Shown here in pieces: positions 1-64,000 of a stretch of DNA of 64,000 nt. The notes beneath the pieces were generated by a model, which saw only the letters and a list, made by a program, of their open reading frames with translations, ran no database searches and had not been told where the DNA came from. A program made the translations under genes and the position numbers. This DNA comes from Candidatus Latescibacterota bacterium. Lineage in GTDB: Bacteria > Krumholzibacteriota > Krumholzibacteriia > WVZY01. The stretch's first letter is position 1; the number at the start of each line of letters is the position of its first letter. The stretch covers positions 192,001 through 256,000 of the forward strand of contig CAWBQK010000006.1 of NCBI GenBank assembly GCA_963791045.1. Direction: 5' to 3'.

Positions 1-160
1 AGTTTCGAGGGGCTCTCGGCGCTTCTCGGAATGTTGAACACTTGCGCGTCGGGTGTGAGCGTCGTGAATATCGATAACGGATTTGGCGCGGGTTGTGTTG
101 CCGCGCTCATTTGCGCGCGGGCGCACAAGCTCGCCGCGAGAAATCGAGAAGAAATCATGA
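1..160 (+). CDS. larB: Nickel-pincer cofactor biosynthesis protein LarB (PurE/AIR-carboxylase-like), C-terminal fragment
   Basis: Frame 1 reads [31 protein letters not shown], the characteristic LarB C-terminus. The exact stop is unclear: an ATGA overlap at 157-160 is out of frame, probably because of an indel. Confidence 0.85.
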
Positions 161-1323
161 CAAAAGCACTGTTGATCGATCCGTTTTCGGGCGACGAGTG
201 GAGACATGTTTCTCGCGGCGCTCGTCGATGTCGGCGCGCCGTTCGAGACGATCCGCGACACAGTCCTTTCTATTCCGGAGTTGGGATCAGTTCGAGCCGA
301 GGTTCAGAAAGGTCACACGCGGCGTTTTCGCCGCGACGCGGATCGAAGTGTCTTGCCCCGAGCAGCATCACCATCGGTCGATTTCAAATATTCGTGCGAT
401 CATCGAAGGATCGAACTGTCAGCGGGAGTGAAAGCGGGCGCGATCGCCACGTTTGACAGGCTTGCCGACGCCGAAGCCAAAGTTCACGGGAGTGACAGGG
501 AGGACGTTCATTTCCATGAAGTCGGTGCGCTCGATGCGATGTTCGACATTATCGGTGCTCATGTGGCGCTCGAATCGCTTGGCTCTCCGCTGTGCCTCAC
601 GCGGCCATGTGTCCTTTGGACCGGGAACGACGATGTGCCAGCACGGTGAGATCCCCATCCCCGTGCCGGCGACGACCGAACTTCTTTCCGGGCACAAGGT
701 CCGGTTTACCGAACGGAACGGAGAACTGGTCACGCCGACGGGCGCGGCGATTATTGCGGAAGTTTTCAAACCGATCGGACCGGACGACTCTTTGTGCCGG
801 AAGCGTTGGTTACGGTGCGGGTACTCGTGAGAACGAGGGGCTTCCCAATGTGCTCCGCGCAATGATCGGAACCGTTGAGGAGGGTCCGGCCAGGGTATGC
901 ATCGTGACCAGCACGATCGATGATATGAACCCGGAAGTCTACGGCCACCTCATGGATGGCCTGTTCGCCGAGGGATGTCTCGATGTGTACTACAATTCTG
1001 TAATGATGAAAAAGAACCGTCCTGGCGTCGAGATCACGGTGACAACCGAGGAAAAGGATGTCTATCGCATCATCGATTTTCTGATGACGCATACGACGAC
1101 GCTTGGGGTTCGTGTGAATCGCGAAGAACGCGTCGAACTTCGCCGGCGCAAGGATACGGTCAAGACGTCGTTCGGGACCGTTACCGTCAAAGTGGCCGAG
1201 CGCCCCGGTGGTGTCGAGACGATGAGTCCCGAATACGAATCGTGCAAGGTGGCCGCGGAGTCGGCGGGTGTCCCGCTAATGGATGTATACGAGGCGGCAA
1301 GAAGGGCATGGGAAAAACGTTGA
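157..1323 (+). CDS. larC: Nickel insertion protein LarC (frameshifted in this assembly)
   Basis: Pieces across frames: [35 protein letters not shown]...[75 protein letters not shown]. Several frame switches between ~195 and ~810. Confidence 0.88.
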
Positions 1324-2069
1324 AATCAAAACGAATCGTCGGAGTCTTCGCCGTAGTCGTTGCGCTCGCGTCGCTTGCCCTGTTGTGGGGATGCGCGAAA
1401 CAGACCAAATCGCCGGCGGAAAAAGTGTATCTCCACAAAGTCGAGTCGGGTGAGACCCTCTCGGGGATTGCCGAAGATTATTATGGCAACGCGTCTCGTG
1501 GCGTCGTTATCGGAGAGTTCAACGCCGTCGACGACGAAGCCTTGAAGCCCGGAATGGTTATTAGGGTGCCGATGACGCAGGAAGACGTTGACCGGCTTAC
1601 GACGCGCGAGCGGGCGCGGGAGCCTTACAATGAAGGTCTGGAGTTGGCCGAGAACGGGTCTTACATCGATGCCGTAGAGCGGTTCAACGAGGCTCTGGCG
1701 ATCGACCCGGATTTCGTCGATGCCGAATACAACCTCGGTGTTACTCTCAAGATGCTTAAATCATACGAGAAAGCAATTCGTCACCTGGACAGGGCCGTCG
1801 AACTTCGGCCGGATAATTCCGAGTATCGTTTCGCGCTGGGGAACTGCCTTTTTCACATCAATCGTTTTGGGGATGCGGCCGATTCGTTCGAGAAGGTCGT
1901 CGCGGCGGACTCGTCTCAGACCAAAGCGCTTTACAGTCTCGCGGTGTGTTATGAGAAGCTTGGGCGTCGCGAGAAGGCTATTCAGGCCTGGGAGCGTTAC
2001 CTCGTGCTCGATCCGACGAGCGCGTGGGCGATCGAGGCGCGCAAACGGCTCGACGAACTGAAGAATTGA
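1308..2069 (+). CDS. LysM + TPR domain lipoprotein
   Basis: Lipobox-like LLWGC; LysM motif HKVESGETLSGIAEDYYG; several TPRs (ALAIDPDFVDAEYNLG, YRFALGNCLF). The start overlaps the larC stop. Confidence 0.8.
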   Translation: MGKTLKSKRIVGVFAVVVALASLALLWGCAKQTKSPAEKVYLHKVESGETLSGIAEDYYGNASRGVVIGEFNAVDDEALKPGMVIRVPMTQEDVDRLTTRERAREPYNEGLELAENGSYIDAVERFNEALAIDPDFVDAEYNLGVTLKMLKSYEKAIRHLDRAVELRPDNSEYRFALGNCLFHINRFGDAADSFEKVVAADSSQTKALYSLAVCYEKLGRREKAIQAWERYLVLDPTSAWAIEARKRLDELKN

Positions 2070-2112
2070 AACAATTTCAACAATCTTTGACATTGAAATC
2101 ATCGGTTTATGA

Positions 2113-3540
2113 ATGATCCAACTGGACCGCATTTCCGTCTCGCTCCCCCCCAACCGTTCCGACGCAAAAACCATTCTTGAACATATTTCGATGACCATCG
2201 GCGCCGGCGAGTGGGTGGCTCTGACCGGTCCCAACGGATCGGGGAAGTCGACTCTTTTAAAGACGCTGGCCGGGCTTTACCCGGCCCGGGAGGGTAGAGT
2301 CCGGTTTGGCGATGACGCGGAAGGATCGGCCGCACCGAGGCCGCGTATGGCCATTCTACTCCAGGAGCCGGACAACCAGTTTGTGGCGAGTTCTGTGGCC
2401 AACGAACTGGAGCTGAGCCCGCCGCCCGGCATCGCCGCCGTCGAGCGCGCGTCGCGGATTGAAGAGGCGATCGAGCGGTTCGGCCTTCGGGCATTCGTTG
2501 AGCGCAACCCGCACCGGCTCTCGGGAGGGGAGAAGCAGAGACTTGCCGTGGCGACCGTTTGGCTCGCCGCTCCCGATGTGCTCCTCCTCGACGAACCCAC
2601 ATCGTATCTCGATTCTGATGCGAGAAATCGTTGTGTCGAATTTGTCGGGACAATGAAACGTGAAGGGGTAACGATCGTGTGGGCGACGCCCGGCGGAGAG
2701 GATCTTCTCGATGCCGACAGGGTGGTATGTCTCGATAAGGGTCGCGTGTGTCATGACGGCCCGGCGCAAACCATCGGAGAATGGATCGAAAAATCCGGTG
2801 TGGATATTATTCCGCCGTTAAGCGGGTGCGCGGATGCGCCGATAAACCTGGCGGCGGACGGTGAGAAATCACCGGACACCGCGGAGGTGTTGATCTCACT
2901 TCGCGACGTTGGGTTTGCATATGACGAGGGCAACGTCCTGACCGGTGTGAACGCGGAGATCCGCGCGGGCGAGGTAGTGGGGATTTCCGGCAAGAATGGC
3001 TCGGGAAAATCGACGCTGCTGTCGCTCGTGGGTGGTGTGCTCGAACCGACCGATGGGGTTGTCGACCGCAAATACGAAAGTCCCGTCGTCCGACAGCCGG
3101 ATGGTGGTTCGGAGCAGGCCGTGTTCTATTTGTTTCAGAGCCCGGAGCGGCTGTTTTTTGCCGAAACGGTGGCCGAAGAAATCGCCTTCGGGTTGAAGTC
3201 CCTCGGGGTTGACGAGAGGGAAGCGACGTCGATCGTCGCCGAGTCACTGGACCGAGTGGGACTCGATCCGGATTCGTTCTCGTCGCGATCGCCCTTCTCC
3301 CTGAGCCTCGGCGAGATGCGCCGGGTCGCCTTCGCGATTGCCCTGGCGCTTCGCCCAAAACTCCTGTTGCTCGATGAGCCCAACTCCTGTCTCGACCGCG
3401 CCGGTCTGGAAGTGCTCGCCCGACTCATCGCTGATTTCAGCGCCCGGGGTTGTGCCGTTGTCATGGCCTCGCACGACGCACGGGTTCTCCGCGGGATGAC
3501 CCGCCGCGTCATCGACGTATCAGATGGTTTCTCGCCATGA
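2113..3540 (+). CDS. ECF-type ABC transporter ATPase with two fused ABC domains (EcfA-EcfA'-like)
   Basis: Two Walker A motifs (GPNGSGKST, GKNGSGKST), Q-loops QEPDNQF and FQSPERLFF, signatures LSGGEKQR and LSLGEMRR, two LLDEP motifs. Confidence 0.88.
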   Translation: MIQLDRISVSLPPNRSDAKTILEHISMTIGAGEWVALTGPNGSGKSTLLKTLAGLYPAREGRVRFGDDAEGSAAPRPRMAILLQEPDNQFVASSVANELELSPPPGIAAVERASRIEEAIERFGLRAFVERNPHRLSGGEKQRLAVATVWLAAPDVLLLDEPTSYLDSDARNRCVEFVGTMKREGVTIVWATPGGEDLLDADRVVCLDKGRVCHDGPAQTIGEWIEKSGVDIIPPLSGCADAPINLAADGEKSPDTAEVLISLRDVGFAYDEGNVLTGVNAEIRAGEVVGISGKNGSGKSTLLSLVGGVLEPTDGVVDRKYESPVVRQPDGGSEQAVFYLFQSPERLFFAETVAEEIAFGLKSLGVDEREATSIVAESLDRVGLDPDSFSSRSPFSLSLGEMRRVAFAIALALRPKLLLLDEPNSCLDRAGLEVLARLIADFSARGCAVVMASHDARVLRGMTRRVIDVSDGFSP

Positions 3541-3641
3541 TCTTGTTTGCTATTAGAGGTGGGCGGACACTTAGGGGCCGAAAACTAAGAGACGGTTCTG
3601 GTACCATACTCAGGCCCGATGAAGATTTTAGGAAGGACGAA

Positions 3642-5114
3642 ATGTTGAAGAATTTGTCAGCAAGAATTGGTATTGGAATAATTATCCTGCTATTTTGCTT
3701 TTCCAAAACCGCTCAGGCCACTGAAGGGACAAAATTTAATCTGCTTCTCAATCCGAAAATGAGCTCGGAAAATTCATTTTCGGGAAGGTTATTTATTTTA
3801 CTTGAAAGAGATCCATACTTTCTGCCCATGAATCGCACAAGACCATCAAATAACTCGCCGTGGTTTTCAACAGATATAGAATCTTGGAAATTAAATACAA
3901 ATCTGGTAATTGATGACGGGCTTTTGGGTTATCCGTATTCACCGGAGGACTTACCAGCAGGTATGTATTTGGCTCAGGCAGTGCTGGATATCAATAAGTA
4001 TGAACCTGGTTTTTTAAATAACCAGGGGAACTTCTACTCCAAACCAATAGCCATATATGTCGAGAAAGATAAACAGAAGGTGTATAACCTTATTTTAGAT
4101 CAGACAATTGAAGATACCTCCCCGGCAGAAACTCCCTTCCTTTTTGCCGCAAAATTAAAGAGTAATATCTTAACCGAATTTAATGGATACCCCACCTACC
4201 TCAAAGGAGCTGTCCATTTACCCGAGAACTATTTTGTCGATGTTCATCAATATTATCCGATTGTCTTTATATTGCCTGGTTTTGGCACCGCCTACGACAA
4301 GGCTTTTCAGGATGATTTCCAAAGGCAAAGATATGGTGTAACAAGCTATGGAAAGGATAAGATATTTATATTTTTGGATCAGGCCTGTCGGTTGGGCAAC
4401 CATGTTTGGGCAGATTCAGAAAATAATGGTCCCTGGGGCAGAGCTTTTGTGGAAGAACTCATTCCTTATATTAACAAAACATACAGAGTCACCACTGATC
4501 CTGATAAGCGATTTCTGCTGGGACAATCCTCAGGGGCATGGGCTGGATTGTGGCTCCAAATAAATAATCCCAAGAAATTCGGCGGGGTTTGGGCTCTTTC
4601 ACCTGATCCTATTGATTTCACTTCGTTTTTGGGAGTAAACATTTATTCAGGGGAAAGCAGTTTATATCAATCATCAGATCCAAAGGTTATTCAACGGACT
4701 TTGATGTTGTCAAAAATCGACCAGGTTTTTGGATCCGGCTGGGCTGTGAGTACATTTGAAGCGGTTTTCAGTCCAAGAAATAAGAAGGGAGAACCGCAGC
4801 AATTGTGGAATAGACAAACTGGCAAAATAGATTCAAAGGTGGCCCGAGCATGGGAAAAATATGATATCCATAAAATTATAAAACAGAAATGGACCATATT
4901 AATGCCGGATATCCAGGATAAAATTCATATCTATGTTGCAGAGGATGATCCCTTTGGTCTTCATATTCCAGTTCAAATGCTTCAAAAAACAATCAAAGAT
5001 GAAAATCTTGAGGGAATTGAAGCCCTGGTTTTCCCAGGCGGCGGACATGATCTCTGGTCAGATGAAATGAGGGAAAAAATATACACTACGATCAATTCTA
5101 AAATTACAGACTAA
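3642..5114 (+). CDS. Secreted alpha/beta-hydrolase, putative esterase family; AT-rich gene
   Basis: Signal peptide; YPIVFILPGFG, DSENNGPWGRAFVEELIPYI, nucleophile elbow GQSSG, C-terminal GGGHD. Confidence 0.8.
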   Translation: MLKNLSARIGIGIIILLFCFSKTAQATEGTKFNLLLNPKMSSENSFSGRLFILLERDPYFLPMNRTRPSNNSPWFSTDIESWKLNTNLVIDDGLLGYPYSPEDLPAGMYLAQAVLDINKYEPGFLNNQGNFYSKPIAIYVEKDKQKVYNLILDQTIEDTSPAETPFLFAAKLKSNILTEFNGYPTYLKGAVHLPENYFVDVHQYYPIVFILPGFGTAYDKAFQDDFQRQRYGVTSYGKDKIFIFLDQACRLGNHVWADSENNGPWGRAFVEELIPYINKTYRVTTDPDKRFLLGQSSGAWAGLWLQINNPKKFGGVWALSPDPIDFTSFLGVNIYSGESSLYQSSDPKVIQRTLMLSKIDQVFGSGWAVSTFEAVFSPRNKKGEPQQLWNRQTGKIDSKVARAWEKYDIHKIIKQKWTILMPDIQDKIHIYVAEDDPFGLHIPVQMLQKTIKDENLEGIEALVFPGGGHDLWSDEMREKIYTTINSKITD

Positions 5115-5165
5115 AGAAGAACCGTTAAGGATAGGAGACTGGTTGGCATTCGGTGTCCCGCCGCC

Positions 5166-7850
5166 TCATTCTATGCACACACGGAAACCAATGTACGCCT
5201 TCCGCGGTTCGGCGTGCGCCGAGCGTTTGTCGCGCGAAGACACCGCCGTCAGGCCCATCGCTTCTCCTTTGTCGCCGTTTACGGCCCACTCGGCGACATT
5301 GCCGCCGAGATCGTATATGCCCGCGTCACCCGCCGGCCGCATCGAACCGACATCTTCAATAAGGAGTCGTGTTGTTTCCAGTTCATCAATCTTGGCGTCG
5401 AGCATCGCCATTTCGTCGGGTGTCGGCGTATACCCGACCCACCTTTCGAGATTGTTCTCGTTGGCCAGGTTCGATTTCGCCAGCTTGATGAGCTTTGACA
5501 TTTCGTCGCTGGTGGGGAGGCGGTAGGTCTGCTCCGTCTTGTCGCTGAGCCACCGGCAGTACGCCACCGCGTCCTCGAAGGAAACGCCGTTGGCCGGGTG
5601 GTTCTCGGTGCCGGGAGCGAGTTCATAATCCGGCTTAAAAGCCTTGTATTGGGCGCGAGTCACTTCGAAGCGGCCGACCTTTAATCCGGCGGCCTCGACG
5701 ATCTCCGGGACGATGAGCCTGTTCTGGCTTTTGCCATAGAGTTCGCCGCTTCGTGCGATCTCCGATTGCTTTATCGAAAGCGCGAGGAGCGACTTGTCAT
5801 CGAAGGCCTCGTTTTCTTCCTCGTAGGAATCAAAGAGATACTTGTCGAGCCAATCGAGTTCCTCCTCCATCTTTCGTTTCTGGTGCGCAAGCTTGCGGGG
5901 GCCGTGTCCCTCACCGGGGAAGAGAAGGAACCGGACCGGTGTCGTGCCGATCTGCTGCATCGCGCGGAAGTGCTCCCAGCCCTGCTCGGTGGGAACCGAG
6001 GTGTCGGCGGATCCGAACATGATTAGCGTCGGCGTCTTCAGGTCGCGCATGCGGAAGAACGGCGATTTTTCAACATAGGTTTCGGGGATATCCCAGGGCG
6101 CGCCGCCAAAATAGGCATTATCGAAGCCTGCGCCGAAGCGGCAGTTGCCGTAATCGCTCGTCCAGTTGACGTCGCCGGCGCCCGCGCTGAGAACCTTGAA
6201 GCGATCCGTGCGGATGCAGGCCTCGATTGCGAGGATCGACCCGTTGCTCCACCCCATGATTCCCTGCCGGTCGGGATCGACGAGGCCACGATCGATCAAG
6301 TGGTCGATGCCGGTGAGGATGTCCGGGACTTCGTACTCGTAGTAGTGTTCTTTTATTGATTCAGCCCACCGGAGCCCGTAATTTCCGCTTCCGTGATAAT
6401 TGACCTGAAAAACAAACGTGCCTTTCGATGAAAGCATGTGCGGGTAGTTGCTCCATCTCTCCGTGAAGAAGTCAGGGTCGACACCCGTCGGGCCGCCGTG
6501 TATAGACGCGACGACGGGATATTTTTTACCCTCTTCATAATCGAGCGGATAGAAGAGAACTCCTTCGACTTCTTCATCGAGCGAACCGGTCCAGCGGACG
6601 ATCTCGGAACGCGCGAGCTTTTTCTTTTTCAGGTGTTTGTTGATTTTTGCGATCTCTTTTTCATCCTTCAACGAGCCTTTTCTTACCGTGGCCGTCATGT
6701 TTTCCGGCACCGTGGAAGCATTGGAGACCGTGTAGACGATTCGGTTGCCGCTTCGCAGTCCGGCCCCGAGTCGGATTGACTTCTTTGTTCCGGATTCAAC
6801 AACGTATCTCTTGCCGACACGCCGACCATCCATTCTGAGATGGACGATTTCGTCCCTGACACCACCGGCAAGCGCGGCGACGATACCGTCTTCGACGACG
6901 ACGTACGTTCTCCCGATTCCGTTGGCGCTGCCCGTTTCCACTCTGGTGAAGACGCCCGTATCTGGTTCAAAATAATAAAGTTCGTTGATGCTTACGTATG
7001 TGTCGGTGGAGTCGCTCGCCAGCGGACGGCGGCAAAAAATCCCCCGCCCTCGACTATCCCATTTGAAATCGAATGCGTCGACGTGGGGCGCGGTGAGAAT
7101 TTCCTTTCGCTCTCCCGTGGTGAAATCCATGAGAAACTGGCGCGGCGGATTTCTGTGATCGTAGGTGTAGTTGACGTCAACATTCTCATTCGTTACCACC
7201 CAACGCCCGTCCGGGGAAATGTCGAATTCCATAATCGCGCCCTGGTTCGAAGTGAGGCGTTTGACCTTTTCATCTTTTACGATGAGTTCGAAGAGCCGCA
7301 CCGGCGGATAGTTTTCCTGATCGGCGACGATCACCGTCGTGTCTTTGGCTTTCTTGAGTTTTTGTTCGCGGAATGTTGAATCCTCGCGCGCCGAGAAGAC
7401 GATTCTGTCGTCGTCACGCCACGCAAAATCACGGACCCCGTTTGACACGCTTGAAATCTTTTTCGGCTCGCCGCCACGGATATCATATAGATAGATTTGG
7501 GTTTTCGCTTTTCCGTGTTGGCTGAGGTAGGCAAGTCTGGAACCATCCGGGGAAAACTTCGGGTTGAGATCGTTCTTTGTCGCCCGCGTAATTTCGAGGA
7601 CGGTTGTATCCTCGGTGCTCGAGAGGAAGATATTCGTTTTCCGTTTGCTCTCTTCCTTGTCCGGCGTTGTTTTGACCCAGACGACCCATTTGCCGTCGGG
7701 CGAGATGTTAAATGCCCCCGCGAATTCGATATTCACGATGTCATCAACCGTGATTGGTTTTGCGTCATCTGCGGCCGATGCATAGCCGGCCGATCCGGCG
7801 GCGAACACGAGAGCGAGTGCAAAAAGAAATGTTGTTGTGGCCCGAATCAT
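5166..7850 (-). CDS. S9 family peptidase (beta-propeller + prolyl-oligopeptidase domain) with a C-terminal FGE/SUMF1-type domain
   Basis: Signal peptide; PD40-like SPDG repeats; IHGGP, GWSNG nucleophile, DTSVP and GEGHG; C-terminal FEVTRAQY, HPANGVSFEDAVAYCRWLS, YRLPT, YDLGGNVAEW, IGFRV. RBS GGAGG upstream of ATG 7850. Confidence 0.88.
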   Translation of the reverse strand: MIRATTTFLFALALVFAAGSAGYASAADDAKPITVDDIVNIEFAGAFNISPDGKWVVWVKTTPDKEESKRKTNIFLSSTEDTTVLEITRATKNDLNPKFSPDGSRLAYLSQHGKAKTQIYLYDIRGGEPKKISSVSNGVRDFAWRDDDRIVFSAREDSTFREQKLKKAKDTTVIVADQENYPPVRLFELIVKDEKVKRLTSNQGAIMEFDISPDGRWVVTNENVDVNYTYDHRNPPRQFLMDFTTGERKEILTAPHVDAFDFKWDSRGRGIFCRRPLASDSTDTYVSINELYYFEPDTGVFTRVETGSANGIGRTYVVVEDGIVAALAGGVRDEIVHLRMDGRRVGKRYVVESGTKKSIRLGAGLRSGNRIVYTVSNASTVPENMTATVRKGSLKDEKEIAKINKHLKKKKLARSEIVRWTGSLDEEVEGVLFYPLDYEEGKKYPVVASIHGGPTGVDPDFFTERWSNYPHMLSSKGTFVFQVNYHGSGNYGLRWAESIKEHYYEYEVPDILTGIDHLIDRGLVDPDRQGIMGWSNGSILAIEACIRTDRFKVLSAGAGDVNWTSDYGNCRFGAGFDNAYFGGAPWDIPETYVEKSPFFRMRDLKTPTLIMFGSADTSVPTEQGWEHFRAMQQIGTTPVRFLLFPGEGHGPRKLAHQKRKMEEELDWLDKYLFDSYEEENEAFDDKSLLALSIKQSEIARSGELYGKSQNRLIVPEIVEAAGLKVGRFEVTRAQYKAFKPDYELAPGTENHPANGVSFEDAVAYCRWLSDKTEQTYRLPTSDEMSKLIKLAKSNLANENNLERWVGYTPTPDEMAMLDAKIDELETTRLLIEDVGSMRPAGDAGIYDLGGNVAEWAVNGDKGEAMGLTAVSSRDKRSAHAEPRKAYIGFRVCIE

Positions 7851-8035
7851 GGATCCTCCCGGGAAGTGGATGGAACGCCCCACCTTTTCTCTGTGATGGT
7901 TCGAATTATTGAGTGTAACCGCGAATCGCCCCGGTTTGAAGCGAGATCTTGAGATCGAGGCGCTCGTGTTTTGTGATACACTCGGCCGAACCCCGGTGAC
8001 GCCTGGATCATTTTGACGCCATTGGATGATAACGA

Positions 8036-8956
8036 ATGAAAATAAAGGAATGGGCCGTATTTCTAACACTCACCTTTATCTGGGGTGCGTCGTTCCTGTG
8101 GATCAAGATCGCCGTCGCGGAAATCGATCCGTTTTCGCTCGTGGCATTCAGGTTGACACTTGGGATTCTCGGTCTTGTCGTTTTCTTCGCGTTCAAGAAA
8201 CCGCCCATCCCGCGGGAATTTCGTGTATGGGTATCGCTCGCCGTTTTGGGGCTTTTGAGTTCGGCGATTCCGTGGGTTTTGATCTCGTGGGCGGAAACGT
8301 CGATCGATTCGGCGATCGCCGGTGTCCTCAACGGAACGGTTCCTCTTTTTACGATCCTCATCGCGCACTTTTTTCTCCACGACGACAGAATGACGTTTCA
8401 AAGGATTACGGGCCTTCTCCTGGGGTTCGCCGGCGTTGTGGTGTTGACGCAGCGTGACGGGGGGCTCGCGAACCTTTTTGCGGAGGGGGGGATCAGCCGG
8501 AATCTCATCGGCCAGGGGGCGATGCTCCTTTCCTCGTTGTCGTACGCGGTGAGCGGAGTCCACGCCCGCCGGAATCTCCGCAATGTGAGTCCGCTGGTTC
8601 AGGCGTTTTTCTCCATGGTGTTTGCGCTCGTTGCGATACTTTGTGTCATTCCATTGATGGGAGGTACGCTGGTTATTCCGTCGCAGACGGATACGTGGGT
8701 GGCGCTAATCTGGTTGGGGGTTCTTGGGGCCGGTATCGCATCGTTCATTTTTTACTATCTGCTCCATGCCGTTGGCCCCACGCGCGCGTCGCTGGTGACG
8801 TATACGCTTCCAGTTGTGAGCGTTACGCTTGGTGTGATAGTGTTGAAAGAGAGGCTTGATTGGTGGCTTTTGGCAGGGTCACTCCTCATTGTATCGGGTG
8901 TATGGGTCGTCAACAGGCGCCGCAGAGTTAAGCCGGTTGCTCTCTCAAAGTCGTAG
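8036..8956 (+). CDS. EamA/DMT family transporter
   Basis: About 10 hydrophobic segments; IWGASFLWIKIAV, DSAIAGVLNGTVPLFT, GPTRASLVTYTLPVV, LKERL. Confidence 0.9.
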   Translation: MKIKEWAVFLTLTFIWGASFLWIKIAVAEIDPFSLVAFRLTLGILGLVVFFAFKKPPIPREFRVWVSLAVLGLLSSAIPWVLISWAETSIDSAIAGVLNGTVPLFTILIAHFFLHDDRMTFQRITGLLLGFAGVVVLTQRDGGLANLFAEGGISRNLIGQGAMLLSSLSYAVSGVHARRNLRNVSPLVQAFFSMVFALVAILCVIPLMGGTLVIPSQTDTWVALIWLGVLGAGIASFIFYYLLHAVGPTRASLVTYTLPVVSVTLGVIVLKERLDWWLLAGSLLIVSGVWVVNRRRRVKPVALSKS

Positions 8957-8978
8957 TCGAAGGAGGGTTCGAAAGGTG

Positions 8979-9470
8979 ATGGGACGCAATAGCAGGATCG
9001 GACGAATCGGGATGCTTCTGGCGCTGATTGTAGTGATGATGGGGTGTACCGGCACGCGCCACAAGGACCGGTTCAAGTGGGACACAATCATTGCCACGAT
9101 CATCAAGCAAAAGGAAACAACCGGTGATTCGACGTTTCTCGATGTTCGGCGAGTCATGCCATTCGGGTGGGAAACCCTCTATGTTTTTCCGCCGCACACA
9201 CCGCTCAATTATATCGAACAAACGTTGGGATTCAAGTGGGGGAAATCAAAAGACACGCGGATCGACGAGCGCGAAGATATTACGTTGCTCGTATTCGTGA
9301 CGGGGCAAACCGTAAGCGAATACGTCGAGCATCCGCGTTCGAAGGGCGATTTTTCGATGTTAAAGGCCGCGTACGCTTACACCCCGGACGAGGCATATTT
9401 CGAGGTCATTGTCAAACCTGGCGAGGGAAAGCCGTTGTTTGTTTTCGAAGAGGCGGAGCGCCCTCGCTGA
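8979..9470 (+). CDS. Hypothetical lipoprotein
   Basis: Basic N-terminus, hydrophobic stretch ending VMMGC, SD-like GGAGG/GAAAGG upstream. Confidence 0.65.
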   Translation: MGRNSRIGRIGMLLALIVVMMGCTGTRHKDRFKWDTIIATIIKQKETTGDSTFLDVRRVMPFGWETLYVFPPHTPLNYIEQTLGFKWGKSKDTRIDEREDITLLVFVTGQTVSEYVEHPRSKGDFSMLKAAYAYTPDEAYFEVIVKPGEGKPLFVFEEAERPR

Positions 9471-9505
9471 CGCCCGTTTCCAGTGCGCCACTCCAACGCC
9501 AAAGC

Positions 9506-11145
9506 CTAGTCCAGAAGCTCTTCTTGTGATTCGGCATCGCCCCAGGTTTCCAGTTTGAACTGCCCGGGCCGTGTTTCGATAACCTGCCGGAACCACGGGT
9601 CGGGGTACCCCATTTCTTCGGGTCTCCCCTTCTCGTTCTGCACATACCCATCGTTGTATTTGGTGATGAGATACTCGCCGAGACGCTTCCATCGTTCGAC
9701 GACCATTTCTCCCTGCGTCATCGAATAGTTCGTCAGATAGCGTGTCAGAAGCTCGGGATCCTTTTTTGAAAGCTCAACCGCGGTTTTTTCAAAGGACGGT
9801 TGAAGCGAAAGGAACGAACCTTCGATCTCCGATTGAACCCCGCGTATGTCTTCGATCATGTACGAGTACTTGAGATTTGCGAAGTTTGCGACAAAGTTGA
9901 ACACCCACCACGCCGAATCCCACGAAAATTTCCGCAAACTGCCCGTGGCAAACGATGGAGGGATATCGTCGATCCCGCAATAGAGCGGGAAGTAGCAGGT
10001 CGTGTAGGTGTCATCGACCCCATACCAGAGCAGGCCGCCCACCGCATCGGGGAGCCATGATCGCGACTGCGAAACATACGAAAAACCCGTTTGCTGTGTG
10101 GAGATGGGCCGTTCCCACGCGTGTTTCGCTCCGTCGACCTCCCATGTGATCGGACGCCAGCGGTTGGGAGTGCCGTATGGCCCCGCGTCGACTCCCTGTG
10201 TCATATCGAAATCAGTTCCTTCATAGTGGTCGCGCATAAGCGAGAACACATCGCCGACCGAAATCTTTTTGTCGGGTTTGATCCAGAGAGGGTATGGGTC
10301 GGCTCCAACCACACCGCGGTGATAGTCGGAAGAGAGTTCCATCGAAGGCGCCGCTCGCCTGAAAAGGCTCCACACACGTGTCGACGCATATCGGAGCATC
10401 TCGGGATGCGGCGGGTTATAAGCGTCCTTGAAACTGAACGGTTTCCCGGATTCCGGGTCGTAGTAGCCCTTCTCGATGGCAAACGAAATCACGTTCTCCG
10501 AGTAGAGGCAGTTCTTTTTGTCGTCGAGCGGAAACTCGCCGATTCGCGACATGTTGGCGTGCGCGCACACATACCCGTCGGGATACGCCGGGCGACCCAC
10601 TGCGCGCCTTTTCCACCCGGTCCCGGTCCGATGATTTCAAGAAGCCACGCTTCATCAGGGTCGGCGATAGATATCGATTCTCCGGTGCTCCGGTACCCGT
10701 ATTCGTTGACAAGATCAGTCATCACTTCGATGGCTTCGCGGGCTGTTTTGGCGCGCTGCAGGCCCAACTGCATCAGGTGCCAGTAGTGAAGAAGCCCATC
10801 GGGGTTCTCGAGCTCGCTTCGTCCGCCGAAGGTTGTTTCGCCGATCACAAGCTGATGCTCGTTCATCAGGTATGCGACAGAGTTGGAGCGTTTGACCTCT
10901 GGGACGGTTCCTCGCACATTCCCGCTCCAGTCCTTGATTTCATACACGGCGCCGGGTTCGTGATCCGCGGCGGGCGTGTATCTCAGGCGCGGATGGAATT
11001 CGCCATCACATGTATAGGTGATCATTACCGATCCATCGGCCGAAGCCCCTTTGGTCACGATCAGGTTTGTGCAGGCGGCGGCTGGGTTTGCCGCGAACGC
11101 GAGTGCCGACATGACCAGAACAAAGATTAACGCTGTTGACTTCAT
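9506..11145 (-). CDS. C69 family dipeptidase (Ntn hydrolase), one frameshift near 10590
   Basis: Signal peptide followed by the N-terminal nucleophile CTNLIVTKGASADGS; MNEHQLVIGETTFGGR; WVARRIP/DGYVCAHANMSRI; WERPIST; WWVFNFVAN. Confidence 0.88.
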
Positions 11146-11249
11146 GTCCCCTCCATCGGATGCGAAACCGAGTGTTTCTTGAAGCGCGGGTGATAGATTT
11201 GGGTTATACTACTGGGCAACAGCATACGACAAAATTAAGGAGTCATCAA

Positions 11250-13484
11250 ATGTTCAATCCTGCCGACACATGGAAGCGCTCGCGCGGCATCGCGTTCATC
11301 GGCAATTATCTTCCCCGAGTTTGCGGCATCGCCACATTCACATATGATCTCGCGGAGGCGGTGGCCAAGCAGGCGGGGAAGGATCAGCCCGTGATCGTCG
11401 CCGCGATGAATAACAATACAGAAGGCTATAATTATCCCGACAGAGTCAAATTCGAAATCCGGCAGGATCATCAGCTCGACTATTCACGCGCCGCGGACTT
11501 TTTGAATTTCAGCACGATAGACGTCGTATGTCTTCAGCACGAGTACGGCATTTTTGGCGGAGAATGGGGCTCGAATCTGCTTTCTCTTATTCGGGATCTC
11601 GACCGGCCGCTCGTGATGACCTGTCACACGGTGATAAAGGAAGTGGACCCGTTTCAGAAGAAAGTGTTCAAGGAGCTCACAGCCCGCGCTGCCAAGGTTG
11701 TTGTGATGAGCGAGAAAGCGGTTGGATTTCTCGAGGATATCTACGATGTGGACAGCGATAAGATCGCACTCATACCGCACGGAATCCATGACGTTCCCTT
11801 TATCGATCCGAACTACTATAAGGACAAGTTTGGAGTAGAGGGCCGGCAAATGCTCCTTACATTCGGTCTTCTTCATCAGAACAAGGGGATCGAGTATATG
11901 ATCGAGGCGCTGCCCGCGGTCGTCGAGCGCCATCCGCTGACCACATACCTTGTTCTTGGAATGACTCATCCCTCTGTTATCGAGAAAGAGGGAGAGTCAT
12001 ACCGGCTCAGTCTCCAACGCCGGGTGCGCGATCTCGGTCTCGAGGACCACGTGCTTTTTCATCCGCGGTTTGTCGAGCTCGACGAGCTTCTCGAGTACAT
12101 CGGGGCGTCGGACATTTGCGTGACGCCGTATCTCGCGATGGAACAAATCACGAGCGGCGCGTTATCATATGCTATGGGAAGTGGAAAGGCCGTAATTTCG
12201 ACGCCTTACTGGCATGCAGAAGAGCTTCTCGGCGACGGTCGCGGCCGTCTTGTGCCCCCTGAGGATTCCGCGGCCCTGTCAAAAGAAATCCTGTCGCTTC
12301 TCGACAATCCAATCGATCTCAACGCGATGCGAAAGCGGGCATACCAGTACTGCCGCACCATGACGTGGTCATCCACGGCGGGGCAATATTTAAAACTGTT
12401 TGACGAAGTCCGGAGCCGGATTTCGAGATCGGTGCCGACGGCGTCGGCGATGGCGCGGCCGCTTGCCGCCACCAACCTCCCGCTTCCCAAACTGGATCAT
12501 CTCGTTCGATTGAGCGACGACACGGGTCCCGCGCACCACGCACGACACGCCGTAGCGGACTGGCGTTACGGGTATCGGATGGAGGACGCCGCTGCGACAC
12601 TCGTCGTGTCAGTCAAACACCGGACGCAATTCGCCGATGCCAGCGCGGTTCGTCTGGCGGAAACAAGTCTTGGGCTTCTCCAGGTTCTTATTGGTGACGG
12701 CAAGAATCCATCCGAGGGTCTCGATTACGCAAGAAATACAATGGGGCGGGCATCGCAGGAATCGATCGGAAAGGCGATCTGGGCGCTCGGGTACGTCGTT
12801 AGTCAGGAGGACGCGGTTCTGGCCCCGGCGGCCAATGATATTCTGCAGAGTCTGCTTCCGCAAACGGAGATCAATAGTTTGAGGGGCGCCGGTTACGCGG
12901 TCCTCGGCGCGAGCAATTATCTGGCGCATTATCCGGGCGCGTCGGACGTAAGGCGTTTTCTGGAACGGCAGGCGGCCATCCTCGTTTCGGGCTGCGAATC
13001 TGAAGATTGGGTTCGAGCATGGAGCGACACCGACTGGCCGGTTGCATTGCAGGCGCTCACCGTGGCCGCATCGGTTCTGGGACGCGAAGAAATGAAAGTC
13101 CTGTCGCATATTCTTACCGATAAACTGTTGGAGGTCACGTCCGGCGGAACCGTGTTTCTGCGGCTGGGTGAGAATCCCGACGAAGAGGAAACTCCGATAA
13201 CGGCGGCCGCATTCATCGAAGCGCTCGGCGCCGTTTTCTATGCCGAACGAGACAGGGAACTGTTGTATCCGATTCGTGCCGCTGCCGACTGGTTCCTGGG
13301 AGATAACCGAAAAAGAGAAGCGCTCTACGAGTTTTCGACGGGCGGCTGCCACGATGCGGTGACGGCGTCGGGATTGAACCGTAATCAGGGAACCGAAGCG
13401 ACTGTTTTCTGCCTGCTCGCTTTCACTACTCTCCACCGGCTCGCCGGGATCGACGCGGCGACCGAAGCCGACAGCACCAACTAA
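11250..13484 (+). CDS. GT4 glycosyltransferase with a C-terminal helical glycoside-hydrolase-like domain
   Basis: IGNYLPRVCGIATFT, LQHEYGIFGG, IPHG, TFGLLHQNKGIE, QITSGALSYA, VISTPYWHAEELL; C-terminal LDHLVRLSDDTG...GGCHDAVTASGLNRNQGTE. Confidence 0.88.
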   Translation: MFNPADTWKRSRGIAFIGNYLPRVCGIATFTYDLAEAVAKQAGKDQPVIVAAMNNNTEGYNYPDRVKFEIRQDHQLDYSRAADFLNFSTIDVVCLQHEYGIFGGEWGSNLLSLIRDLDRPLVMTCHTVIKEVDPFQKKVFKELTARAAKVVVMSEKAVGFLEDIYDVDSDKIALIPHGIHDVPFIDPNYYKDKFGVEGRQMLLTFGLLHQNKGIEYMIEALPAVVERHPLTTYLVLGMTHPSVIEKEGESYRLSLQRRVRDLGLEDHVLFHPRFVELDELLEYIGASDICVTPYLAMEQITSGALSYAMGSGKAVISTPYWHAEELLGDGRGRLVPPEDSAALSKEILSLLDNPIDLNAMRKRAYQYCRTMTWSSTAGQYLKLFDEVRSRISRSVPTASAMARPLAATNLPLPKLDHLVRLSDDTGPAHHARHAVADWRYGYRMEDAAATLVVSVKHRTQFADASAVRLAETSLGLLQVLIGDGKNPSEGLDYARNTMGRASQESIGKAIWALGYVVSQEDAVLAPAANDILQSLLPQTEINSLRGAGYAVLGASNYLAHYPGASDVRRFLERQAAILVSGCESEDWVRAWSDTDWPVALQALTVAASVLGREEMKVLSHILTDKLLEVTSGGTVFLRLGENPDEEETPITAAAFIEALGAVFYAERDRELLYPIRAAADWFLGDNRKREALYEFSTGGCHDAVTASGLNRNQGTEATVFCLLAFTTLHRLAGIDAATEADSTN

Positions 13485-13516
13485 TTTCAATACGGCACGG
13501 GTCCTGTCATCGGTCA

Positions 13517-13784
13517 CCCCGCGCTTGCTCGCTTACGAGCGCGGAGTCACGAGGTATGACGACCTCTGCGACTGCTGCGAACGCTCGACGTGCGCGGGGG
13601 CCCACCGAGCCACCCGTGCCTGCTCTTGATGAGGACGGTGCGGTCTTCGAAAGCCCTTTCGCGGGAGCGAGGGAGGATCCACCGTCGGCGGAGCCGGCGG
13701 TTAGCGACCACCGGGAATCAGGCGGAACAATCGTGATCCGCCTGGCGACCGAAGCGGAGCGAGGGCCAGAAAGACCGCACCGTC
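13517..13784. repeat. Highly structured intergenic element (REP/MITE-like) between convergent genes
   Basis: Perfect 14-bp inverted repeat GACGGTGCGGTCTT (13634-13647) / AAGACCGCACCGTC (13771-13784), plus a separate long hairpin CCCCGCGC...GCGCGGGG (~13517-13600). Confidence 0.5.
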
Positions 13785-13833
13785 TGAATTGGGACAATCG
13801 GCGAGGGAACCCGTGCCGGGGGCCAATTTCGCG

Positions 13834-16800
13834 TTACTTGTCGTTGAGTGTCGGGACGAGATCCCGGAGGCGCCCTTTCGCGACGCCAATCGCCGTATCG
13901 GCGGCGCCGTAATAGACGAAGATCTCGTCATCCAGATCGATGATTTCCTTGTCGACGGCGGGCACCGCGCCGCAGGTAAACACCACGTGAGGAACCCAGA
14001 AGTCGCCGTTGCCCGTGCCGCCGATCTCAAAATCGATTTCCGGTTCGAGGATCGGGTTGGGCGACTGGTAGATGCACGTTTGAAGGATCTTCGAGATCCA
14101 TAAACAGTACGCCCAGACGGTACGACCGTTCGTAATCCACGCCGTGATAGATATTGAGCCACCCGTGCGTGGTCTTTATCGGCTGGCGCTCCCGCGCCGA
14201 CCTTCACGCCGTCCCACATCATCCCCGGCCGCGGGCCCGGTGACGATTTTTTGACCGGTTCGCGGCCATGGACAGTTCAGGTCGTCGAGATACGAGATCC
14301 ACATGTTCGGGTCGATTCGGTGGTAGATGACATAGCGTTCGTCGAACTTCTCGGGGTAAAGCACGGCGTCCTTGTTCGGCAGCCCCGGGAAACCCAGCCC
14401 GTGCCGTTGCCATTTCTCAAAATCGTGTTTTAGAAACGACTCGACGGGAATCGAAGCCATCGCTATCTGTGCCAACTTTTTGTCCCACGCGGTGTAGAGC
14501 ATGTACATCCGTCGCCGATGATCGTGACACGAGGATCTTCCGTTCCCCATTTCTCTGTGTCGTACTCAGCATATTGGCGTCGGGGGAGAAAATCGGATCC
14601 GTGAGGCGGCCCTCAATAGTGAACCCCGTCTTTTGTCCAGGCAAGACCGACACGTGAAATCTCATCGTCGCCGAATGCCCGGTAGAGAATATAGATTGTG
14701 CCGTCTATGCGGACGACCGCCGCATTGAGAACATAACGAGATTCCCAGTAGTGATCGGCGATGGGTTCGAGAATTGGACCTTCCACCGGTCGTACGAGCT
14801 TGCCGGCCGCTTTCGGAATGGCATCGAGCGCCTGGCGGACCACGATCTCGTCGGGATCCGCCGTAACACCGAGAAGTTCGTCGCGAAGGTTTTCAGACTC
14901 GCGGCCTTCGCCAATCATCTCGACAATCTTGTCGTCGATCGTCTCTTCGTCGCCCAGGCCCGACTTGGTAAGGTACGATTCAAGAAAGTCCCGAGTCGCC
15001 CAATCGCGTTCAACCAGCGAGGAGAGCGGCGTCGGAGCGCCAAAGCCGCCGCGGCTGCTGTAACTCGTCCATGTCCATGCGGAAAGCGGGACAAACGTGG
15101 CGTCGGGGAGCGTGATCGACAGGTGGTACGATTCCGCGACCGCTTTCAGGAGGCGCGCCGGTTCTTCGGTCGCCGAATCCTGAGCGAGTTTTTCGGCAAG
15201 CCGGGCGAGCCGATCACGGACGACGCGCTGCTGCTGAGTTTTCAAAAGCGTTGTGGGCGCTCAGAACATGACGGCCCCAATGACCGCGCACGGACGCGAC
15301 AGGCGTTGGGCGAAATCACTCTTTTCGACCGCATACCTTTGCCAGATATTTGAGAACTGTTCCGCCCCGACAATGGTCTTGGCCAGGCTCAACATGAACC
15401 AAAGCTTTGGATACTCACCGCCCCAGCCCTTCTGCATCGAACCGACCATCACGCGCCCGGCGAGTCGCGCCAGCGCGGTGATACCGCGAAGCTCGGTGAG
15501 GTTCGTCATGCGGTTCAGGTCAACGACCACCGATTCGAGCGGCGCGAGATGGAACCACGATCGATCACCGTCCTTCTCGATGATGTCCAGGATCTGCTCG
15601 AGATAAAGCTGGCGGTCGGTCCACGACGCCATCCCGAGCGCGTTGTTGGGCTCCATCTCCTGGAGCAGACCACCAACGTTTCGACAGCCGAGCTGCATGA
15701 TGAGGTTTCGCGGTGGCGCCTGTTTCAGGATCTTCTCGGCGATTTCCGGTTTGAGCTGAAACGTCATTCCGCGATCGAAACCGTCGTCAGCTCCGTTTCC
15801 GGCTGGAGCGGTTCCGTCGGCGAAAGCGGAAAACACGTCATCGGTCATCCGGCGCGTGCCCTCAACCGTGGCGAGATCGTACGGGTAGAGACTCGTGTCA
15901 AAAGACCAGTTGAGATTGTTCATCAGTCCCTGGACGCGGGACAGGATCTCGGAGGATGAGGCGACCTTTTTGAGCCCCAGATGTTTACGGAGAAAACGCG
16001 TGAATTCCCGCCGGTACCGTTCGATTTGTTTGAGGTACACATCGCGGGCGAAAACAAAATTTCCATCGGCTTTATCGAGTTCTTGCGGGACGATAACTCC
16101 GACGTGTGGCACGAACTCCCAGGCACCCACCATCGGCAGATACGTTGTGCGTTTTTGCCTCGTGATCGAGCCAGTCCTCGCGAAAAGAGGGCCACTCGCT
16201 CACGAACAGATCTGCCTGCCGCTCCACGATTCCTTCGGCATGCTGCCTGATCAGGCCTTCGGCGGTGACCGCGTCGATGCGGTCGGCCGCGAGCAGGTCT
16301 TCTTCCGTCTTTCTGATTTCGATATATAAATCCGGCAATGCGGGCAAGAAAAAGAGGGAAGAGCGCGTCGATGATGTCGTCGGGATGGAATTGCTTTTCA
16401 TATCGGAACGCGATCAGAAATCTGTGAAGGACTTTTATCCAGTCTTTTTCGGTCAGCCCCGTCCCGTTGGGTCCTTCGTCGGCGAGCCGCTCCATCCGAT
16501 GACGGAGTTCGTCGGGGATGATCTCAAAGAGAACGGTGTGATCGAAATGGTTGAATTCGTATTTGAATCGACGGTGGATTTCTTTTGGTTCGATCGACAG
16601 TCGCGGCGTCATTACGTCGATATAAGGCCCGGACACTCTGGGCGCCTCGATGGGGTCCGTGCGTTCGAGCCATTTTTTGCTGTGTCGCACAACCTGGTTG
16701 AAGAGGGCGTGCGTAGCCTGGCGGAAAGCCGGTTTGAGCTTTCCCACTCTGTGTTTGAACGCGGCCGCGCCGAGCGGAACTTCGCATATTACGAGATCCT

Positions 16801-17533
16801 CGGCGAGCGCGTGGGTAACCAGCCACGGCTCGAACCCATACGCGCCGGGGTCTTCCGTTCCGTAATCGGCGGCGGAGAGACATGAGCGCACGAGCCGCGC
16901 GGAAAGCGCCATAACACCGGGCGCCGGTTGCCTGAGACGGAATCCGAACACGCCTGTAAAAATCGGAGACTCGACAAAAGACTCAACCGCACGCGCAAGC
17001 GGGTCGCGGCTGAAACGGGGAAGCGCGAGATCCTGTTCCTGGTCGTGGACGGGTGTGAGCAGACGCTTTATCCATGTCGCCGAAAAACCCTGCCCTTCTT
17101 CATCGGCGCCGTTTGATTGTGGGCTTATATCCGGTGGAAGCAGTACAAGCGGCACGCCGAACCGTGACGCCGCCTCGAGAATCGAATGATTGCAACACCC
17201 GCGTCCCTCGAGACCGCGCGCATGGAGAAAACCATGGACGAAAACCCCGTGATCGTCCTTGCCCTTTTCGAGCGCGGCGTCGAGCGCGTTTGTGCTGCCT
17301 TCGGGCCCAACGCAGAGAACAATCGATTTGCCCGCGAGCCCAGCCCGTTCGAGACCGCGGCATGCCGTCTCGACGACGCCGGGCAGTGTGTCGTCTTCGT
17401 CATAAAATGGTATGCCGACGACGGCCTCGATCCCGTCAAGGTGGGCTACCGGCGCGAGTCCGCGTTCGATATCGTCTTCGATTTGTTTTAACCGGGCCCG
17501 ACGTTTGTCCGTCTTGTGGTTGATCCGCTTCAC
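13834..17533 (-). CDS. Large fusion: N-terminal GT-A glucosylglycerate/mannosylglycerate-synthase-like domain, unknown central region, C-terminal GH130 glycosidase/phosphorylase (multiple frameshifts)
   Basis: N-terminal VVGIPFYDEDDTLPGVVETACRGL...LRQP...YGFEPWL. C-terminal PILEP..WESRYVLNAAVV..YILYRA, EDPR, MLYTAWD, NKDAVLYPEK..YHRIDPNMW, WDGVKVGAGAP, VPHVVFTCG, VYYGAADTAIGVA, ending at TAA 13834-13836. The intermediate frames join up across apparent indels. Confidence 0.7.
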
Positions 17534-17801
17534 GAAACCGCCTCTGTGTTTGTTGATCCCCCGATCGCGGCTTGTCTGGTCTCTATAGCCGGTTATCTTG
17601 CCGAACCGGAGATGCCTAAATCAAGCGGCAAATGCGAAAAATCGAATCTTCGGGGTCCGGCGACAAGCCGTGCGGGACTCAGGAAGTTGTTCAAGTTAAT
17701 CGTTTTAGCGCAATAAATGTGCCACCGGCAAAACGACCCTCGGGCAGACATTCGGGGTTGACTATGTGATCGGGGTATATGCGATACGTATAGCGTTGTT
17801 G

Positions 17802-18755
17802 TTAAACGAGTTGCGGTATTGGGGTCCTGGTGCGCGCGGCGCGGCGATTCGCACCGGCCGCCCGTGCGATCGCCACTCCCGGGGGGCGATTGCCAAAGAT
17901 GGCGAAACGGTTGGTGGAATCGGAGGGTGGTTCCGACGGGCATCGACGTACCAGGCGAGAGGCGAGGTCGGAGAGCGATCCCTTCAAGCGAGGCACAACC
18001 GGGCCTTTGCCCGCGGCGCTTGTGTGGAAACGGTCCACCCGAAATCCCGCGGTGATCAGATGCTTTCGGAGAGACGATGCTTCGCCCGCCAAATTGGTTT
18101 GTCTTATCGACGCGCAAAGGGGCTCGGCAGAATCAAAACCAAACGAGAAACCGCGTTCGGAAAAATCAAAGAGTGTATCAAAGAACAACTCCGGATCGGC
18201 GGTGTCACGGATTCCCGCGCGGGATACAAACACATCGCATTCGATCCCGATTCGTTTGGTATAGAAATGAACGTCCTCGATGTTTCCACAAATATAGTGG
18301 TCGGCTTTGTTGCCCGTCGCACGGCCGACAGCCCGCGCGTCGTCACACAACGCGTCGTCCGGATTCGCGTAGATGATTGTTCCGATATTGCATTCGCGGG
18401 CGATTAGCGAAAGAATTCCAAAACCATCGTTGAAAGCGACAAGAGTGAGATCGCTGAACGGTTTATCGTCAACGGGGAGCGCCCACGCGAATGTCTGCGC
18501 CGCTCGTTCGATTGCCGATCGAAGCGTCCACCGGGCGCGAGGCAAACGTGAAAAGCGGCCAGGCGAAAGTGGGTCCGTCCCCTCCTGTTTCGCGCAGGGG
18601 ATTTCAAAAAGGATCTTTCTTGAGGCCTCGGTGAGAGAGAGGTTTTCGCCGTCGAGATGGGCGAGCTTATCGCTCACAGAAAAAATGGCGGCGCTCACCA
18701 CGCCGGCGAGATCGCGGTCCTTGGGGTAATCTGTAAATCCTCTAAAAATTCGCAT
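17802..18755 (-). CDS. Hypothetical protein, possibly a degenerate class I SAM-methyltransferase fold
   Basis: Long ORF; LTLVAFNDGFGILSLIARECNIGTIIYAN...YICGNIEDV resembles methyltransferase motif I/II, but the glycine-rich loop is not canonical. Confidence 0.45.
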   Translation of the reverse strand: MRIFRGFTDYPKDRDLAGVVSAAIFSVSDKLAHLDGENLSLTEASRKILFEIPCAKQEGTDPLSPGRFSRLPRARWTLRSAIERAAQTFAWALPVDDKPFSDLTLVAFNDGFGILSLIARECNIGTIIYANPDDALCDDARAVGRATGNKADHYICGNIEDVHFYTKRIGIECDVFVSRAGIRDTADPELFFDTLFDFSERGFSFGFDSAEPLCASIRQTNLAGEASSLRKHLITAGFRVDRFHTSAAGKGPVVPRLKGSLSDLASRLVRRCPSEPPSDSTNRFAIFGNRPPGVAIARAAGANRRAARTRTPIPQLV

Positions 18756-18923
18756 AGATTGCCTGATCGGCGGCGTTTGAGTGCAGTGCAATTTTGGCCA
18801 TTCATGGCCGATAAGCGTGAAAAGCGCAATTAATATGCCAGGGTGGTGGGTTCGGTGGGGACGACGAAATTTTGGATGTGAGGGCGAGCGTTGCTGCAGA
18901 TTGTTCTGCTGTGTAACTGGTTG

Positions 18924-19150
18924 TCATAAAACCCGGTACGGAGTTGTCGAGGGTCCGAGACCCGTGAGATGGTGCTTTGCATTCTCGAGTAACACGAGAT
19001 CCTTGTCCGCCGTTTTCCAGAATTCGAGGAATTTGCGGTAGTTTGCGATGGCCAACCTCGTGTCGCCCTTCCGCTCGTACACCTGCCCGAGGAGAAAGTA
19101 GCTGGGGACATACTCGGTCGTAAGCACGCCCGACCAATTTGCCGGGGCGC
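18924..19150 (-). pseudogene. Orphan C-terminal TPR fragment typical of Ser/Thr kinase-TPR proteins
   Basis: YVPSYFLLGQVYERKGDTRLAIANYRKFLEFWKTADKDLVLLENAKHHL, with no credible upstream coding region. Confidence 0.55.
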
Positions 19151-19222
19151 ATTTACAAAAATATGCTAAGCTGTCCCACCCTTCACAATAAACATGAGTC
19201 AACTGAAACGAAAAGACGAGTT

Positions 19223-19810
19223 GTGAAAAAGATAACATTGTTTGCGGCGGCGATGATTGTCGTCGCGGTGGGATGTGCAAAAAAGGACGTCGTCAAGGAC
19301 GCGCAGCCGGAGCAACCGGTCGAAGCCATCGAACCGGCCGATTCGACGCCGGTCGCAATAGATTTCCATGCGAACATATCCGTCATAGATGTTTTCGACG
19401 ATCGTTCCGGTGTCGAAGAACCGGATCGGCTGCTCCACATGCCCGACTGGACTATCGTCGGGCAGAAGGACGTCATAAGACCGGCGCTTCTCGATGAACA
19501 CAGAGAGATCATCAGTGGGGAAACACAAAGTTATTTCTCGCCGGGGACGAAAACGGTTTCGGTGGAGGTTTACGTGTTGGAGGGGAAGCAGTCTTATCTC
19601 GCCGGTGAACGCAAGGAAACGATTACTGCCGAGTTCAGAGTCAGAATCGAGATCGCTAATCTCGATGCCGTGCACGACGTGAAAACGGCCACGGGGTACG
19701 CCTCGATCGACAAAGAAGAGCTCGAAATCAACTACCAGGACGTCCACGCGCTCTACGAAGAGGCGATCCGCGCGAGCATCCGCAACGCTCTTGGTCACAT
19801 CGAGGATTAG
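19223..19810 (+). CDS. Hypothetical lipoprotein
   Basis: GTG start, MKKITLFAAAMIVVAVGC lipobox. Confidence 0.75.
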   Translation: MKKITLFAAAMIVVAVGCAKKDVVKDAQPEQPVEAIEPADSTPVAIDFHANISVIDVFDDRSGVEEPDRLLHMPDWTIVGQKDVIRPALLDEHREIISGETQSYFSPGTKTVSVEVYVLEGKQSYLAGERKETITAEFRVRIEIANLDAVHDVKTATGYASIDKEELEINYQDVHALYEEAIRASIRNALGHIED

Positions 19811-19823
19811 CCCCGCGCTGGAC

Positions 19824-22685
19824 TCACTTGCCCCGGAGTTCTCCGAGGTCGGGTTCGCCGCAGTGCTTGAGGATGTATTCTCTCGATCGTGAACGAAGCT
19901 TGACCGCGATCGCCCACGTATCGGCTTCCGGGCTGTCCTTCCTCACTTCCGCCGGTTCTATGATTTCACCAACATCGATGGTCACTGTGGTCCGCCGGAT
20001 CAAATAAGAATCCGGGCGGAGAATCGACCGGGTGCCGCGGATTGCGAGAGGAACGATGGGCAGGTTGGCGTCCGCCGCCGCGGCGAATGCGCCCATCTTG
20101 AAGGGACGGAGTCCCGGCCGCCGTTCCATCCCACCCTCCGGATAGAACATGAGTGTGCGTCCTTCGCGGGCGTGGCGAACGATCCGCCTTGCGTCGGCGG
20201 TTCCACGCTGCTTGTCGAACCGGTCGACAAACTCGGTGCGAAGGCGCGTGAGGTAATGGCGAAGTATGAAGTTGTTCTTCAGTTCCGCTTTGGCGACGAA
20301 CGAAACCGGGACGGGGAGCGCTGCACACAAAACAAAACTGTCGAGATAGCTTGCGTGGTTCGAGACGATCACGGAGTGCCGGTCCCGTGGAATGTTTTCC
20401 GTGCCGCGAACGACGAAGGGCGTCCGCGTGGCGCGGAGCATCGCGCCAGCGGCCCAACGGACCGCTTTCCATCGATCTTCAAAACGTGGAGCGACGGTGA
20501 TGGCGACCAAAGAGCACAGCCAGAAAAATGTCGCCACGCTGACGGCATACACGGCAAAAATACTCTCCGACACGCGCCGCCAAAAACGGTGAAAAGAGGG
20601 GATGAGGCCCGCCGCTGTCAACCGCGCCATCTGCCACCATACGGCCCGCGCCGGTTTGCCGATGTCGCCGCGCTCGTAGAGTTCCCGGCTGGCGGATCGG
20701 CGGATTTTTCCGCTCGATGTTTTCAAGACGGAGCCGCGCGGAGCGAGCACCACATCGTCGGGGGGCAGTCCAACGACGTCATTGGTGAGAGCGTAAATAT
20801 CTTTTTGGATTTGCTCGAGCGCCGCGGGATCCTTCTCGTTGGTTTCCGCCACGATCACGAGCCGTTCGGTTCCCGATTCGTAGTCGGTCGATCCAAATAC
20901 GGCGACGTTCCCCTTGCGAATACCGCCGACACCGCTCACGGCCGCTTCGAGTTCCTGGGGGTAAATATTCCGGCCGGCGCGAATGATCACGTCCTTGGAG
21001 CGCCCGGTAACATAAACGTCCCCATTGGATATGTACCCGAGATCTCCGGACTCCAGCCACTCGCCGTCAAAAAGCCGTTCTGTCGCCTCTTTGTTTCTGT
21101 AGTAGCCGCTTGTTGTCGACGGGCCCTTGAACTGTAGCCGGCCTTCACGCCCGTCGGGTAGTTCGCTTCCGCCGGAGTCGACTATGCGGACATCATGGCC
21201 GGCGAGCGGGCGGCCGCACGCGACAAACTGAATTGCCGTTCCGTCATCCGGTTCCGCCGGCAACGCATGCCCCTCGAGAGTAAATGGTTCCCGCTGGATG
21301 CGCGCGACGATCGGCGGTCTGCCGTACGGAGGGAAGGTCAGACCGACCGAACTTTCCGCCAGTCCATAAACCGGCATAAGCGTTTCCGGGCGAAAGCCGA
21401 TATGCGCGAATCTCTCGATAAAGCGTTCTACCGTATCGGGACTGACCGGTTCGGCTCCGTTGCATGCCACACGCCACGAACTCAGGTCCAGGTCTTTGAC
21501 CTGTTCGTCGCGCAGTCTGTGTAGACAGATTTCGTATGCGAAGTTGGGCGCGGCCGAGAGCGTCCCCCGGTAACGGTGGATTGCCGTAAACCATCGTTCG
21601 GGGCGTCCGATGAAATCGATTGGCGACATGATGACCAGGTGAGATGCGAAGTACAGACTACAGAACCAACCCCCAATCAAACCCATGTCATGATAAAGCG
21701 GGAGCCAGCTCACGGCGATATCTGTCGAATCCATGTTTGTACGGTCGCCTATTGCGCGGATATTCGCGAGCAGGTTCGCGTGCGTAAGGATGACGCCTTT
21801 CGGATTGCCGGTGCTCCCCGAAGTGTATTGCAGGAACGCGATGTCGTCGGCTCCCGTGTCGGGCCGTTCGTAGGTTTCTGATCCCTCAAAAAGATCTTCC
21901 GGGGTCAGAACGTGTTGCAGTGATTCAACGCGGGGTTTCATCAACTTGCCAAACCGGAGGACCTCGGGGACGGTAACGAGCGCAACCGCCGCGCAGTTCT
22001 GGAGTATGGATTCATGCCGCCGAAGATGTTCTTCGATCTGGGATGGACGGGAGGGCGGGTAGAGTGGCACGGGGATCCCGCCGGCGAGAAGCACCCCCGC
22101 GAAACAATAAAAGTATTCCTTTGTCGGCGGGAGCATCAATGCCACCGGTTCGCCCGTTTTGAGCCCTTGTTTGAAAAAACTGCCGGCGACACGCGCGCCG
22201 TTTTCTTTCAAGTCTTTGAAAGTGATGACCTCTCCATCGCCGTTGTCCTGATAGAAACGAATGTGCGGCCGATCGGGGTGGTGCGCGACATGCCAGTCGA
22301 GGACCTCGACAAGCGTTGTCGCCGTCCGCGGCGCCTCTTCCGCGTCTCCGAGGTCAACGGGAGCGGCTTTGAGCGTTTTCTTGTTGCGCGAGCCCGACTG
22401 GGCGCTCTGGATGGTTCGAAGGAGATCTCGCGGCGTTTCCGCGTCGGCAAACGCGCGTTCGGGGAGCGTCACCCCGAAACGATCCTCGACACGCGGCAGG
22501 AGTTCAAGCCGTGCGAGACTGTCGAGGCCGATTTCATTATCGATAGAACTGTCAATTGTGATACGGGCCGAAGGCGGCCGGTGCGGGTGGAGTTCGCGCG
22601 TAAGCTCATCGAGAAGCCGAAGCAGTGTTTCGGCCCGTGTGTCTCGATCGTTGGCGCCATCTTTTGTGTTCGGGTCGTCGGGCAT
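19824..22685 (-). CDS. ACP - fatty acyl-AMP ligase (FAAL) - PlsC-type acyltransferase fusion
   Basis: ACP motif GLDSLARLEL; FLQYTSGSTGNPKGV, SWLPLYHDMGLIG, PVYGLAE, SGDLGY, GRNIYPQELE, KTSSGKIRR; acyltransferase motifs NHASYLD, FVAKAEL, FYPEGG, PFKMGAF. Confidence 0.9.
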   Translation of the reverse strand: MPDDPNTKDGANDRDTRAETLLRLLDELTRELHPHRPPSARITIDSSIDNEIGLDSLARLELLPRVEDRFGVTLPERAFADAETPRDLLRTIQSAQSGSRNKKTLKAAPVDLGDAEEAPRTATTLVEVLDWHVAHHPDRPHIRFYQDNGDGEVITFKDLKENGARVAGSFFKQGLKTGEPVALMLPPTKEYFYCFAGVLLAGGIPVPLYPPSRPSQIEEHLRRHESILQNCAAVALVTVPEVLRFGKLMKPRVESLQHVLTPEDLFEGSETYERPDTGADDIAFLQYTSGSTGNPKGVILTHANLLANIRAIGDRTNMDSTDIAVSWLPLYHDMGLIGGWFCSLYFASHLVIMSPIDFIGRPERWFTAIHRYRGTLSAAPNFAYEICLHRLRDEQVKDLDLSSWRVACNGAEPVSPDTVERFIERFAHIGFRPETLMPVYGLAESSVGLTFPPYGRPPIVARIQREPFTLEGHALPAEPDDGTAIQFVACGRPLAGHDVRIVDSGGSELPDGREGRLQFKGPSTTSGYYRNKEATERLFDGEWLESGDLGYISNGDVYVTGRSKDVIIRAGRNIYPQELEAAVSGVGGIRKGNVAVFGSTDYESGTERLVIVAETNEKDPAALEQIQKDIYALTNDVVGLPPDDVVLAPRGSVLKTSSGKIRRSASRELYERGDIGKPARAVWWQMARLTAAGLIPSFHRFWRRVSESIFAVYAVSVATFFWLCSLVAITVAPRFEDRWKAVRWAAGAMLRATRTPFVVRGTENIPRDRHSVIVSNHASYLDSFVLCAALPVPVSFVAKAELKNNFILRHYLTRLRTEFVDRFDKQRGTADARRIVRHAREGRTLMFYPEGGMERRPGLRPFKMGAFAAAADANLPIVPLAIRGTRSILRPDSYLIRRTTVTIDVGEIIEPAEVRKDSPEADTWAIAVKLRSRSREYILKHCGEPDLGELRGK

Positions 22686-22686
22686 C

Positions 22687-22923
22687 TCAAAAAAGTTTGA
22701 GAAGAAGAATGATTACGACTACCAGCGCGGCGCCGCCGATGAGCAGCGTCATCTTGTTCGATCCTTGCCGCTGTGGACGGTTTCTGAATTTGACCACCGG
22801 TATGTCCGGTTTGCCGGTGCCCTTGTGTTCGGGTCCTCGAGAACTCATCGATTCCGCGGCGCTGCCTCCGCGCGGATCATCAACGTCATCGACATGAAAA
22901 TCTTCTTGCCGTTTGTCGCTCAT
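22687..22923 (-). CDS. Small hypothetical protein with a C-terminal transmembrane anchor
   Basis: 78-aa ORF tightly packed between its neighbours, with a C-terminal hydrophobic helix. Confidence 0.6.
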   Translation of the reverse strand: MSDKRQEDFHVDDVDDPRGGSAAESMSSRGPEHKGTGKPDIPVVKFRNRPQRQGSNKMTLLIGGAALVVVIILLLKLF

Positions 22924-22932
22924 TACCAGCCT

Positions 22933-24363
22933 CTACATTATATTGAGAACTCCAAAGGCAATATAAAGCACGGCGAACATTACAACAATGCCGATCACGG
23001 AAACAATTGTACCATATTTGGCCATGTCCTTGGTTTCGATAACCTGGGTGGCAAACGCGATCGCATTGGGTGGTGTGCTTATCGGGAGGCTCATCGCCAG
23101 CGAACAGGCAAGAGCGATAGCGACCGCGCCGAGCACCGGCGAGAACACACCCAGCGAAACGGCGATCGGGACCATAAGGTTGGCCGCGGCCGTGTTGCTC
23201 ATAAAGTTCGATATGACGACGGAGAAGACCGCCATCACAACGAGGAGTGCGATCGCCGGCATCGGAGTCGCTGAGATGTACCCTACGAGGACATCGGAGA
23301 GTCCCGTTTGTTTCATCGCGACGCCGAGTGTCAGTCCACCCGCTATGAGGATCAACACGTGCCATTCGATCTGTTTTAAGTCCTCGCGGCCGATGATGCC
23401 GAACATGGTAAACACCATGATGGGAATCATCGCGACGACGGCCGACGGTATGTGAAACAACGGGCCGGTGAGCCACAAGAACACAGTCACCATAAACGTG
23501 ACGACGACAACGACCAGATCCCATGTGAGTTTGAGGTTGTCCGGGAAAAGCATCTCAAAGTTGTCGGTCCTCGGTTTAAAAATCTTGATCAGAAGATACC
23601 AAAGGGCAAACAACATTACTGCGACGATCGGGACCGCGACGATCATCCACCTCACAAACGAAACCGGATGCCCGAGTTGGCCAAGAACCGATGCGGCGAC
23701 GGCGTTCGGCGGCGTGCCGATGATTGTTCCCATTCCACCGATATTGGCGGCAAACGGAACGGCCAGCACGATCGCCTTCTTGAACGGGTCGCGGTTCTCA
23801 AAACGTTTAAAAAGAGGGCCCATGATCGCAACCATCATCGCCGCCGTGGCTGTGTTCGACATGAACATCGAGAACGCGGCCGTCGTGAGGATAACGCCGA
23901 GGAGAACCATCTTTGGATGCGTGCCAAACGGCTTGATGAATGCTTTCGCGAGACGCACGTCAAGACCGTGTTTGGCCGCCGCCACGGCGAGAATAAAGCC
24001 GCCAAAAAATAAAACGAGCACCGGGCTCGCGATCGGGTTCAAGAATATTTGATAACTGGTGGTGATGCCGGTCGATTGAAGGTGAAGCGGTCCTTCGGGT
24101 TGTCCGAGAAGATAAACGCAAAGTACGATTACCATCGTTGCTGTTGCGAAAGGCGGGATCGCTTCGGTGACCCAGAGGCCGGCAGCGCCGACAAAAATCA
24201 TAAGGCAAATTCGCGACGCTTCGGTCAGCCCCTCGAGCGGCAGATAACCGGATGCAATGGTGATCGCAAGAACCGCGAGCACCTTAACGATTGGCCGCCA
24301 CTTGACGGTCAGAAGGATATTGCCATTTTTGTCGAAATTTATCTCGTGTGGCATGATTCCCAT
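22933..24363 (-). CDS. SLC13/DASS family anion (sulfate/dicarboxylate):sodium symporter
   Basis: LWVTEAIP, SMFMSNTATAAM, ANIGGMGTIIGTPPN, SNFMSNTAAA, LPISTPPNAIAF. Confidence 0.92.
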   Translation of the reverse strand: MGIMPHEINFDKNGNILLTVKWRPIVKVLAVLAITIASGYLPLEGLTEASRICLMIFVGAAGLWVTEAIPPFATATMVIVLCVYLLGQPEGPLHLQSTGITTSYQIFLNPIASPVLVLFFGGFILAVAAAKHGLDVRLAKAFIKPFGTHPKMVLLGVILTTAAFSMFMSNTATAAMMVAIMGPLFKRFENRDPFKKAIVLAVPFAANIGGMGTIIGTPPNAVAASVLGQLGHPVSFVRWMIVAVPIVAVMLFALWYLLIKIFKPRTDNFEMLFPDNLKLTWDLVVVVVTFMVTVFLWLTGPLFHIPSAVVAMIPIMVFTMFGIIGREDLKQIEWHVLILIAGGLTLGVAMKQTGLSDVLVGYISATPMPAIALLVVMAVFSVVISNFMSNTAAANLMVPIAVSLGVFSPVLGAVAIALACSLAMSLPISTPPNAIAFATQVIETKDMAKYGTIVSVIGIVVMFAVLYIAFGVLNIM

Positions 24364-24550
24364 CCCCTCACTCTAATACCCACAAACGTGTGCTCAAAAA
24401 AGCGGAGAAAAGCAAAAAAGGAGGATAGCACCAAAAAGACGCCAGTCAAGCCGGATCACAAGGTTTTTCGTGCCTTCCAACAAAAGTCTCGCCGGCGCGA
24501 AAAGAGTGTAACTGATTGTTGTTAGGTTTGATACGGCAAGACCTCGGTCG

Positions 24551-26686
24551 TCACGTTTTACGCTTGGCCGAGAACACGCCGTTCGGCTGGATGAACACCG
24601 CTTCGGTCACCGCGCCGTTGTCGATCACAAAGCGGATGCTGGCGCCCTCTGCGCCTTTGAGTGTGAACTCGGTCCCCATGAAGGGCTCGAGATCGTATCT
24701 CGGCTGGCCCGGGACGGTGACGGCGAGCGCGTGGCCGCCTTTGATTTCTACCGTCACGGCAATGCCCATAAGATCGTATTCTCCGACGAACTGCTCGAGA
24801 AAGTCGCGTTCGAACATTTCCCGCGGAGGTTCTTTGTCGAACTCGATGGCGGCAACCGTTTGTTCGAGGGTTATGGCAAGCTTGTCCAGGTCGCCGTTGA
24901 GGTTGTTCAGAAATGAAAACTTGAGACCGTCAAACGGTTCCTCCGACGCGCGAAAAACATCGAAATGCCAGTGTTTGAGATTGGACGACATTCCGTTGAA
25001 AGTGACTTTGAGGGCTTCTGCGTTTTTGGTTATTTGTATCTGGCCGTACCCCGGGTGTTTGTAGTCGCCGACGTAGTCGTCGAGGTCGTGCGACGGATGC
25101 GTGTCCTTTTTTCTGTTGATATCTTCAAGAGCTTCCGTTTCGTCCTGCGCCCCTTCGAGTTGCGACCACACCAGTTTGTAGCGGCCGTTCCAGTCGGTCT
25201 CCTCAAAACCGAGGAGTCGGTCAAAAATACTGAACGCGAGAGGGATGGGGAGCGGTGTACCGTTCTTGTTGGAAAGCAATACGACGCCGACGTTGTCATC
25301 GGGCATAAACGCGACCATCGCGGAGAACCCGTCGATGTTGCCGCCGTGGTGGATCAATTCGTGCCCACGGTACGGCTGAACAAACCACCCGAGTCCGTAC
25401 ATCATGTGGGGAAGCTCGGGCTGTTTGAGGAGCTGTGCGAACATCCCTCCGGTGACGATAGCGTGCGGGCGATGGAGCTCGGCCATGGTCGCCGGCGTAG
25501 CGAGCTGGACGTCGCCGTATGCTCCCTTGTTGAGTTGAAGAAGAACCCACCTGGCCATGTCGTGTGCGCTCGAATTGATCGATCCCGCGGGTCCCACCGT
25601 ATCGATATTTCTGAACGGCATCAGCTCGAGCTCTTTCTCCTTGGTGTCTTTATTTTCCTTTTCCTCGTATCCATACGCGTGGTCCTGCGAGCGCTGCATT
25701 ACATCGACCGAGACATTGCTGTTATCCATTCCCAACGGATCGAAGATCCGGTTGGCAACGAGGTATTCCCAGCTCGTTCCTGTTACCTGTCCGGCCAGAT
25801 AGCCTGCCGTCATAAACATCAGGTTCTGGTACTGGAAGACGGTCCTGAAGTCCTCGTTGGGTTCGAGATATTTGAGCCGGCTGAAAATCTCCTCGCGGGA
25901 CGCCGTCGATCCGTACCACATGAGGTCATGACGCGGAAGTCCCGAACGATGGCAGAGAAGGTCACGCGGTGTCATCCGTTCGCTTGCGAAATCATCATCG
26001 AGTTCGAACGAGGGAAGATAGGTCCGGACGGGTTCATTCCAGTCGATGACGCCCTGTTCGACGAGCATTCCGAGCGTAAGCGACGTAAACGCTTTCGACG
26101 ACGAACCAATGGCGAACTGGGTGTTCTCTGTGACGGGGAGCTTTTTCTCAATGTCGCGCAGTCCGTAACCTTTTACGAGGATCGGCTCGCCGTCTTTTAC
26201 GATCGCCACACCCAGGCCGGGGACGTTCCATGTCTTCATAGTTTCTTCGATGAGAGCGTCTATGTTTTCGAGCGCATCGCCCGTTGAAGGACCGGCCCGA
26301 CCCGCGGCGTCACCCTTTCGTTCGAGAGAGAAGGGAAACGACTGCCCTCCCTGGGTGAAGTCGCCCTGAATTGTCGCGCCGTCATCGGAGAGTGTTCCGT
26401 TGAATGTCGGTTCACCGGGTGGGCCGACAATTCCAAACGTCACTTTCGCGCCGTCGATAGATACGTCCCGCAGTTCGAGCCCTTTCGCCCCCTGGAGCGG
26501 GATGTCGATGGTACCCGCCCAGGTCCCGTCATCGTTTTGCGTGATGTCGACGAGAACATCGAGCGCCTGGCCGGGAAGTTGGATGGGCCCCTCCCAGTGA
26601 CCGGCAAGTGTGGTCCCGGTCGCCGAGACCGGCATCAGGATTGTTACGAGCAACAACGAAAACGTGACGGCGATAACGCGAAGCAT
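24551..26686 (-). CDS. Secreted serine hydrolase, beta-lactamase class C-like family, with C-terminal DUF3471-like domains
   Basis: Signal peptide; SxxK (GSSSKAF), LLCHRSGLP, YxN (FQYQN), HGGNIDGF, YVGDYKHPGYG. Confidence 0.88.
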   Translation of the reverse strand: MLRVIAVTFSLLLVTILMPVSATGTTLAGHWEGPIQLPGQALDVLVDITQNDDGTWAGTIDIPLQGAKGLELRDVSIDGAKVTFGIVGPPGEPTFNGTLSDDGATIQGDFTQGGQSFPFSLERKGDAAGRAGPSTGDALENIDALIEETMKTWNVPGLGVAIVKDGEPILVKGYGLRDIEKKLPVTENTQFAIGSSSKAFTSLTLGMLVEQGVIDWNEPVRTYLPSFELDDDFASERMTPRDLLCHRSGLPRHDLMWYGSTASREEIFSRLKYLEPNEDFRTVFQYQNLMFMTAGYLAGQVTGTSWEYLVANRIFDPLGMDNSNVSVDVMQRSQDHAYGYEEKENKDTKEKELELMPFRNIDTVGPAGSINSSAHDMARWVLLQLNKGAYGDVQLATPATMAELHRPHAIVTGGMFAQLLKQPELPHMMYGLGWFVQPYRGHELIHHGGNIDGFSAMVAFMPDDNVGVVLLSNKNGTPLPIPLAFSIFDRLLGFEETDWNGRYKLVWSQLEGAQDETEALEDINRKKDTHPSHDLDDYVGDYKHPGYGQIQITKNAEALKVTFNGMSSNLKHWHFDVFRASEEPFDGLKFSFLNNLNGDLDKLAITLEQTVAAIEFDKEPPREMFERDFLEQFVGEYDLMGIAVTVEIKGGHALAVTVPGQPRYDLEPFMGTEFTLKGAEGASIRFVIDNGAVTEAVFIQPNGVFSAKRKT

Positions 26687-26696
26687 GGCAGACTCC

Positions 26697-27398
26697 TTAC
26701 GGCTTTCTTGCTCTTATCGCAATGTAATCCCCTCGGTCGTATCCTTCGACCGGGGCCTCGGGCTCGTCATTCGAGAACTTCGGGTGACGGGTTAGCGTCT
26801 GGGCAAATTCGAGATCCACAAAACCAGTCAATTCGAGAAGACGAATCTTTTCTTCGGTCGGGCGCCACCGGGCCGCCGAAGCAAACTCGATCGGGTACGG
26901 ATGCTCGGGTGCAAGAACTTTCAATGACTCATCGTCCCACGTGCCGATGAGCGCGGCGAGCCGATAGAGTAGCCCGTACGAACTTTCGGCGGGGACGTCG
27001 GCGACGATGATCGACCCGCCGGTTTTGAGAACACGAAACGCTTCTCTGAACGCTTTTTCGAGATCCTCGATGTATCCCGGTGTTCCGTTCTGCAAAACGA
27101 CTTCGAACTCACCGTCATCGAAAGGAAGGTCCTCCGCCTGTCCGATCTTGACCGTCATTCCGCGTTTGCGGGCAATCTCGGCAAAGTTCTCCGCCGGTTC
27201 CAGGCCGTCACGGATGTCGATGTTGTGTTCGTTGCGCAGAATGTGTTCAAAAAGACCGCTCCCGCATCCGACACTCAATGTTCGTCCCGGGATCGTTAGA
27301 AAATGTTTGATAAGAAGAACTTCGGATTCGAGAACACTCGTGTTTTTTAAAAACCACGAATCGTAATGTTCGGCGTATTCGTCAAAAACTCTTGCCAT
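26697..27398 (-). CDS. Class I SAM-dependent methyltransferase
   Basis: FDEYAEHYDSWF, LSVGCGSGLF, AEDLPFDDGEF, EAFRVLKTGG. Confidence 0.88.
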   Translation of the reverse strand: MARVFDEYAEHYDSWFLKNTSVLESEVLLIKHFLTIPGRTLSVGCGSGLFEHILRNEHNIDIRDGLEPAENFAEIARKRGMTVKIGQAEDLPFDDGEFEVVLQNGTPGYIEDLEKAFREAFRVLKTGGSIIVADVPAESSYGLLYRLAALIGTWDDESLKVLAPEHPYPIEFASAARWRPTEEKIRLLELTGFVDLEFAQTLTRHPKFSNDEPEAPVEGYDRGDYIAIRARKP

Positions 27399-27517
27399 CT
27401 GACTTTGTTCTCCCGTGTGATAGTTGTTGAATGGACCACGGTTCTGACCGGACAAAGAATCGGCCCCAGCCGTGGATGGCTGAGGCCGAATACGATACCA
27501 CACGTCGGGCGAACCGT

Positions 27518-29272
27518 CTACTCGGCCTCTTCCGCCGCTTGCGGCGCCCGGCGAACGACAAGAAGGTCGTAAAGCCATAGAACGACTGCGGTTGCGATTC
27601 CGATCGCACCGAATATCAACCACATCTTCCCGGGCTGCTGGAGATCGCGGCCGTAGTGACCGTACATCTGCCCGGAGAGGATGCCGGCAAAGAGATTGCC
27701 GAGCGCGATCGCAACGAAGTAATACCCCATGTACATCGCCGTCTTCGCCTTGGGCGCGATCCGCGCGACATATTCCTGGCTCTTGGGGCTCGCCATCATT
27801 TCGCCAATGGCAAAGATAAAGATCGCGAGCACCACGATCCAACCCATCTCTCCGTATACGCCCATACCCATTCCGATCCCGGTGAGGATCGTTCCGACTA
27901 TCATGGTCGTGAACGGCTTCCACTTTGCACAGATCGCCGAGATTACAACCTGAAACGCGACGATCGCTCCGGCGTCGATATTCACAAGGAATTCGGGGTT
28001 GATCTGGTAGCCCGACGCCATCGAAGTGCGAATTCCATCCGCCCAGCCGTTGAGACCGAGCGCCGCACACACACCGGCAAGCCAGGTGAGGATGTCATGT
28101 GTGTTGGTGTAATCGCGGATGTACTCGGGCATCGTGATAAAGAGCTGGTTGAACTCGGTCCAGAACCCGGAAAGGATGACGAGATAGAGGACAAATCGCC
28201 AGTCGCCAATCTGCGCGGGCTGCCACAGCCCTTCCGAGAAGCTCTTCTTTTTTAAGTAGAGATAATCGACGGCGAGATTCCCAAGAATGAGGACGGCGCT
28301 GAGAATCAAACAATGCGTCCATGTGATCCAGTTCCCGCCGGCGAGCATGAGAATGAAGATCGATCCCATCGCCATGATAAAGAAACCGCCGTTACCGAGC
28401 ACTTCGACGATGTCCTCACCCGTTTTCTTGAGAAGAAGTTTGACATCGACGGGGACGACCGCATAAAGAAGGCGAATAAAAACCGATACAAGAGAAATCC
28501 CGCCAAGCGCGATAGCCGTTGGTATCCAGCCGAGAAGAAGGGCCGCGACGGCGAACGTGGGAAGAAGCCGAAGCGACGCGGCGCAAAACTGCGGCGGATC
28601 CCGGCGCTCGAGCTTTTCGAGGTGTCCCGTTTCTGCCAGTCGGGCTTTGGCTTCTTTGAGTTCCTCTTCGAGCGCCGATGTGCGGCCTTCCGGTTCTTTA
28701 TAGAACAGGAAGAGCCAGAGGAAGTTGAATGCGATCCAGATCGCACTCATGTTGAACACCCAGGTCCAGCCAAGCTTGTTGCGGACAATACCCGCGACGA
28801 TGGGACCGGCAAAACCACCGATGTTGACCATCATGTAAAAAATACCAAACCCCATCGCCTTGTTCTTCGATGTAGTCGCGTGACTGACCGTTCCGACAAC
28901 GACCGGTTTGAATGTCGCCGCGCCGACCGCGACGAGCATGAAGGTAAAGAAGAACCCCCAAAATCCGCCCGGCTGACCCATGAGCCAGTAACTGGGGGTC
29001 ATAATGAGGTATGCGACGAAAAACGTTTTCTTGAATCCGAACTTGTCGCCCAGCGCTCCGGTTACGACGGGGAAGAGATACAAGAGAAACGGAATGATTC
29101 CCTGGATGATACCTCTCTGTTCGCTGGTAAGCCCCAGGCCGCCTTCGGTGACCGAACCGGTGATGTAGAGAGACGACACGGCGTAGAATCCATACCACGC
29201 CATCCGTTCGAAAATCTCCATCAGGTTTGCGATCCAAAATGTCGGAGGAAAACCCTTTTGGTTCGCGGCCAT
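27518..29272 (-). CDS. MFS transporter, POT/peptide-transporter-like
   Basis: ExxERxxxYG motif (MEIFERMAWYG), FKPVV, GFGIFYMMVNIGG, GEMMASPK; extra hydrophobic insert in the central loop. Confidence 0.88.
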   Translation of the reverse strand: MAANQKGFPPTFWIANLMEIFERMAWYGFYAVSSLYITGSVTEGGLGLTSEQRGIIQGIIPFLLYLFPVVTGALGDKFGFKKTFFVAYLIMTPSYWLMGQPGGFWGFFFTFMLVAVGAATFKPVVVGTVSHATTSKNKAMGFGIFYMMVNIGGFAGPIVAGIVRNKLGWTWVFNMSAIWIAFNFLWLFLFYKEPEGRTSALEEELKEAKARLAETGHLEKLERRDPPQFCAASLRLLPTFAVAALLLGWIPTAIALGGISLVSVFIRLLYAVVPVDVKLLLKKTGEDIVEVLGNGGFFIMAMGSIFILMLAGGNWITWTHCLILSAVLILGNLAVDYLYLKKKSFSEGLWQPAQIGDWRFVLYLVILSGFWTEFNQLFITMPEYIRDYTNTHDILTWLAGVCAALGLNGWADGIRTSMASGYQINPEFLVNIDAGAIVAFQVVISAICAKWKPFTTMIVGTILTGIGMGMGVYGEMGWIVVLAIFIFAIGEMMASPKSQEYVARIAPKAKTAMYMGYYFVAIALGNLFAGILSGQMYGHYGRDLQQPGKMWLIFGAIGIATAVVLWLYDLLVVRRAPQAAEEAE

Positions 29273-29543
29273 TGGTGTGGAACCGCCCATGGGTAGCATG
29301 TGATCTCCCCTCGAGTTGGATGCTGGGTGATGCCGCCGGGTGGGATGAACGGCGGCAGGGAATAACTTTTCAAATCGGAAGGCAACTCAAAAATCAAACC
29401 GGGTTGGCGGGTAAGGGTGCGCCCATAACGCAACCACTTGTCTCAGTACGCGCGCCGGTCGACGATGCTTCACGTCGTCAACCCGGCGCACCCCTCACGG
29501 CCTGTCGGTGCATAGTCCCCACTATAATGAATCACACCGTTTG

Positions 29544-31847
<2,304 letters not shown>

Positions 31848-32097
31848 TGCGACCTCCTGAGTGGAACAAAAGAAATAATATTCACGTATTCTATCGAATA
31901 AGTTATAGAATTCCAAACTATTTAAGGGTGTCGGATGATGGATCAGTCCGGGCAATACGGGCTTTTCATATGATGGGGTGAGATGATAGAATTCATGTCC
32001 AGTGGGGAAGTTCGTATCTCAATAGATGTCAATTAGATAACTTTGAGCGCACACGAAAAACACGTATTCGCGCTTCACAACGATTTTCGGGAGGGAT

Positions 32098-32760
32098 TTG
32101 TTGACCACAGTTCGCGGTTTCGAGATGGGCCGGTCAATTCGCGCTGGCTGGGAGATTTTCAAGGCGAACGCGTTTTATCTCGTCGCGGTGTTCGTCATTG
32201 TATCCGTTGCTTACGCTGTCATCGAGCGGGCGGAGGTGTTGGGGGACAAGCTGCCGTTTCCGATAGAGGTAATGATCCGGTTTGGCTACAGCATTGCAGT
32301 GGCGCTTGTCGAAATCGGTATCCTCACCGTCGCGCTCAAACTGGTCAGGGGCGGGGAAGCGAAGTTTGAGCATCTTATCAGCGGTATGTCCGTTCTCATC
32401 AAGTTTCTTATCGCTTCATTTCTCTATTACATGATTATTTTCGCCGGGCTGCTGGCGCTGGTGCTGCCCGGTATCTATCTGGCGATTAAGTACGGCTTCT
32501 ACGGCTATCTTATCGTCGAAGAAGATCTCGATCCAATCGAGGCATTCAAGATCAGCGCGCGGATGACCGACGGTCTAAAGCTTGAGTTGTTCTTCTTTTA
32601 TTGCCTCCTTGTTATGATCAACATCCTGGGGCTTCTGTGCCTCGGCGTCGGGGTGTATGTGTCCTGGCCGGTGACGCGCCTCGCGCTTGCCAATGTTTAT
32701 CTCGATCTGCGCGAGCAAGTGAGGGAATCAGACAACGCTCCCGTCGTGACGGTGCCGTAA
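32098..32760 (+). CDS. Integral membrane protein (DUF975-like)
   Basis: Multiple transmembrane segments; LVLPGIYLAIKYGF..YLIVEEDLDPIEAFKISARMTDG. Confidence 0.7.
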   Translation: MLTTVRGFEMGRSIRAGWEIFKANAFYLVAVFVIVSVAYAVIERAEVLGDKLPFPIEVMIRFGYSIAVALVEIGILTVALKLVRGGEAKFEHLISGMSVLIKFLIASFLYYMIIFAGLLALVLPGIYLAIKYGFYGYLIVEEDLDPIEAFKISARMTDGLKLELFFFYCLLVMINILGLLCLGVGVYVSWPVTRLALANVYLDLREQVRESDNAPVVTVP

Positions 32761-32856
32761 GCCTGGGCGGTGGCCGATGGGGCCCCCAAAGCGCGCGAAA
32801 CGTCCGTTGAGCGCGTGTGGGGTAATCGGGTAGAATTCCTGGAAGGAGGATGTCTC

Positions 32857-33273
32857 ATGGCGGATATCGTCAAGAAAGTGACCTACTGCAACACCGTCGT
32901 CACCAACCGCGCCGCTCAGGGCGTCAAGGTGCTTGCTGAACTCCAGCGTGTTGGGGTCAACCTCACCGCGTTCAGCGGATTTCCAACAAAGGGCGGCAAA
33001 GCTAAGCTCGATTTTGTCACCGAGGATATCGGCGCTGTTCGAAAGGTCTTCAGAGAGAACGGATGGGAACTGAGTAAGCCCAAAAAGGGCTTTCTCATCC
33101 ACGGGGCCGACGGCGTTGGTGTTGCTTTCAAACACATAAAGAAGCTCGCCGACGAGAATATCAGTATTACGGCGGCGGACGCGGTCTACGCGGGCAAGGG
33201 GCGTTTCGGGATGATTCTTTGGGTAAAACCGAAGGATTACCGCAAGGCGGCGAGGCTTCTCAAAGCCAAGTGA
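32857..33273 (+). CDS. Tandem ACT-domain protein
   Basis: Two beta-alpha-beta ACT-like units (NRAAQGVKVLAELQRVGVNL; DGVGVAFKHIKKLADENISI); RBS GGAGG. Confidence 0.7.
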   Translation: MADIVKKVTYCNTVVTNRAAQGVKVLAELQRVGVNLTAFSGFPTKGGKAKLDFVTEDIGAVRKVFRENGWELSKPKKGFLIHGADGVGVAFKHIKKLADENISITAADAVYAGKGRFGMILWVKPKDYRKAARLLKAK

Positions 33274-33319
33274 GCGTGCGCGGGTGGCTGTTTACGGTTT
33301 GGGTTGTTGAAGCTTCTGA

Positions 33320-33515
33320 GCCAAGCACCCACACTTCGCTTCGCTCGCCGGTGGGGCCCCCGAAGCGGCGAAGCGGAGCGAGCGCCGAGCGGGAGGACCT
33401 TGGCGCTCGAGTCCCACAGTCTCTAAGCCGGCGGAGTCGGAGCGAGCACGCGTGGGCTTACCGCTGAGGTAGTTGCAGCATCTGAGCACGACACCCCGCA
33501 CTCCGCTTCGCTACG
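33320..33515. repeat. Structured REP-like intergenic element between convergent genes
   Basis: Nested inverted repeats (CTTCGCT/GCGAAG; AAGCACCCAC...GTGGGCTT). Shares CGAAGCGGAGCGAG (33369-33382) with 13750-13763. Confidence 0.45.
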
Positions 33516-33558
33516 GGAAATCGGCGACAGGACCCGCGCTCCGTTTATTTTTAGGTAG

Positions 33559-33981
33559 TTAGTCGTCTTCGCTGGCGTCGCGGCGTTGGCGCTTTCTTGC
33601 GCCGCGGTGGCGTTTGTCTTCCAAACGGCGTTCCTTCGAAGCCTTCGTCGGCCTTGTTTTCCGGCGCGGCTTTGGTGGGGTTGCCGCTTTCTTTATCATT
33701 GCGACGAGTCGTTCGATCGCGTCTTCGCGGTTGGCCTGCTGGGTCCGGTGCCGCTGCGCGGTTATTACGAGCACGCCCTCGTCGGTCATTCTTTTCCCCG
33801 CAAGCTTTAACAATCTTCGCCGGATGTCGTTGGTTAGCGACGGCGATCCCTTCACATCAAAACGTAGCTGGACGGCCGTCGACACCTTGTTGACGTTCTG
33901 ACCCCCAGGGCCCGAGGATCGGATGAATTCGAGGTGGATCTCGTCCTCGGCGATGGAGAGTGTGTCGGTAATGGAAATCAC
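33559..33981 (-). CDS. arfB: Alternative ribosome rescue peptidyl-tRNA hydrolase ArfB
   Basis: FIRSSGPGGQNVNKVSTAVQLRFD, HRTQQANREDA, basic tail RRKTRPTKASKERRLEDK. Confidence 0.95.
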   Translation of the reverse strand: MISITDTLSIAEDEIHLEFIRSSGPGGQNVNKVSTAVQLRFDVKGSPSLTNDIRRRLLKLAGKRMTDEGVLVITAQRHRTQQANREDAIERLVAMIKKAATPPKPRRKTRPTKASKERRLEDKRHRGARKRQRRDASEDD

Positions 33982-34118
33982 GTCGGGCACCGTTCTTGTG
34001 GCTGGGGTTCGTGCCCAGTGAACAAGACTCCTCAGAAAAACGCAACCGCAAATCACTTTTTGCCGTAGATCCTTAAATATTAGGAGGTCGGATCGAAAAA
34101 GCGGGGAGGCCACGTCGC

Positions 34119-36432
34119 ATGAATCAACGTACGCTCGTTGTCGGCTTGATGTCGATCACGCTCCTCTCACTGGAGCTCGTTTGGACTCGGTTATTCTCGG
34201 CCGAGTTTTTTTACACCTATGCATTCTTGATGCTTTCGCTCGCCGTGATGGGGATGGGTCTTGGAGCGCTGGGCGCGCGGCTGTGTCCCGGGGTTCGATC
34301 GGCCCGAGCTGGAATGGGTGTTTGGCTTGCGTTCGCCGGCGTGTTCGCGATACTGGGGCCTCCCATGGTTTTTCGGCTGGGGATTGATTTCGCGTTGATG
34401 TTTACGGAAACTGGGTGATGATAGGGCGATTTGTCCTGACCCTCCTGCTTGCTCGGGATGCCGTTTTTTTTGGCGGAATCGCGCTGGCCATCGTCGTTCA
34501 AGAGGCACCATGAGGAAATGCCCGGCTGTATTCGGCGGATCTTATCGGCGCCGGCCTAGGTGTTTTTGTGGCGATCGTATTCATGAACAAGATGGGCACG
34601 CCGACCGCTGTCTTCTGGCTGGCCATTGCCAATGCTCTTGGCAGCGCTGGTGGCGGCGCGCTGGTGGTTCAAGATCATTCCCCGTCGGGTAATCATCGTG
34701 CTTGTTTTTCTGATGGACGGACGCGCCGACACGCTTCTCGAGGCAGCAAAGGGAAGAACGGGCTCCCGTGCTATACAAGCACTGGGATGCGATGTCCAAG
34801 GTCAAGATGTACATCTACGGCGGGTATTACAGGGGAATCAATGTCGACAACGTCGCGAACTCGCCGGTGATTCCTTTCGACGGCGATTGGGAAGCGTTCG
34901 AGAAGGAGATGGGTCCCGAAGGGTGGAACATCGATGTGGGTATCTGATCGATCAGTTCGATGACTGCACGTTTCTGTCACTGGGATCGGGGGGCGGGTCA
35001 GGATGTGATTCAGGCGCTGATGTACGGTGCTACGGAAATCCACGCGGTCGAGGTCAATCCGCACATCAACAAGATGATGCTCGAGGGCGACCCAAAAGGG
35101 TATATCGTCCGGGATTCATCGGTGGTCGATTCGACGGGACGGCTCGTCACCTGCGCCGAGTTTTCGGGACACATATTCAAAGATCCAAGAGTGAAGGTAA
35201 TCAGCGAGGATGCGCGCACCTATGTCCGGCGGCACAAAAACAAATTTGATGTCATTTACTCGTTGAGCTCGAATACATGGGCGGCGTTCGGGTCGGGGTC
35301 ATTCGCGCTGGCGGAAAACTATATCTTTACCACCGAAGCATTCAAAGACTACTGGCAAGCGCTCACCGACGACGGTTTTTTGTCGATGGAGCACCAGGTG
35401 TACATGCCGCGTCTCGTCGCGGAGTTGATAGACGCGTTGAACGATCTCGGTGTGGAGAATCCGACCGATCATTTCACCGTCTACAATTTGCCCAAGCTCC
35501 GCCGCAACCTCCTGCTCCTCTCGAAGCGCCCGCTCACCGATGAGATTCGCCGCGACGCCTACAAGGCGATGCGCGACGAGAGACACGATTTTATCGAGTA
35601 TCTCTACCCGGCCCCCGATTCGCTCGAATCAAACATTGTGAATCAGATCGTCACCAATGGGTGGAGGGCCGCCGCCGACTCGTCGAAGATCAACATATCA
35701 CCGTGCACCGACGATCGGCCGTTTGTGGCGCAGTTGGGGCTGTGGCGCAATTTTACGCGCGAAAAACTCGATGGAATCAACCCGTATGCGGAGTTCAGCG
35801 GATTCCCGGTGTCAAAAATCATCATATTCACGATTCTTGCCGTGGTTATTGTATTGATGATTCCACTGATGTTCGTCCCCTATCTGACGCGGGGCGAGAA
35901 GCTTTGTCCGGCGGGATGGTTGTACTTCTTCCTCATCGGCGTTGCGTTTATGTCGGTCGAGGTTGTCTTGATCCAGAAATACGCGCTCTTTATCGGCGCG
36001 TCGGTATATTCGATAGCTACGGTTCTCCTGTCGCTTCTTATTGCGTCGGGTGTGGGGAGCCGGTTTGCCGGGCGCGTACCGGTGAGTTCGGCGTTCTTTG
36101 GAATTCTCGTGTGGATTCTTGTCGAGCTTTTCCTTTTGAAATTCATTACGGCATCTCTCACCGGTCTTCCGATGATCGCGCGGGCGATTGCAGCGGGCGC
36201 GCTTGTGTTTCCCCTTGGGTTCTTTATGGGAATCCCGTTCCCGAAGGGCGCGCTTCGTGTAGGCACGCTCGTCGACTGGGGGTTTGCCGTCAATGGCGTC
36301 GCGTCGGTCCTCGGCGGGACGGCCATTGTACTCGTGTCGTTCACATGGGGATTCGCCGTCGCGCTCCAGGTTGCGGCCGTATGCTACGCGGCGGCGTGGC
36401 TCCTCATGTCGATGGAATCGCTTTGGAATTAA
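34119..36432 (+). CDS. Membrane protein with a spermidine-synthase-like SAM-binding domain (frameshifted)
   Basis: N-terminal transmembrane region (LELVWTRLFS); LGSGAG-like loop, IHAVEVNPHI, EDARTYV, LAENYIFTTEAF, TDDRPF, YFFLIGVAFMSVEV, WGFAVNGVASVLG. Confidence 0.8.
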
Positions 36433-36574
36433 CGGTTTTGTGCCGGGATGCGTGTGGCTCGCGCCGCCGCGTCCCGGCTTAGCGCTTGCCCTTTTTTTGA
36501 TCTCGCGTTACATTCTGGTGATAACGGAATCGCAAAACAATCGAAACAAATAGTGCATCGAGCAGGAGGGTTGC

Positions 36575-37066
36575 ATGCCGAGTTATTCGAGCCAGTTTCC
36601 CGATCCCATCGCGCTGGTGACGGCGAAAAGCGGAGATAAAATCAATGTGATGACGGCGGGATGGACTACACCGGTGTCATCGAACCCGCCGATCTTGATG
36701 GTGAGCATCGCGCCGCAGCGATTCACCCACGATCTCATCCTGGAGTCGGGCGAGTTTGGTTTGTCGATCCTTGCCGACGATCAGAAGGCGCTTTCCGAGC
36801 TTGCCGGAACGTTGTCGGGTAAAAAAGAAGACAAGATAGTGCGGCCCGAGTTCGAACTCATCGACGCGGAAAAAATAAGCGCGCCGCTGATTGCCGGCGC
36901 GCGTGCGTGGATCGAATGCTCGTTGGATTCCCATCATACGGTGGGGGACCACACGGTATTTTATGGCAACGTCCTCAAAACCACCTTCGACAATACCAAG
37001 TCGCCGCTTGTTCTTTTCTTTCGAAAGTACTACGGTCTTGGCGAAGTGAAGGGACTGTATCCTTAG
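36575..37066 (+). CDS. Flavin reductase-like protein (split barrel)
   Basis: NVMTAGWTTPVSSNPP, GEFGLSIL, APLIAGARAWIEC, GDHTVFYG. Confidence 0.9.
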   Translation: MPSYSSQFPDPIALVTAKSGDKINVMTAGWTTPVSSNPPILMVSIAPQRFTHDLILESGEFGLSILADDQKALSELAGTLSGKKEDKIVRPEFELIDAEKISAPLIAGARAWIECSLDSHHTVGDHTVFYGNVLKTTFDNTKSPLVLFFRKYYGLGEVKGLYP

Positions 37067-37139
37067 GCCGCGGCGGCCCTTTCTTCGACTGTCGATCCAA
37101 CCGCGCGTGTTCGTACTTGAGCACGCGCTTTCAGCGCGC

Positions 37140-39490
37140 TTATTTTGTCACCACCATTTTCCTCGTGTCGGTGTAGCCGGGTGTGATGAGTCGGTAGAAG
37201 TACACACCCGAGGATACCCGTGCGCCGCTGTCATCACGCGCGTCCCACGTGACCGATTTCTCTCCCGGCGCCTCGACTTCATTCTTGAGTGACCGGACGA
37301 GCCGACCGTTTACATCGTACACGACGAGCGATACGTGTCCGCCGCCCGGCGGGACATCATAACGAATAACCGTCGACGGATTGAAGGGGTTCGGCGCGTT
37401 CTGATAGAGTGCGAACTTTTCGGGGACGATTGGATCCGGCTCGACTCCGGTGCCCGGGCTTGTCGGCGAAATCCGGATCGAGTACCAACCTTTTTTGTAG
37501 AGTTTGTTCGCAAAAACGACAAGGCCGTACCAATCGGTCGTTTGGGGAATGAAGATGCCGGTTTCCGAATCGCCGAGCTCCCATTGGGCCGACAAGCGAT
37601 CCGCAAAGTAGTTGCCGTTGCCCGGGTTTCTGAACAGCGAGAGCCGCATATCGGCAAGTCCGCTTCTGGTGAAACCGATTTGATAGGTCTTTCCCGCTTC
37701 CAGATACACATCCCAGATCTTGATGGAGCCGCAACCGCTGGTGTGATCGTAGACTCCCTCAACGGTCGTGTCGTACGGAAACTGTTCGGTGTCGTTGTCC
37801 GTCTGAACCGAGAACGTCTCCCATTGGTCGCCCTCAGTTACATGGGCGTAATAAGTTCCCGTCGCGCTGTGGTTGAAATCACCAACAATGAAAGACGCGC
37901 CGCCAAATGCCGGGGAGTCCGCGAGAAGGGTGCCTTTGCCGTCACACTGTGTGCGGAGAGCGATGCGTTTTAAGTCGCCCTCTGCGGGAAGCACGCCGAT
38001 CACCGACCAGTAGTCGGCGCTCTGTGCGAACGAGAAGTCGTTCGGCCAGCGCGACGTGTACACGCATTCCATTGATGTCAAAGGCATGCAGTCGTTGAGT
38101 TCCTGGACCTGGATCTCGTATCCGCTCGTGTGATCTTTTCGGCTGTCCGCAAACACGACGAGTCCGAAAAAGTCGCTTTGCGGCGCTGTGTAGTTGTGGG
38201 TGCCGCTGGTTGCCAATTCAAACTCCGCACTGACCCTTCCACCCCAGTATTCGCCCGTGCCAGGGTTCTTGTACAGGGAGAGATGTGGATCCTTCTGGCC
38301 CCATTTATTGAAGAAAAACTCGTATTCACGACCCGCGTCGAGATACAAGTCCCAGATCTTGACCCCATTGCACTCGCTGGTGGTTCCCGACATCGTGCCG
38401 ATTTCGTTTCTCGGGGGATAGAACAAATCGGCGCCGCCATCCCACTGGACGGTGAAGTCGAGATCGTACTCGGTGCTCTGCAAGTACGGATACCGGTCGG
38501 CGGGCAGCGGTGCGCTGCCAAAGTCACCGACGACGAGTTCAGTCTGGCCGACTCCCGCGTTGTACGATGAGCCGAGTTGGTTGCCCAGTGCGTCACAGGC
38601 GTCGATCAGGTAGAGGCTCATATCATCTAGTGTGTCGGGAGTTACGGCGAAGGCCGTCCAATAATCCCGTTCCTGGTAAAAGTGAAAATTGTTGGCGGGG
38701 CCGTCGGCAACGGTGTAGAGCTTGTGGTTGGTACAGACGGCATGGTCCATCGGAATGCAGTCGGAGAGTTTTTCGATGTTGATGGAGTAATACCATGATG
38801 ACGACGTGTTCCACGGCACGAACACAACAAAGCCATACCAGTCGCTGGCGGGGGCTGTGTAGAAGTGCCCCGTACTCTGTGGTGATGATATTTCGAATTC
38901 GCTCGCGTCTCGGCCCGCCCAGTAGTCGCCCGTCGAGGGGTTGCGAAAGATCGCCACGTTGGCTGTCAAACCTATCTGGGGGGCGAATGAGAACATGTAC
39001 TCGGCGCCTTCTTCGAGAAAAACATCATAGATCTGGATCATGTTGCAGCCCGCGCCCGTTCCGCCAAGCCAACCGCTTACCCACGGGCCGACGGGAAGTA
39101 TGTCGCCGCCTTGATTCCAATAGACATCATATGCGACATCTCCGCCGTATGTGACTTGCGGGTAATAAGTCCCGATCGCATTGTGATTGAAATCCCCGAC
39201 GATAAAGTCGGTGCCGTCCGTTCCCGTTGAAGATGCCAGCAGCGAACCCGTTCCGCACGAAGGGTACAAATAGATATCCTTGTCATCCGGACTCGACGGG
39301 ACCACTCCCACGACCGCCCAGTAGTGGTAGAACTGATTTATCGAGTAGTCCTGGGGTATGGTGGTCTCGGACTGGCAAACGCCTTCGGTCAGTGCGGTCA
39401 CTGGGCGTCGCGCCGCCTGCCCAGAGCAGGGCGCGCGAGAAAACCGGCCACAAAAACAATTGAGCGGATGGACTTGTTCGAAGCTGTCAT
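37140..39490 (-). CDS. Secreted triple-module protein with a C-terminal FlgD-Ig/T9SS-like domain, paralog A (indel near N-terminus)
   Basis: ATG 39490 with GGAG RBS and a signal peptide; three ~220-aa modules; tail FALYQNAPNPFNPSTVIRYDVP...SSGVYFYRL...RKMVVTK. Confidence 0.8.
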
Positions 39491-39524
39491 CTCGGGCTCC
39501 TTCAGGGGGTTCCCCTTTCAAACT

Positions 39525-41889
39525 CTACTTCATCAAAACCAGTTTCCGTGTCTCGCGGAAGCCCGGTGTTTCAATGCTGTAAAAATACACACCTGACGCG
39601 ACCCGGTTTCCGCTGTTGTCGTCGCCGTGCCATGTGACTGATTTCTCTCCAGGCGAGAGGCTCTCGCTGACAAGCGTTTTGACGAGCCGGCCGTTTACAT
39701 CGAATATTCTTAAACTCACGTTGGCGCCCCCTGACGGAACGTCATATCGGATCACTGTCGACGGGTTGAATGGGTTGGGGCTGTTCTGATAGAGCGCGAA
39801 CTGATCGGGGACGATGGGTTCCGGATCAACGCCGGTTCCAGTCCCGACCTGGTCGATTCGAATCGTGTAAGTGCCCGCGCCTTCCCGCTTGTTTGCAAAC
39901 GCGACGAGCCCGTACCAGTCACTCGCCGGAGGGGAATAGTTGAAGGTGGCATGGGCCGGGGTTTCCCATTCGCTGTTCGCTCTGCCCACCCAATAGTCGC
40001 CGATGCCGGGGTTATAGAAGAGAGCGATGTGAATATCTGATTGCCCGCTGCGTGTGAGTCCGATCTGGTAGGTTTCGCCGGCTTCCAGAAAAACATCCCA
40101 TACTTTCAGTTGGCGACAATCGATACCGAAGTTTCCGAGAGCTCCCTCAACCAATGTATTGAGCGGGAAAATATCTTCGAGTGCGTGAAATGCCACGGTC
40201 GGAATCGAATGAGTACAAGGCATCCGGATCTCCATACGTGATCCGGGCGTTGTACGTCCCCGCGGTAATGTGGTTGAAATCGCCGACGATGAAATCGGCG
40301 CCGTTTACATATCCTGACGTGGCAAGAAGCGTCCCTTCTCCATCGCACTCGGTGAATACATTGATATCTTTGTCATCTCCCTCGCTGGGGACGACTCCGA
40401 CTACGGCCCAGTATAGCCGGCGTCAAACGAAAAGTCCAGAGGGTAGCCAACCGACGTCACGCAGGATTCTGTAGGCAGCGGAGTGCAGTCGTCGTAGCGC
40501 TCGATCTCAACCGAATAGGTGCCCGAGCCGTTTATTGCCTTGCCGAATATGACAAGGCCGAAGACATCGCTTGCAGGGGCGGTGAACACGTAGCCCGTTA
40601 TGGGGTTCGAGACTCCCAATCGGCGTATGGACGTCCCCCCAGTACTCTGTGTCGCCGTTGAGATTCTGATAGAGAGCCACATGATGTTGGCGTCTCCTGT
40701 CTCCTCAAAATTGAGGCGGTATTCCATGCCGCCCTGGAGACCGAGGTCATATACATCAATGAGGTTGCAGCCCGTAGAGGTGGTGTTGATCACGCCGGAT
40801 ACGCCGGGCGCACCCACGGGACAGTAATTGGGACCATCCTTCCACTGGACCAGGTAATTTTGGTCGGCGCTCCCGTCGAAGACAACGGGGTAAACCGTGT
40901 GTGGGAACGCGTGGTTGAGATCGCCCGCGATGATCATGGTGTTGCCGGGAAAGGCGGGTGCCGACACTGCGAGATCCGTTCCGCCTTTGTCACATTCACT
41001 GTACAGATACAACCCTTTGGTGTCCGTGGGCTGGCCGATCATCGCCATTGCCACCCAGGACGTCGAAGTCGGTGCTAATCTCGTAGTCCGTCGCCGGGCC
41101 ACCCCCTGGCGAATATATTGGGGTGTAAAAACAATCGCCCGGATCGAGCGCTATGCAGTCGTTGAGTTTTTCGATTGTGATGCGAGTCGCTGCGCCATAG
41201 GATGCTACCTCGCTTGGAAAGGCGACAAGCCCATACCAGTCCGTTGCCGGGGGGACGTAGACGAACGCCGCCGTGTTTTCGTCGATCTTCCATTCACTGT
41301 CGCCGCGTCCTGCCCAATAGTCTGAAGTGCCGGGGTTTCTGAAGAGTGAGAGAAACACATCGGGGTGGGCACCGACTTCCATTTCAACTCTGTACTCAAC
41401 TCCTTCCTCGAGAAAGATATCCCAGATGCGGACGAGATTGCACGGCGAGGGGCTGCCTCCCGTCGTTACCCAGAAACATGTGCTTATGGGGAAGATCTCC
41501 CCGCCGGTTACCCATTCGACCGTGTATAGATCGGTTTCGGTGCCGAAGACAGTTGTCGGGTAGTAAGTGCCCACGGTGTTGTGGTTGAAATCTCCGACGA
41601 TGAAGTCGGTGCCGCTGATTTGTGTCGATGAGGCCAGCACGTCTCCCGCATTGCACTGTGTGTAAAGATAGATGTCCTTGTCGTCGGTGGCGTCCGGCGT
41701 CACGGCGACGACAGTCCAGTACAGCGAGGATTGATTGAATGACCAGTATCTGCCGTTACCTACCGTATCGACGCATGCTTCTGATGTGAGCGGTCTGCAG
41801 GCGTGTGTGTCACCAACGACGCACATGGCGGGAATGAAGAATCCAAGCAGAATAACGATTGAACAAATGCACCTGTGTGAGACTTTCAT
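39525..41889 (-). CDS. Secreted triple-module FlgD-tail protein, paralog B (frameshifted)
   Basis: MKVSHRCICSIVILLGFF signal peptide; modules with DDKDIYLY, DFIVGDFNH, IWDIFLEEG, DWYGLVAF; FlgD tail ending RKLVLMK. Confidence 0.8.
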
Positions 41890-41959
41890 TTCGGGCTCCT
41901 CCGTGAGGGGTGCCCGTGCGTCGAATGTTAACGCTCGAGTCGGCGCGCGGGTCGTTGGA

Positions 41960-42424
41960 CTACTTGTTCCGGCTCTCCAGGTATTCTTCCAGTTTGGCTC
42001 GTTCCTGGGGTGTCAGTCCTTCGATGCCCGGCGCTCGTGGGATGTTTTCGATGGTAGAAAACGCCTCGACTTTTTCCGGCGCGCTCCGTTGTATCTGGTG
42101 CGGACGGTTTTTCGATTGTGCGAGTTTGTCACGCTCGGCCTGTGTCATTCCGGCTTTTGGGTCCCTTTTTATGATCGGCTCGGAGACAGTTCCAACATTG
42201 ATGAATTCCATCGGAACCGATCGCGTTGTCACGGGCAACAGGCGTTTTTCCTTCTCGAGGGCGGTCAAGACATAGGGCTTCATCTCAGGCCCGATCGTGG
42301 ACACCGCGGGCAGTTTTACCGAGTTATCCCCGGCGTAGCCCAGGCCTATCCATATGATCGCCGGAACGAGAAGCACCGCGACGACGATTGTCGCGATAAT
42401 CAATTGTTGTTTGTTGTTCCGCAT
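41960..42424 (-). CDS. Small exported or membrane-anchored protein s1
   Basis: N-terminal hydrophobic helix; three [LM]TxxE[KR]xK motifs; paralog of s2. Confidence 0.8.
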   Translation of the reverse strand: MRNNKQQLIIATIVVAVLLVPAIIWIGLGYAGDNSVKLPAVSTIGPEMKPYVLTALEKEKRLLPVTTRSVPMEFINVGTVSEPIIKRDPKAGMTQAERDKLAQSKNRPHQIQRSAPEKVEAFSTIENIPRAPGIEGLTPQERAKLEEYLESRNK

Positions 42425-42473
42425 TTCAGAATCCCCTTACGTCTGTGAAACAATCGCTACTCCCAATTCGGAT

Positions 42474-44838
42474 TTATTTCATCAAAACCAGTTTCCGGGT
42501 TTCGCGGAATCCCGGAGTTTCAATACTGTAGAAATACACACCGGAAGCGACCCGGTTTCCGCGGTCGTCGTCGCCGTGCCAGGTGGCTGATTTCTCCCCG
42601 GGAGAGAGAGTCTCACTGACAAGAGTTTTGACGAGCCGGCCGTTCACATCGAATATTCTCAAGCTCACACTGGCGCCCCCGGCAGGGACATCATAGCGGA
42701 TCACCGTCGACGGGTTGAATGGATTTGGCGTGTTCTGATAGAGCGCGAACTGATCGGGGACGAGGGGTTCCGGATCAACGCCGGTTCCAGTCCCGACATG
42801 GTCGATTCGAATCGTGTAGGTGCCCGCGCCTTCCCGCTTGTTTGCAAAAGCGACGAGCCCGTACCAGTCGCTCGCCGGTGGGGAATAGTTGAAGGTGGAA
42901 TGAGCCGGGGTTTCCCATTCGCTGTTCGCCCTGCCCACCCAATAGGCGCCGTTGCCGGGATTATGGAAGAGAGCGACGTGAATGTCTGATTGCCCGCTGC
43001 GCGTGAGTCCGATCTGGTAGGCTTCGCCGGCTTCCAGAAAAACATCCCATATTCTAAGCTGGCGACAGTCGATACCGAAGTTTCCCAGCGCTCCCTCAAC
43101 CATAGTATTGAGCGGAAACATGTCCTCGGGCGCGGAAATGCCACGGTCGGAATCGAACGAGTACAAAGCATCCGGATCTCCAAACAGGATCCGGGCGTTG
43201 TACGTCCCCCCGGCAACGTGGTTGAAATCGCCGACGACAAAATCGGCGCCAAAGAGATACTGCGAGCCCGTCAGTTGAGTCCCTTCTCCATCACATCCCG
43301 TATAAACGTGAATATCTTTGTCATCTCCCTCGCTGGGGACGACTCCGACGGCCGCCCAATATCCGCCGGCGTCAAACGAAAAGTCCAGGGGGTAGCCAAC
43401 CGACGTCACACAGGATTCTGTGGGCAGCGGAGTGCAGTCATCGTAGCGCTCGATCTCAAGTGAATAGGTACTCGATCCATCAATTTCATCGCCGAACACG
43501 ACAAGACCATAAATATCGGTGACCGGGGCGGTGAAAACGTAGCTATCCGTGGGATCCGAGAGTTCCCACGCACTATTGTCGCGTCCCTGCCAATACTCCG
43601 CATTGGCAGAGTTGACAAAAAGCGCCACTTGAACGTCGGCGTTGCCGCCTTCCATGAACTTGACGCGATAGTCGACGCCGGCATCGAGTGCAAGATCGTA
43701 GATATCGATAATATCGGTGTCTGTGGTTGTCGTGTTTATGGTCCCAAAAACTCCCGGCGCACCGACGGGAAGTTCGACGGGTCCTTCCGTCCATTGGAAC
43801 ATGTAGTCTGCGCCGACGTCACCGCACCCAATAGTAGGGTAGACGGTGGTTGTTGACGCGTGGTGGAAATCGCCCACAATAACTTCCGTAATTTCCGCGT
43901 AGCTGTTGTTCGACTGGGCTAGCTGCGTTCCTCCCTTGTCACATTCGGTATAGAGGGTCCAAGCACTTGTCGTCCACGTATTGACAGGTCACTGCCATCG
44001 CCATCCAGGTTGACGTAATGGGGGTGATGGCGTAGTCCGTTGCCGGGCCGCTCGCGACCGAATAGAGATGTGTGATTGCACAAACATCGGGCTCAAGCGA
44101 TATGCAGTCGTTTAGTTCCTCGAACCTTACTCCGACCGGCGCCCAAGTAGGCATCGGTTCGTCGGAAAACGCGACAACACCGTACCAATCGGTTGCCGGA
44201 GGAACATATATAAACGGCGGGGTGTCTCCATCGATTTCCCATTCGCTTTCATTTCGCCCGCCCAAGAACTCCGTACTGCCGGGGTTTCTGAAAAGTGAGA
44301 GAAACCCGTAGGGAGGACCCATCGCAATGAAGTCAATACGGTATTCAACGTCTTGCTCGAGATATACGTCCCAGATCCTGACGATAGGACATGCCGCGCC
44401 GGGGTATCCCAGGTTACTGTTTCCAAAAACACTAATGGGAAGGATATCTCCGCCGGTCACCCACTCGAGGGTATACGGATCGGTTTGGCTTCCGTATGAG
44501 GTTTCCGGATAGAAGGTGCCCGCGGCGTTGTGGTTGAAGTCGCCGACAATGAAATCGGTGCCGCTGGTTCCCGTCGAAGTGGCCAGTATGGTCCCTGATG
44601 CGCAGTTTGAATAGAGGGCAATGTCTTTGTCATCGGTTGGTTGCGGCATCACGGCGACGACCGTCCAGAACGCCGCGATCTGGGAGAATGAGAAGTCGCT
44701 GAATACCCCAACTGTGTCGACACAGACTTCCGATGTGAGCGGTCGGCACGGGCGCTTCGTCGCCCGCGATGAACGTCGGGGAATAAGAAATCCAAAGCAG
44801 AATAACGGTAAAAAGATGGATTTGTGTGAGATTTTCAT
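42474..44838 (-). CDS. Secreted triple-module FlgD-tail protein, paralog C (frameshifted)
   Basis: MKISHKSIFLPLFCFGFLI signal peptide; the same three modules; 3' end nearly identical to paralog B. Confidence 0.8.
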
Positions 44839-44908
44839 CTCGGGCTCCTCCGTGGTGTGCCCGTGCGTCGATACTGTTAACGCTTGGGTCGGCGCGCTGG
44901 TCGTCGGA

Positions 44909-45376
44909 TTACTTGTTCTGGTTTTTCATGTATGTTTTGAGTTTGGCCCGTTCCTGTGGCGTAAGTCCTTCGACGCCGCGTGCCCGCGGGATATTCTCAA
45001 TTGTCGAAAACGGTTCCGCTTTTTCCGGTGTCCACAGTTGTTTTTCGTGAGGCCTGGTCTTCCCCTGTGCGAGTTTATCACGATCGGCCTGTGTCAAGCC
45101 GATGTTGCGGCCGCTTTTCGTGCCTGGAGTTGCGATCGTCCCAATATTCGCGGGGTCCATCGGAACCGATTTCGTTGTTACGGGCAACAGGCGTTTTTCC
45201 TTCTCGAGGGCGGTCAAGACATAGGGCTTCATCTCGGGCTCGATGGTTGAAACCGCGGGAAGTTTCACCGAATTTGGATCCCCCGCGTAGCCCAAACCTA
45301 TCCATATGATCGCAGGAACGAGAAGGACCGCGGCGACGACCGTCGCAATCATCAACCGTTGTTTTTTATTCCGAAT
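44909..45376 (-). CDS. Small exported or membrane-anchored protein s2
   Basis: Shares VLLVPAIIWIGLGYAGD.NSVKLPAVSTI.PEMKPYVLTALEKEKRLLPVTT and FSTIENIPRA.G.EGLTPQERAKL with s1. The codon equivalent to the s1 start reads ATT. Confidence 0.78.
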   Translation of the reverse strand: MRNKKQRLMIATVVAAVLLVPAIIWIGLGYAGDPNSVKLPAVSTIEPEMKPYVLTALEKEKRLLPVTTKSVPMDPANIGTIATPGTKSGRNIGLTQADRDKLAQGKTRPHEKQLWTPEKAEPFSTIENIPRARGVEGLTPQERAKLKTYMKNQNK

Positions 45377-45424
45377 TTCAGATTCCCCTTGCGTCAGGAC
45401 TCAATCGTTTCTCATAAATTGAAT

Positions 45425-47836
45425 TTACTTCATCAAAACCAGTTTCCGGGTTTCGCGGAAACCCGGCGTTTCAATACTGTAGAAATACACTCCCGACGCG
45501 ACGCGGTTTCCGCGGGCATCGTCGCCGTGCCAGGTGGATGATTTCTCCCCGGGGGAGAGCGCTTCATTGACCAGCGTTTTACGAGTCGGCCGTTCACGTC
45601 GAAGATTCTCAATTGAACGTGAGCGCCGCCCGCGGGGACGTCATATCGAATGACGGTCGATGGATTGAACGGGTTCGGTGTGTTCTGATAGAGAGCGAAC
45701 TTGTCGGGCGCAGCGGGGTCGGGATCGACGCCCGTTCCCACACTTGTCGGAGATATACGGATTGTATAGTTGCCCCATTTTTCACGTTTGTTTGCGAACG
45801 CAACGATTCCGTACCAGTCGGTCACCGGCGGCGTATAGTCGAACGTGGTCTGGGCCGGAGTTTCCCATACGGCGCTTCCTCTACCCACCCAGTAGTCGCC
45901 GCTCCCCGGATTGTGGAAAAGCGCGACCCAGATGTCGTTGGTCCCACCTCTGGTGAGGCCAACCTGGTACGTTTCTCCCGCCTCGAGATAGACATCCCAG
46001 ATTTTGATATGGTCACATTCAGTGCCGAAATCTCCAAAAAAGCCCTCGACCACCGTGTCGTGCGGGAACATGTCTTCGGAGGGAGAATTGCCGCGGTCGG
46101 TGTCGATCGTAAAGGGTTCGTTTGTGTCTCCGTATGTGACTCGCGCGTGATACGCCCCCGGGGCGACATGATTGAAGTCTCCGATGACAAAATCGGCGCC
46201 TTCGATATACCCAGATGCGGCTAGTAGCGTTCCTTCACCATCACACTCAGTGAACACACGGATGTCCTTGTCGTCGCCGTCTCCGGGGGTGACGCCGACC
46301 ACCGCCCAGTACCCGTTCGCGTCAAATGAGAAATCATAGGGATGATTGTCGATCCAACTGCACGCCCCCGATGGTTCGAGATAGCAGTCGTTGTAGACCT
46401 CGATAGTGAGACCGTATGTGCCGGTGCCGCCGGTGATGTAGTTGCCCATGCCGTTCCCGAACACGACGAGGCCATAAACGTCGGATGCCGGAGCGGTGAA
46501 CACATGGCCGGCCGTCGGGTCGGTGAGTTCCCACAGGCTCTGATACCGATCCGTCCAGAATTCGCCGCTGCCGGAGTTTTGGAAGAGTGCCACATGGATG
46601 TCGGCGTCCCCCGTCTCCCCAAAGGTGACCCTGTACTGGGTTCCTGCGAAGAGCTCAAGATCGTAAACCTCGACAACGTTGCCCCCCTCGCCCAGAGTGT
46701 TTATTTCGCTTGCTATGCCGGGGGCGCCGATCGGAAGAATGCTGGGACTCTGTGTCCACTCGATGGTGAAATTCTCCGAGATTGTCCCCAGGTCGATTCT
46801 GGGGTGAACGGTATAGGGATCGGCGTGATTGAAATCTCCGACGATAATTTCGGTCCGTCCATAGTACCCCGACGCCCGCGTAGGACTGGGCAAGGAGCGA
46901 TCCGTTCTCGTCGCATTCAGTCCGAACCTTCAAGTTTTCTGGTCGGACGATTGAGGCGCGACCACTATCGCCATCCAGGAAGATGCCGTGGGAGCGACGG
47001 AGAAGTCCGTTAAGGGACCATCATTGACCGAATAGCGCGATCCTGTTCTGCACACGTCGGGGTCAAGGAATATGCAGTCGTCCAGTTTTTCGAATATGAC
47101 GCCCGCCGGATTGAGGATGGTTTCTACCTTGTCCGGAACCAGGGTTACGCCGTACCAGTCGGTGGCGGGCGGGGTGTAGATAAATGGAGCGGCAAAGCCG
47201 TCGATTTCCCACTCGCTGTCGTCGCGCCCGCCCCAGAAGTCCGAAGTGCCGGGATTTCGAAAAAGGGAGAGAAACAATTTTGGAAAGTACTCATCCATTC
47301 CACAGAATCACACGGTAATCGAAACCCGTTTCGAGATACGCATCCCAAACTCTGACGAGATCGCAGGTCGGTCCGTCGTCACCGGTGGTGGCGGGGTTGT
47401 AATTGCTGATCGCGAGGATGTGCCCGCCTCTGACCCAGTCGATATGGTAAGGGTCGGTTTCGGTGCCGTAATGAGTCGTCACGTAGTACGTGCCCAACGT
47501 GTTGTGGTTGAAATCTCCAATAATAAAGTCGGTGCCGTTGGTGCCATTTGATGAGGCGAGGGGCGTTCCCGACGCGCAGTTCGGGAAAAGCATGATGTCT
47601 TTGTCGTCGGCGGGGTCGGGCGTCACCGCGATGATCGTCCAGAATGGCACGGTCTGATTGAATGAGAAGTATCTGCCATTGCCGACTGTGTCGACGCAGA
47701 CTTCAGAGGTGAGCGGTCGGCACGGTTGTGCCTGGATTTCGGCCGTTGATAACACCAGAAGACAAAGTATACACACAGAGACGATGATCGCCCGGGCGAT
47801 TGCCCATTGTTCGATTCCGTTGGATCGATTTTCCAT
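45425..47836 (-). CDS. Secreted triple-module FlgD-tail protein, paralog D (frameshifted)
   Basis: MENRSNG...signal peptide...AQPCRPLTSEVC; three modules; FlgD tail FALYQNTPNPFNPST; stop TAA at 45425-45427. Confidence 0.8.
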
Positions 47837-48256
47837 CTTATCCCTTCCTGCTGTCACGCCGCGACCCGGGTTGGCTTGCCGCCACCCTGGATGAAGGGCA
47901 CAAAAATACGCGGTGCAAAATTGCAACCGCGCGGATTCGGTTCAAAAAAAACACTTGTAGTTGCCATGTGCCGACATGCCCGATCATACCTCCATATGAT
48001 CACTGGTTTGCAGATGATATCTGTCAATTATACCATAAGCGCCGGGCTATATCTGCTTATTTTTCAACGTTTGGCGGTGTTTTGACCGTTCGTTTGGTGA
48101 GGGTGGTTTTGCAGGTTTGTCGAGGATCGCTGGTCCCGCATGTGCCGCAGTTCACCAATTCAGGCACAAGCTATGCTTTAACGCGTGGTGGAAGGGCAGT
48201 TACCATATTTTGAGTCCTCCAGCCGGAAATCACGTGACAGCGGAGGGTTACGCGAT

Positions 48257-48703
48257 ATGGGTTCGAGCGTAATGAAATTATTTTCCACGCTGTGGTTCGC
48301 CGTATTCGTGATGATGCTCGTATTCGGTCTCGCATACGAGCTCCAGAAAATCTGGAGTTTCGGCTGGATGGTGTGCATCGTGGCGCTTCTCGGCGTCCTG
48401 CTCTTTCTCGTTGGGCTTAGAAATACCGCGTTGCACGAGGCGGTGCTCGTCCGGCGTGAAGAACGATTTTGTGGCAAACAAAAATCGAAACACGGGAAGA
48501 ACGAACCCATCTATGGCGATCCTGCCGACACACGCCGCAGTAGCGGCGATGACCGTCCGCTGCCGGAATCAATTCGGGGTCAGGTCGAAGCGTATGTCGC
48601 CATGCGCAGGGCGACGGATCCGGATCAGTTCGACCGTGAACTCGTCGTTTCTAGCAGCTTCAACGCCTTGATAAGACGCGAATTCAAGGCCGGTAAACTC
48701 TAG
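48257..48703 (+). CDS. Hypothetical membrane protein (2 transmembrane helices)
   Basis: ORF with GGAGG RBS and two hydrophobic helices. Confidence 0.6.
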   Translation: MGSSVMKLFSTLWFAVFVMMLVFGLAYELQKIWSFGWMVCIVALLGVLLFLVGLRNTALHEAVLVRREERFCGKQKSKHGKNEPIYGDPADTRRSSGDDRPLPESIRGQVEAYVAMRRATDPDQFDRELVVSSSFNALIRREFKAGKL

Positions 48704-48729
48704 CTGTTTTCGTCTGACCGTTAACCAGC

Positions 48730-48758
48730 TTGTTATTTCGCCCCGCCGGTGCTACAAT
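48730..48758 (+). promoter_or_regulatory. Putative sigma70 promoter
   Basis: TTGTTA-N17-TACAAT with an extended -10 TG, upstream of the gene at 48899. Confidence 0.5.
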
Positions 48759-48898
48759 TATTAGGTAAATACTCGCATCGCAGTGGCAGGGCGGCTGTTT
48801 TGGAACGCGCGTCCTGCGCGTCCGGAATCCCACCTTAAGACCACCTCGCTTCCGCGCCTGCCCTGTTCGAGCTGCTAACCAACAAGGAGGGGAGCAGC

Positions 48899-49510
48899 AT
48901 GAAATATGTGTTACCCGTTGTAGTATTGTGCATGATTGCGCTCGCGCAGATCCCGACCGCCCAGGAAAACGACGACGGGTTTTCATGGGCCGATCTTCGC
49001 GCGGACACGATCACCTTTGGTTTTCCCGCACCGGATTCGATCGAGGTCAACTGCAAGTTCTCGATTTTCAACAACACCCTTTTTGACACGATCATCGTGT
49101 CGGAGGTGGGGCTTTTCCTCGATGGCGTTGCCATGGGAGGCGAGCCCATCGATGTGACGAAATCGATGAACAACTGTCACGTGTTTAAGACCGAAATCGA
49201 ATGCAAGGGTGAGTGTTACTACACGACCGTTCCGCCGATCGAGTTTGGCGAGTGCAAGTGGTACAGTCAGCCCCCCAATCCGGGCCCGCCGGATTCGATA
49301 GTGGTGCGGCCGTGGTGTGCGTGTATGAAGGATGGAGAAATCAGCTGGACCGTCCACTACACAGGCCAGGATATTGTCACGTTTCAGTTGGACCCGGCCA
49401 ATGTCGTCTGGGAGCCCGACGAAACCGACAATTCTTTCTCGGTTCACATTAGGCCGGTCGCGGTCAAGGAACACACGTGGGGAAAGATCAAATCGTTGTA
49501 CGTGGAATAG
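48899..49510 (+). CDS. Cys-rich secreted protein with a C-terminal 'TWGKIKSLY' motif
   Basis: Signal peptide, AAGGAGG RBS, ends PVAVKEHTWGKIKSLYVE. Confidence 0.8.
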   Translation: MKYVLPVVVLCMIALAQIPTAQENDDGFSWADLRADTITFGFPAPDSIEVNCKFSIFNNTLFDTIIVSEVGLFLDGVAMGGEPIDVTKSMNNCHVFKTEIECKGECYYTTVPPIEFGECKWYSQPPNPGPPDSIVVRPWCACMKDGEISWTVHYTGQDIVTFQLDPANVVWEPDETDNSFSVHIRPVAVKEHTWGKIKSLYVE

Positions 49511-49744
49511 TGCGGCAGTAATGCCGGAATAGCAGGCTCCGATCACGCCCACTTGTCATTATGGCAAGGGGAATTGTCCGCATTGGTATGCGGCATTCGG
49601 GCTCCTCTCCCAACCCGCCATTGGTTCATTTCATCCAATCCGCATAGCAATGGGTACATCCCGTGCTTCATTACACTCCCTGGTGTCGTACTGCTTTCAA
49701 AAGGGGAAGCGTCGCTTCCCCTCGTTTCCCAGGGGGTAGACATA

Positions 49745-50311
49745 ATGGTTTTTCGAGTCGCAGGTTCGTTTTTGCGAAAGGCGATTTGCCATATCCAAAC
49801 GGATTATCGGTACCGCTACTATCCATTGTACTCTGCGGGTCTCGCCGGTCTTTTTTATGTGTGGGTCCTGTGGCCGTGGGACGATTGCGTCTTCGAGGCG
49901 CGATGGCTTCACCCATGGATACGGACGTTCGAAGATTACGCCGTCTATGCGGTTTGTCTTATGGCTGTCTGTTGCGGTGTTGTCGGGTTATTCCGCCGTG
50001 GGTTACCGGCAAAAGTGTTATCGTTTGCGGGACTCTATGTAATGAACTGGTTTTGGGAGCCGTTCGGGTTTGTTGGTCATTTGACGAGCGACTTTTTATG
50101 GTACACGTTCGATCTTCCGGAAAAACATATATCTGGATTCGCCGGGCTTGAGACGGGTGGCGCCACACTTCTCTGGTGTGGCTATCTGCTTATTGTGTAT
50201 TTGTTGATTCGGCCGGTGTTGAAACGATCTTTCAAAGGTTTCAGGTCGATCGCACGGCGGGCAGTCGATCTCTATCCGCCGCTGGCTCGGCTGGACAAAC
50301 CGGTTCTTTAA
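49745..50311 (+). CDS. Hypothetical membrane protein (~4 transmembrane helices)
   Basis: Hydrophobic helices; G-rich RBS upstream of ATG 49745. Confidence 0.6.
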   Translation: MVFRVAGSFLRKAICHIQTDYRYRYYPLYSAGLAGLFYVWVLWPWDDCVFEARWLHPWIRTFEDYAVYAVCLMAVCCGVVGLFRRGLPAKVLSFAGLYVMNWFWEPFGFVGHLTSDFLWYTFDLPEKHISGFAGLETGGATLLWCGYLLIVYLLIRPVLKRSFKGFRSIARRAVDLYPPLARLDKPVL

Positions 50312-50513
50312 AAGTTCACGAGATCCAAGGACTTCCCGATCCGCCGGATTTCGTTTGCCCGGGGTGGAAAGCCGCCCCGGGCAGAGGTTCTTGCTCCAAT
50401 AAATCCGCTTCAATGCGTCTTTTCGCACGCGATCTACTCCAAACATAGATATACAGGTTGAAACGCGCCCCTCCGCGCCCGTAACATAATGCGGCTCGGC
50501 CAGCACCCGGCGA

Positions 50514-52283
50514 GTGGCGAACGCACATGACCCAGCACGAGGAGTATTGAGAGCTGTGATCAACGACATCATCGAAGCGGTCAAAGTCGAACAAGAACGA
50601 ATCGAAGAGCCCCGTAACCGGAGCCGTTATTTTATTTTCGGGAAACTCGGCGAGCAGGCGACCGAGGATTATCTCGTGTTTGTTTTTCAGAACGCGCCCG
50701 AGCGGGTCATCCGCGACGCGCGCTATCACGGCGCCCGCCAACAGGAAAGTCTCTTCAAAGTCGGTGACGTATTTATCTCCGGGTACATGACGCTTTCATC
50801 ACCCGGGCTGGCCGTTGCTTTCACATTTGATGAAATCGCATTCCACAACATTGAACCCGAGTGGCTCCAGGCGGCGACGGCGCGGGGAATCGAGTACGTC
50901 ATGGACAACCGCGATCTCAATATGTACATCCATGATTTTCTCGACGGAAACAGGATGACGGACAATCCGTTTCTCGAAGAGATCCTCGTTGCCCGTGACG
51001 TGATGACGCAAGCGCCGCTTGCACACGCCGGACACTTCGACGACTTGAACCCATCGCAGAACCAGGCGATCGAAAAGATTCTTTCGCAACGAGTGACCTT
51101 TGTGTGGGGGCCGCCGGGGACGGGGAAGACCAAGACGCTTGCGGCGATGGCCGCGACTCTTGTGAACGCGAAGAAGCGGGTTTTGCTTTCGGCGCTGTCC
51201 AATATGGCGCTCGATCAATTGCTCGCTGCCACGGTCGAACGGCTCGACTCTTCGGTCAAGAAAGTGCCCATCGCGCGCACGGGGAGCCGGATGGATCGCG
51301 AGATGGAAGTTTTTGGGCGCCGGGCGTTCCAGGCGAATGGGTTCAGGGGGAAACGCGCCGGGGCCAAGTGGGCCGAGCACGTCGAGAACTCGCGGCTCGT
51401 GGCGGCGAACTTCACCATGCTCTCGTTTCCGGGCGCCGTGTTTCCTGGTGTGTTTGATTATGTTATCGCCGACGAGGTGTCGATGGCAAACATTCCCAAC
51501 CTCGCCGCGGCGACATTTTATGCGACGGGGGGAATTGCTTTTGGTGGAGATCCCTATCAGCTTCCGCCGATTTATCCCGAGGACTCCGAAACTCCCAACG
51601 AGTGGTTCCGGCAGAGCGTTTTTGAGAAAGCAGGTATCATCGACCGGCATGATCCGAGGGTCGCTTTTCTCGATACTCAGTATCGTATGCAGACGGAGAT
51701 CGGTGATCTCGTGAGCGATTTGTTTTATGGTGGGGAGCTTTTGACCGGTACGGCGCCGCTCCCGGTTTTGCCCGCTTATGACGCGCGCGTCGTGTTTATC
51801 CAGAGCTCCGGGCGGGTTCAGTATTCCGAGGCGTTCCCCGACGAGCTCGGTGACGAACGGCGATTCAACGAACCGCATGCCGATGCCGTTGTGGATGCGG
51901 TCAAGGCGCTCGTCGACTGTGGCGTGTCGGGGAGTGAGATCGGCGTTATTACGCCGTATAACGCGCAGGTCGTCGTGATTACGCAGAAGCTTAAAGTGGC
52001 GTTTGCGAAAAAGCAGCGCGCCCTTCGGGACTTAAAGGTTTCCACCGTGCATTCGTTCCAGGGGCAGGAGCGGCGTGTGATTGTTGTTGATTTCACCGAT
52101 GATAATGTGCCGCCGACACACCTCACGGCCAAGTGGGAGCTTATTAATGTCGCGTTGTCGCGGGCGAAAGAGCAACTTGTTATTGTGGGGAACCGGTACT
52201 ATCTGACCAACGATGAATTCTTCAGTTCGGACGAAGTCTCGGTTTTTGGGCGGATGCTCGAGCATGCCGTGATAGTCGACTAA
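50514..52283 (+). CDS. Superfamily 1 helicase, Upf1/DNA2/NAM7-like (AAA_11/AAA_12)
   Basis: Q motif LNPSQNQAI, Walker A WGPPGTGKT, SNMALDQL, IADEVSM, GDPYQLPP, LDTQYRM, IGVITPYNAQV, STVHSFQGQE, NVALSRAK. Confidence 0.92.
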   Translation: MANAHDPARGVLRAVINDIIEAVKVEQERIEEPRNRSRYFIFGKLGEQATEDYLVFVFQNAPERVIRDARYHGARQQESLFKVGDVFISGYMTLSSPGLAVAFTFDEIAFHNIEPEWLQAATARGIEYVMDNRDLNMYIHDFLDGNRMTDNPFLEEILVARDVMTQAPLAHAGHFDDLNPSQNQAIEKILSQRVTFVWGPPGTGKTKTLAAMAATLVNAKKRVLLSALSNMALDQLLAATVERLDSSVKKVPIARTGSRMDREMEVFGRRAFQANGFRGKRAGAKWAEHVENSRLVAANFTMLSFPGAVFPGVFDYVIADEVSMANIPNLAAATFYATGGIAFGGDPYQLPPIYPEDSETPNEWFRQSVFEKAGIIDRHDPRVAFLDTQYRMQTEIGDLVSDLFYGGELLTGTAPLPVLPAYDARVVFIQSSGRVQYSEAFPDELGDERRFNEPHADAVVDAVKALVDCGVSGSEIGVITPYNAQVVVITQKLKVAFAKKQRALRDLKVSTVHSFQGQERRVIVVDFTDDNVPPTHLTAKWELINVALSRAKEQLVIVGNRYYLTNDEFFSSDEVSVFGRMLEHAVIVD

Positions 52284-52314
52284 CCTGTATTTGCGCACGA
52301 GGGATGGAGTAGTA

Positions 52315-52665
52315 GTGGGAACGAACGATCTGAACGCTTATGAAATATTGGTCGCGCGGGCCTTCCGTCTTCTTCGAGAGTGGAGCCGTGCGCATCCATT
52401 CGAGACCGATCCGACCGACGCCATCGAAACGATTGCCGCGTCATGCGTGCCCGTCGAACCGTTGGAGATAAAAGCGGCGGCCGTTTGCGTGGGAATCGAC
52501 ACCATTGCCTCGGACGCGGAAATCCCCAAGAAAAACGGGGGAGAGGGGTGGGAAGCCCTTCGAATCCCGCTCTCCGAGTTGATTGAAGAAGAGCTCTGGT
52601 TGGAATGGGATGCCGTTGTGGGGGAGCAGGAGCTCATGAATGATTTCGAGGATGATTTGGATTGA
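52315..52665 (+). CDS. 116-aa acidic protein resembling the T7 Ocr (gp0.3) DNA mimic
   Basis: GGAG RBS 5 nt before GTG; 27 D/E versus 8 K/R by hand count; colinear motifs match my recollection of T7 Ocr (DAI..A...VP, GID, E.+..+LW, acidic tail). The ORF is well supported; the homology is by eye only. Confidence 0.6.
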   Translation: MGTNDLNAYEILVARAFRLLREWSRAHPFETDPTDAIETIAASCVPVEPLEIKAAAVCVGIDTIASDAEIPKKNGGEGWEALRIPLSELIEEELWLEWDAVVGEQELMNDFEDDLD

Positions 52666-52726
52666 GGAAATCCTGCGTGGCTGTTGTCGAAAAAGATTCA
52701 ATCATATGTGTGGAGGACCATGATTG

Positions 52727-54838
52727 ATGGCAAATCAAAACATTGATTCTCCTCCTCCGGTACAGAAATCAATCGAGCTCCATGCCGGATTGAGTGTTGT
52801 GGCCGCGGCTGTCCTATTTCTTCTTCTTGTTTCTCCATACCCAAACGGCATATTCGAGTCGCAGACCAGATTGCTTGCCACATTGTGCATTCTTGGTTTC
52901 AGTTCGATCTGTTGGCTTTTCTGGGGCGATCGTTTGACGAGGTTACCGCGCGAAGATAGTTTTGTCCTACTAGTGATGGCGATCTCGTACGGATTGCCGG
53001 TGTTGTTTTCTTTCAATCCCCACGAAGCCATTAAAGGTTTTTTGTGGGTTGAGGCATCGCTTGTAGTTTACTTGCTCGCAGCGACGGCCGGACGGAAGCC
53101 ATGGTTTCGCTCCGCCGTGGTCTCCACTTGGGTTGCCAGCAGCGGTGTTGTCTCCCTCCTCGGCCTATTGGTCGGTGGTGGAGTGCTTCATTTCGACGAA
53201 TATGTGGTACACCATGCCCTGACTTCAAGCTTTGGATACGCCAACGTATTCGCGATCTACATACTGAGCGCATCGGTGTTGGCTTTCGGCGAATGGGAAG
53301 CACGGCCCCGGAAGTCTTCACATTTGTATTCAATAGTATTGTATCTAAACATGGTGTGTTTGATTGCCACAGACTCACGGTTGGCTTGGTTGCTGCTTCC
53401 TGTTGTGATACTCGGTTACGTTATTTCTGCGCGAAAAACTGGCATTACATCAAAGCTCGGTCCTCTGGCGGTCATGGGTGTTGGCCTCTTTGTTGGATTT
53501 CAGATTGGGCCCCGGATAGGGTGTACATTTCCTCTTGCTGACTTTTGGACTCCGGTGATCCTTGGACTGCTTCTGGCATTATCTGTTGGGCCTTTGTTGG
53601 CTGTCTCGACACTCATACTTCGTCGTTTCTCCGGTAATGCGAAAAAATGGCTTGTTCTCGGAGCTGTCGTTTTGTCGATAGTCATGGGTGTCGGATTTGC
53701 GCCCAGGTTGATGCCGGCCGGAGTTGGGCGGCAGATTCGAACACTTGCTCCAAACAAGTCGGCCGACCAGCGCCGCCTGTACGTGTTGAATGACGCAGGC
53801 AAAATGTTTCTGCACTCTCCCTTCGGGCGGGGGGGTGGTGCGTGGCTTTGTCAGTATCGGCAATTTAGTTCGTACGGTTACATCATGAATGACCCTCACA
53901 GCGGGATCGTTTTACTTGCTATTGAGGGGGGTGTTCTTGCCTTAGCTTCCTATCTGGCCCTCTGGTTTTTGTTTCTGAGACGCTCGACCAGGGCTTTGAG
54001 GCAGAGCGGTGGGTCTGAGCGGACCCAGTTGGCGGCGATGATTTGGGCTCTGCTGGCCCTGGGGCTTCATAGTGCACTGGACGTGGACCTCTCTTTTGGC
54101 GCTTTGCTGTTCCCGCTGATGGCTTTCTTTGGGGCCACTGCCGGCAAGACCGCTCCGATTGATCTATCCGCGAATAGAAAGACCCGCACCGTTTTGTGGA
54201 TTCTCACATTTGTGATGCTGTTCTCCACTCTGGCCGCCGGCAGCCTTGCGGTCGGACAGAGATTCTCCAATGAGGCGCGAAGCGCCGTTCGCAATGACCA
54301 GTACGAAACGGCCCGCGACATTTTGAGTGCTGCTGTCCGATTCGCGCCGATTGATCCACAGATACTGGATGGCCTCGGTCGTCTTGAGTCAAGAATTGGT
54401 TGGGAAACCGAAAACCCCGAGTTGGTTCGAAGGGGTTTGAATCGTTTGGAGAGAGCCTCGGTTCTGGCTCCCTCAAACCATGGTATTCGGGTTCGATACA
54501 TAGAGGCGTTGATGGCGGTCCACTCTGAAGAGAACGTTGATGAGTTGATTGAGTCTATTGTTGGCCGTCGGCCATGGGACATCAAAGCATACGAGGATGT
54601 GGCGAGACTTCGATTGATGTCGGCGCGTTCTTTTTGGGCCCAGGAGAGGTATGCCATGGCTAACATAGAGGCTCGGAAGGTCCTCGGTTTGTTCGACAAG
54701 ATTGCATTCGTGAGGGCCAACGCACCAAAAGGCATCCCGGGCGACGAAAATCTTCCTCCTTCATCAGAAACCCTCGATGATTGCCGAAGGCAAGCGCGGA
54801 CTATCCTCGATGGAATATCCCCATTTACCGGCGACTAG
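52727..54838 (+). CDS. O-antigen ligase-like (Wzy_C) membrane protein with C-terminal TPRs
   Basis: Many transmembrane segments; SSFGYANVFAIY, TDSRLAW, GRGGGAW, DPHSGIVLLAIEGG, LHSALDVDLSF; helical C-terminus. Confidence 0.8.
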   Translation: MANQNIDSPPPVQKSIELHAGLSVVAAAVLFLLLVSPYPNGIFESQTRLLATLCILGFSSICWLFWGDRLTRLPREDSFVLLVMAISYGLPVLFSFNPHEAIKGFLWVEASLVVYLLAATAGRKPWFRSAVVSTWVASSGVVSLLGLLVGGGVLHFDEYVVHHALTSSFGYANVFAIYILSASVLAFGEWEARPRKSSHLYSIVLYLNMVCLIATDSRLAWLLLPVVILGYVISARKTGITSKLGPLAVMGVGLFVGFQIGPRIGCTFPLADFWTPVILGLLLALSVGPLLAVSTLILRRFSGNAKKWLVLGAVVLSIVMGVGFAPRLMPAGVGRQIRTLAPNKSADQRRLYVLNDAGKMFLHSPFGRGGGAWLCQYRQFSSYGYIMNDPHSGIVLLAIEGGVLALASYLALWFLFLRRSTRALRQSGGSERTQLAAMIWALLALGLHSALDVDLSFGALLFPLMAFFGATAGKTAPIDLSANRKTRTVLWILTFVMLFSTLAAGSLAVGQRFSNEARSAVRNDQYETARDILSAAVRFAPIDPQILDGLGRLESRIGWETENPELVRRGLNRLERASVLAPSNHGIRVRYIEALMAVHSEENVDELIESIVGRRPWDIKAYEDVARLRLMSARSFWAQERYAMANIEARKVLGLFDKIAFVRANAPKGIPGDENLPPSSETLDDCRRQARTILDGISPFTGD

Positions 54839-54871
54839 GATTCGTATCAAAAACGAAAGTTAGGCCGCCCG

Positions 54872-54900
54872 TTGACTTAAAATACCCACAATGGTACAGT
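54872..54900 (+). promoter_or_regulatory. Putative sigma70 promoter
   Basis: TTGACT-N17-TACAGT with an extended -10 TG, upstream of the gene at 54970. Confidence 0.6.
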
Positions 54901-54969
54901 AAATCGCAAGGAGGTTGTGCGAGCACGAAAGCAAGATAGTTTCCATTAACTTTCTTGAAGGGGGGAGTT

Positions 54970-55584
54970 ATGGTTTCAGTGTTTAAGGTGTGTGCGGCGA
55001 CGTGTGTGCTGGTGTTGGTCGCCGTTGTGCTTTTTTTGAACAGTCCCGAGGCTTCCTTTACCGTTTCTGAGCTGCTTTACGACGAGTGCGTCGATGGTTG
55101 GTGTCTTAAGACAGGCCCGTATCCTTACGGGCGTTTTTGTCGTGATTATTCTACCGCTGGCTATTCGAACAATTACGACCCACGTTCGACGCTGACCGAC
55201 GAGAGTTGCACGGGAGGACAGGCCGAAGGTCCCGATATGGTTTTTGAACTCGTGCTCTCAGATGGCGATGAAATCGACTTTGAGTGCAGGGCGTATTCCT
55301 GGGACGTCGTCCTGTATATGATCGGTGGTCTTGGTGTTCTCGATTGTAATATGGTGACCGAGTGTGTCGCGGGGAGTAACGTGGGAGGTGCAGGATACAG
55401 AGAGCGTATATCGTACGTTCACTCGGGGCCTACCACCCACTTCTTTCTAATTGTCGATGGTTTTGAGAGTTCGGACTTTGGCAGTTTCTCATGTAGTTGG
55501 ACGCACGATGGCCCCGACTATTGTAATCCGACGATCCCTGTTGAGCAAACCTCATGGGGGAAAGTAAAAGAGATGTACCGATAA
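54970..55584 (+). CDS. Secreted Cys-rich PPC-like beta-sandwich protein with a C-terminal 'TSWGKVKEMYR' motif
   Basis: Signal peptide; SCTGGQAEGPDMVFEL, WDVVLY, CVAGSN, FFLIVDGF; ends IPVEQTSWGKVKEMYR. Confidence 0.75.
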   Translation: MVSVFKVCAATCVLVLVAVVLFLNSPEASFTVSELLYDECVDGWCLKTGPYPYGRFCRDYSTAGYSNNYDPRSTLTDESCTGGQAEGPDMVFELVLSDGDEIDFECRAYSWDVVLYMIGGLGVLDCNMVTECVAGSNVGGAGYRERISYVHSGPTTHFFLIVDGFESSDFGSFSCSWTHDGPDYCNPTIPVEQTSWGKVKEMYR

Positions 55585-55692
55585 AACGATTGTGTGCTTT
55601 GCGCAACTCAAGGACAAACCGCTTCAACTCGAAGCGGTTTGTCTTATTACACAGGGTTGCGTTGAACTACTTGAAAGGACTTCTGGGGCTCT

Positions 55693-56478
55693 TCAGCTTT
55701 CAGGTTCGGTAATCTGGAATTCCATGTAAAATCGCTCGACCACCTTACGAAGGGGATCGTCGAGCAGCACAAGTCCGCGCTTAGCGATTTCCTTGGGTAC
55801 GCCCCCATAAAAAGCCTCAGCAATTCCACCCGTGATGCACGCCAGTGTGTCCGCATCGCCGCCAAGTGAGATGGAAAGCCGAATCGCGTCTTCATAATCT
55901 GTCGAATCCAAGAAGGCAACAATCGCCTCGGGGACGGTTTCCTGGCATGACTCGTTGAATTGGTACGTCGGCCGAATTTCTTCTACAGTCCGATTGAGGT
56001 TGTACCCGAAGCGTTTCTCGATAGTCTCGCGGATTTTCTCTTTGGGTTGCCCATCACGGGCGAGGAAGATTGCGGCCGCGGTGGCCTGGGCGCCCTTGAT
56101 GCCTTCGGGATGGTTGTGTGTTACCTCAGCGCTACGCTTTGCCTCGGCAAGCGTCGTTTCAAGATCATCAAACGCAAATCCGACGGGACTAACCCTCATC
56201 GCCGACCCGTTTCCCCAACTGTTGTACGGTTCGCGGTTGCCGGCCTCAACCCAGCACGTGAATCCGCCACCATACCCCCGCCCGGGGTAAGCCAGAGTGT
56301 ACTCATTTAGCTTGTCAACATACGACGTGCCGGTTAGCAAACAATCCGCCACGGCAACCGTTAAGACAGTGTCATCGGTGAAGGTAGTGCGCTCAACGAA
56401 CAAATCGAAATCAGTGTGTTTGATCGCCGTGAACTCGTGAACCGAACCAATGATGTCACCGATGATTGCACCGATCAT
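55693..56478 (-). CDS. ADP-ribosylglycohydrolase family protein (DraG/ARH-like)
   Basis: MIGAIIGDIIGS, FTDDT, NSWGNGSAMRVSP, THNHPEGIKGA, GGDADTLACITG. Confidence 0.92.
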   Translation of the reverse strand: MIGAIIGDIIGSVHEFTAIKHTDFDLFVERTTFTDDTVLTVAVADCLLTGTSYVDKLNEYTLAYPGRGYGGGFTCWVEAGNREPYNSWGNGSAMRVSPVGFAFDDLETTLAEAKRSAEVTHNHPEGIKGAQATAAAIFLARDGQPKEKIRETIEKRFGYNLNRTVEEIRPTYQFNESCQETVPEAIVAFLDSTDYEDAIRLSISLGGDADTLACITGGIAEAFYGGVPKEIAKRGLVLLDDPLRKVVERFYMEFQITEPES

Positions 56479-56660
56479 GATTACAGATTCCTTTCGTAGT
56501 CTCGGGCCGATACCAGTCCTTGCGTGTATTCCTTTTGGTTTGTGGTAGGGTGTTATTGCCAAAGAACCCTATCCATGATAATGTCAATCTAACAATTCCG
56601 CAGAACCGGTGCAGAGCAAATAAAGACAATTCAAAACGGACAAATCATTCCAGGTGCGTG

Positions 56661-58598
56661 ATGCATTTGAGAAGTGTTATATCCCCATGGTTAGGTGTGG
56701 TAATCGCCCTTTCCCTGATCGTTGGGGCGGGTTGTTCGAGTTCCAACCGGGAATTCGAAGCCGCGCCCGTACAACAAAACGTCGACATCCCCCCAGAATT
56801 TCTCACTGAGCCCGCCGTCATCCTCCTTGAAGAAGATCGAATCGAAGTCAACGGAGACGAGGCGTTCCACACATATATTCTCCACAAGAAAATTCTCAAA
56901 TCAAGCCATTCCGAAGAGAGCACCTTCAAATTCAGCACGGACAAAAATCGTGAGATTGTCTCGATCAAAGCCCGGGCTGTTTATCCCGACGGTCGTGACC
57001 GAGTTCTGACGGACAAAGATATCGTGGATATTCCGGATTTTTCAGGGTTCGTTTTGTACAGCGACAAACGATCGCGCGCCTTCGACTTCCCGGGCATCCG
57101 TGCGGGTACGGTGATTGCCGTTGAGGTTCGATCCAGAATCAAAAACCTGGCTTACTGGCCCCCCGGCCTATTTCAAAGCCACGTTCCGATGGTTGTACGC
57201 AGATACGTCCTGGTTCATCCGCCTGATGCCGAGTACACGGTCCGATCGCTAAACATGTCTAAAGAGCCCGCCCGGCGATCCGTCCACGATGACGGGTCTC
57301 ATGAAATCATCTGGGAAGCAAAAAATATAGCCGCATTCGAAACAGAAGAGATGATGCCACCGCCGATTGAGTTCATGCCGTCGTTGTGGTTCTCCACGCA
57401 CGAGGAAGTCGAGCTCGGTGTCGATCTCAGACTTGACTCCTGGAACGACATCGTGGAGTGGTACAGGAAACTAACCGATGAGCGTCTCGCCCCGAGCCGT
57501 GAGGTCGAGGAGCTTGTCGAGGTTCTTTGTCCGGGCAGTCTTTCTGAAGGAGCGAAGGCCCGCCGCATCTTCAACTGGGTCCAGGAGAATCTCCGGTATG
57601 TGGCCATTTACCTGGGACTCGGTGGTTACCTCCCCCATGGAGCGGATGACATCATAAGAAATCGCTATGGGGACTGTAAGATCAGTCCGTCGTGCTGGTG
57701 TCGGCTCTCAGAGAAGCTGGGGTTGAGGCTCACCTCGTGCTCGTTAGAACGTCGGATATCGGCCATTTTGAAAACATGCCTCCTTCTGCAGGGTACTTCA
57801 ACCACGCCATAGTCACCGCGGTCATCGAAAACGAGACGGTTTTTCTCGATCCCACGGGCGGCGCATGCAGCTTTGGTGTTCTTCCCGCCGTTGATCAGGG
57901 GGCTGATGCATTGGTGATTCGACAGGGAGAAAATGATCTCATTCGGCTTCCAATTGGCGAGCCTCAAGCAAACGGTTGGAGAGTAAAGGCGAATGTTGTT
58001 GTGGCGGAGGCTTCGCCGCAATAGTTGAAAGCAAGATCGAGTTTGAAGGATTTTACTCCGCGCTCATGCGAAGAGAATTTTCGCATCGGCGGGGTGACTC
58101 CAAGCTCGAGGTTGCGCAGAAATGGTTCGGAGGAGGATCGCGCGACCTCGTTGTTGAAACTCTCAAGATCGACGGCGAAAAAACCACGAGCGATAAACTG
58201 ACGGTGTACTTAACCTGCCGGCTTCCGAAAATGTTGAGTCCTGATAAGAATGTTGAGTTCGTTCAAGCAATCTTTTATCCGGTTCCTCTTGATTTTCCGA
58301 ATGCCGACGAACGGAAATACCCTGTGGTGCTTGGTAAGCCAAGCTATTTTGATTTCAAGTTGTCGTTAACGCTTCCTGAAGATTGGCGCGTTCCCATTGA
58401 CCTGCCCGGGTAAGCATCGAGAATCAAAATTTTGAATATGATTGTTCATATCAGGGAGGCGGCCAAGAGGTTGTCGTGTCGAGGGCCTGGAAAATCTCCG
58501 AGCCATTGATCAACGCGGCTGACTATCCCTCTGTAAGACCCCAGATTGAGATAGTTGCAGACGCTGAAAATACAAAAATCCTGGTGACCCGAGAATGA
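56661..58598 (+). CDS. DUF3857 + transglutaminase-like lipoprotein (frameshifted)
   Basis: Lipobox GAGC; PAVILLEE, IFNWVQENLRYVAI, Cys-His-Asp triad YGDCK / FNHAI / FLDPT; frame changes near 57680, 58015 and 58410. Confidence 0.8.
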
Positions 58599-58629
58599 TA
58601 ATTGATTTGTAGGTAACGGCTTGGAATGA

Positions 58630-60699
58630 ATGACTGTAAGGGGGTTTGAAGTGCAGCATTTTTACAGATTGTGGCGGTACTTCGCCGTGGTGATTGTGGC
58701 TGTGATGTTGGGAGCTTGTGCAAATCCGGAGTACGTCGTGAAGGAAAGCAACAACTCCGATCTTCATCCGGAAAATGTTGTTAATGTTGGCCCAGAGGAT
58801 TTTCCGAATCACGGGGCCGTTATTCTCGTGCGCCAAAGGATTCATAAATGGTCGTTCTGGAATCCAAGCGAGATAAAGGAAATCTCACGCGTCAAAATTC
58901 TAAACGAAGAAGGAATTGAGGACTTTGGAAACTTTGTGTCCGAGCCAATCTATAAAAAGGCGAAATATAAACTTCAGGCCTCAGTTACGTCGCCAACAGG
59001 AGACGAGAAGAATATTGGAGGAGATAACAAAAAGAAGGTTTTAATCGGAGATAATTTCTTTGAGTATCGAATCGCATTCCCCGGGCTTGAAGTTGGCTCG
59101 ATCATTGAAATTGAAGAAGAGTCCTCGGGCCGGCCAATTAAGTCGGGTTACTGGAATTTTGCCTCTCACGTACCAACGCTCCGTTCTCAACTCGCGTTCG
59201 TTGTTCCCCGAGGGGTAAAGGTCGATTTCAATTTCACGCCACAAGAGAGTGGAAGGGTTCCGAAGCCTCTGTCTACGGACAAGTTTGATTCCTATATAAT
59301 CACGAAGGAAGTCGTGCCGCCCTACGACGACGAAATCTACATGCCGATGAATCACGTTGGAAACCCGTCTCTGTACTACTATGTGTGGAAATACGATCAG
59401 GCTGATGTTGGCAAATATTTGTTGGGTGACGACTATGACGTTCGGGCGGCCAATTATATGGCGCGATACGTGGAGGAGCACGATATTGACTGGTCGTTTT
59501 TTTCAGAGTGGAATGATGTTGGAAATCTGTTTGCAAAGTACTTCGATCCGTACCGTTGGCGGAACGCTGATGACGCGGACAAATACCGGTCACGAGCAGA
59601 CGAAATCGTTCTCGAAATGGACGTCGAAAGCCGCGAAGATCCAGGGCAGGCGCTGGACACTATTCTGGTAATGTTTCACAAACGGTTCAGCCCCCTGAAA
59701 ATCGGATCATATGCAGCGTTTTATGGCAACCCGGAGGAGTCGTTTGACACCGGTGAAGGTGGCCCGTTTGAGCTTGCGTATGCGTTGAGATATCTTCTGG
59801 ATAAACTGGATGTTATTTCAACAGTTGTGGTGGTCAGAGATGTGGATCGTGGCTTCCTGGACAAGAGAAACCCGGATGAGAGTGCCCTCCATCATCCATT
59901 GTTGCTGGTTCAGACGGGAGAAGCAGAATACTGGATCGATCCGTTTTCGCCGGGCAGCGGGGCAAACCAACTTCCGTGGAAATGTCAGGGGGTAAAGGGG
60001 TTGTGGCTGAAGACCGACAAGGATTTTTCGTTTGTGACAACACCTCTGGACAATGAATACAAGAATTGTTTTACGGACCGAGAAGAAGTGACCATTGCCG
60101 AAAACGGTGATGTCGCCGGTCGGGCAACGTACACGTTGACCGGGCAGTTTCTCTTAGGTCTTCGGCAGGAAACAGGGATTGGCGATATGGATCCGACGGA
60201 TGAGCGCCTGATTGCCTTCGTCGAACGGAACGTGTCGGACGCATTTGACACCGATGGAATAGAGATTGATATAGATAGTAGAGACACGCTCCAGGTGTCC
60301 TTTGACTATATGGCCGCGGGATTTGCCGATCGATCGGGGGAGTATCTTAATATCGATTTTTCGCCGTGGTGCCGCTGTCCCGTCCAGAAAGTGTTCGAGA
60401 ACGATGAGCGGAAATTCGATGTTGTGTTTCCATATCCGGCGACCAGAAATACGACGGTGAAGATCAAAATTCCCGAGGATTTCGAGATTGCAGAAGCGGC
60501 CGAGAATACCGATCAGACAAACAAAAGTTTCGCCTACCGTAAAATGTGTTACAGGCAGGGGAACGGCGTGGTGCTGTCGCGCTACTTCGCGATTACGTCC
60601 CCGACCGTTGACGCAGCTGATTATTTGGAAGCTAAAGAGTTTGTTGCAATGACACGCAAGTACGATGCGGAGGCTGTTGTGCTGAGGCGGTCACAGTAA
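58630..60699 (+). CDS. DUF3857 + transglutaminase-like lipoprotein, apparently lacking the catalytic Cys
   Basis: Lipobox LGAC; RVKILNEEG, FPGLEVGSIIE; GEGGPFE in place of GDC, LHHPL, WIDPF. Confidence 0.8.
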   Translation: MTVRGFEVQHFYRLWRYFAVVIVAVMLGACANPEYVVKESNNSDLHPENVVNVGPEDFPNHGAVILVRQRIHKWSFWNPSEIKEISRVKILNEEGIEDFGNFVSEPIYKKAKYKLQASVTSPTGDEKNIGGDNKKKVLIGDNFFEYRIAFPGLEVGSIIEIEEESSGRPIKSGYWNFASHVPTLRSQLAFVVPRGVKVDFNFTPQESGRVPKPLSTDKFDSYIITKEVVPPYDDEIYMPMNHVGNPSLYYYVWKYDQADVGKYLLGDDYDVRAANYMARYVEEHDIDWSFFSEWNDVGNLFAKYFDPYRWRNADDADKYRSRADEIVLEMDVESREDPGQALDTILVMFHKRFSPLKIGSYAAFYGNPEESFDTGEGGPFELAYALRYLLDKLDVISTVVVVRDVDRGFLDKRNPDESALHHPLLLVQTGEAEYWIDPFSPGSGANQLPWKCQGVKGLWLKTDKDFSFVTTPLDNEYKNCFTDREEVTIAENGDVAGRATYTLTGQFLLGLRQETGIGDMDPTDERLIAFVERNVSDAFDTDGIEIDIDSRDTLQVSFDYMAAGFADRSGEYLNIDFSPWCRCPVQKVFENDERKFDVVFPYPATRNTTVKIKIPEDFEIAEAAENTDQTNKSFAYRKMCYRQGNGVVLSRYFAITSPTVDAADYLEAKEFVAMTRKYDAEAVVLRRSQ

Positions 60700-60717
60700 C
60701 CGAATGTCAGTATTGAC

Positions 60718-60753
60718 AAAACCCGGGGAGCCGTGCTCTCCGGGTTTTGCTTT
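60718..60753. terminator. Bidirectional rho-independent terminator
   Basis: AAAACCCGGGGAG-ccgtg-CTCTCCGGGTTTT between convergent genes. Confidence 0.75.
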
Positions 60754-60775
60754 ATCCGGGTGAAATATACTTGGC

Positions 60776-61996
60776 CTATATTATGAAACCCAGCGACAAA
60801 CGAAATTCGCGAGATTTGTAGTTGATGGATTCTGGATGTGCGTCGTCCTTTAAACCAATCAGACCGATAAAATACTGTGCCGAGATCATTATGCGATGAG
60901 TCCCAATGGGGTGCTCATATCCGCCACCAACTATTATGGATACATTCATCGGGCTGAGCATGTCCGATACGTCGATATCCTCGCCAGTCGGGCCTTCAAG
61001 CCTGGCGCTAAGCATGTACGCCGGTTCGATGCCGCCGCTGAGGAATAACCTTGGATGTTCCATCGGGAAAAACTTGAATATGAGGGGGAGCGCGATGAAT
61101 TGATGTATCAAGTCATACTCACCGGTCGGTAAATCGCCTTCCATTACATAGGTGGCGCGATTGCCAATCTGGACATATCGTAGCTCGGGTTGAAAGGATA
61201 CCTGATAGCTGACCGGCATGTCGAGAATTAGTCCGGGTGAGAGCGATCGAAGATTCTCCCATTCACTCGCCTGCCCCATCCCAAGGTATCTATCCGCGAC
61301 GGCTGACGAAGTTTTGTCGCCCTGATAGCTCAGTGATGTGCTGCTCAATCCAACCTGGAACCCGAACCGGACTCGCTTCCATCGTGATTCGACGGCGTAG
61401 GGCTTCAATTGTACTACGAGGCTTATGGTACTGTCGGTGGGGACGTTGATCGTGCGAACATCCTCGACGTAATCCCATTTACGAATTTTGAGCGTGTAGT
61501 CTCCAGTGGAAACGTATTGTTTGAGGGGTGATTTGCCGATTTCATCGCCGTTGAGGAATACGTCGCAGCCGGTCGGCGTGGTTCGTATATCGATAGTTCC
61601 GTACATCTCTTTTCTGAATTGCTCGTAAATGTTTTTGAGAGCTTTCGGATGATGAGATGGGTCGATCTCGATGTCGGGAAACTCCGTAATGGCGGTTTTT
61701 GCGACCTCGGTCGCCTTGGATTCGTCGCCCTGCTCATGATAGGCGGTTGCAAGTTCGTTGTAGGCCGATTTCCTGACGTCATCGGTGGCGGAAGCATCGG
61801 CCAGGATGTCGTTGAGTTGTGTGATTGCCTCGTCATATCGACCAAGTTTGCGGAGAATCCGGATGTCAGATACGCTGTGGGTTGCCGCTGCCGCCTCGAG
61901 ACAAATGGTTGCCATCAAAAACGTCGTCATCAGAAACAGGCCGAAGGCTCGACACCAATCGATATGTGTTTTGTGATGTGCGGTGCGTCCTCTCAC
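60776..61996 (-). CDS. TPR + PEGA + outer-membrane beta-barrel protein
   Basis: TPR (LRKLGRYDEAI), PEGA (IRTTPTGCDVFLNGDEIGKSPL...GDYTLKIRKWDY), barrel strands RFGFQVGLS, FQPELRYVQ, terminal FRLSLGFII. Confidence 0.78.
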   Translation of the reverse strand: MRGRTAHHKTHIDWCRAFGLFLMTTFLMATICLEAAAATHSVSDIRILRKLGRYDEAITQLNDILADASATDDVRKSAYNELATAYHEQGDESKATEVAKTAITEFPDIEIDPSHHPKALKNIYEQFRKEMYGTIDIRTTPTGCDVFLNGDEIGKSPLKQYVSTGDYTLKIRKWDYVEDVRTINVPTDSTISLVVQLKPYAVESRWKRVRFGFQVGLSSTSLSYQGDKTSSAVADRYLGMGQASEWENLRSLSPGLILDMPVSYQVSFQPELRYVQIGNRATYVMEGDLPTGEYDLIHQFIALPLIFKFFPMEHPRLFLSGGIEPAYMLSARLEGPTGEDIDVSDMLSPMNVSIIVGGGYEHPIGTHRIMISAQYFIGLIGLKDDAHPESINYKSREFRLSLGFII

Positions 61997-62317
61997 TATT
62001 GTCCCTCCCTTTGAAACGACTCGTACGAAACCAGAGTGCGCCGTCGGTATAACGGCATTGGTTAGTACAATAGACGACGCCCCCTGCTCGTTTTCGGAGG
62101 GGAATCCAGCCTTTTCGCATCTGATGTGTCGTTTAATCGTACGCTGCGCCGTGCAAACTGTAGTTACCTCAATTAGTTATACCACAGGCAGTCGGCGTCG
62201 TGCAACCGATAAGCCCCTCCATGTGTCGTTGATCCATCGGAATTTTTTCCACCGAAGAATATAGTCCTCAAGCGTCTTGTCTAAATGAAGAGGCGTGTGA
62301 AACCGGAGTTCGAACGC

Positions 62318-62349
62318 AAAACGGCCGGGCGTTGGAGCCCGGCCGTTTT
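62318..62349. terminator. Rho-independent terminator downstream of the cytochrome gene
   Basis: AAAACGGCCGGGC-gttgga-GCCCGGCCGTTTT. Confidence 0.75.
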
Positions 62350-62399
62350 AAAGATGTGAGTCGATGTCTCGAGGTGAGTTGCGCCGCCTGCTCGGCGGC

Positions 62400-63572
62400 T
62401 TACCCCTGAATCAACTTCTGAAGCTCATCGAGATCAACAATTGGCGCGTCGGCGCCGGCGGTCGACTGGGTCGCTTTGACATATTCCTTCAGTGCCCGGT
62501 AGGCCTTCGCGGCCGATTCGGTTTTTGGCGCCTGGCGAATCGACTGCTCCAGGAGAAACGCCGTCTCGGATATCCAGAATGATTTCGCTATCTGCGACTC
62601 TGCGACGGCGAGAAGGTAGTACGCTTCAGCGATGGTGTCGTCGTAGGTTGACATCGCCTGGAGATACTGATGAAGCAGGGAAGCAGCTGCGACAAACTCG
62701 ACGAGACGATCCGGATACGTGTTCGGCGCACGGCGGACCACGACTTCGGCGTCTCCGACAAGCGTCCGCGCAGTGTCGAGTTCATTCCCCTTCGCCGCGA
62801 CTAAATCGAGCGAACCGAGCGATTGAATCCAAAGAGCAACCTGCTTGCGGAGGGCATCGGGCATGTCGGATCGTTTCAAGAATGTCTGCAAGGTTGCCAG
62901 AGCCCGGTCGGTGTTGTCGACAACGCCGATGCAGAGCTTGAGATATCCCTCGAAAGCGCCGATGAGGGACAAACCCTGGTCGGTCATTTTGGGGAGCTTG
63001 AAGATTTCTTCGTATGTCGCGAGCGCCCTGTCGAACTGGCGGGTGGCTATCTCGACATTGACGCGGTCGACCGGCGGAATGGCGGCGACATTGGCATCGT
63101 CAAGAAATTTCGCCCCGTTGTCGAACGCCTGATCGGACGGAATGCGGCCATGGCACGTCGCACAGTTTTCCATGAGCTTGCTCAACATGAACTGCGAACC
63201 CAAAAATTGTCTGTCCTGGTAACGCTGGAGCGCCTGCTCGGCATCCGCCGCAAGGGTGTGCCTGAGGTAATCAAATGACGGATCCAGTCCGCCGCCGTGA
63301 TTCTCGAGTGCGTCGGTATTCAACACGAGCGCCTGCAGAGCCGCGGTTATGGTCTCGCGGTTGTGGCGGTCTTCAAAATATTCCATGTCGAGGCTGTAGG
63401 TGTACGCGGACGTGAGCGCGCCGAAGATCCCGCGCATGGTGGCCTGTGTTATTTGAGAATCGTCCTTCGTGTCCTGCGAAACGGCATGCTGAGTGTTGGC
63501 CCACAGGACGCCGGCAAAGGCAAATACAGCCACAAGAATTGACAACCGACGGAGGTGCGGAGAGTTAAACAT
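62400..63572 (-). CDS. Exported monoheme c-type cytochrome (cytochrome c'-like helical bundle) with a TPR-like C-terminus
   Basis: Signal peptide; single CxxCH (NCATCHG) at the end of a helical N-terminal domain; AEAYYLLAVAE. Confidence 0.7.
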   Translation of the reverse strand: MFNSPHLRRLSILVAVFAFAGVLWANTQHAVSQDTKDDSQITQATMRGIFGALTSAYTYSLDMEYFEDRHNRETITAALQALVLNTDALENHGGGLDPSFDYLRHTLAADAEQALQRYQDRQFLGSQFMLSKLMENCATCHGRIPSDQAFDNGAKFLDDANVAAIPPVDRVNVEIATRQFDRALATYEEIFKLPKMTDQGLSLIGAFEGYLKLCIGVVDNTDRALATLQTFLKRSDMPDALRKQVALWIQSLGSLDLVAAKGNELDTARTLVGDAEVVVRRAPNTYPDRLVEFVAAASLLHQYLQAMSTYDDTIAEAYYLLAVAESQIAKSFWISETAFLLEQSIRQAPKTESAAKAYRALKEYVKATQSTAGADAPIVDLDELQKLIQG

Positions 63573-63829
63573 TCTCTGTCCCCTTTTTAATTTTTCTATT
63601 TTCAGCTACACCAATTGGACCCGAGGATGTGGGTCCGGCATCAATGGCCTAACTATAATACATCACAAGGGATTCGTCACGTGGTGTTCGCGAGTAAGGG
63701 TAAGAAATTGACTTTTATCAAGTTGTGACACCGGCGATGTCCCTCTATAATAGAAGAACAGGGTGATGGAAGGTGCAGCGACCTTTTTCCCCAACCACCG
63801 TTTCTTTCCTCCAGCCCACGGAGGCCCAG

Positions 63830-64000
63830 ATGTCCTCGCGATCGCTCTGGCCCCGGATGATCCTGGCCGTCATTCTGCTGGTTGGTTTCTATGCCATCGC
63901 GCTTGGAATCGCGGGCGCGCTTCTGTTCGGGATTTACGCCCAGTTGCTTTACTGGGAAGGAATATCGCTTCGTTTGACCTTCGTTTTGCTCGTCGGCGCC
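63830..64000 (+). CDS. 5' end of a membrane protein, possibly an M48 (HtpX-like) Zn protease; truncated by the window edge
   Basis: GGAGG RBS; MSSRSLWPRMILAVILLVGFYAIALGIAGALLFGIYAQ resembles M48-family N-termini. The HExxH motif is not in the window. Confidence 0.5.
   Translation, partial: MSSRSLWPRMILAVILLVGFYAIALGIAGALLFGIYAQLLYWEGISLRLTFVLLVGA

Follow-up and report, generated by a model that had tools for sequence, protein, structure and literature searches.

Two neighboring genes, one for a complete Upf1/IGHMBP2-type SF1B helicase and one for a short acidic protein with a predicted fold like that of T7 Ocr, are best explained as accessory genes in their own right that lie within one short transcription unit specific to this lineage. 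According to this explanation, to which we give roughly an even chance as a whole, the locus encodes a helicase and a probable DNA mimic that do not form a conserved system. The helicase, as its fold suggests, would be a sensor or motor that moves 5′ to 3′ along single-stranded RNA or DNA, and it would work independently of the small protein. The latter, judging by its predicted fold and its charge, is most likely a rigid, highly acidic, helical molecule that mimics DNA and so blocks the site at which a DNA-handling enzyme, perhaps one of the restriction or BREX-methyltransferase type or another, binds its substrate. The two genes would be separately mobile, and their adjacency most likely arose by co-transfer or by insertion at the same variable spot.

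Layout of the locus

Positions given here are those of the window, by which we mean the whole 64-kb stretch of DNA that was analyzed. On its forward strand, a consensus scan located a terminator-like hairpin of 14 pairs, 10 of them G-C, at 50354..50385, which lies 3′ of an upstream gene for a 252-aa protein and, from its sequence, likely marks the 5′ limit of the transcription unit. It is followed on the same strand by a sigma-70-like promoter match (TTGAAA-18 nt-TAACAT, 50458..50487, 9 of 12 positions) located 5′ of the helicase gene. This match is weak, since sigma-70-like sites in the region are not more numerous than in shuffled sequences. The longest open reading frame of the helicase gene (50514..52283, forward strand) begins at a GTG and encodes 589 aa. 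However, the true start is likely to be the GTG at 50556 rather than that at 50514, a choice favored by a 30-sequence alignment of the family and also by the gene as called in the database (P0002), whose product has 575 aa.

The small gene (52315..52665, forward strand, 116 aa) begins with a GTG located 31 nt after the helicase stop, and a GGAG sequence positioned 5 nt upstream of this codon provides its ribosome binding site. As listed, the open reading frame spans 52291..52665 on the same strand and yields 124 aa from an alternative TTG start. The preliminary description had placed a small gene 31 nt behind the helicase gene on the same strand, and this spacing is reproduced with the GTG start. 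The consensus scan found no terminator-like site between the two genes, nor between the small gene and the next gene (52724..54838, forward strand), whose 704-aa product is a membrane protein that carries TPR and weakly matches Wzy_C (O-antigen ligase-like). This third gene, which has no homologue in any of 12 same-family genomes, is probably context rather than a part of the pair. Contigs from an RNA library cover positions 52318-52665, although this coverage is not a sign of transcription.

A complete Upf1-type helicase core

The helicase is a complete SF1B core of the Upf1/IGHMBP2 type, with two RecA domains and all of its ATPase motifs intact. The only specific Pfam matches are AAA_11 (9e-21) and AAA_12 (2.3e-36), and the Walker A sequence (GPPGTGKT, residues 199-206, 51108..51131 on the forward strand) occupies invariant columns of the 30-sequence family alignment, as do the motifs DE, GGDPxQLPP, QYRM, HSFQGQE, and NVALSRA. 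A predicted structure of high confidence (pLDDT 90.4) matches the cores of Dna2, UPF1, and IGHMBP2 by both Foldseek, where Dna2 ranks first, and VIA-align, which gives Z 31.5 over 485 aligned residues for IGHMBP2 and Z 31 for UPF1. Thus, the original assignment of a compact Upf1-like SF1 helicase with a full set of motifs is borne out by domain matches, motif columns, and fold. The protein scores 162.3 bits against the NCBIfam model for the IGHMBP2 family (TIGR00376), which is below the cut-off of 348.9.

The N-terminal region of about 170 residues was previously noted as one that could not be assigned. The region is conserved across the helicase family, and it can be assigned: in the predicted structure it is a Upf1-type stalk and 1B barrel, which is an ordinary accessory module of such enzymes. 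The secondary structure of the model places a stalk helix, a six-stranded 1B-like barrel, and return helices at approximately residues 8-170 (50535..51023, forward strand), with a helix at 7-29, strands at 38-104, and helices at 105-158. Residues 8-589 align to residues 295-900 of UPF1 and 3-638 of IGHMBP2, whereas UvrD aligns to the model from residue 171 only. Neither Pfam nor the model reveals a nuclease or other extra domain, in agreement with the earlier reading of the sequence.

The stalk, 1B barrel, RecA1, and RecA2 of this protein are those of UPF1, IGHMBP2, Senataxin/Sen1, and the helicase part of Dna2. In contrast to these enzymes, its 575-589 aa make up a bare core that lacks a CH, R3H, nuclease, or other accessory domain, and it is bacterial and sporadically distributed. 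In PADLOC it is closest to MkoA and MkoC, each time through the helicase part only, with E-values of 1.6e-59 and 5.8e-50 for the MkoA models. The Mokosh anti-phage system comprises an MkoA helicase with an MkoB PLD nuclease, or a fused MkoC, and employs Upf1-like helicases of the COG1112 type (bioRxiv 10.1101/2022.05.11.491447). The present protein likewise has a Upf1-like COG1112-type helicase domain. However, only its residues 313-583 match, to the C-terminal part of MkoA models that exceed 1100 positions; it has no kinase domain, no PLD nuclease is fused to it or encoded nearby, and PADLOC finds no MkoB among the 51 open reading frames of the window. Mokosh, Dna2, RecD, and the GajB protein of Gabija were all rejected as identities for the helicase, because only the shared helicase core matches.

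Defense genes near helicase relatives

Relatives of the helicase are sporadic across sediment bacteria, and of 208 genomes from the phylum only 3 have the N-terminal domain. When viral contigs were scanned with the alignment of this domain, none of 15 pattern matches encoded a helicase relative. At E<=1e-8, PADLOC matched 24 of 119 flanking open reading frames from 37 helicase-homolog loci, versus 1 of the 51 in the window, which served as the control (Fisher p = 0.0015). With generic matches dropped, defense genes remain at 12 of the 37 loci. These genes are DruA with a HerA-like ATPase, an Old/GajA-like protein with an LmuB-like protein, PDC-S01, PDC-S02, PDC-S05, HEC-05, a methyl-directed restriction enzyme, and a PLD nuclease. 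The relatives are thus often situated among defense genes, but the host copy is not.

A gene for a PD-(D/E)XK nuclease (PF12705) adjoins the helicase gene at five of 46 helicase-homolog loci (L090, L105, L113, and L117/L118), an arrangement that resembles split Dna2/AddB-like nuclease-helicase pairs. The host helicase differs in that its neighbor is an acidic Ocr-fold protein and no such nuclease. At another locus (L091), a PLD gene is located 2.3 kb upstream of the helicase gene. A further 73 loci, recovered when genomes were scanned with the generic Walker A and motif V patterns of the whole-helicase alignment, were left out of the neighborhood count because they represent distant SF1 helicases. 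These share 23-32% identity over whole-domain matches, and values of up to 58% occur over short motif-level segments only.

A small acidic protein family

The product of the small gene has a pI of 4.05 and a net charge of -19, with 27 D+E residues versus 8 K+R. Of the six possible frames, the annotated one scores highest for codon usage (0.266 per codon), which can be compared with 0.251 for the helicase gene and 0.272 for a core peptidase gene. A phmmer search of 1.84 billion representative proteins gave six true matches, and a profile search of 5.8 billion proteins expanded this rare family to 12. The existence of true homologues indicates that this open reading frame is a real gene rather than a chance occurrence. 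At strong E-values, members are present in two of the 208 genomes of the phylum. One of these members (P0130, labeled Candidatus Krumholzibacteria) belongs to G203, a same-family relative of the host genome. No usable match emerged from the ESM Atlas, none at E<=0.1 from PHROGs, and none by tblastn from 50,697 phage or 72,556 plasmid records.

All 12 members are acidic (23-31% D+E). The most conserved part of the family is the C-terminal segment LW.EW.VIEGEREL.NEFEDDLD, and in the short members, of 81-83 aa, the middle third of the fold is missing.

Predicted resemblance to T7 Ocr

Ocr is the textbook example of a DNA-mimic anti-restriction protein, is known from virulent phages, and forms a homodimer that mimics bent B-form DNA. 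The AlphaFold model of the small protein (pLDDT 82.8, pTM 0.73), which was built on a shallow alignment of 12 sequences, was compared with 48,161 PDB chains. No chain other than that of Ocr (1s7z) reaches Z>=8; this one matches at Z 10.4 with an rmsd of 2.8 Å over 96 of 106 residues and 19% identity, although values under about 13 can reflect an arrangement that is common among helical proteins. The next chain reaches Z 6.7. By entry, seven Ocr structures score 9.4-10.4 and the next scores 6.2. Likewise, the best seven Foldseek matches in the PDB are all Ocr chains, with TM values of 0.58-0.68 for six of them, and the TM values of the model to Ocr are 0.62/0.67. Among viral structures in BFVD, phage proteins some 100-140 aa long match best, and an "OCR-like antirestriction protein" and a "Protein 0.3" are among them. 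The preliminary description had called the protein Ocr-like from its composition, and the predicted fold bears this designation out.

At the sequence level, BLASTP aligns residues 8-62 with residues 7-63 of T7 Ocr at 28% identity over 57 colinear residues, with an E value of 0.001 that applies to a single pairwise comparison, and both proteins carry the motif D..DAI...A...VP.......GID. The Pfam library, which presumably holds an Ocr model, yields no Ocr match at E<=10 for any of the 12 family members. Furthermore, hhalign of the family alignment with T7 Ocr returns a probability of 1.6%, and Ocr is not listed in a PDB profile search that uses the family. In overall character the two proteins are alike, as both are all-helical, with lengths of 116 aa (small protein) and 117 aa (Ocr), D+E contents of 23% and 29%, and net charges of -19 and -28, respectively. 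They differ in that the small gene is chromosomal, whereas a virulent phage encodes Ocr as its first early gene, and in that the small family has its own conserved C-terminal tail and short forms without the middle segment.

Given these results, the small protein is most likely either a very divergent relative of Ocr or a structural analogue, and the predicted fold and the charge suggest that its probable function is DNA mimicry. It is also conceivable, but in our estimation quite unlikely, that the protein is an acidic helical bundle with another role, for example as a protein-protein adaptor that uses the conserved acidic C-terminal tail, and that it resembles Ocr through convergence or as an artifact of the predicted model. 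Such a role would accord with the failure of Pfam, hhalign, and PDB profile searches to link the families, with the shallow alignment and a Z value in the warning range for helical proteins, and with the short members that lack the middle third. It would also fit the fact that conservation is greatest in the C-terminal tail, whereas the BLASTP match to Ocr ends at residue 62. Weighing against it, two independent searches each place Ocr alone, well ahead of everything else, with a match that spans the full length of both proteins, phage Ocr-like proteins head the viral library, and the colinear stretch with its shared motif is joined by agreement in length and charge.

T7 Ocr, the gene 0.3 protein, is described as a DNA-mimic anti-restriction factor that inhibits type I restriction-modification and the BREX protein PglX, and that also binds RNA polymerase and triggers PARIS (PMC12707154; bioRxiv 10.1101/2025.06.06.658234). 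Classic targets of this kind are not evident in the host, because no HsdS (PF01420) or HsdM-type N6_Mtase (PF02384) domain was found in its 81%-complete assembly.

The pair is not conserved

The two genes had been proposed to form a module, with the small protein as a cognate inhibitor or antitoxin of the helicase. The neighborhoods of helicase homologs do not support a dedicated, conserved two-gene system. No small acidic open reading frame follows the helicase gene on the same strand at any of the 28 homolog loci whose downstream DNA extends for 300 bp or more, none that passes a charge filter lies within 2 kb at any of 46 loci, and the small-family profile has no match at any helicase locus outside the host genome. 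Two genomes, G197 and G201, carry the helicase without the small gene. Conversely, the small gene of G203 is flanked by genes for a DUF5640 lipoprotein and, convergently, an M90 peptidase; that locus has no helicase gene, and no helicase N-terminal domain was found in the genome. Because the helicase family works without the small protein, an obligate role for the latter as antitoxin or inhibitor is unlikely. The small-family neighborhoods covered here are those of the host and G203, and the pair may exist elsewhere, as the family has 10 other members, the closest being P0131 (63% identical, on a 666-bp contig), P0128, P0122, and P0132, with P0127 and P0129 also among the 10. The lengths of the contigs that encode small-family proteins agree with none of those of 120 listed helicase homologues, although such a comparison is too indirect to be counted as evidence.

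Several observations nevertheless weigh against two genes that are neighbors by pure chance, which would be an unlikely outcome in a 3.7-Mb genome given their same-strand adjacency and 31-nt gap. The genes share similar GC contents (0.568 for the helicase gene, 0.566 for the small gene) and codon scores, whereas the flanking genes are atypical at 0.02-0.07. Moreover, in near-identical strains from other samples, which alone keep the junction between the two genes, some contigs bridge this junction and others depart from the window right after the small-gene stop at 52665, although these sequencing-run contigs are short and cover small shares of the 64-kb stretch. The conserved junction followed by divergence fits a helicase gene and a small gene that move as a unit. 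However, the strains share this junction by descent, and so its conservation is not independent evidence of pairing.

A lineage-specific functional pair would account for these same features. In such a pair, the Ocr-fold protein might sit in the nucleic-acid channel of the helicase and hold it inactive, as an inhibitor or regulator, or it might serve as bait that a phage factor displaces or captures, so that the helicase is set free. The presence of a ribosome binding site for the small gene and the lack of a terminator-like site ahead of it are as one would expect for this arrangement, relatives of the helicase are defense-island genes, and a DNA mimic beside a nucleic-acid motor is mechanistically plausible. 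Even so, we consider a functional pair unlikely. The partner is missing at 28 of 28 and 46 of 46 homolog loci, which indicates that the helicase can do without a cognate inhibitor; G203 has a small-family gene but no helicase, and the strain-level conservation reflects descent. Two accessory genes brought together in one transcription unit are therefore the explanation that we prefer.

Implications of a predicted host-encoded Ocr fold

The predicted fold, the size, and the charge of this family are like those of Ocr, although Ocr sequence models do not detect it, and it is carried on the chromosomes of uncultivated sediment bacteria, with one member encoded directly behind a helicase whose relatives populate defense islands. 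If the fold prediction is true, then Ocr-type DNA mimics range beyond T7-like phages and include new natural variants, among them minimal forms of 81-83 aa. The argument against an Ocr-type mimic is that the match is to a predicted helical-bundle model, whereas Ocr sequence models and profiles detect nothing. The locus also offers a test case for whether a cell can control a nucleic-acid motor with its own DNA mimic.

A bolder version of this idea, which we regard as rather improbable, is that a self-encoded Ocr-fold DNA mimic was recruited in this lineage as the partner of a defense-island Upf1-type helicase. Perhaps the mimic would plug the nucleic-acid channel of the helicase until an infection removes it. 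Alternatively, the mimic might be a decoy for phage factors directed at DNA-like surfaces, and by means of it the helicase would sense them. We know of no described defense module that is gated by a host-encoded DNA mimic, and our literature search found no pairing of a helicase with such a protein. A module of this kind would be new if the recruitment proposal is true. The more sober results are useful as well, in that the two-gene proposal fails a conservation test and the previously unassigned N-terminus of the helicase is predicted to be an ordinary Upf1 module.

Genomic setting

The surroundings of the two genes raise the question of whether they are remnants of a mobile element. The genes for the 704-aa, 252-aa, and 209-aa proteins have atypical codon scores (0.020 for the first of these) and lower GC contents, the 704-aa gene lacks homologues in the 12 same-family genomes, and the region varies between strains. 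Both families are sporadic, with the 3 and 2 occurrences in 208 genomes reported above. From such features, one could envision a degraded element in which the small gene is leftover anti-restriction equipment and the helicase is defense or replication cargo, with no role for either in the host. We judge this very improbable. There is no integrase, transposase, phage, plasmid, or tRNA gene in the 64-kb window, the small protein is unmatched in the phage and plasmid records searched, and no helicase relative emerged among the viral contig matches. Furthermore, the codon usage of both genes is host-like, which argues that they are not recent arrivals.

The same-family genera are too diverged for synteny to define the boundaries of an insertion. 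Elsewhere in the surroundings, a 689-aa DUF3857 protein has one clear homologue (36% identity) in genome G196, and its matches in G198 and G207 are weaker. A 485-aa secreted protein is a member of a large paralogous family.

Organization of the gene pair

Two genes on the forward strand make up the pair. The helicase open reading frame occupies positions 50514-52283 (589 aa from a GTG codon), and the small frame occupies positions 52291-52665 (124 aa from a TTG codon, or 116 aa from the GTG at 52315, which lies 31 nt beyond the helicase stop and has a GGAG element 5 nt upstream). The small product has a pI of 4.05, with 27 D+E versus 8 K+R residues. ORF listing and composition therefore bear out the preliminary description of two frames separated by 31 nt, the second with an acidic product.

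Because the N-termini of homologues align at residue 15 in a 30-sequence alignment, the helicase likely starts at the GTG at 50556, yielding a 575-aa protein that agrees with the database gene call (P0002). P0131, the closest relative of the small protein at 63% identity, begins with MRDGIIVG, and this stretch aligns with the RDGVVVG encoded upstream of 52315. Given this match, the TTG at 52291, only 7 nt past the helicase stop, may be the true start; alternatively, the conservation upstream of 52315 might reflect a ribosome-binding site. The small ORF is a real gene, and of the six frames its own scores highest in codon usage (0.266 per codon; helicase 0.251, core S46 peptidase gene 0.272).

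Several features suggest that the adjacency is no accident. In addition to sharing a strand and lying close together, the two genes are alike in GC content and codon score; the codon scores of the neighboring 252-aa, 704-aa and 209-aa genes are 0.02-0.07. By consensus matching alone, a strong terminator-like hairpin (50354-50385) and a promoter-like site (50458-50487) lie ahead of the helicase, and there is no terminator-like site between the helicase and the small gene or between the small gene and the one after it. Furthermore, two records from near-identical strains in other samples span the helicase stop and the small-gene start (52195-52345 and 52241-52391, each with three differences). 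Two more records, one of them from an RNA library (sequencing runs X2 and X3), diverge exactly after 52665 and carry an identical foreign continuation. These records show that the helicase-small gene junction is kept while the downstream neighbor changes. This is not independent conservation, because the strains belong to the same lineage.

The gene on the 3′ side of the small gene encodes a 704-aa Wzy_C-like protein, has an atypical codon score, and is without a homologue in the 12 same-family genomes searched. The site at 52665/52666 looks like a strain-variable surface-polysaccharide spot. Perhaps the pair is a remnant of a mobile element, but we consider this improbable: the 64-kb window is ordinary chromosome, encoding peptidases, transporters, a glycosyltransferase, an ADP-ribosylglycohydrolase and DUF3857 proteins, and contains no integrase, phage, plasmid or tRNA genes.

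The same window includes a reverse-strand array of paralogous secreted proteins with C-terminal FlgD_ig/T9SS sorting domains (37140-47926). A 485-aa member of this array has 81 matches in the source genome; immediately upstream, on the same contig, are four tandem paralogues (48-59% identity). Elsewhere, the region of an esterase-domain ORF (3450-5114) is compositionally foreign, with a GC3 of just 0.39 for the ORF and a GC content of 0.398 at 4001-5000, versus about 0.55 elsewhere.

A bare Upf1-like helicase

Pfam recognizes AAA_11 (9e-21) and AAA_12 (2.3e-36) in the helicase, along with weaker matches to generic P-loop and helicase families, and finds no nuclease or other specific domain. 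A word-based search yielded 1032 relatives at E≤0.001 from 7999 scored candidates; the best 120 are mostly 575-600 aa long, with 39-66% identity and 97-100% query coverage. All helicase motifs are invariant in the 30-sequence family alignment, and the N-terminal 170 residues are also conserved, including NRSRYFxFGK and GIEYVMDxR.

An AlphaFold model built from this alignment is confident (pLDDT 90.4, pTM 0.87). Preceding RecA1, it has a long helix (7-29), a strand block (38-104) and helices (105-158). The top Foldseek matches are Dna2, UPF1, ZNFX1, IGHMBP2 and Senataxin/Sen1 (E 1e-32 to 1e-27). With VIA-align, model residues 8-589 match IGHMBP2 3-638 (Z 31.5, 485 residues) and UPF1 295-900 (Z 31), and UvrD matches from residue 171 onward only. 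A stalk and a 1B barrel are the defining feature of Upf1-like helicases. Based on the model layout and on the alignment with IGHMBP2 and UPF1 from residue 8, the N-terminus is predicted to be a Upf1-type stalk and 1B barrel. Thus, the earlier view of a Upf1-like helicase without a nuclease holds on Pfam and fold evidence, whereas the N-terminal region then considered unassignable can be matched. The protein is a bare Upf1-like core that, by analogy with its structural relatives, would act as an ATP-driven 5′-3′ translocase on single-stranded nucleic acid.

Named families fit less well. The protein falls below the NCBIfam cut-off for the IGHMBP2 family (162 versus 348.9 bits). PADLOC does match it, but just to the helicase parts of the Mokosh proteins MkoA and MkoC. 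Mokosh is described as requiring a PLD nuclease (bioRxiv 10.1101/2022.05.11.491447), which here is neither fused nor nearby, and we therefore rejected this assignment.

A rare acidic protein family with a predicted Ocr-like fold

A phmmer search of 1.84 billion representatives with the small protein returned seven proteins at E≤0.001: the query, five small proteins (81-113 aa) and a repeat protein of 1100 aa that is a spurious match. Searching related genomes in six frames added a 105-aa homologue in G203, another genome of the phylum. Profile searching of 5.8 billion proteins brought the family to just 12 members, and it is therefore very rare. The alignment reveals a conserved N-terminal helix (A..LR.WA..P.E.DP..AIE.I) and C-terminus (LW.EW.VIEGEREL.NEFEDDLD). 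Members occur in a long form (113-122 aa) and a short form lacking the middle part (81-83 aa), and are strongly acidic throughout.

The family is not recognized in profile searches of Pfam, PADLOC, PHROGs, NCBIfam or PDB, and hhalign against Ocr, the DNA mimic encoded by phage T7 gene 0.3, gives a probability of 1.6%. Structure searches with an AlphaFold model from the 12-sequence alignment (pLDDT 82.8, pTM 0.73) nevertheless place Ocr first. The best seven PDB matches by Foldseek are all T7 Ocr chains (1s7z: E 0.059, probability 1.00, TM 0.62/0.67). Independently of Foldseek, a scan of 48,161 representative chains found 1s7z_A to be the sole chain with Z≥8 (Z 10.4, rmsd 2.8 Å, 96/106 residues, 19% identity); the second-best chain reached Z 6.7. 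In a second structural comparison, seven Ocr entries scored Z 9.4-10.4 and the next entry 6.2. In a viral model library, the best matches are phage proteins of about 100-140 aa, including an "OCR-like antirestriction protein" (Streptomyces phage Paedore) and "Protein 0.3" (Yersinia phage YpP-Y). By BLASTP, residues 8-62 align with T7 Ocr 7-63 (28% identity, E 0.001 for one comparison), sharing the pattern D..DAI...A...VP.......GID.

The match is full-length in both proteins, stands well clear of the rest, and agrees with size and charge. For these reasons, the small protein quite probably has the Ocr fold, and the name "Ocr-like", originally drawn from composition, gains support at the level of predicted fold. 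The model rests on a shallow alignment and helical proteins can score such Z values by arrangement alone, so a rival reading, which we regard as rather unlikely, is that the protein is acidic and helical without mimicking DNA.

Conservation and possible roles of the pair

If the two genes form a conserved system, as had been proposed, relatives of one should lie near relatives of the other. Three of the phylum's 208 genomes carry the family-specific helicase N-domain: the source genome, G197, where a convergent HNH endonuclease gene follows the helicase, and G201, where the gene for a lysine-rich secreted protein does. A metagenome scan with the N-domain alignment (A2) yielded 44 loci, or 46 with the two genome loci. 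At 28 loci the helicase is complete and followed by 300 bp or more of sequence (three near-duplicate pairs included: L093/L095, L098/L099 and L117/L118); at none of them does a small acidic ORF on the same strand come after it. A charge filter applied to all 46 loci (60-200 aa, net charge ≤-10, within 2 kb, either strand) retained six ORFs, two antisense to the helicase and four unrelated larger proteins.

Conversely, a six-frame search of 134 loci with the small-family HMM matched loci of the source genome and G203; the only other match was weak (E 0.006). Across the 208 genomes, the profile is strong in the source genome and G203 and weak in G187, within a 465-aa frame. The G203 gene is flanked by a DUF5640 lipoprotein gene and a convergent gene for an M90 peptidase; no helicase is present on its 6.7-kb contig, and no helicase N-domain was found in the genome. 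A two-gene system is not supported by conservation at the 46 helicase loci or at the G203 locus of the small gene.

The small protein would be a rigid, polyanionic mimic of DNA, competing with it for a DNA-binding enzyme. The classic targets of Ocr are described as type I R-M and BREX methyltransferases (PMC12707154; bioRxiv 10.1101/2025.06.06.658234), and we found no HsdS or N6_Mtase domain in the host assembly (81% complete). The target may therefore differ, and the neighboring helicase is among the candidates. A lineage-specific functional pair would accommodate this idea and the retained junction, but it is doubtful given the unpaired homologues. Our preferred reading, itself an evenly balanced call, is that these are independent accessory genes in one lineage-specific unit, the small one encoding a DNA mimic. 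Full-text literature searches turned up no report pairing a Upf1-like helicase with an Ocr-like protein and no account of the small family. The nearest published parallel is CoCoNuT, in which some loci with a UPF1-like helicase are described as also encoding a DMP12-like DNA mimic (PMC11090510), a different protein in a different system.

Neighbors of related helicases

At 37 loci of helicase relatives (four near-duplicates and L079 left out), 24 of 119 flanking ORFs match PADLOC at E≤1e-8, versus 1 of 51 window ORFs, an ABC ATPase matching mad3/mad8 (Fisher p = 0.0015, with loci not all independent). Generic matches were then removed: ABC ATPases (L080, L083), a sigma factor (L098), a protease (L100) and an IS21-type ATPase (L111). 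Clear defense neighbors remain at 12 of the 37 loci. They comprise DruA with a HerA-like ATPase (L092, L102), a HerA-like ATPase (L097), Old/GajA-like with LmuB-like proteins (L093), PDC-S02 with a methyl-directed restriction enzyme (L094, L096), PDC-S02, HEC-05 and a PN effector (L105), a methyltransferase (L090), a PLD nuclease (L091), PDC-S05 (L104), and PDC-S01 (L120, L121). Moreover, a 222-237-aa PD-(D/E)XK nuclease gene (PF12705) sits immediately beside the helicase, on either side, at 5 of 46 loci (L090:5250-5960, L105:7757-8449, L113:7673-8338, L117:5061-5738 and its near-duplicate L118), an arrangement that looks like a split Dna2-like enzyme. From these defense and nuclease neighbors, it is plausible that the family is a defense-island helicase with changing partners. 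The source-genome copy is an outlier in its setting among these relatives.

The helicase lies directly 3′ of the DruA (DUF4338; E 4e-85 and 9e-89) and HerA-like ATPase genes in L092 (2532-5406) and L102 (1763-5808), and a HerA-like gene adjoins it in L097; DruA, the HerA-like ATPase and the helicase may be a recurrent module. Four other loci (L098, L099, L106, L107) encode longer helicases (about 810-845 aa), extended at the C-terminus by about 250 aa. By sequence reading, a small nucleotidyltransferase-like gene lies upstream in all four, adjoined by a HEPN-like gene in L098 and L099, and a sigma-70 gene is located directly downstream of the helicase in L098, L099 and L106.
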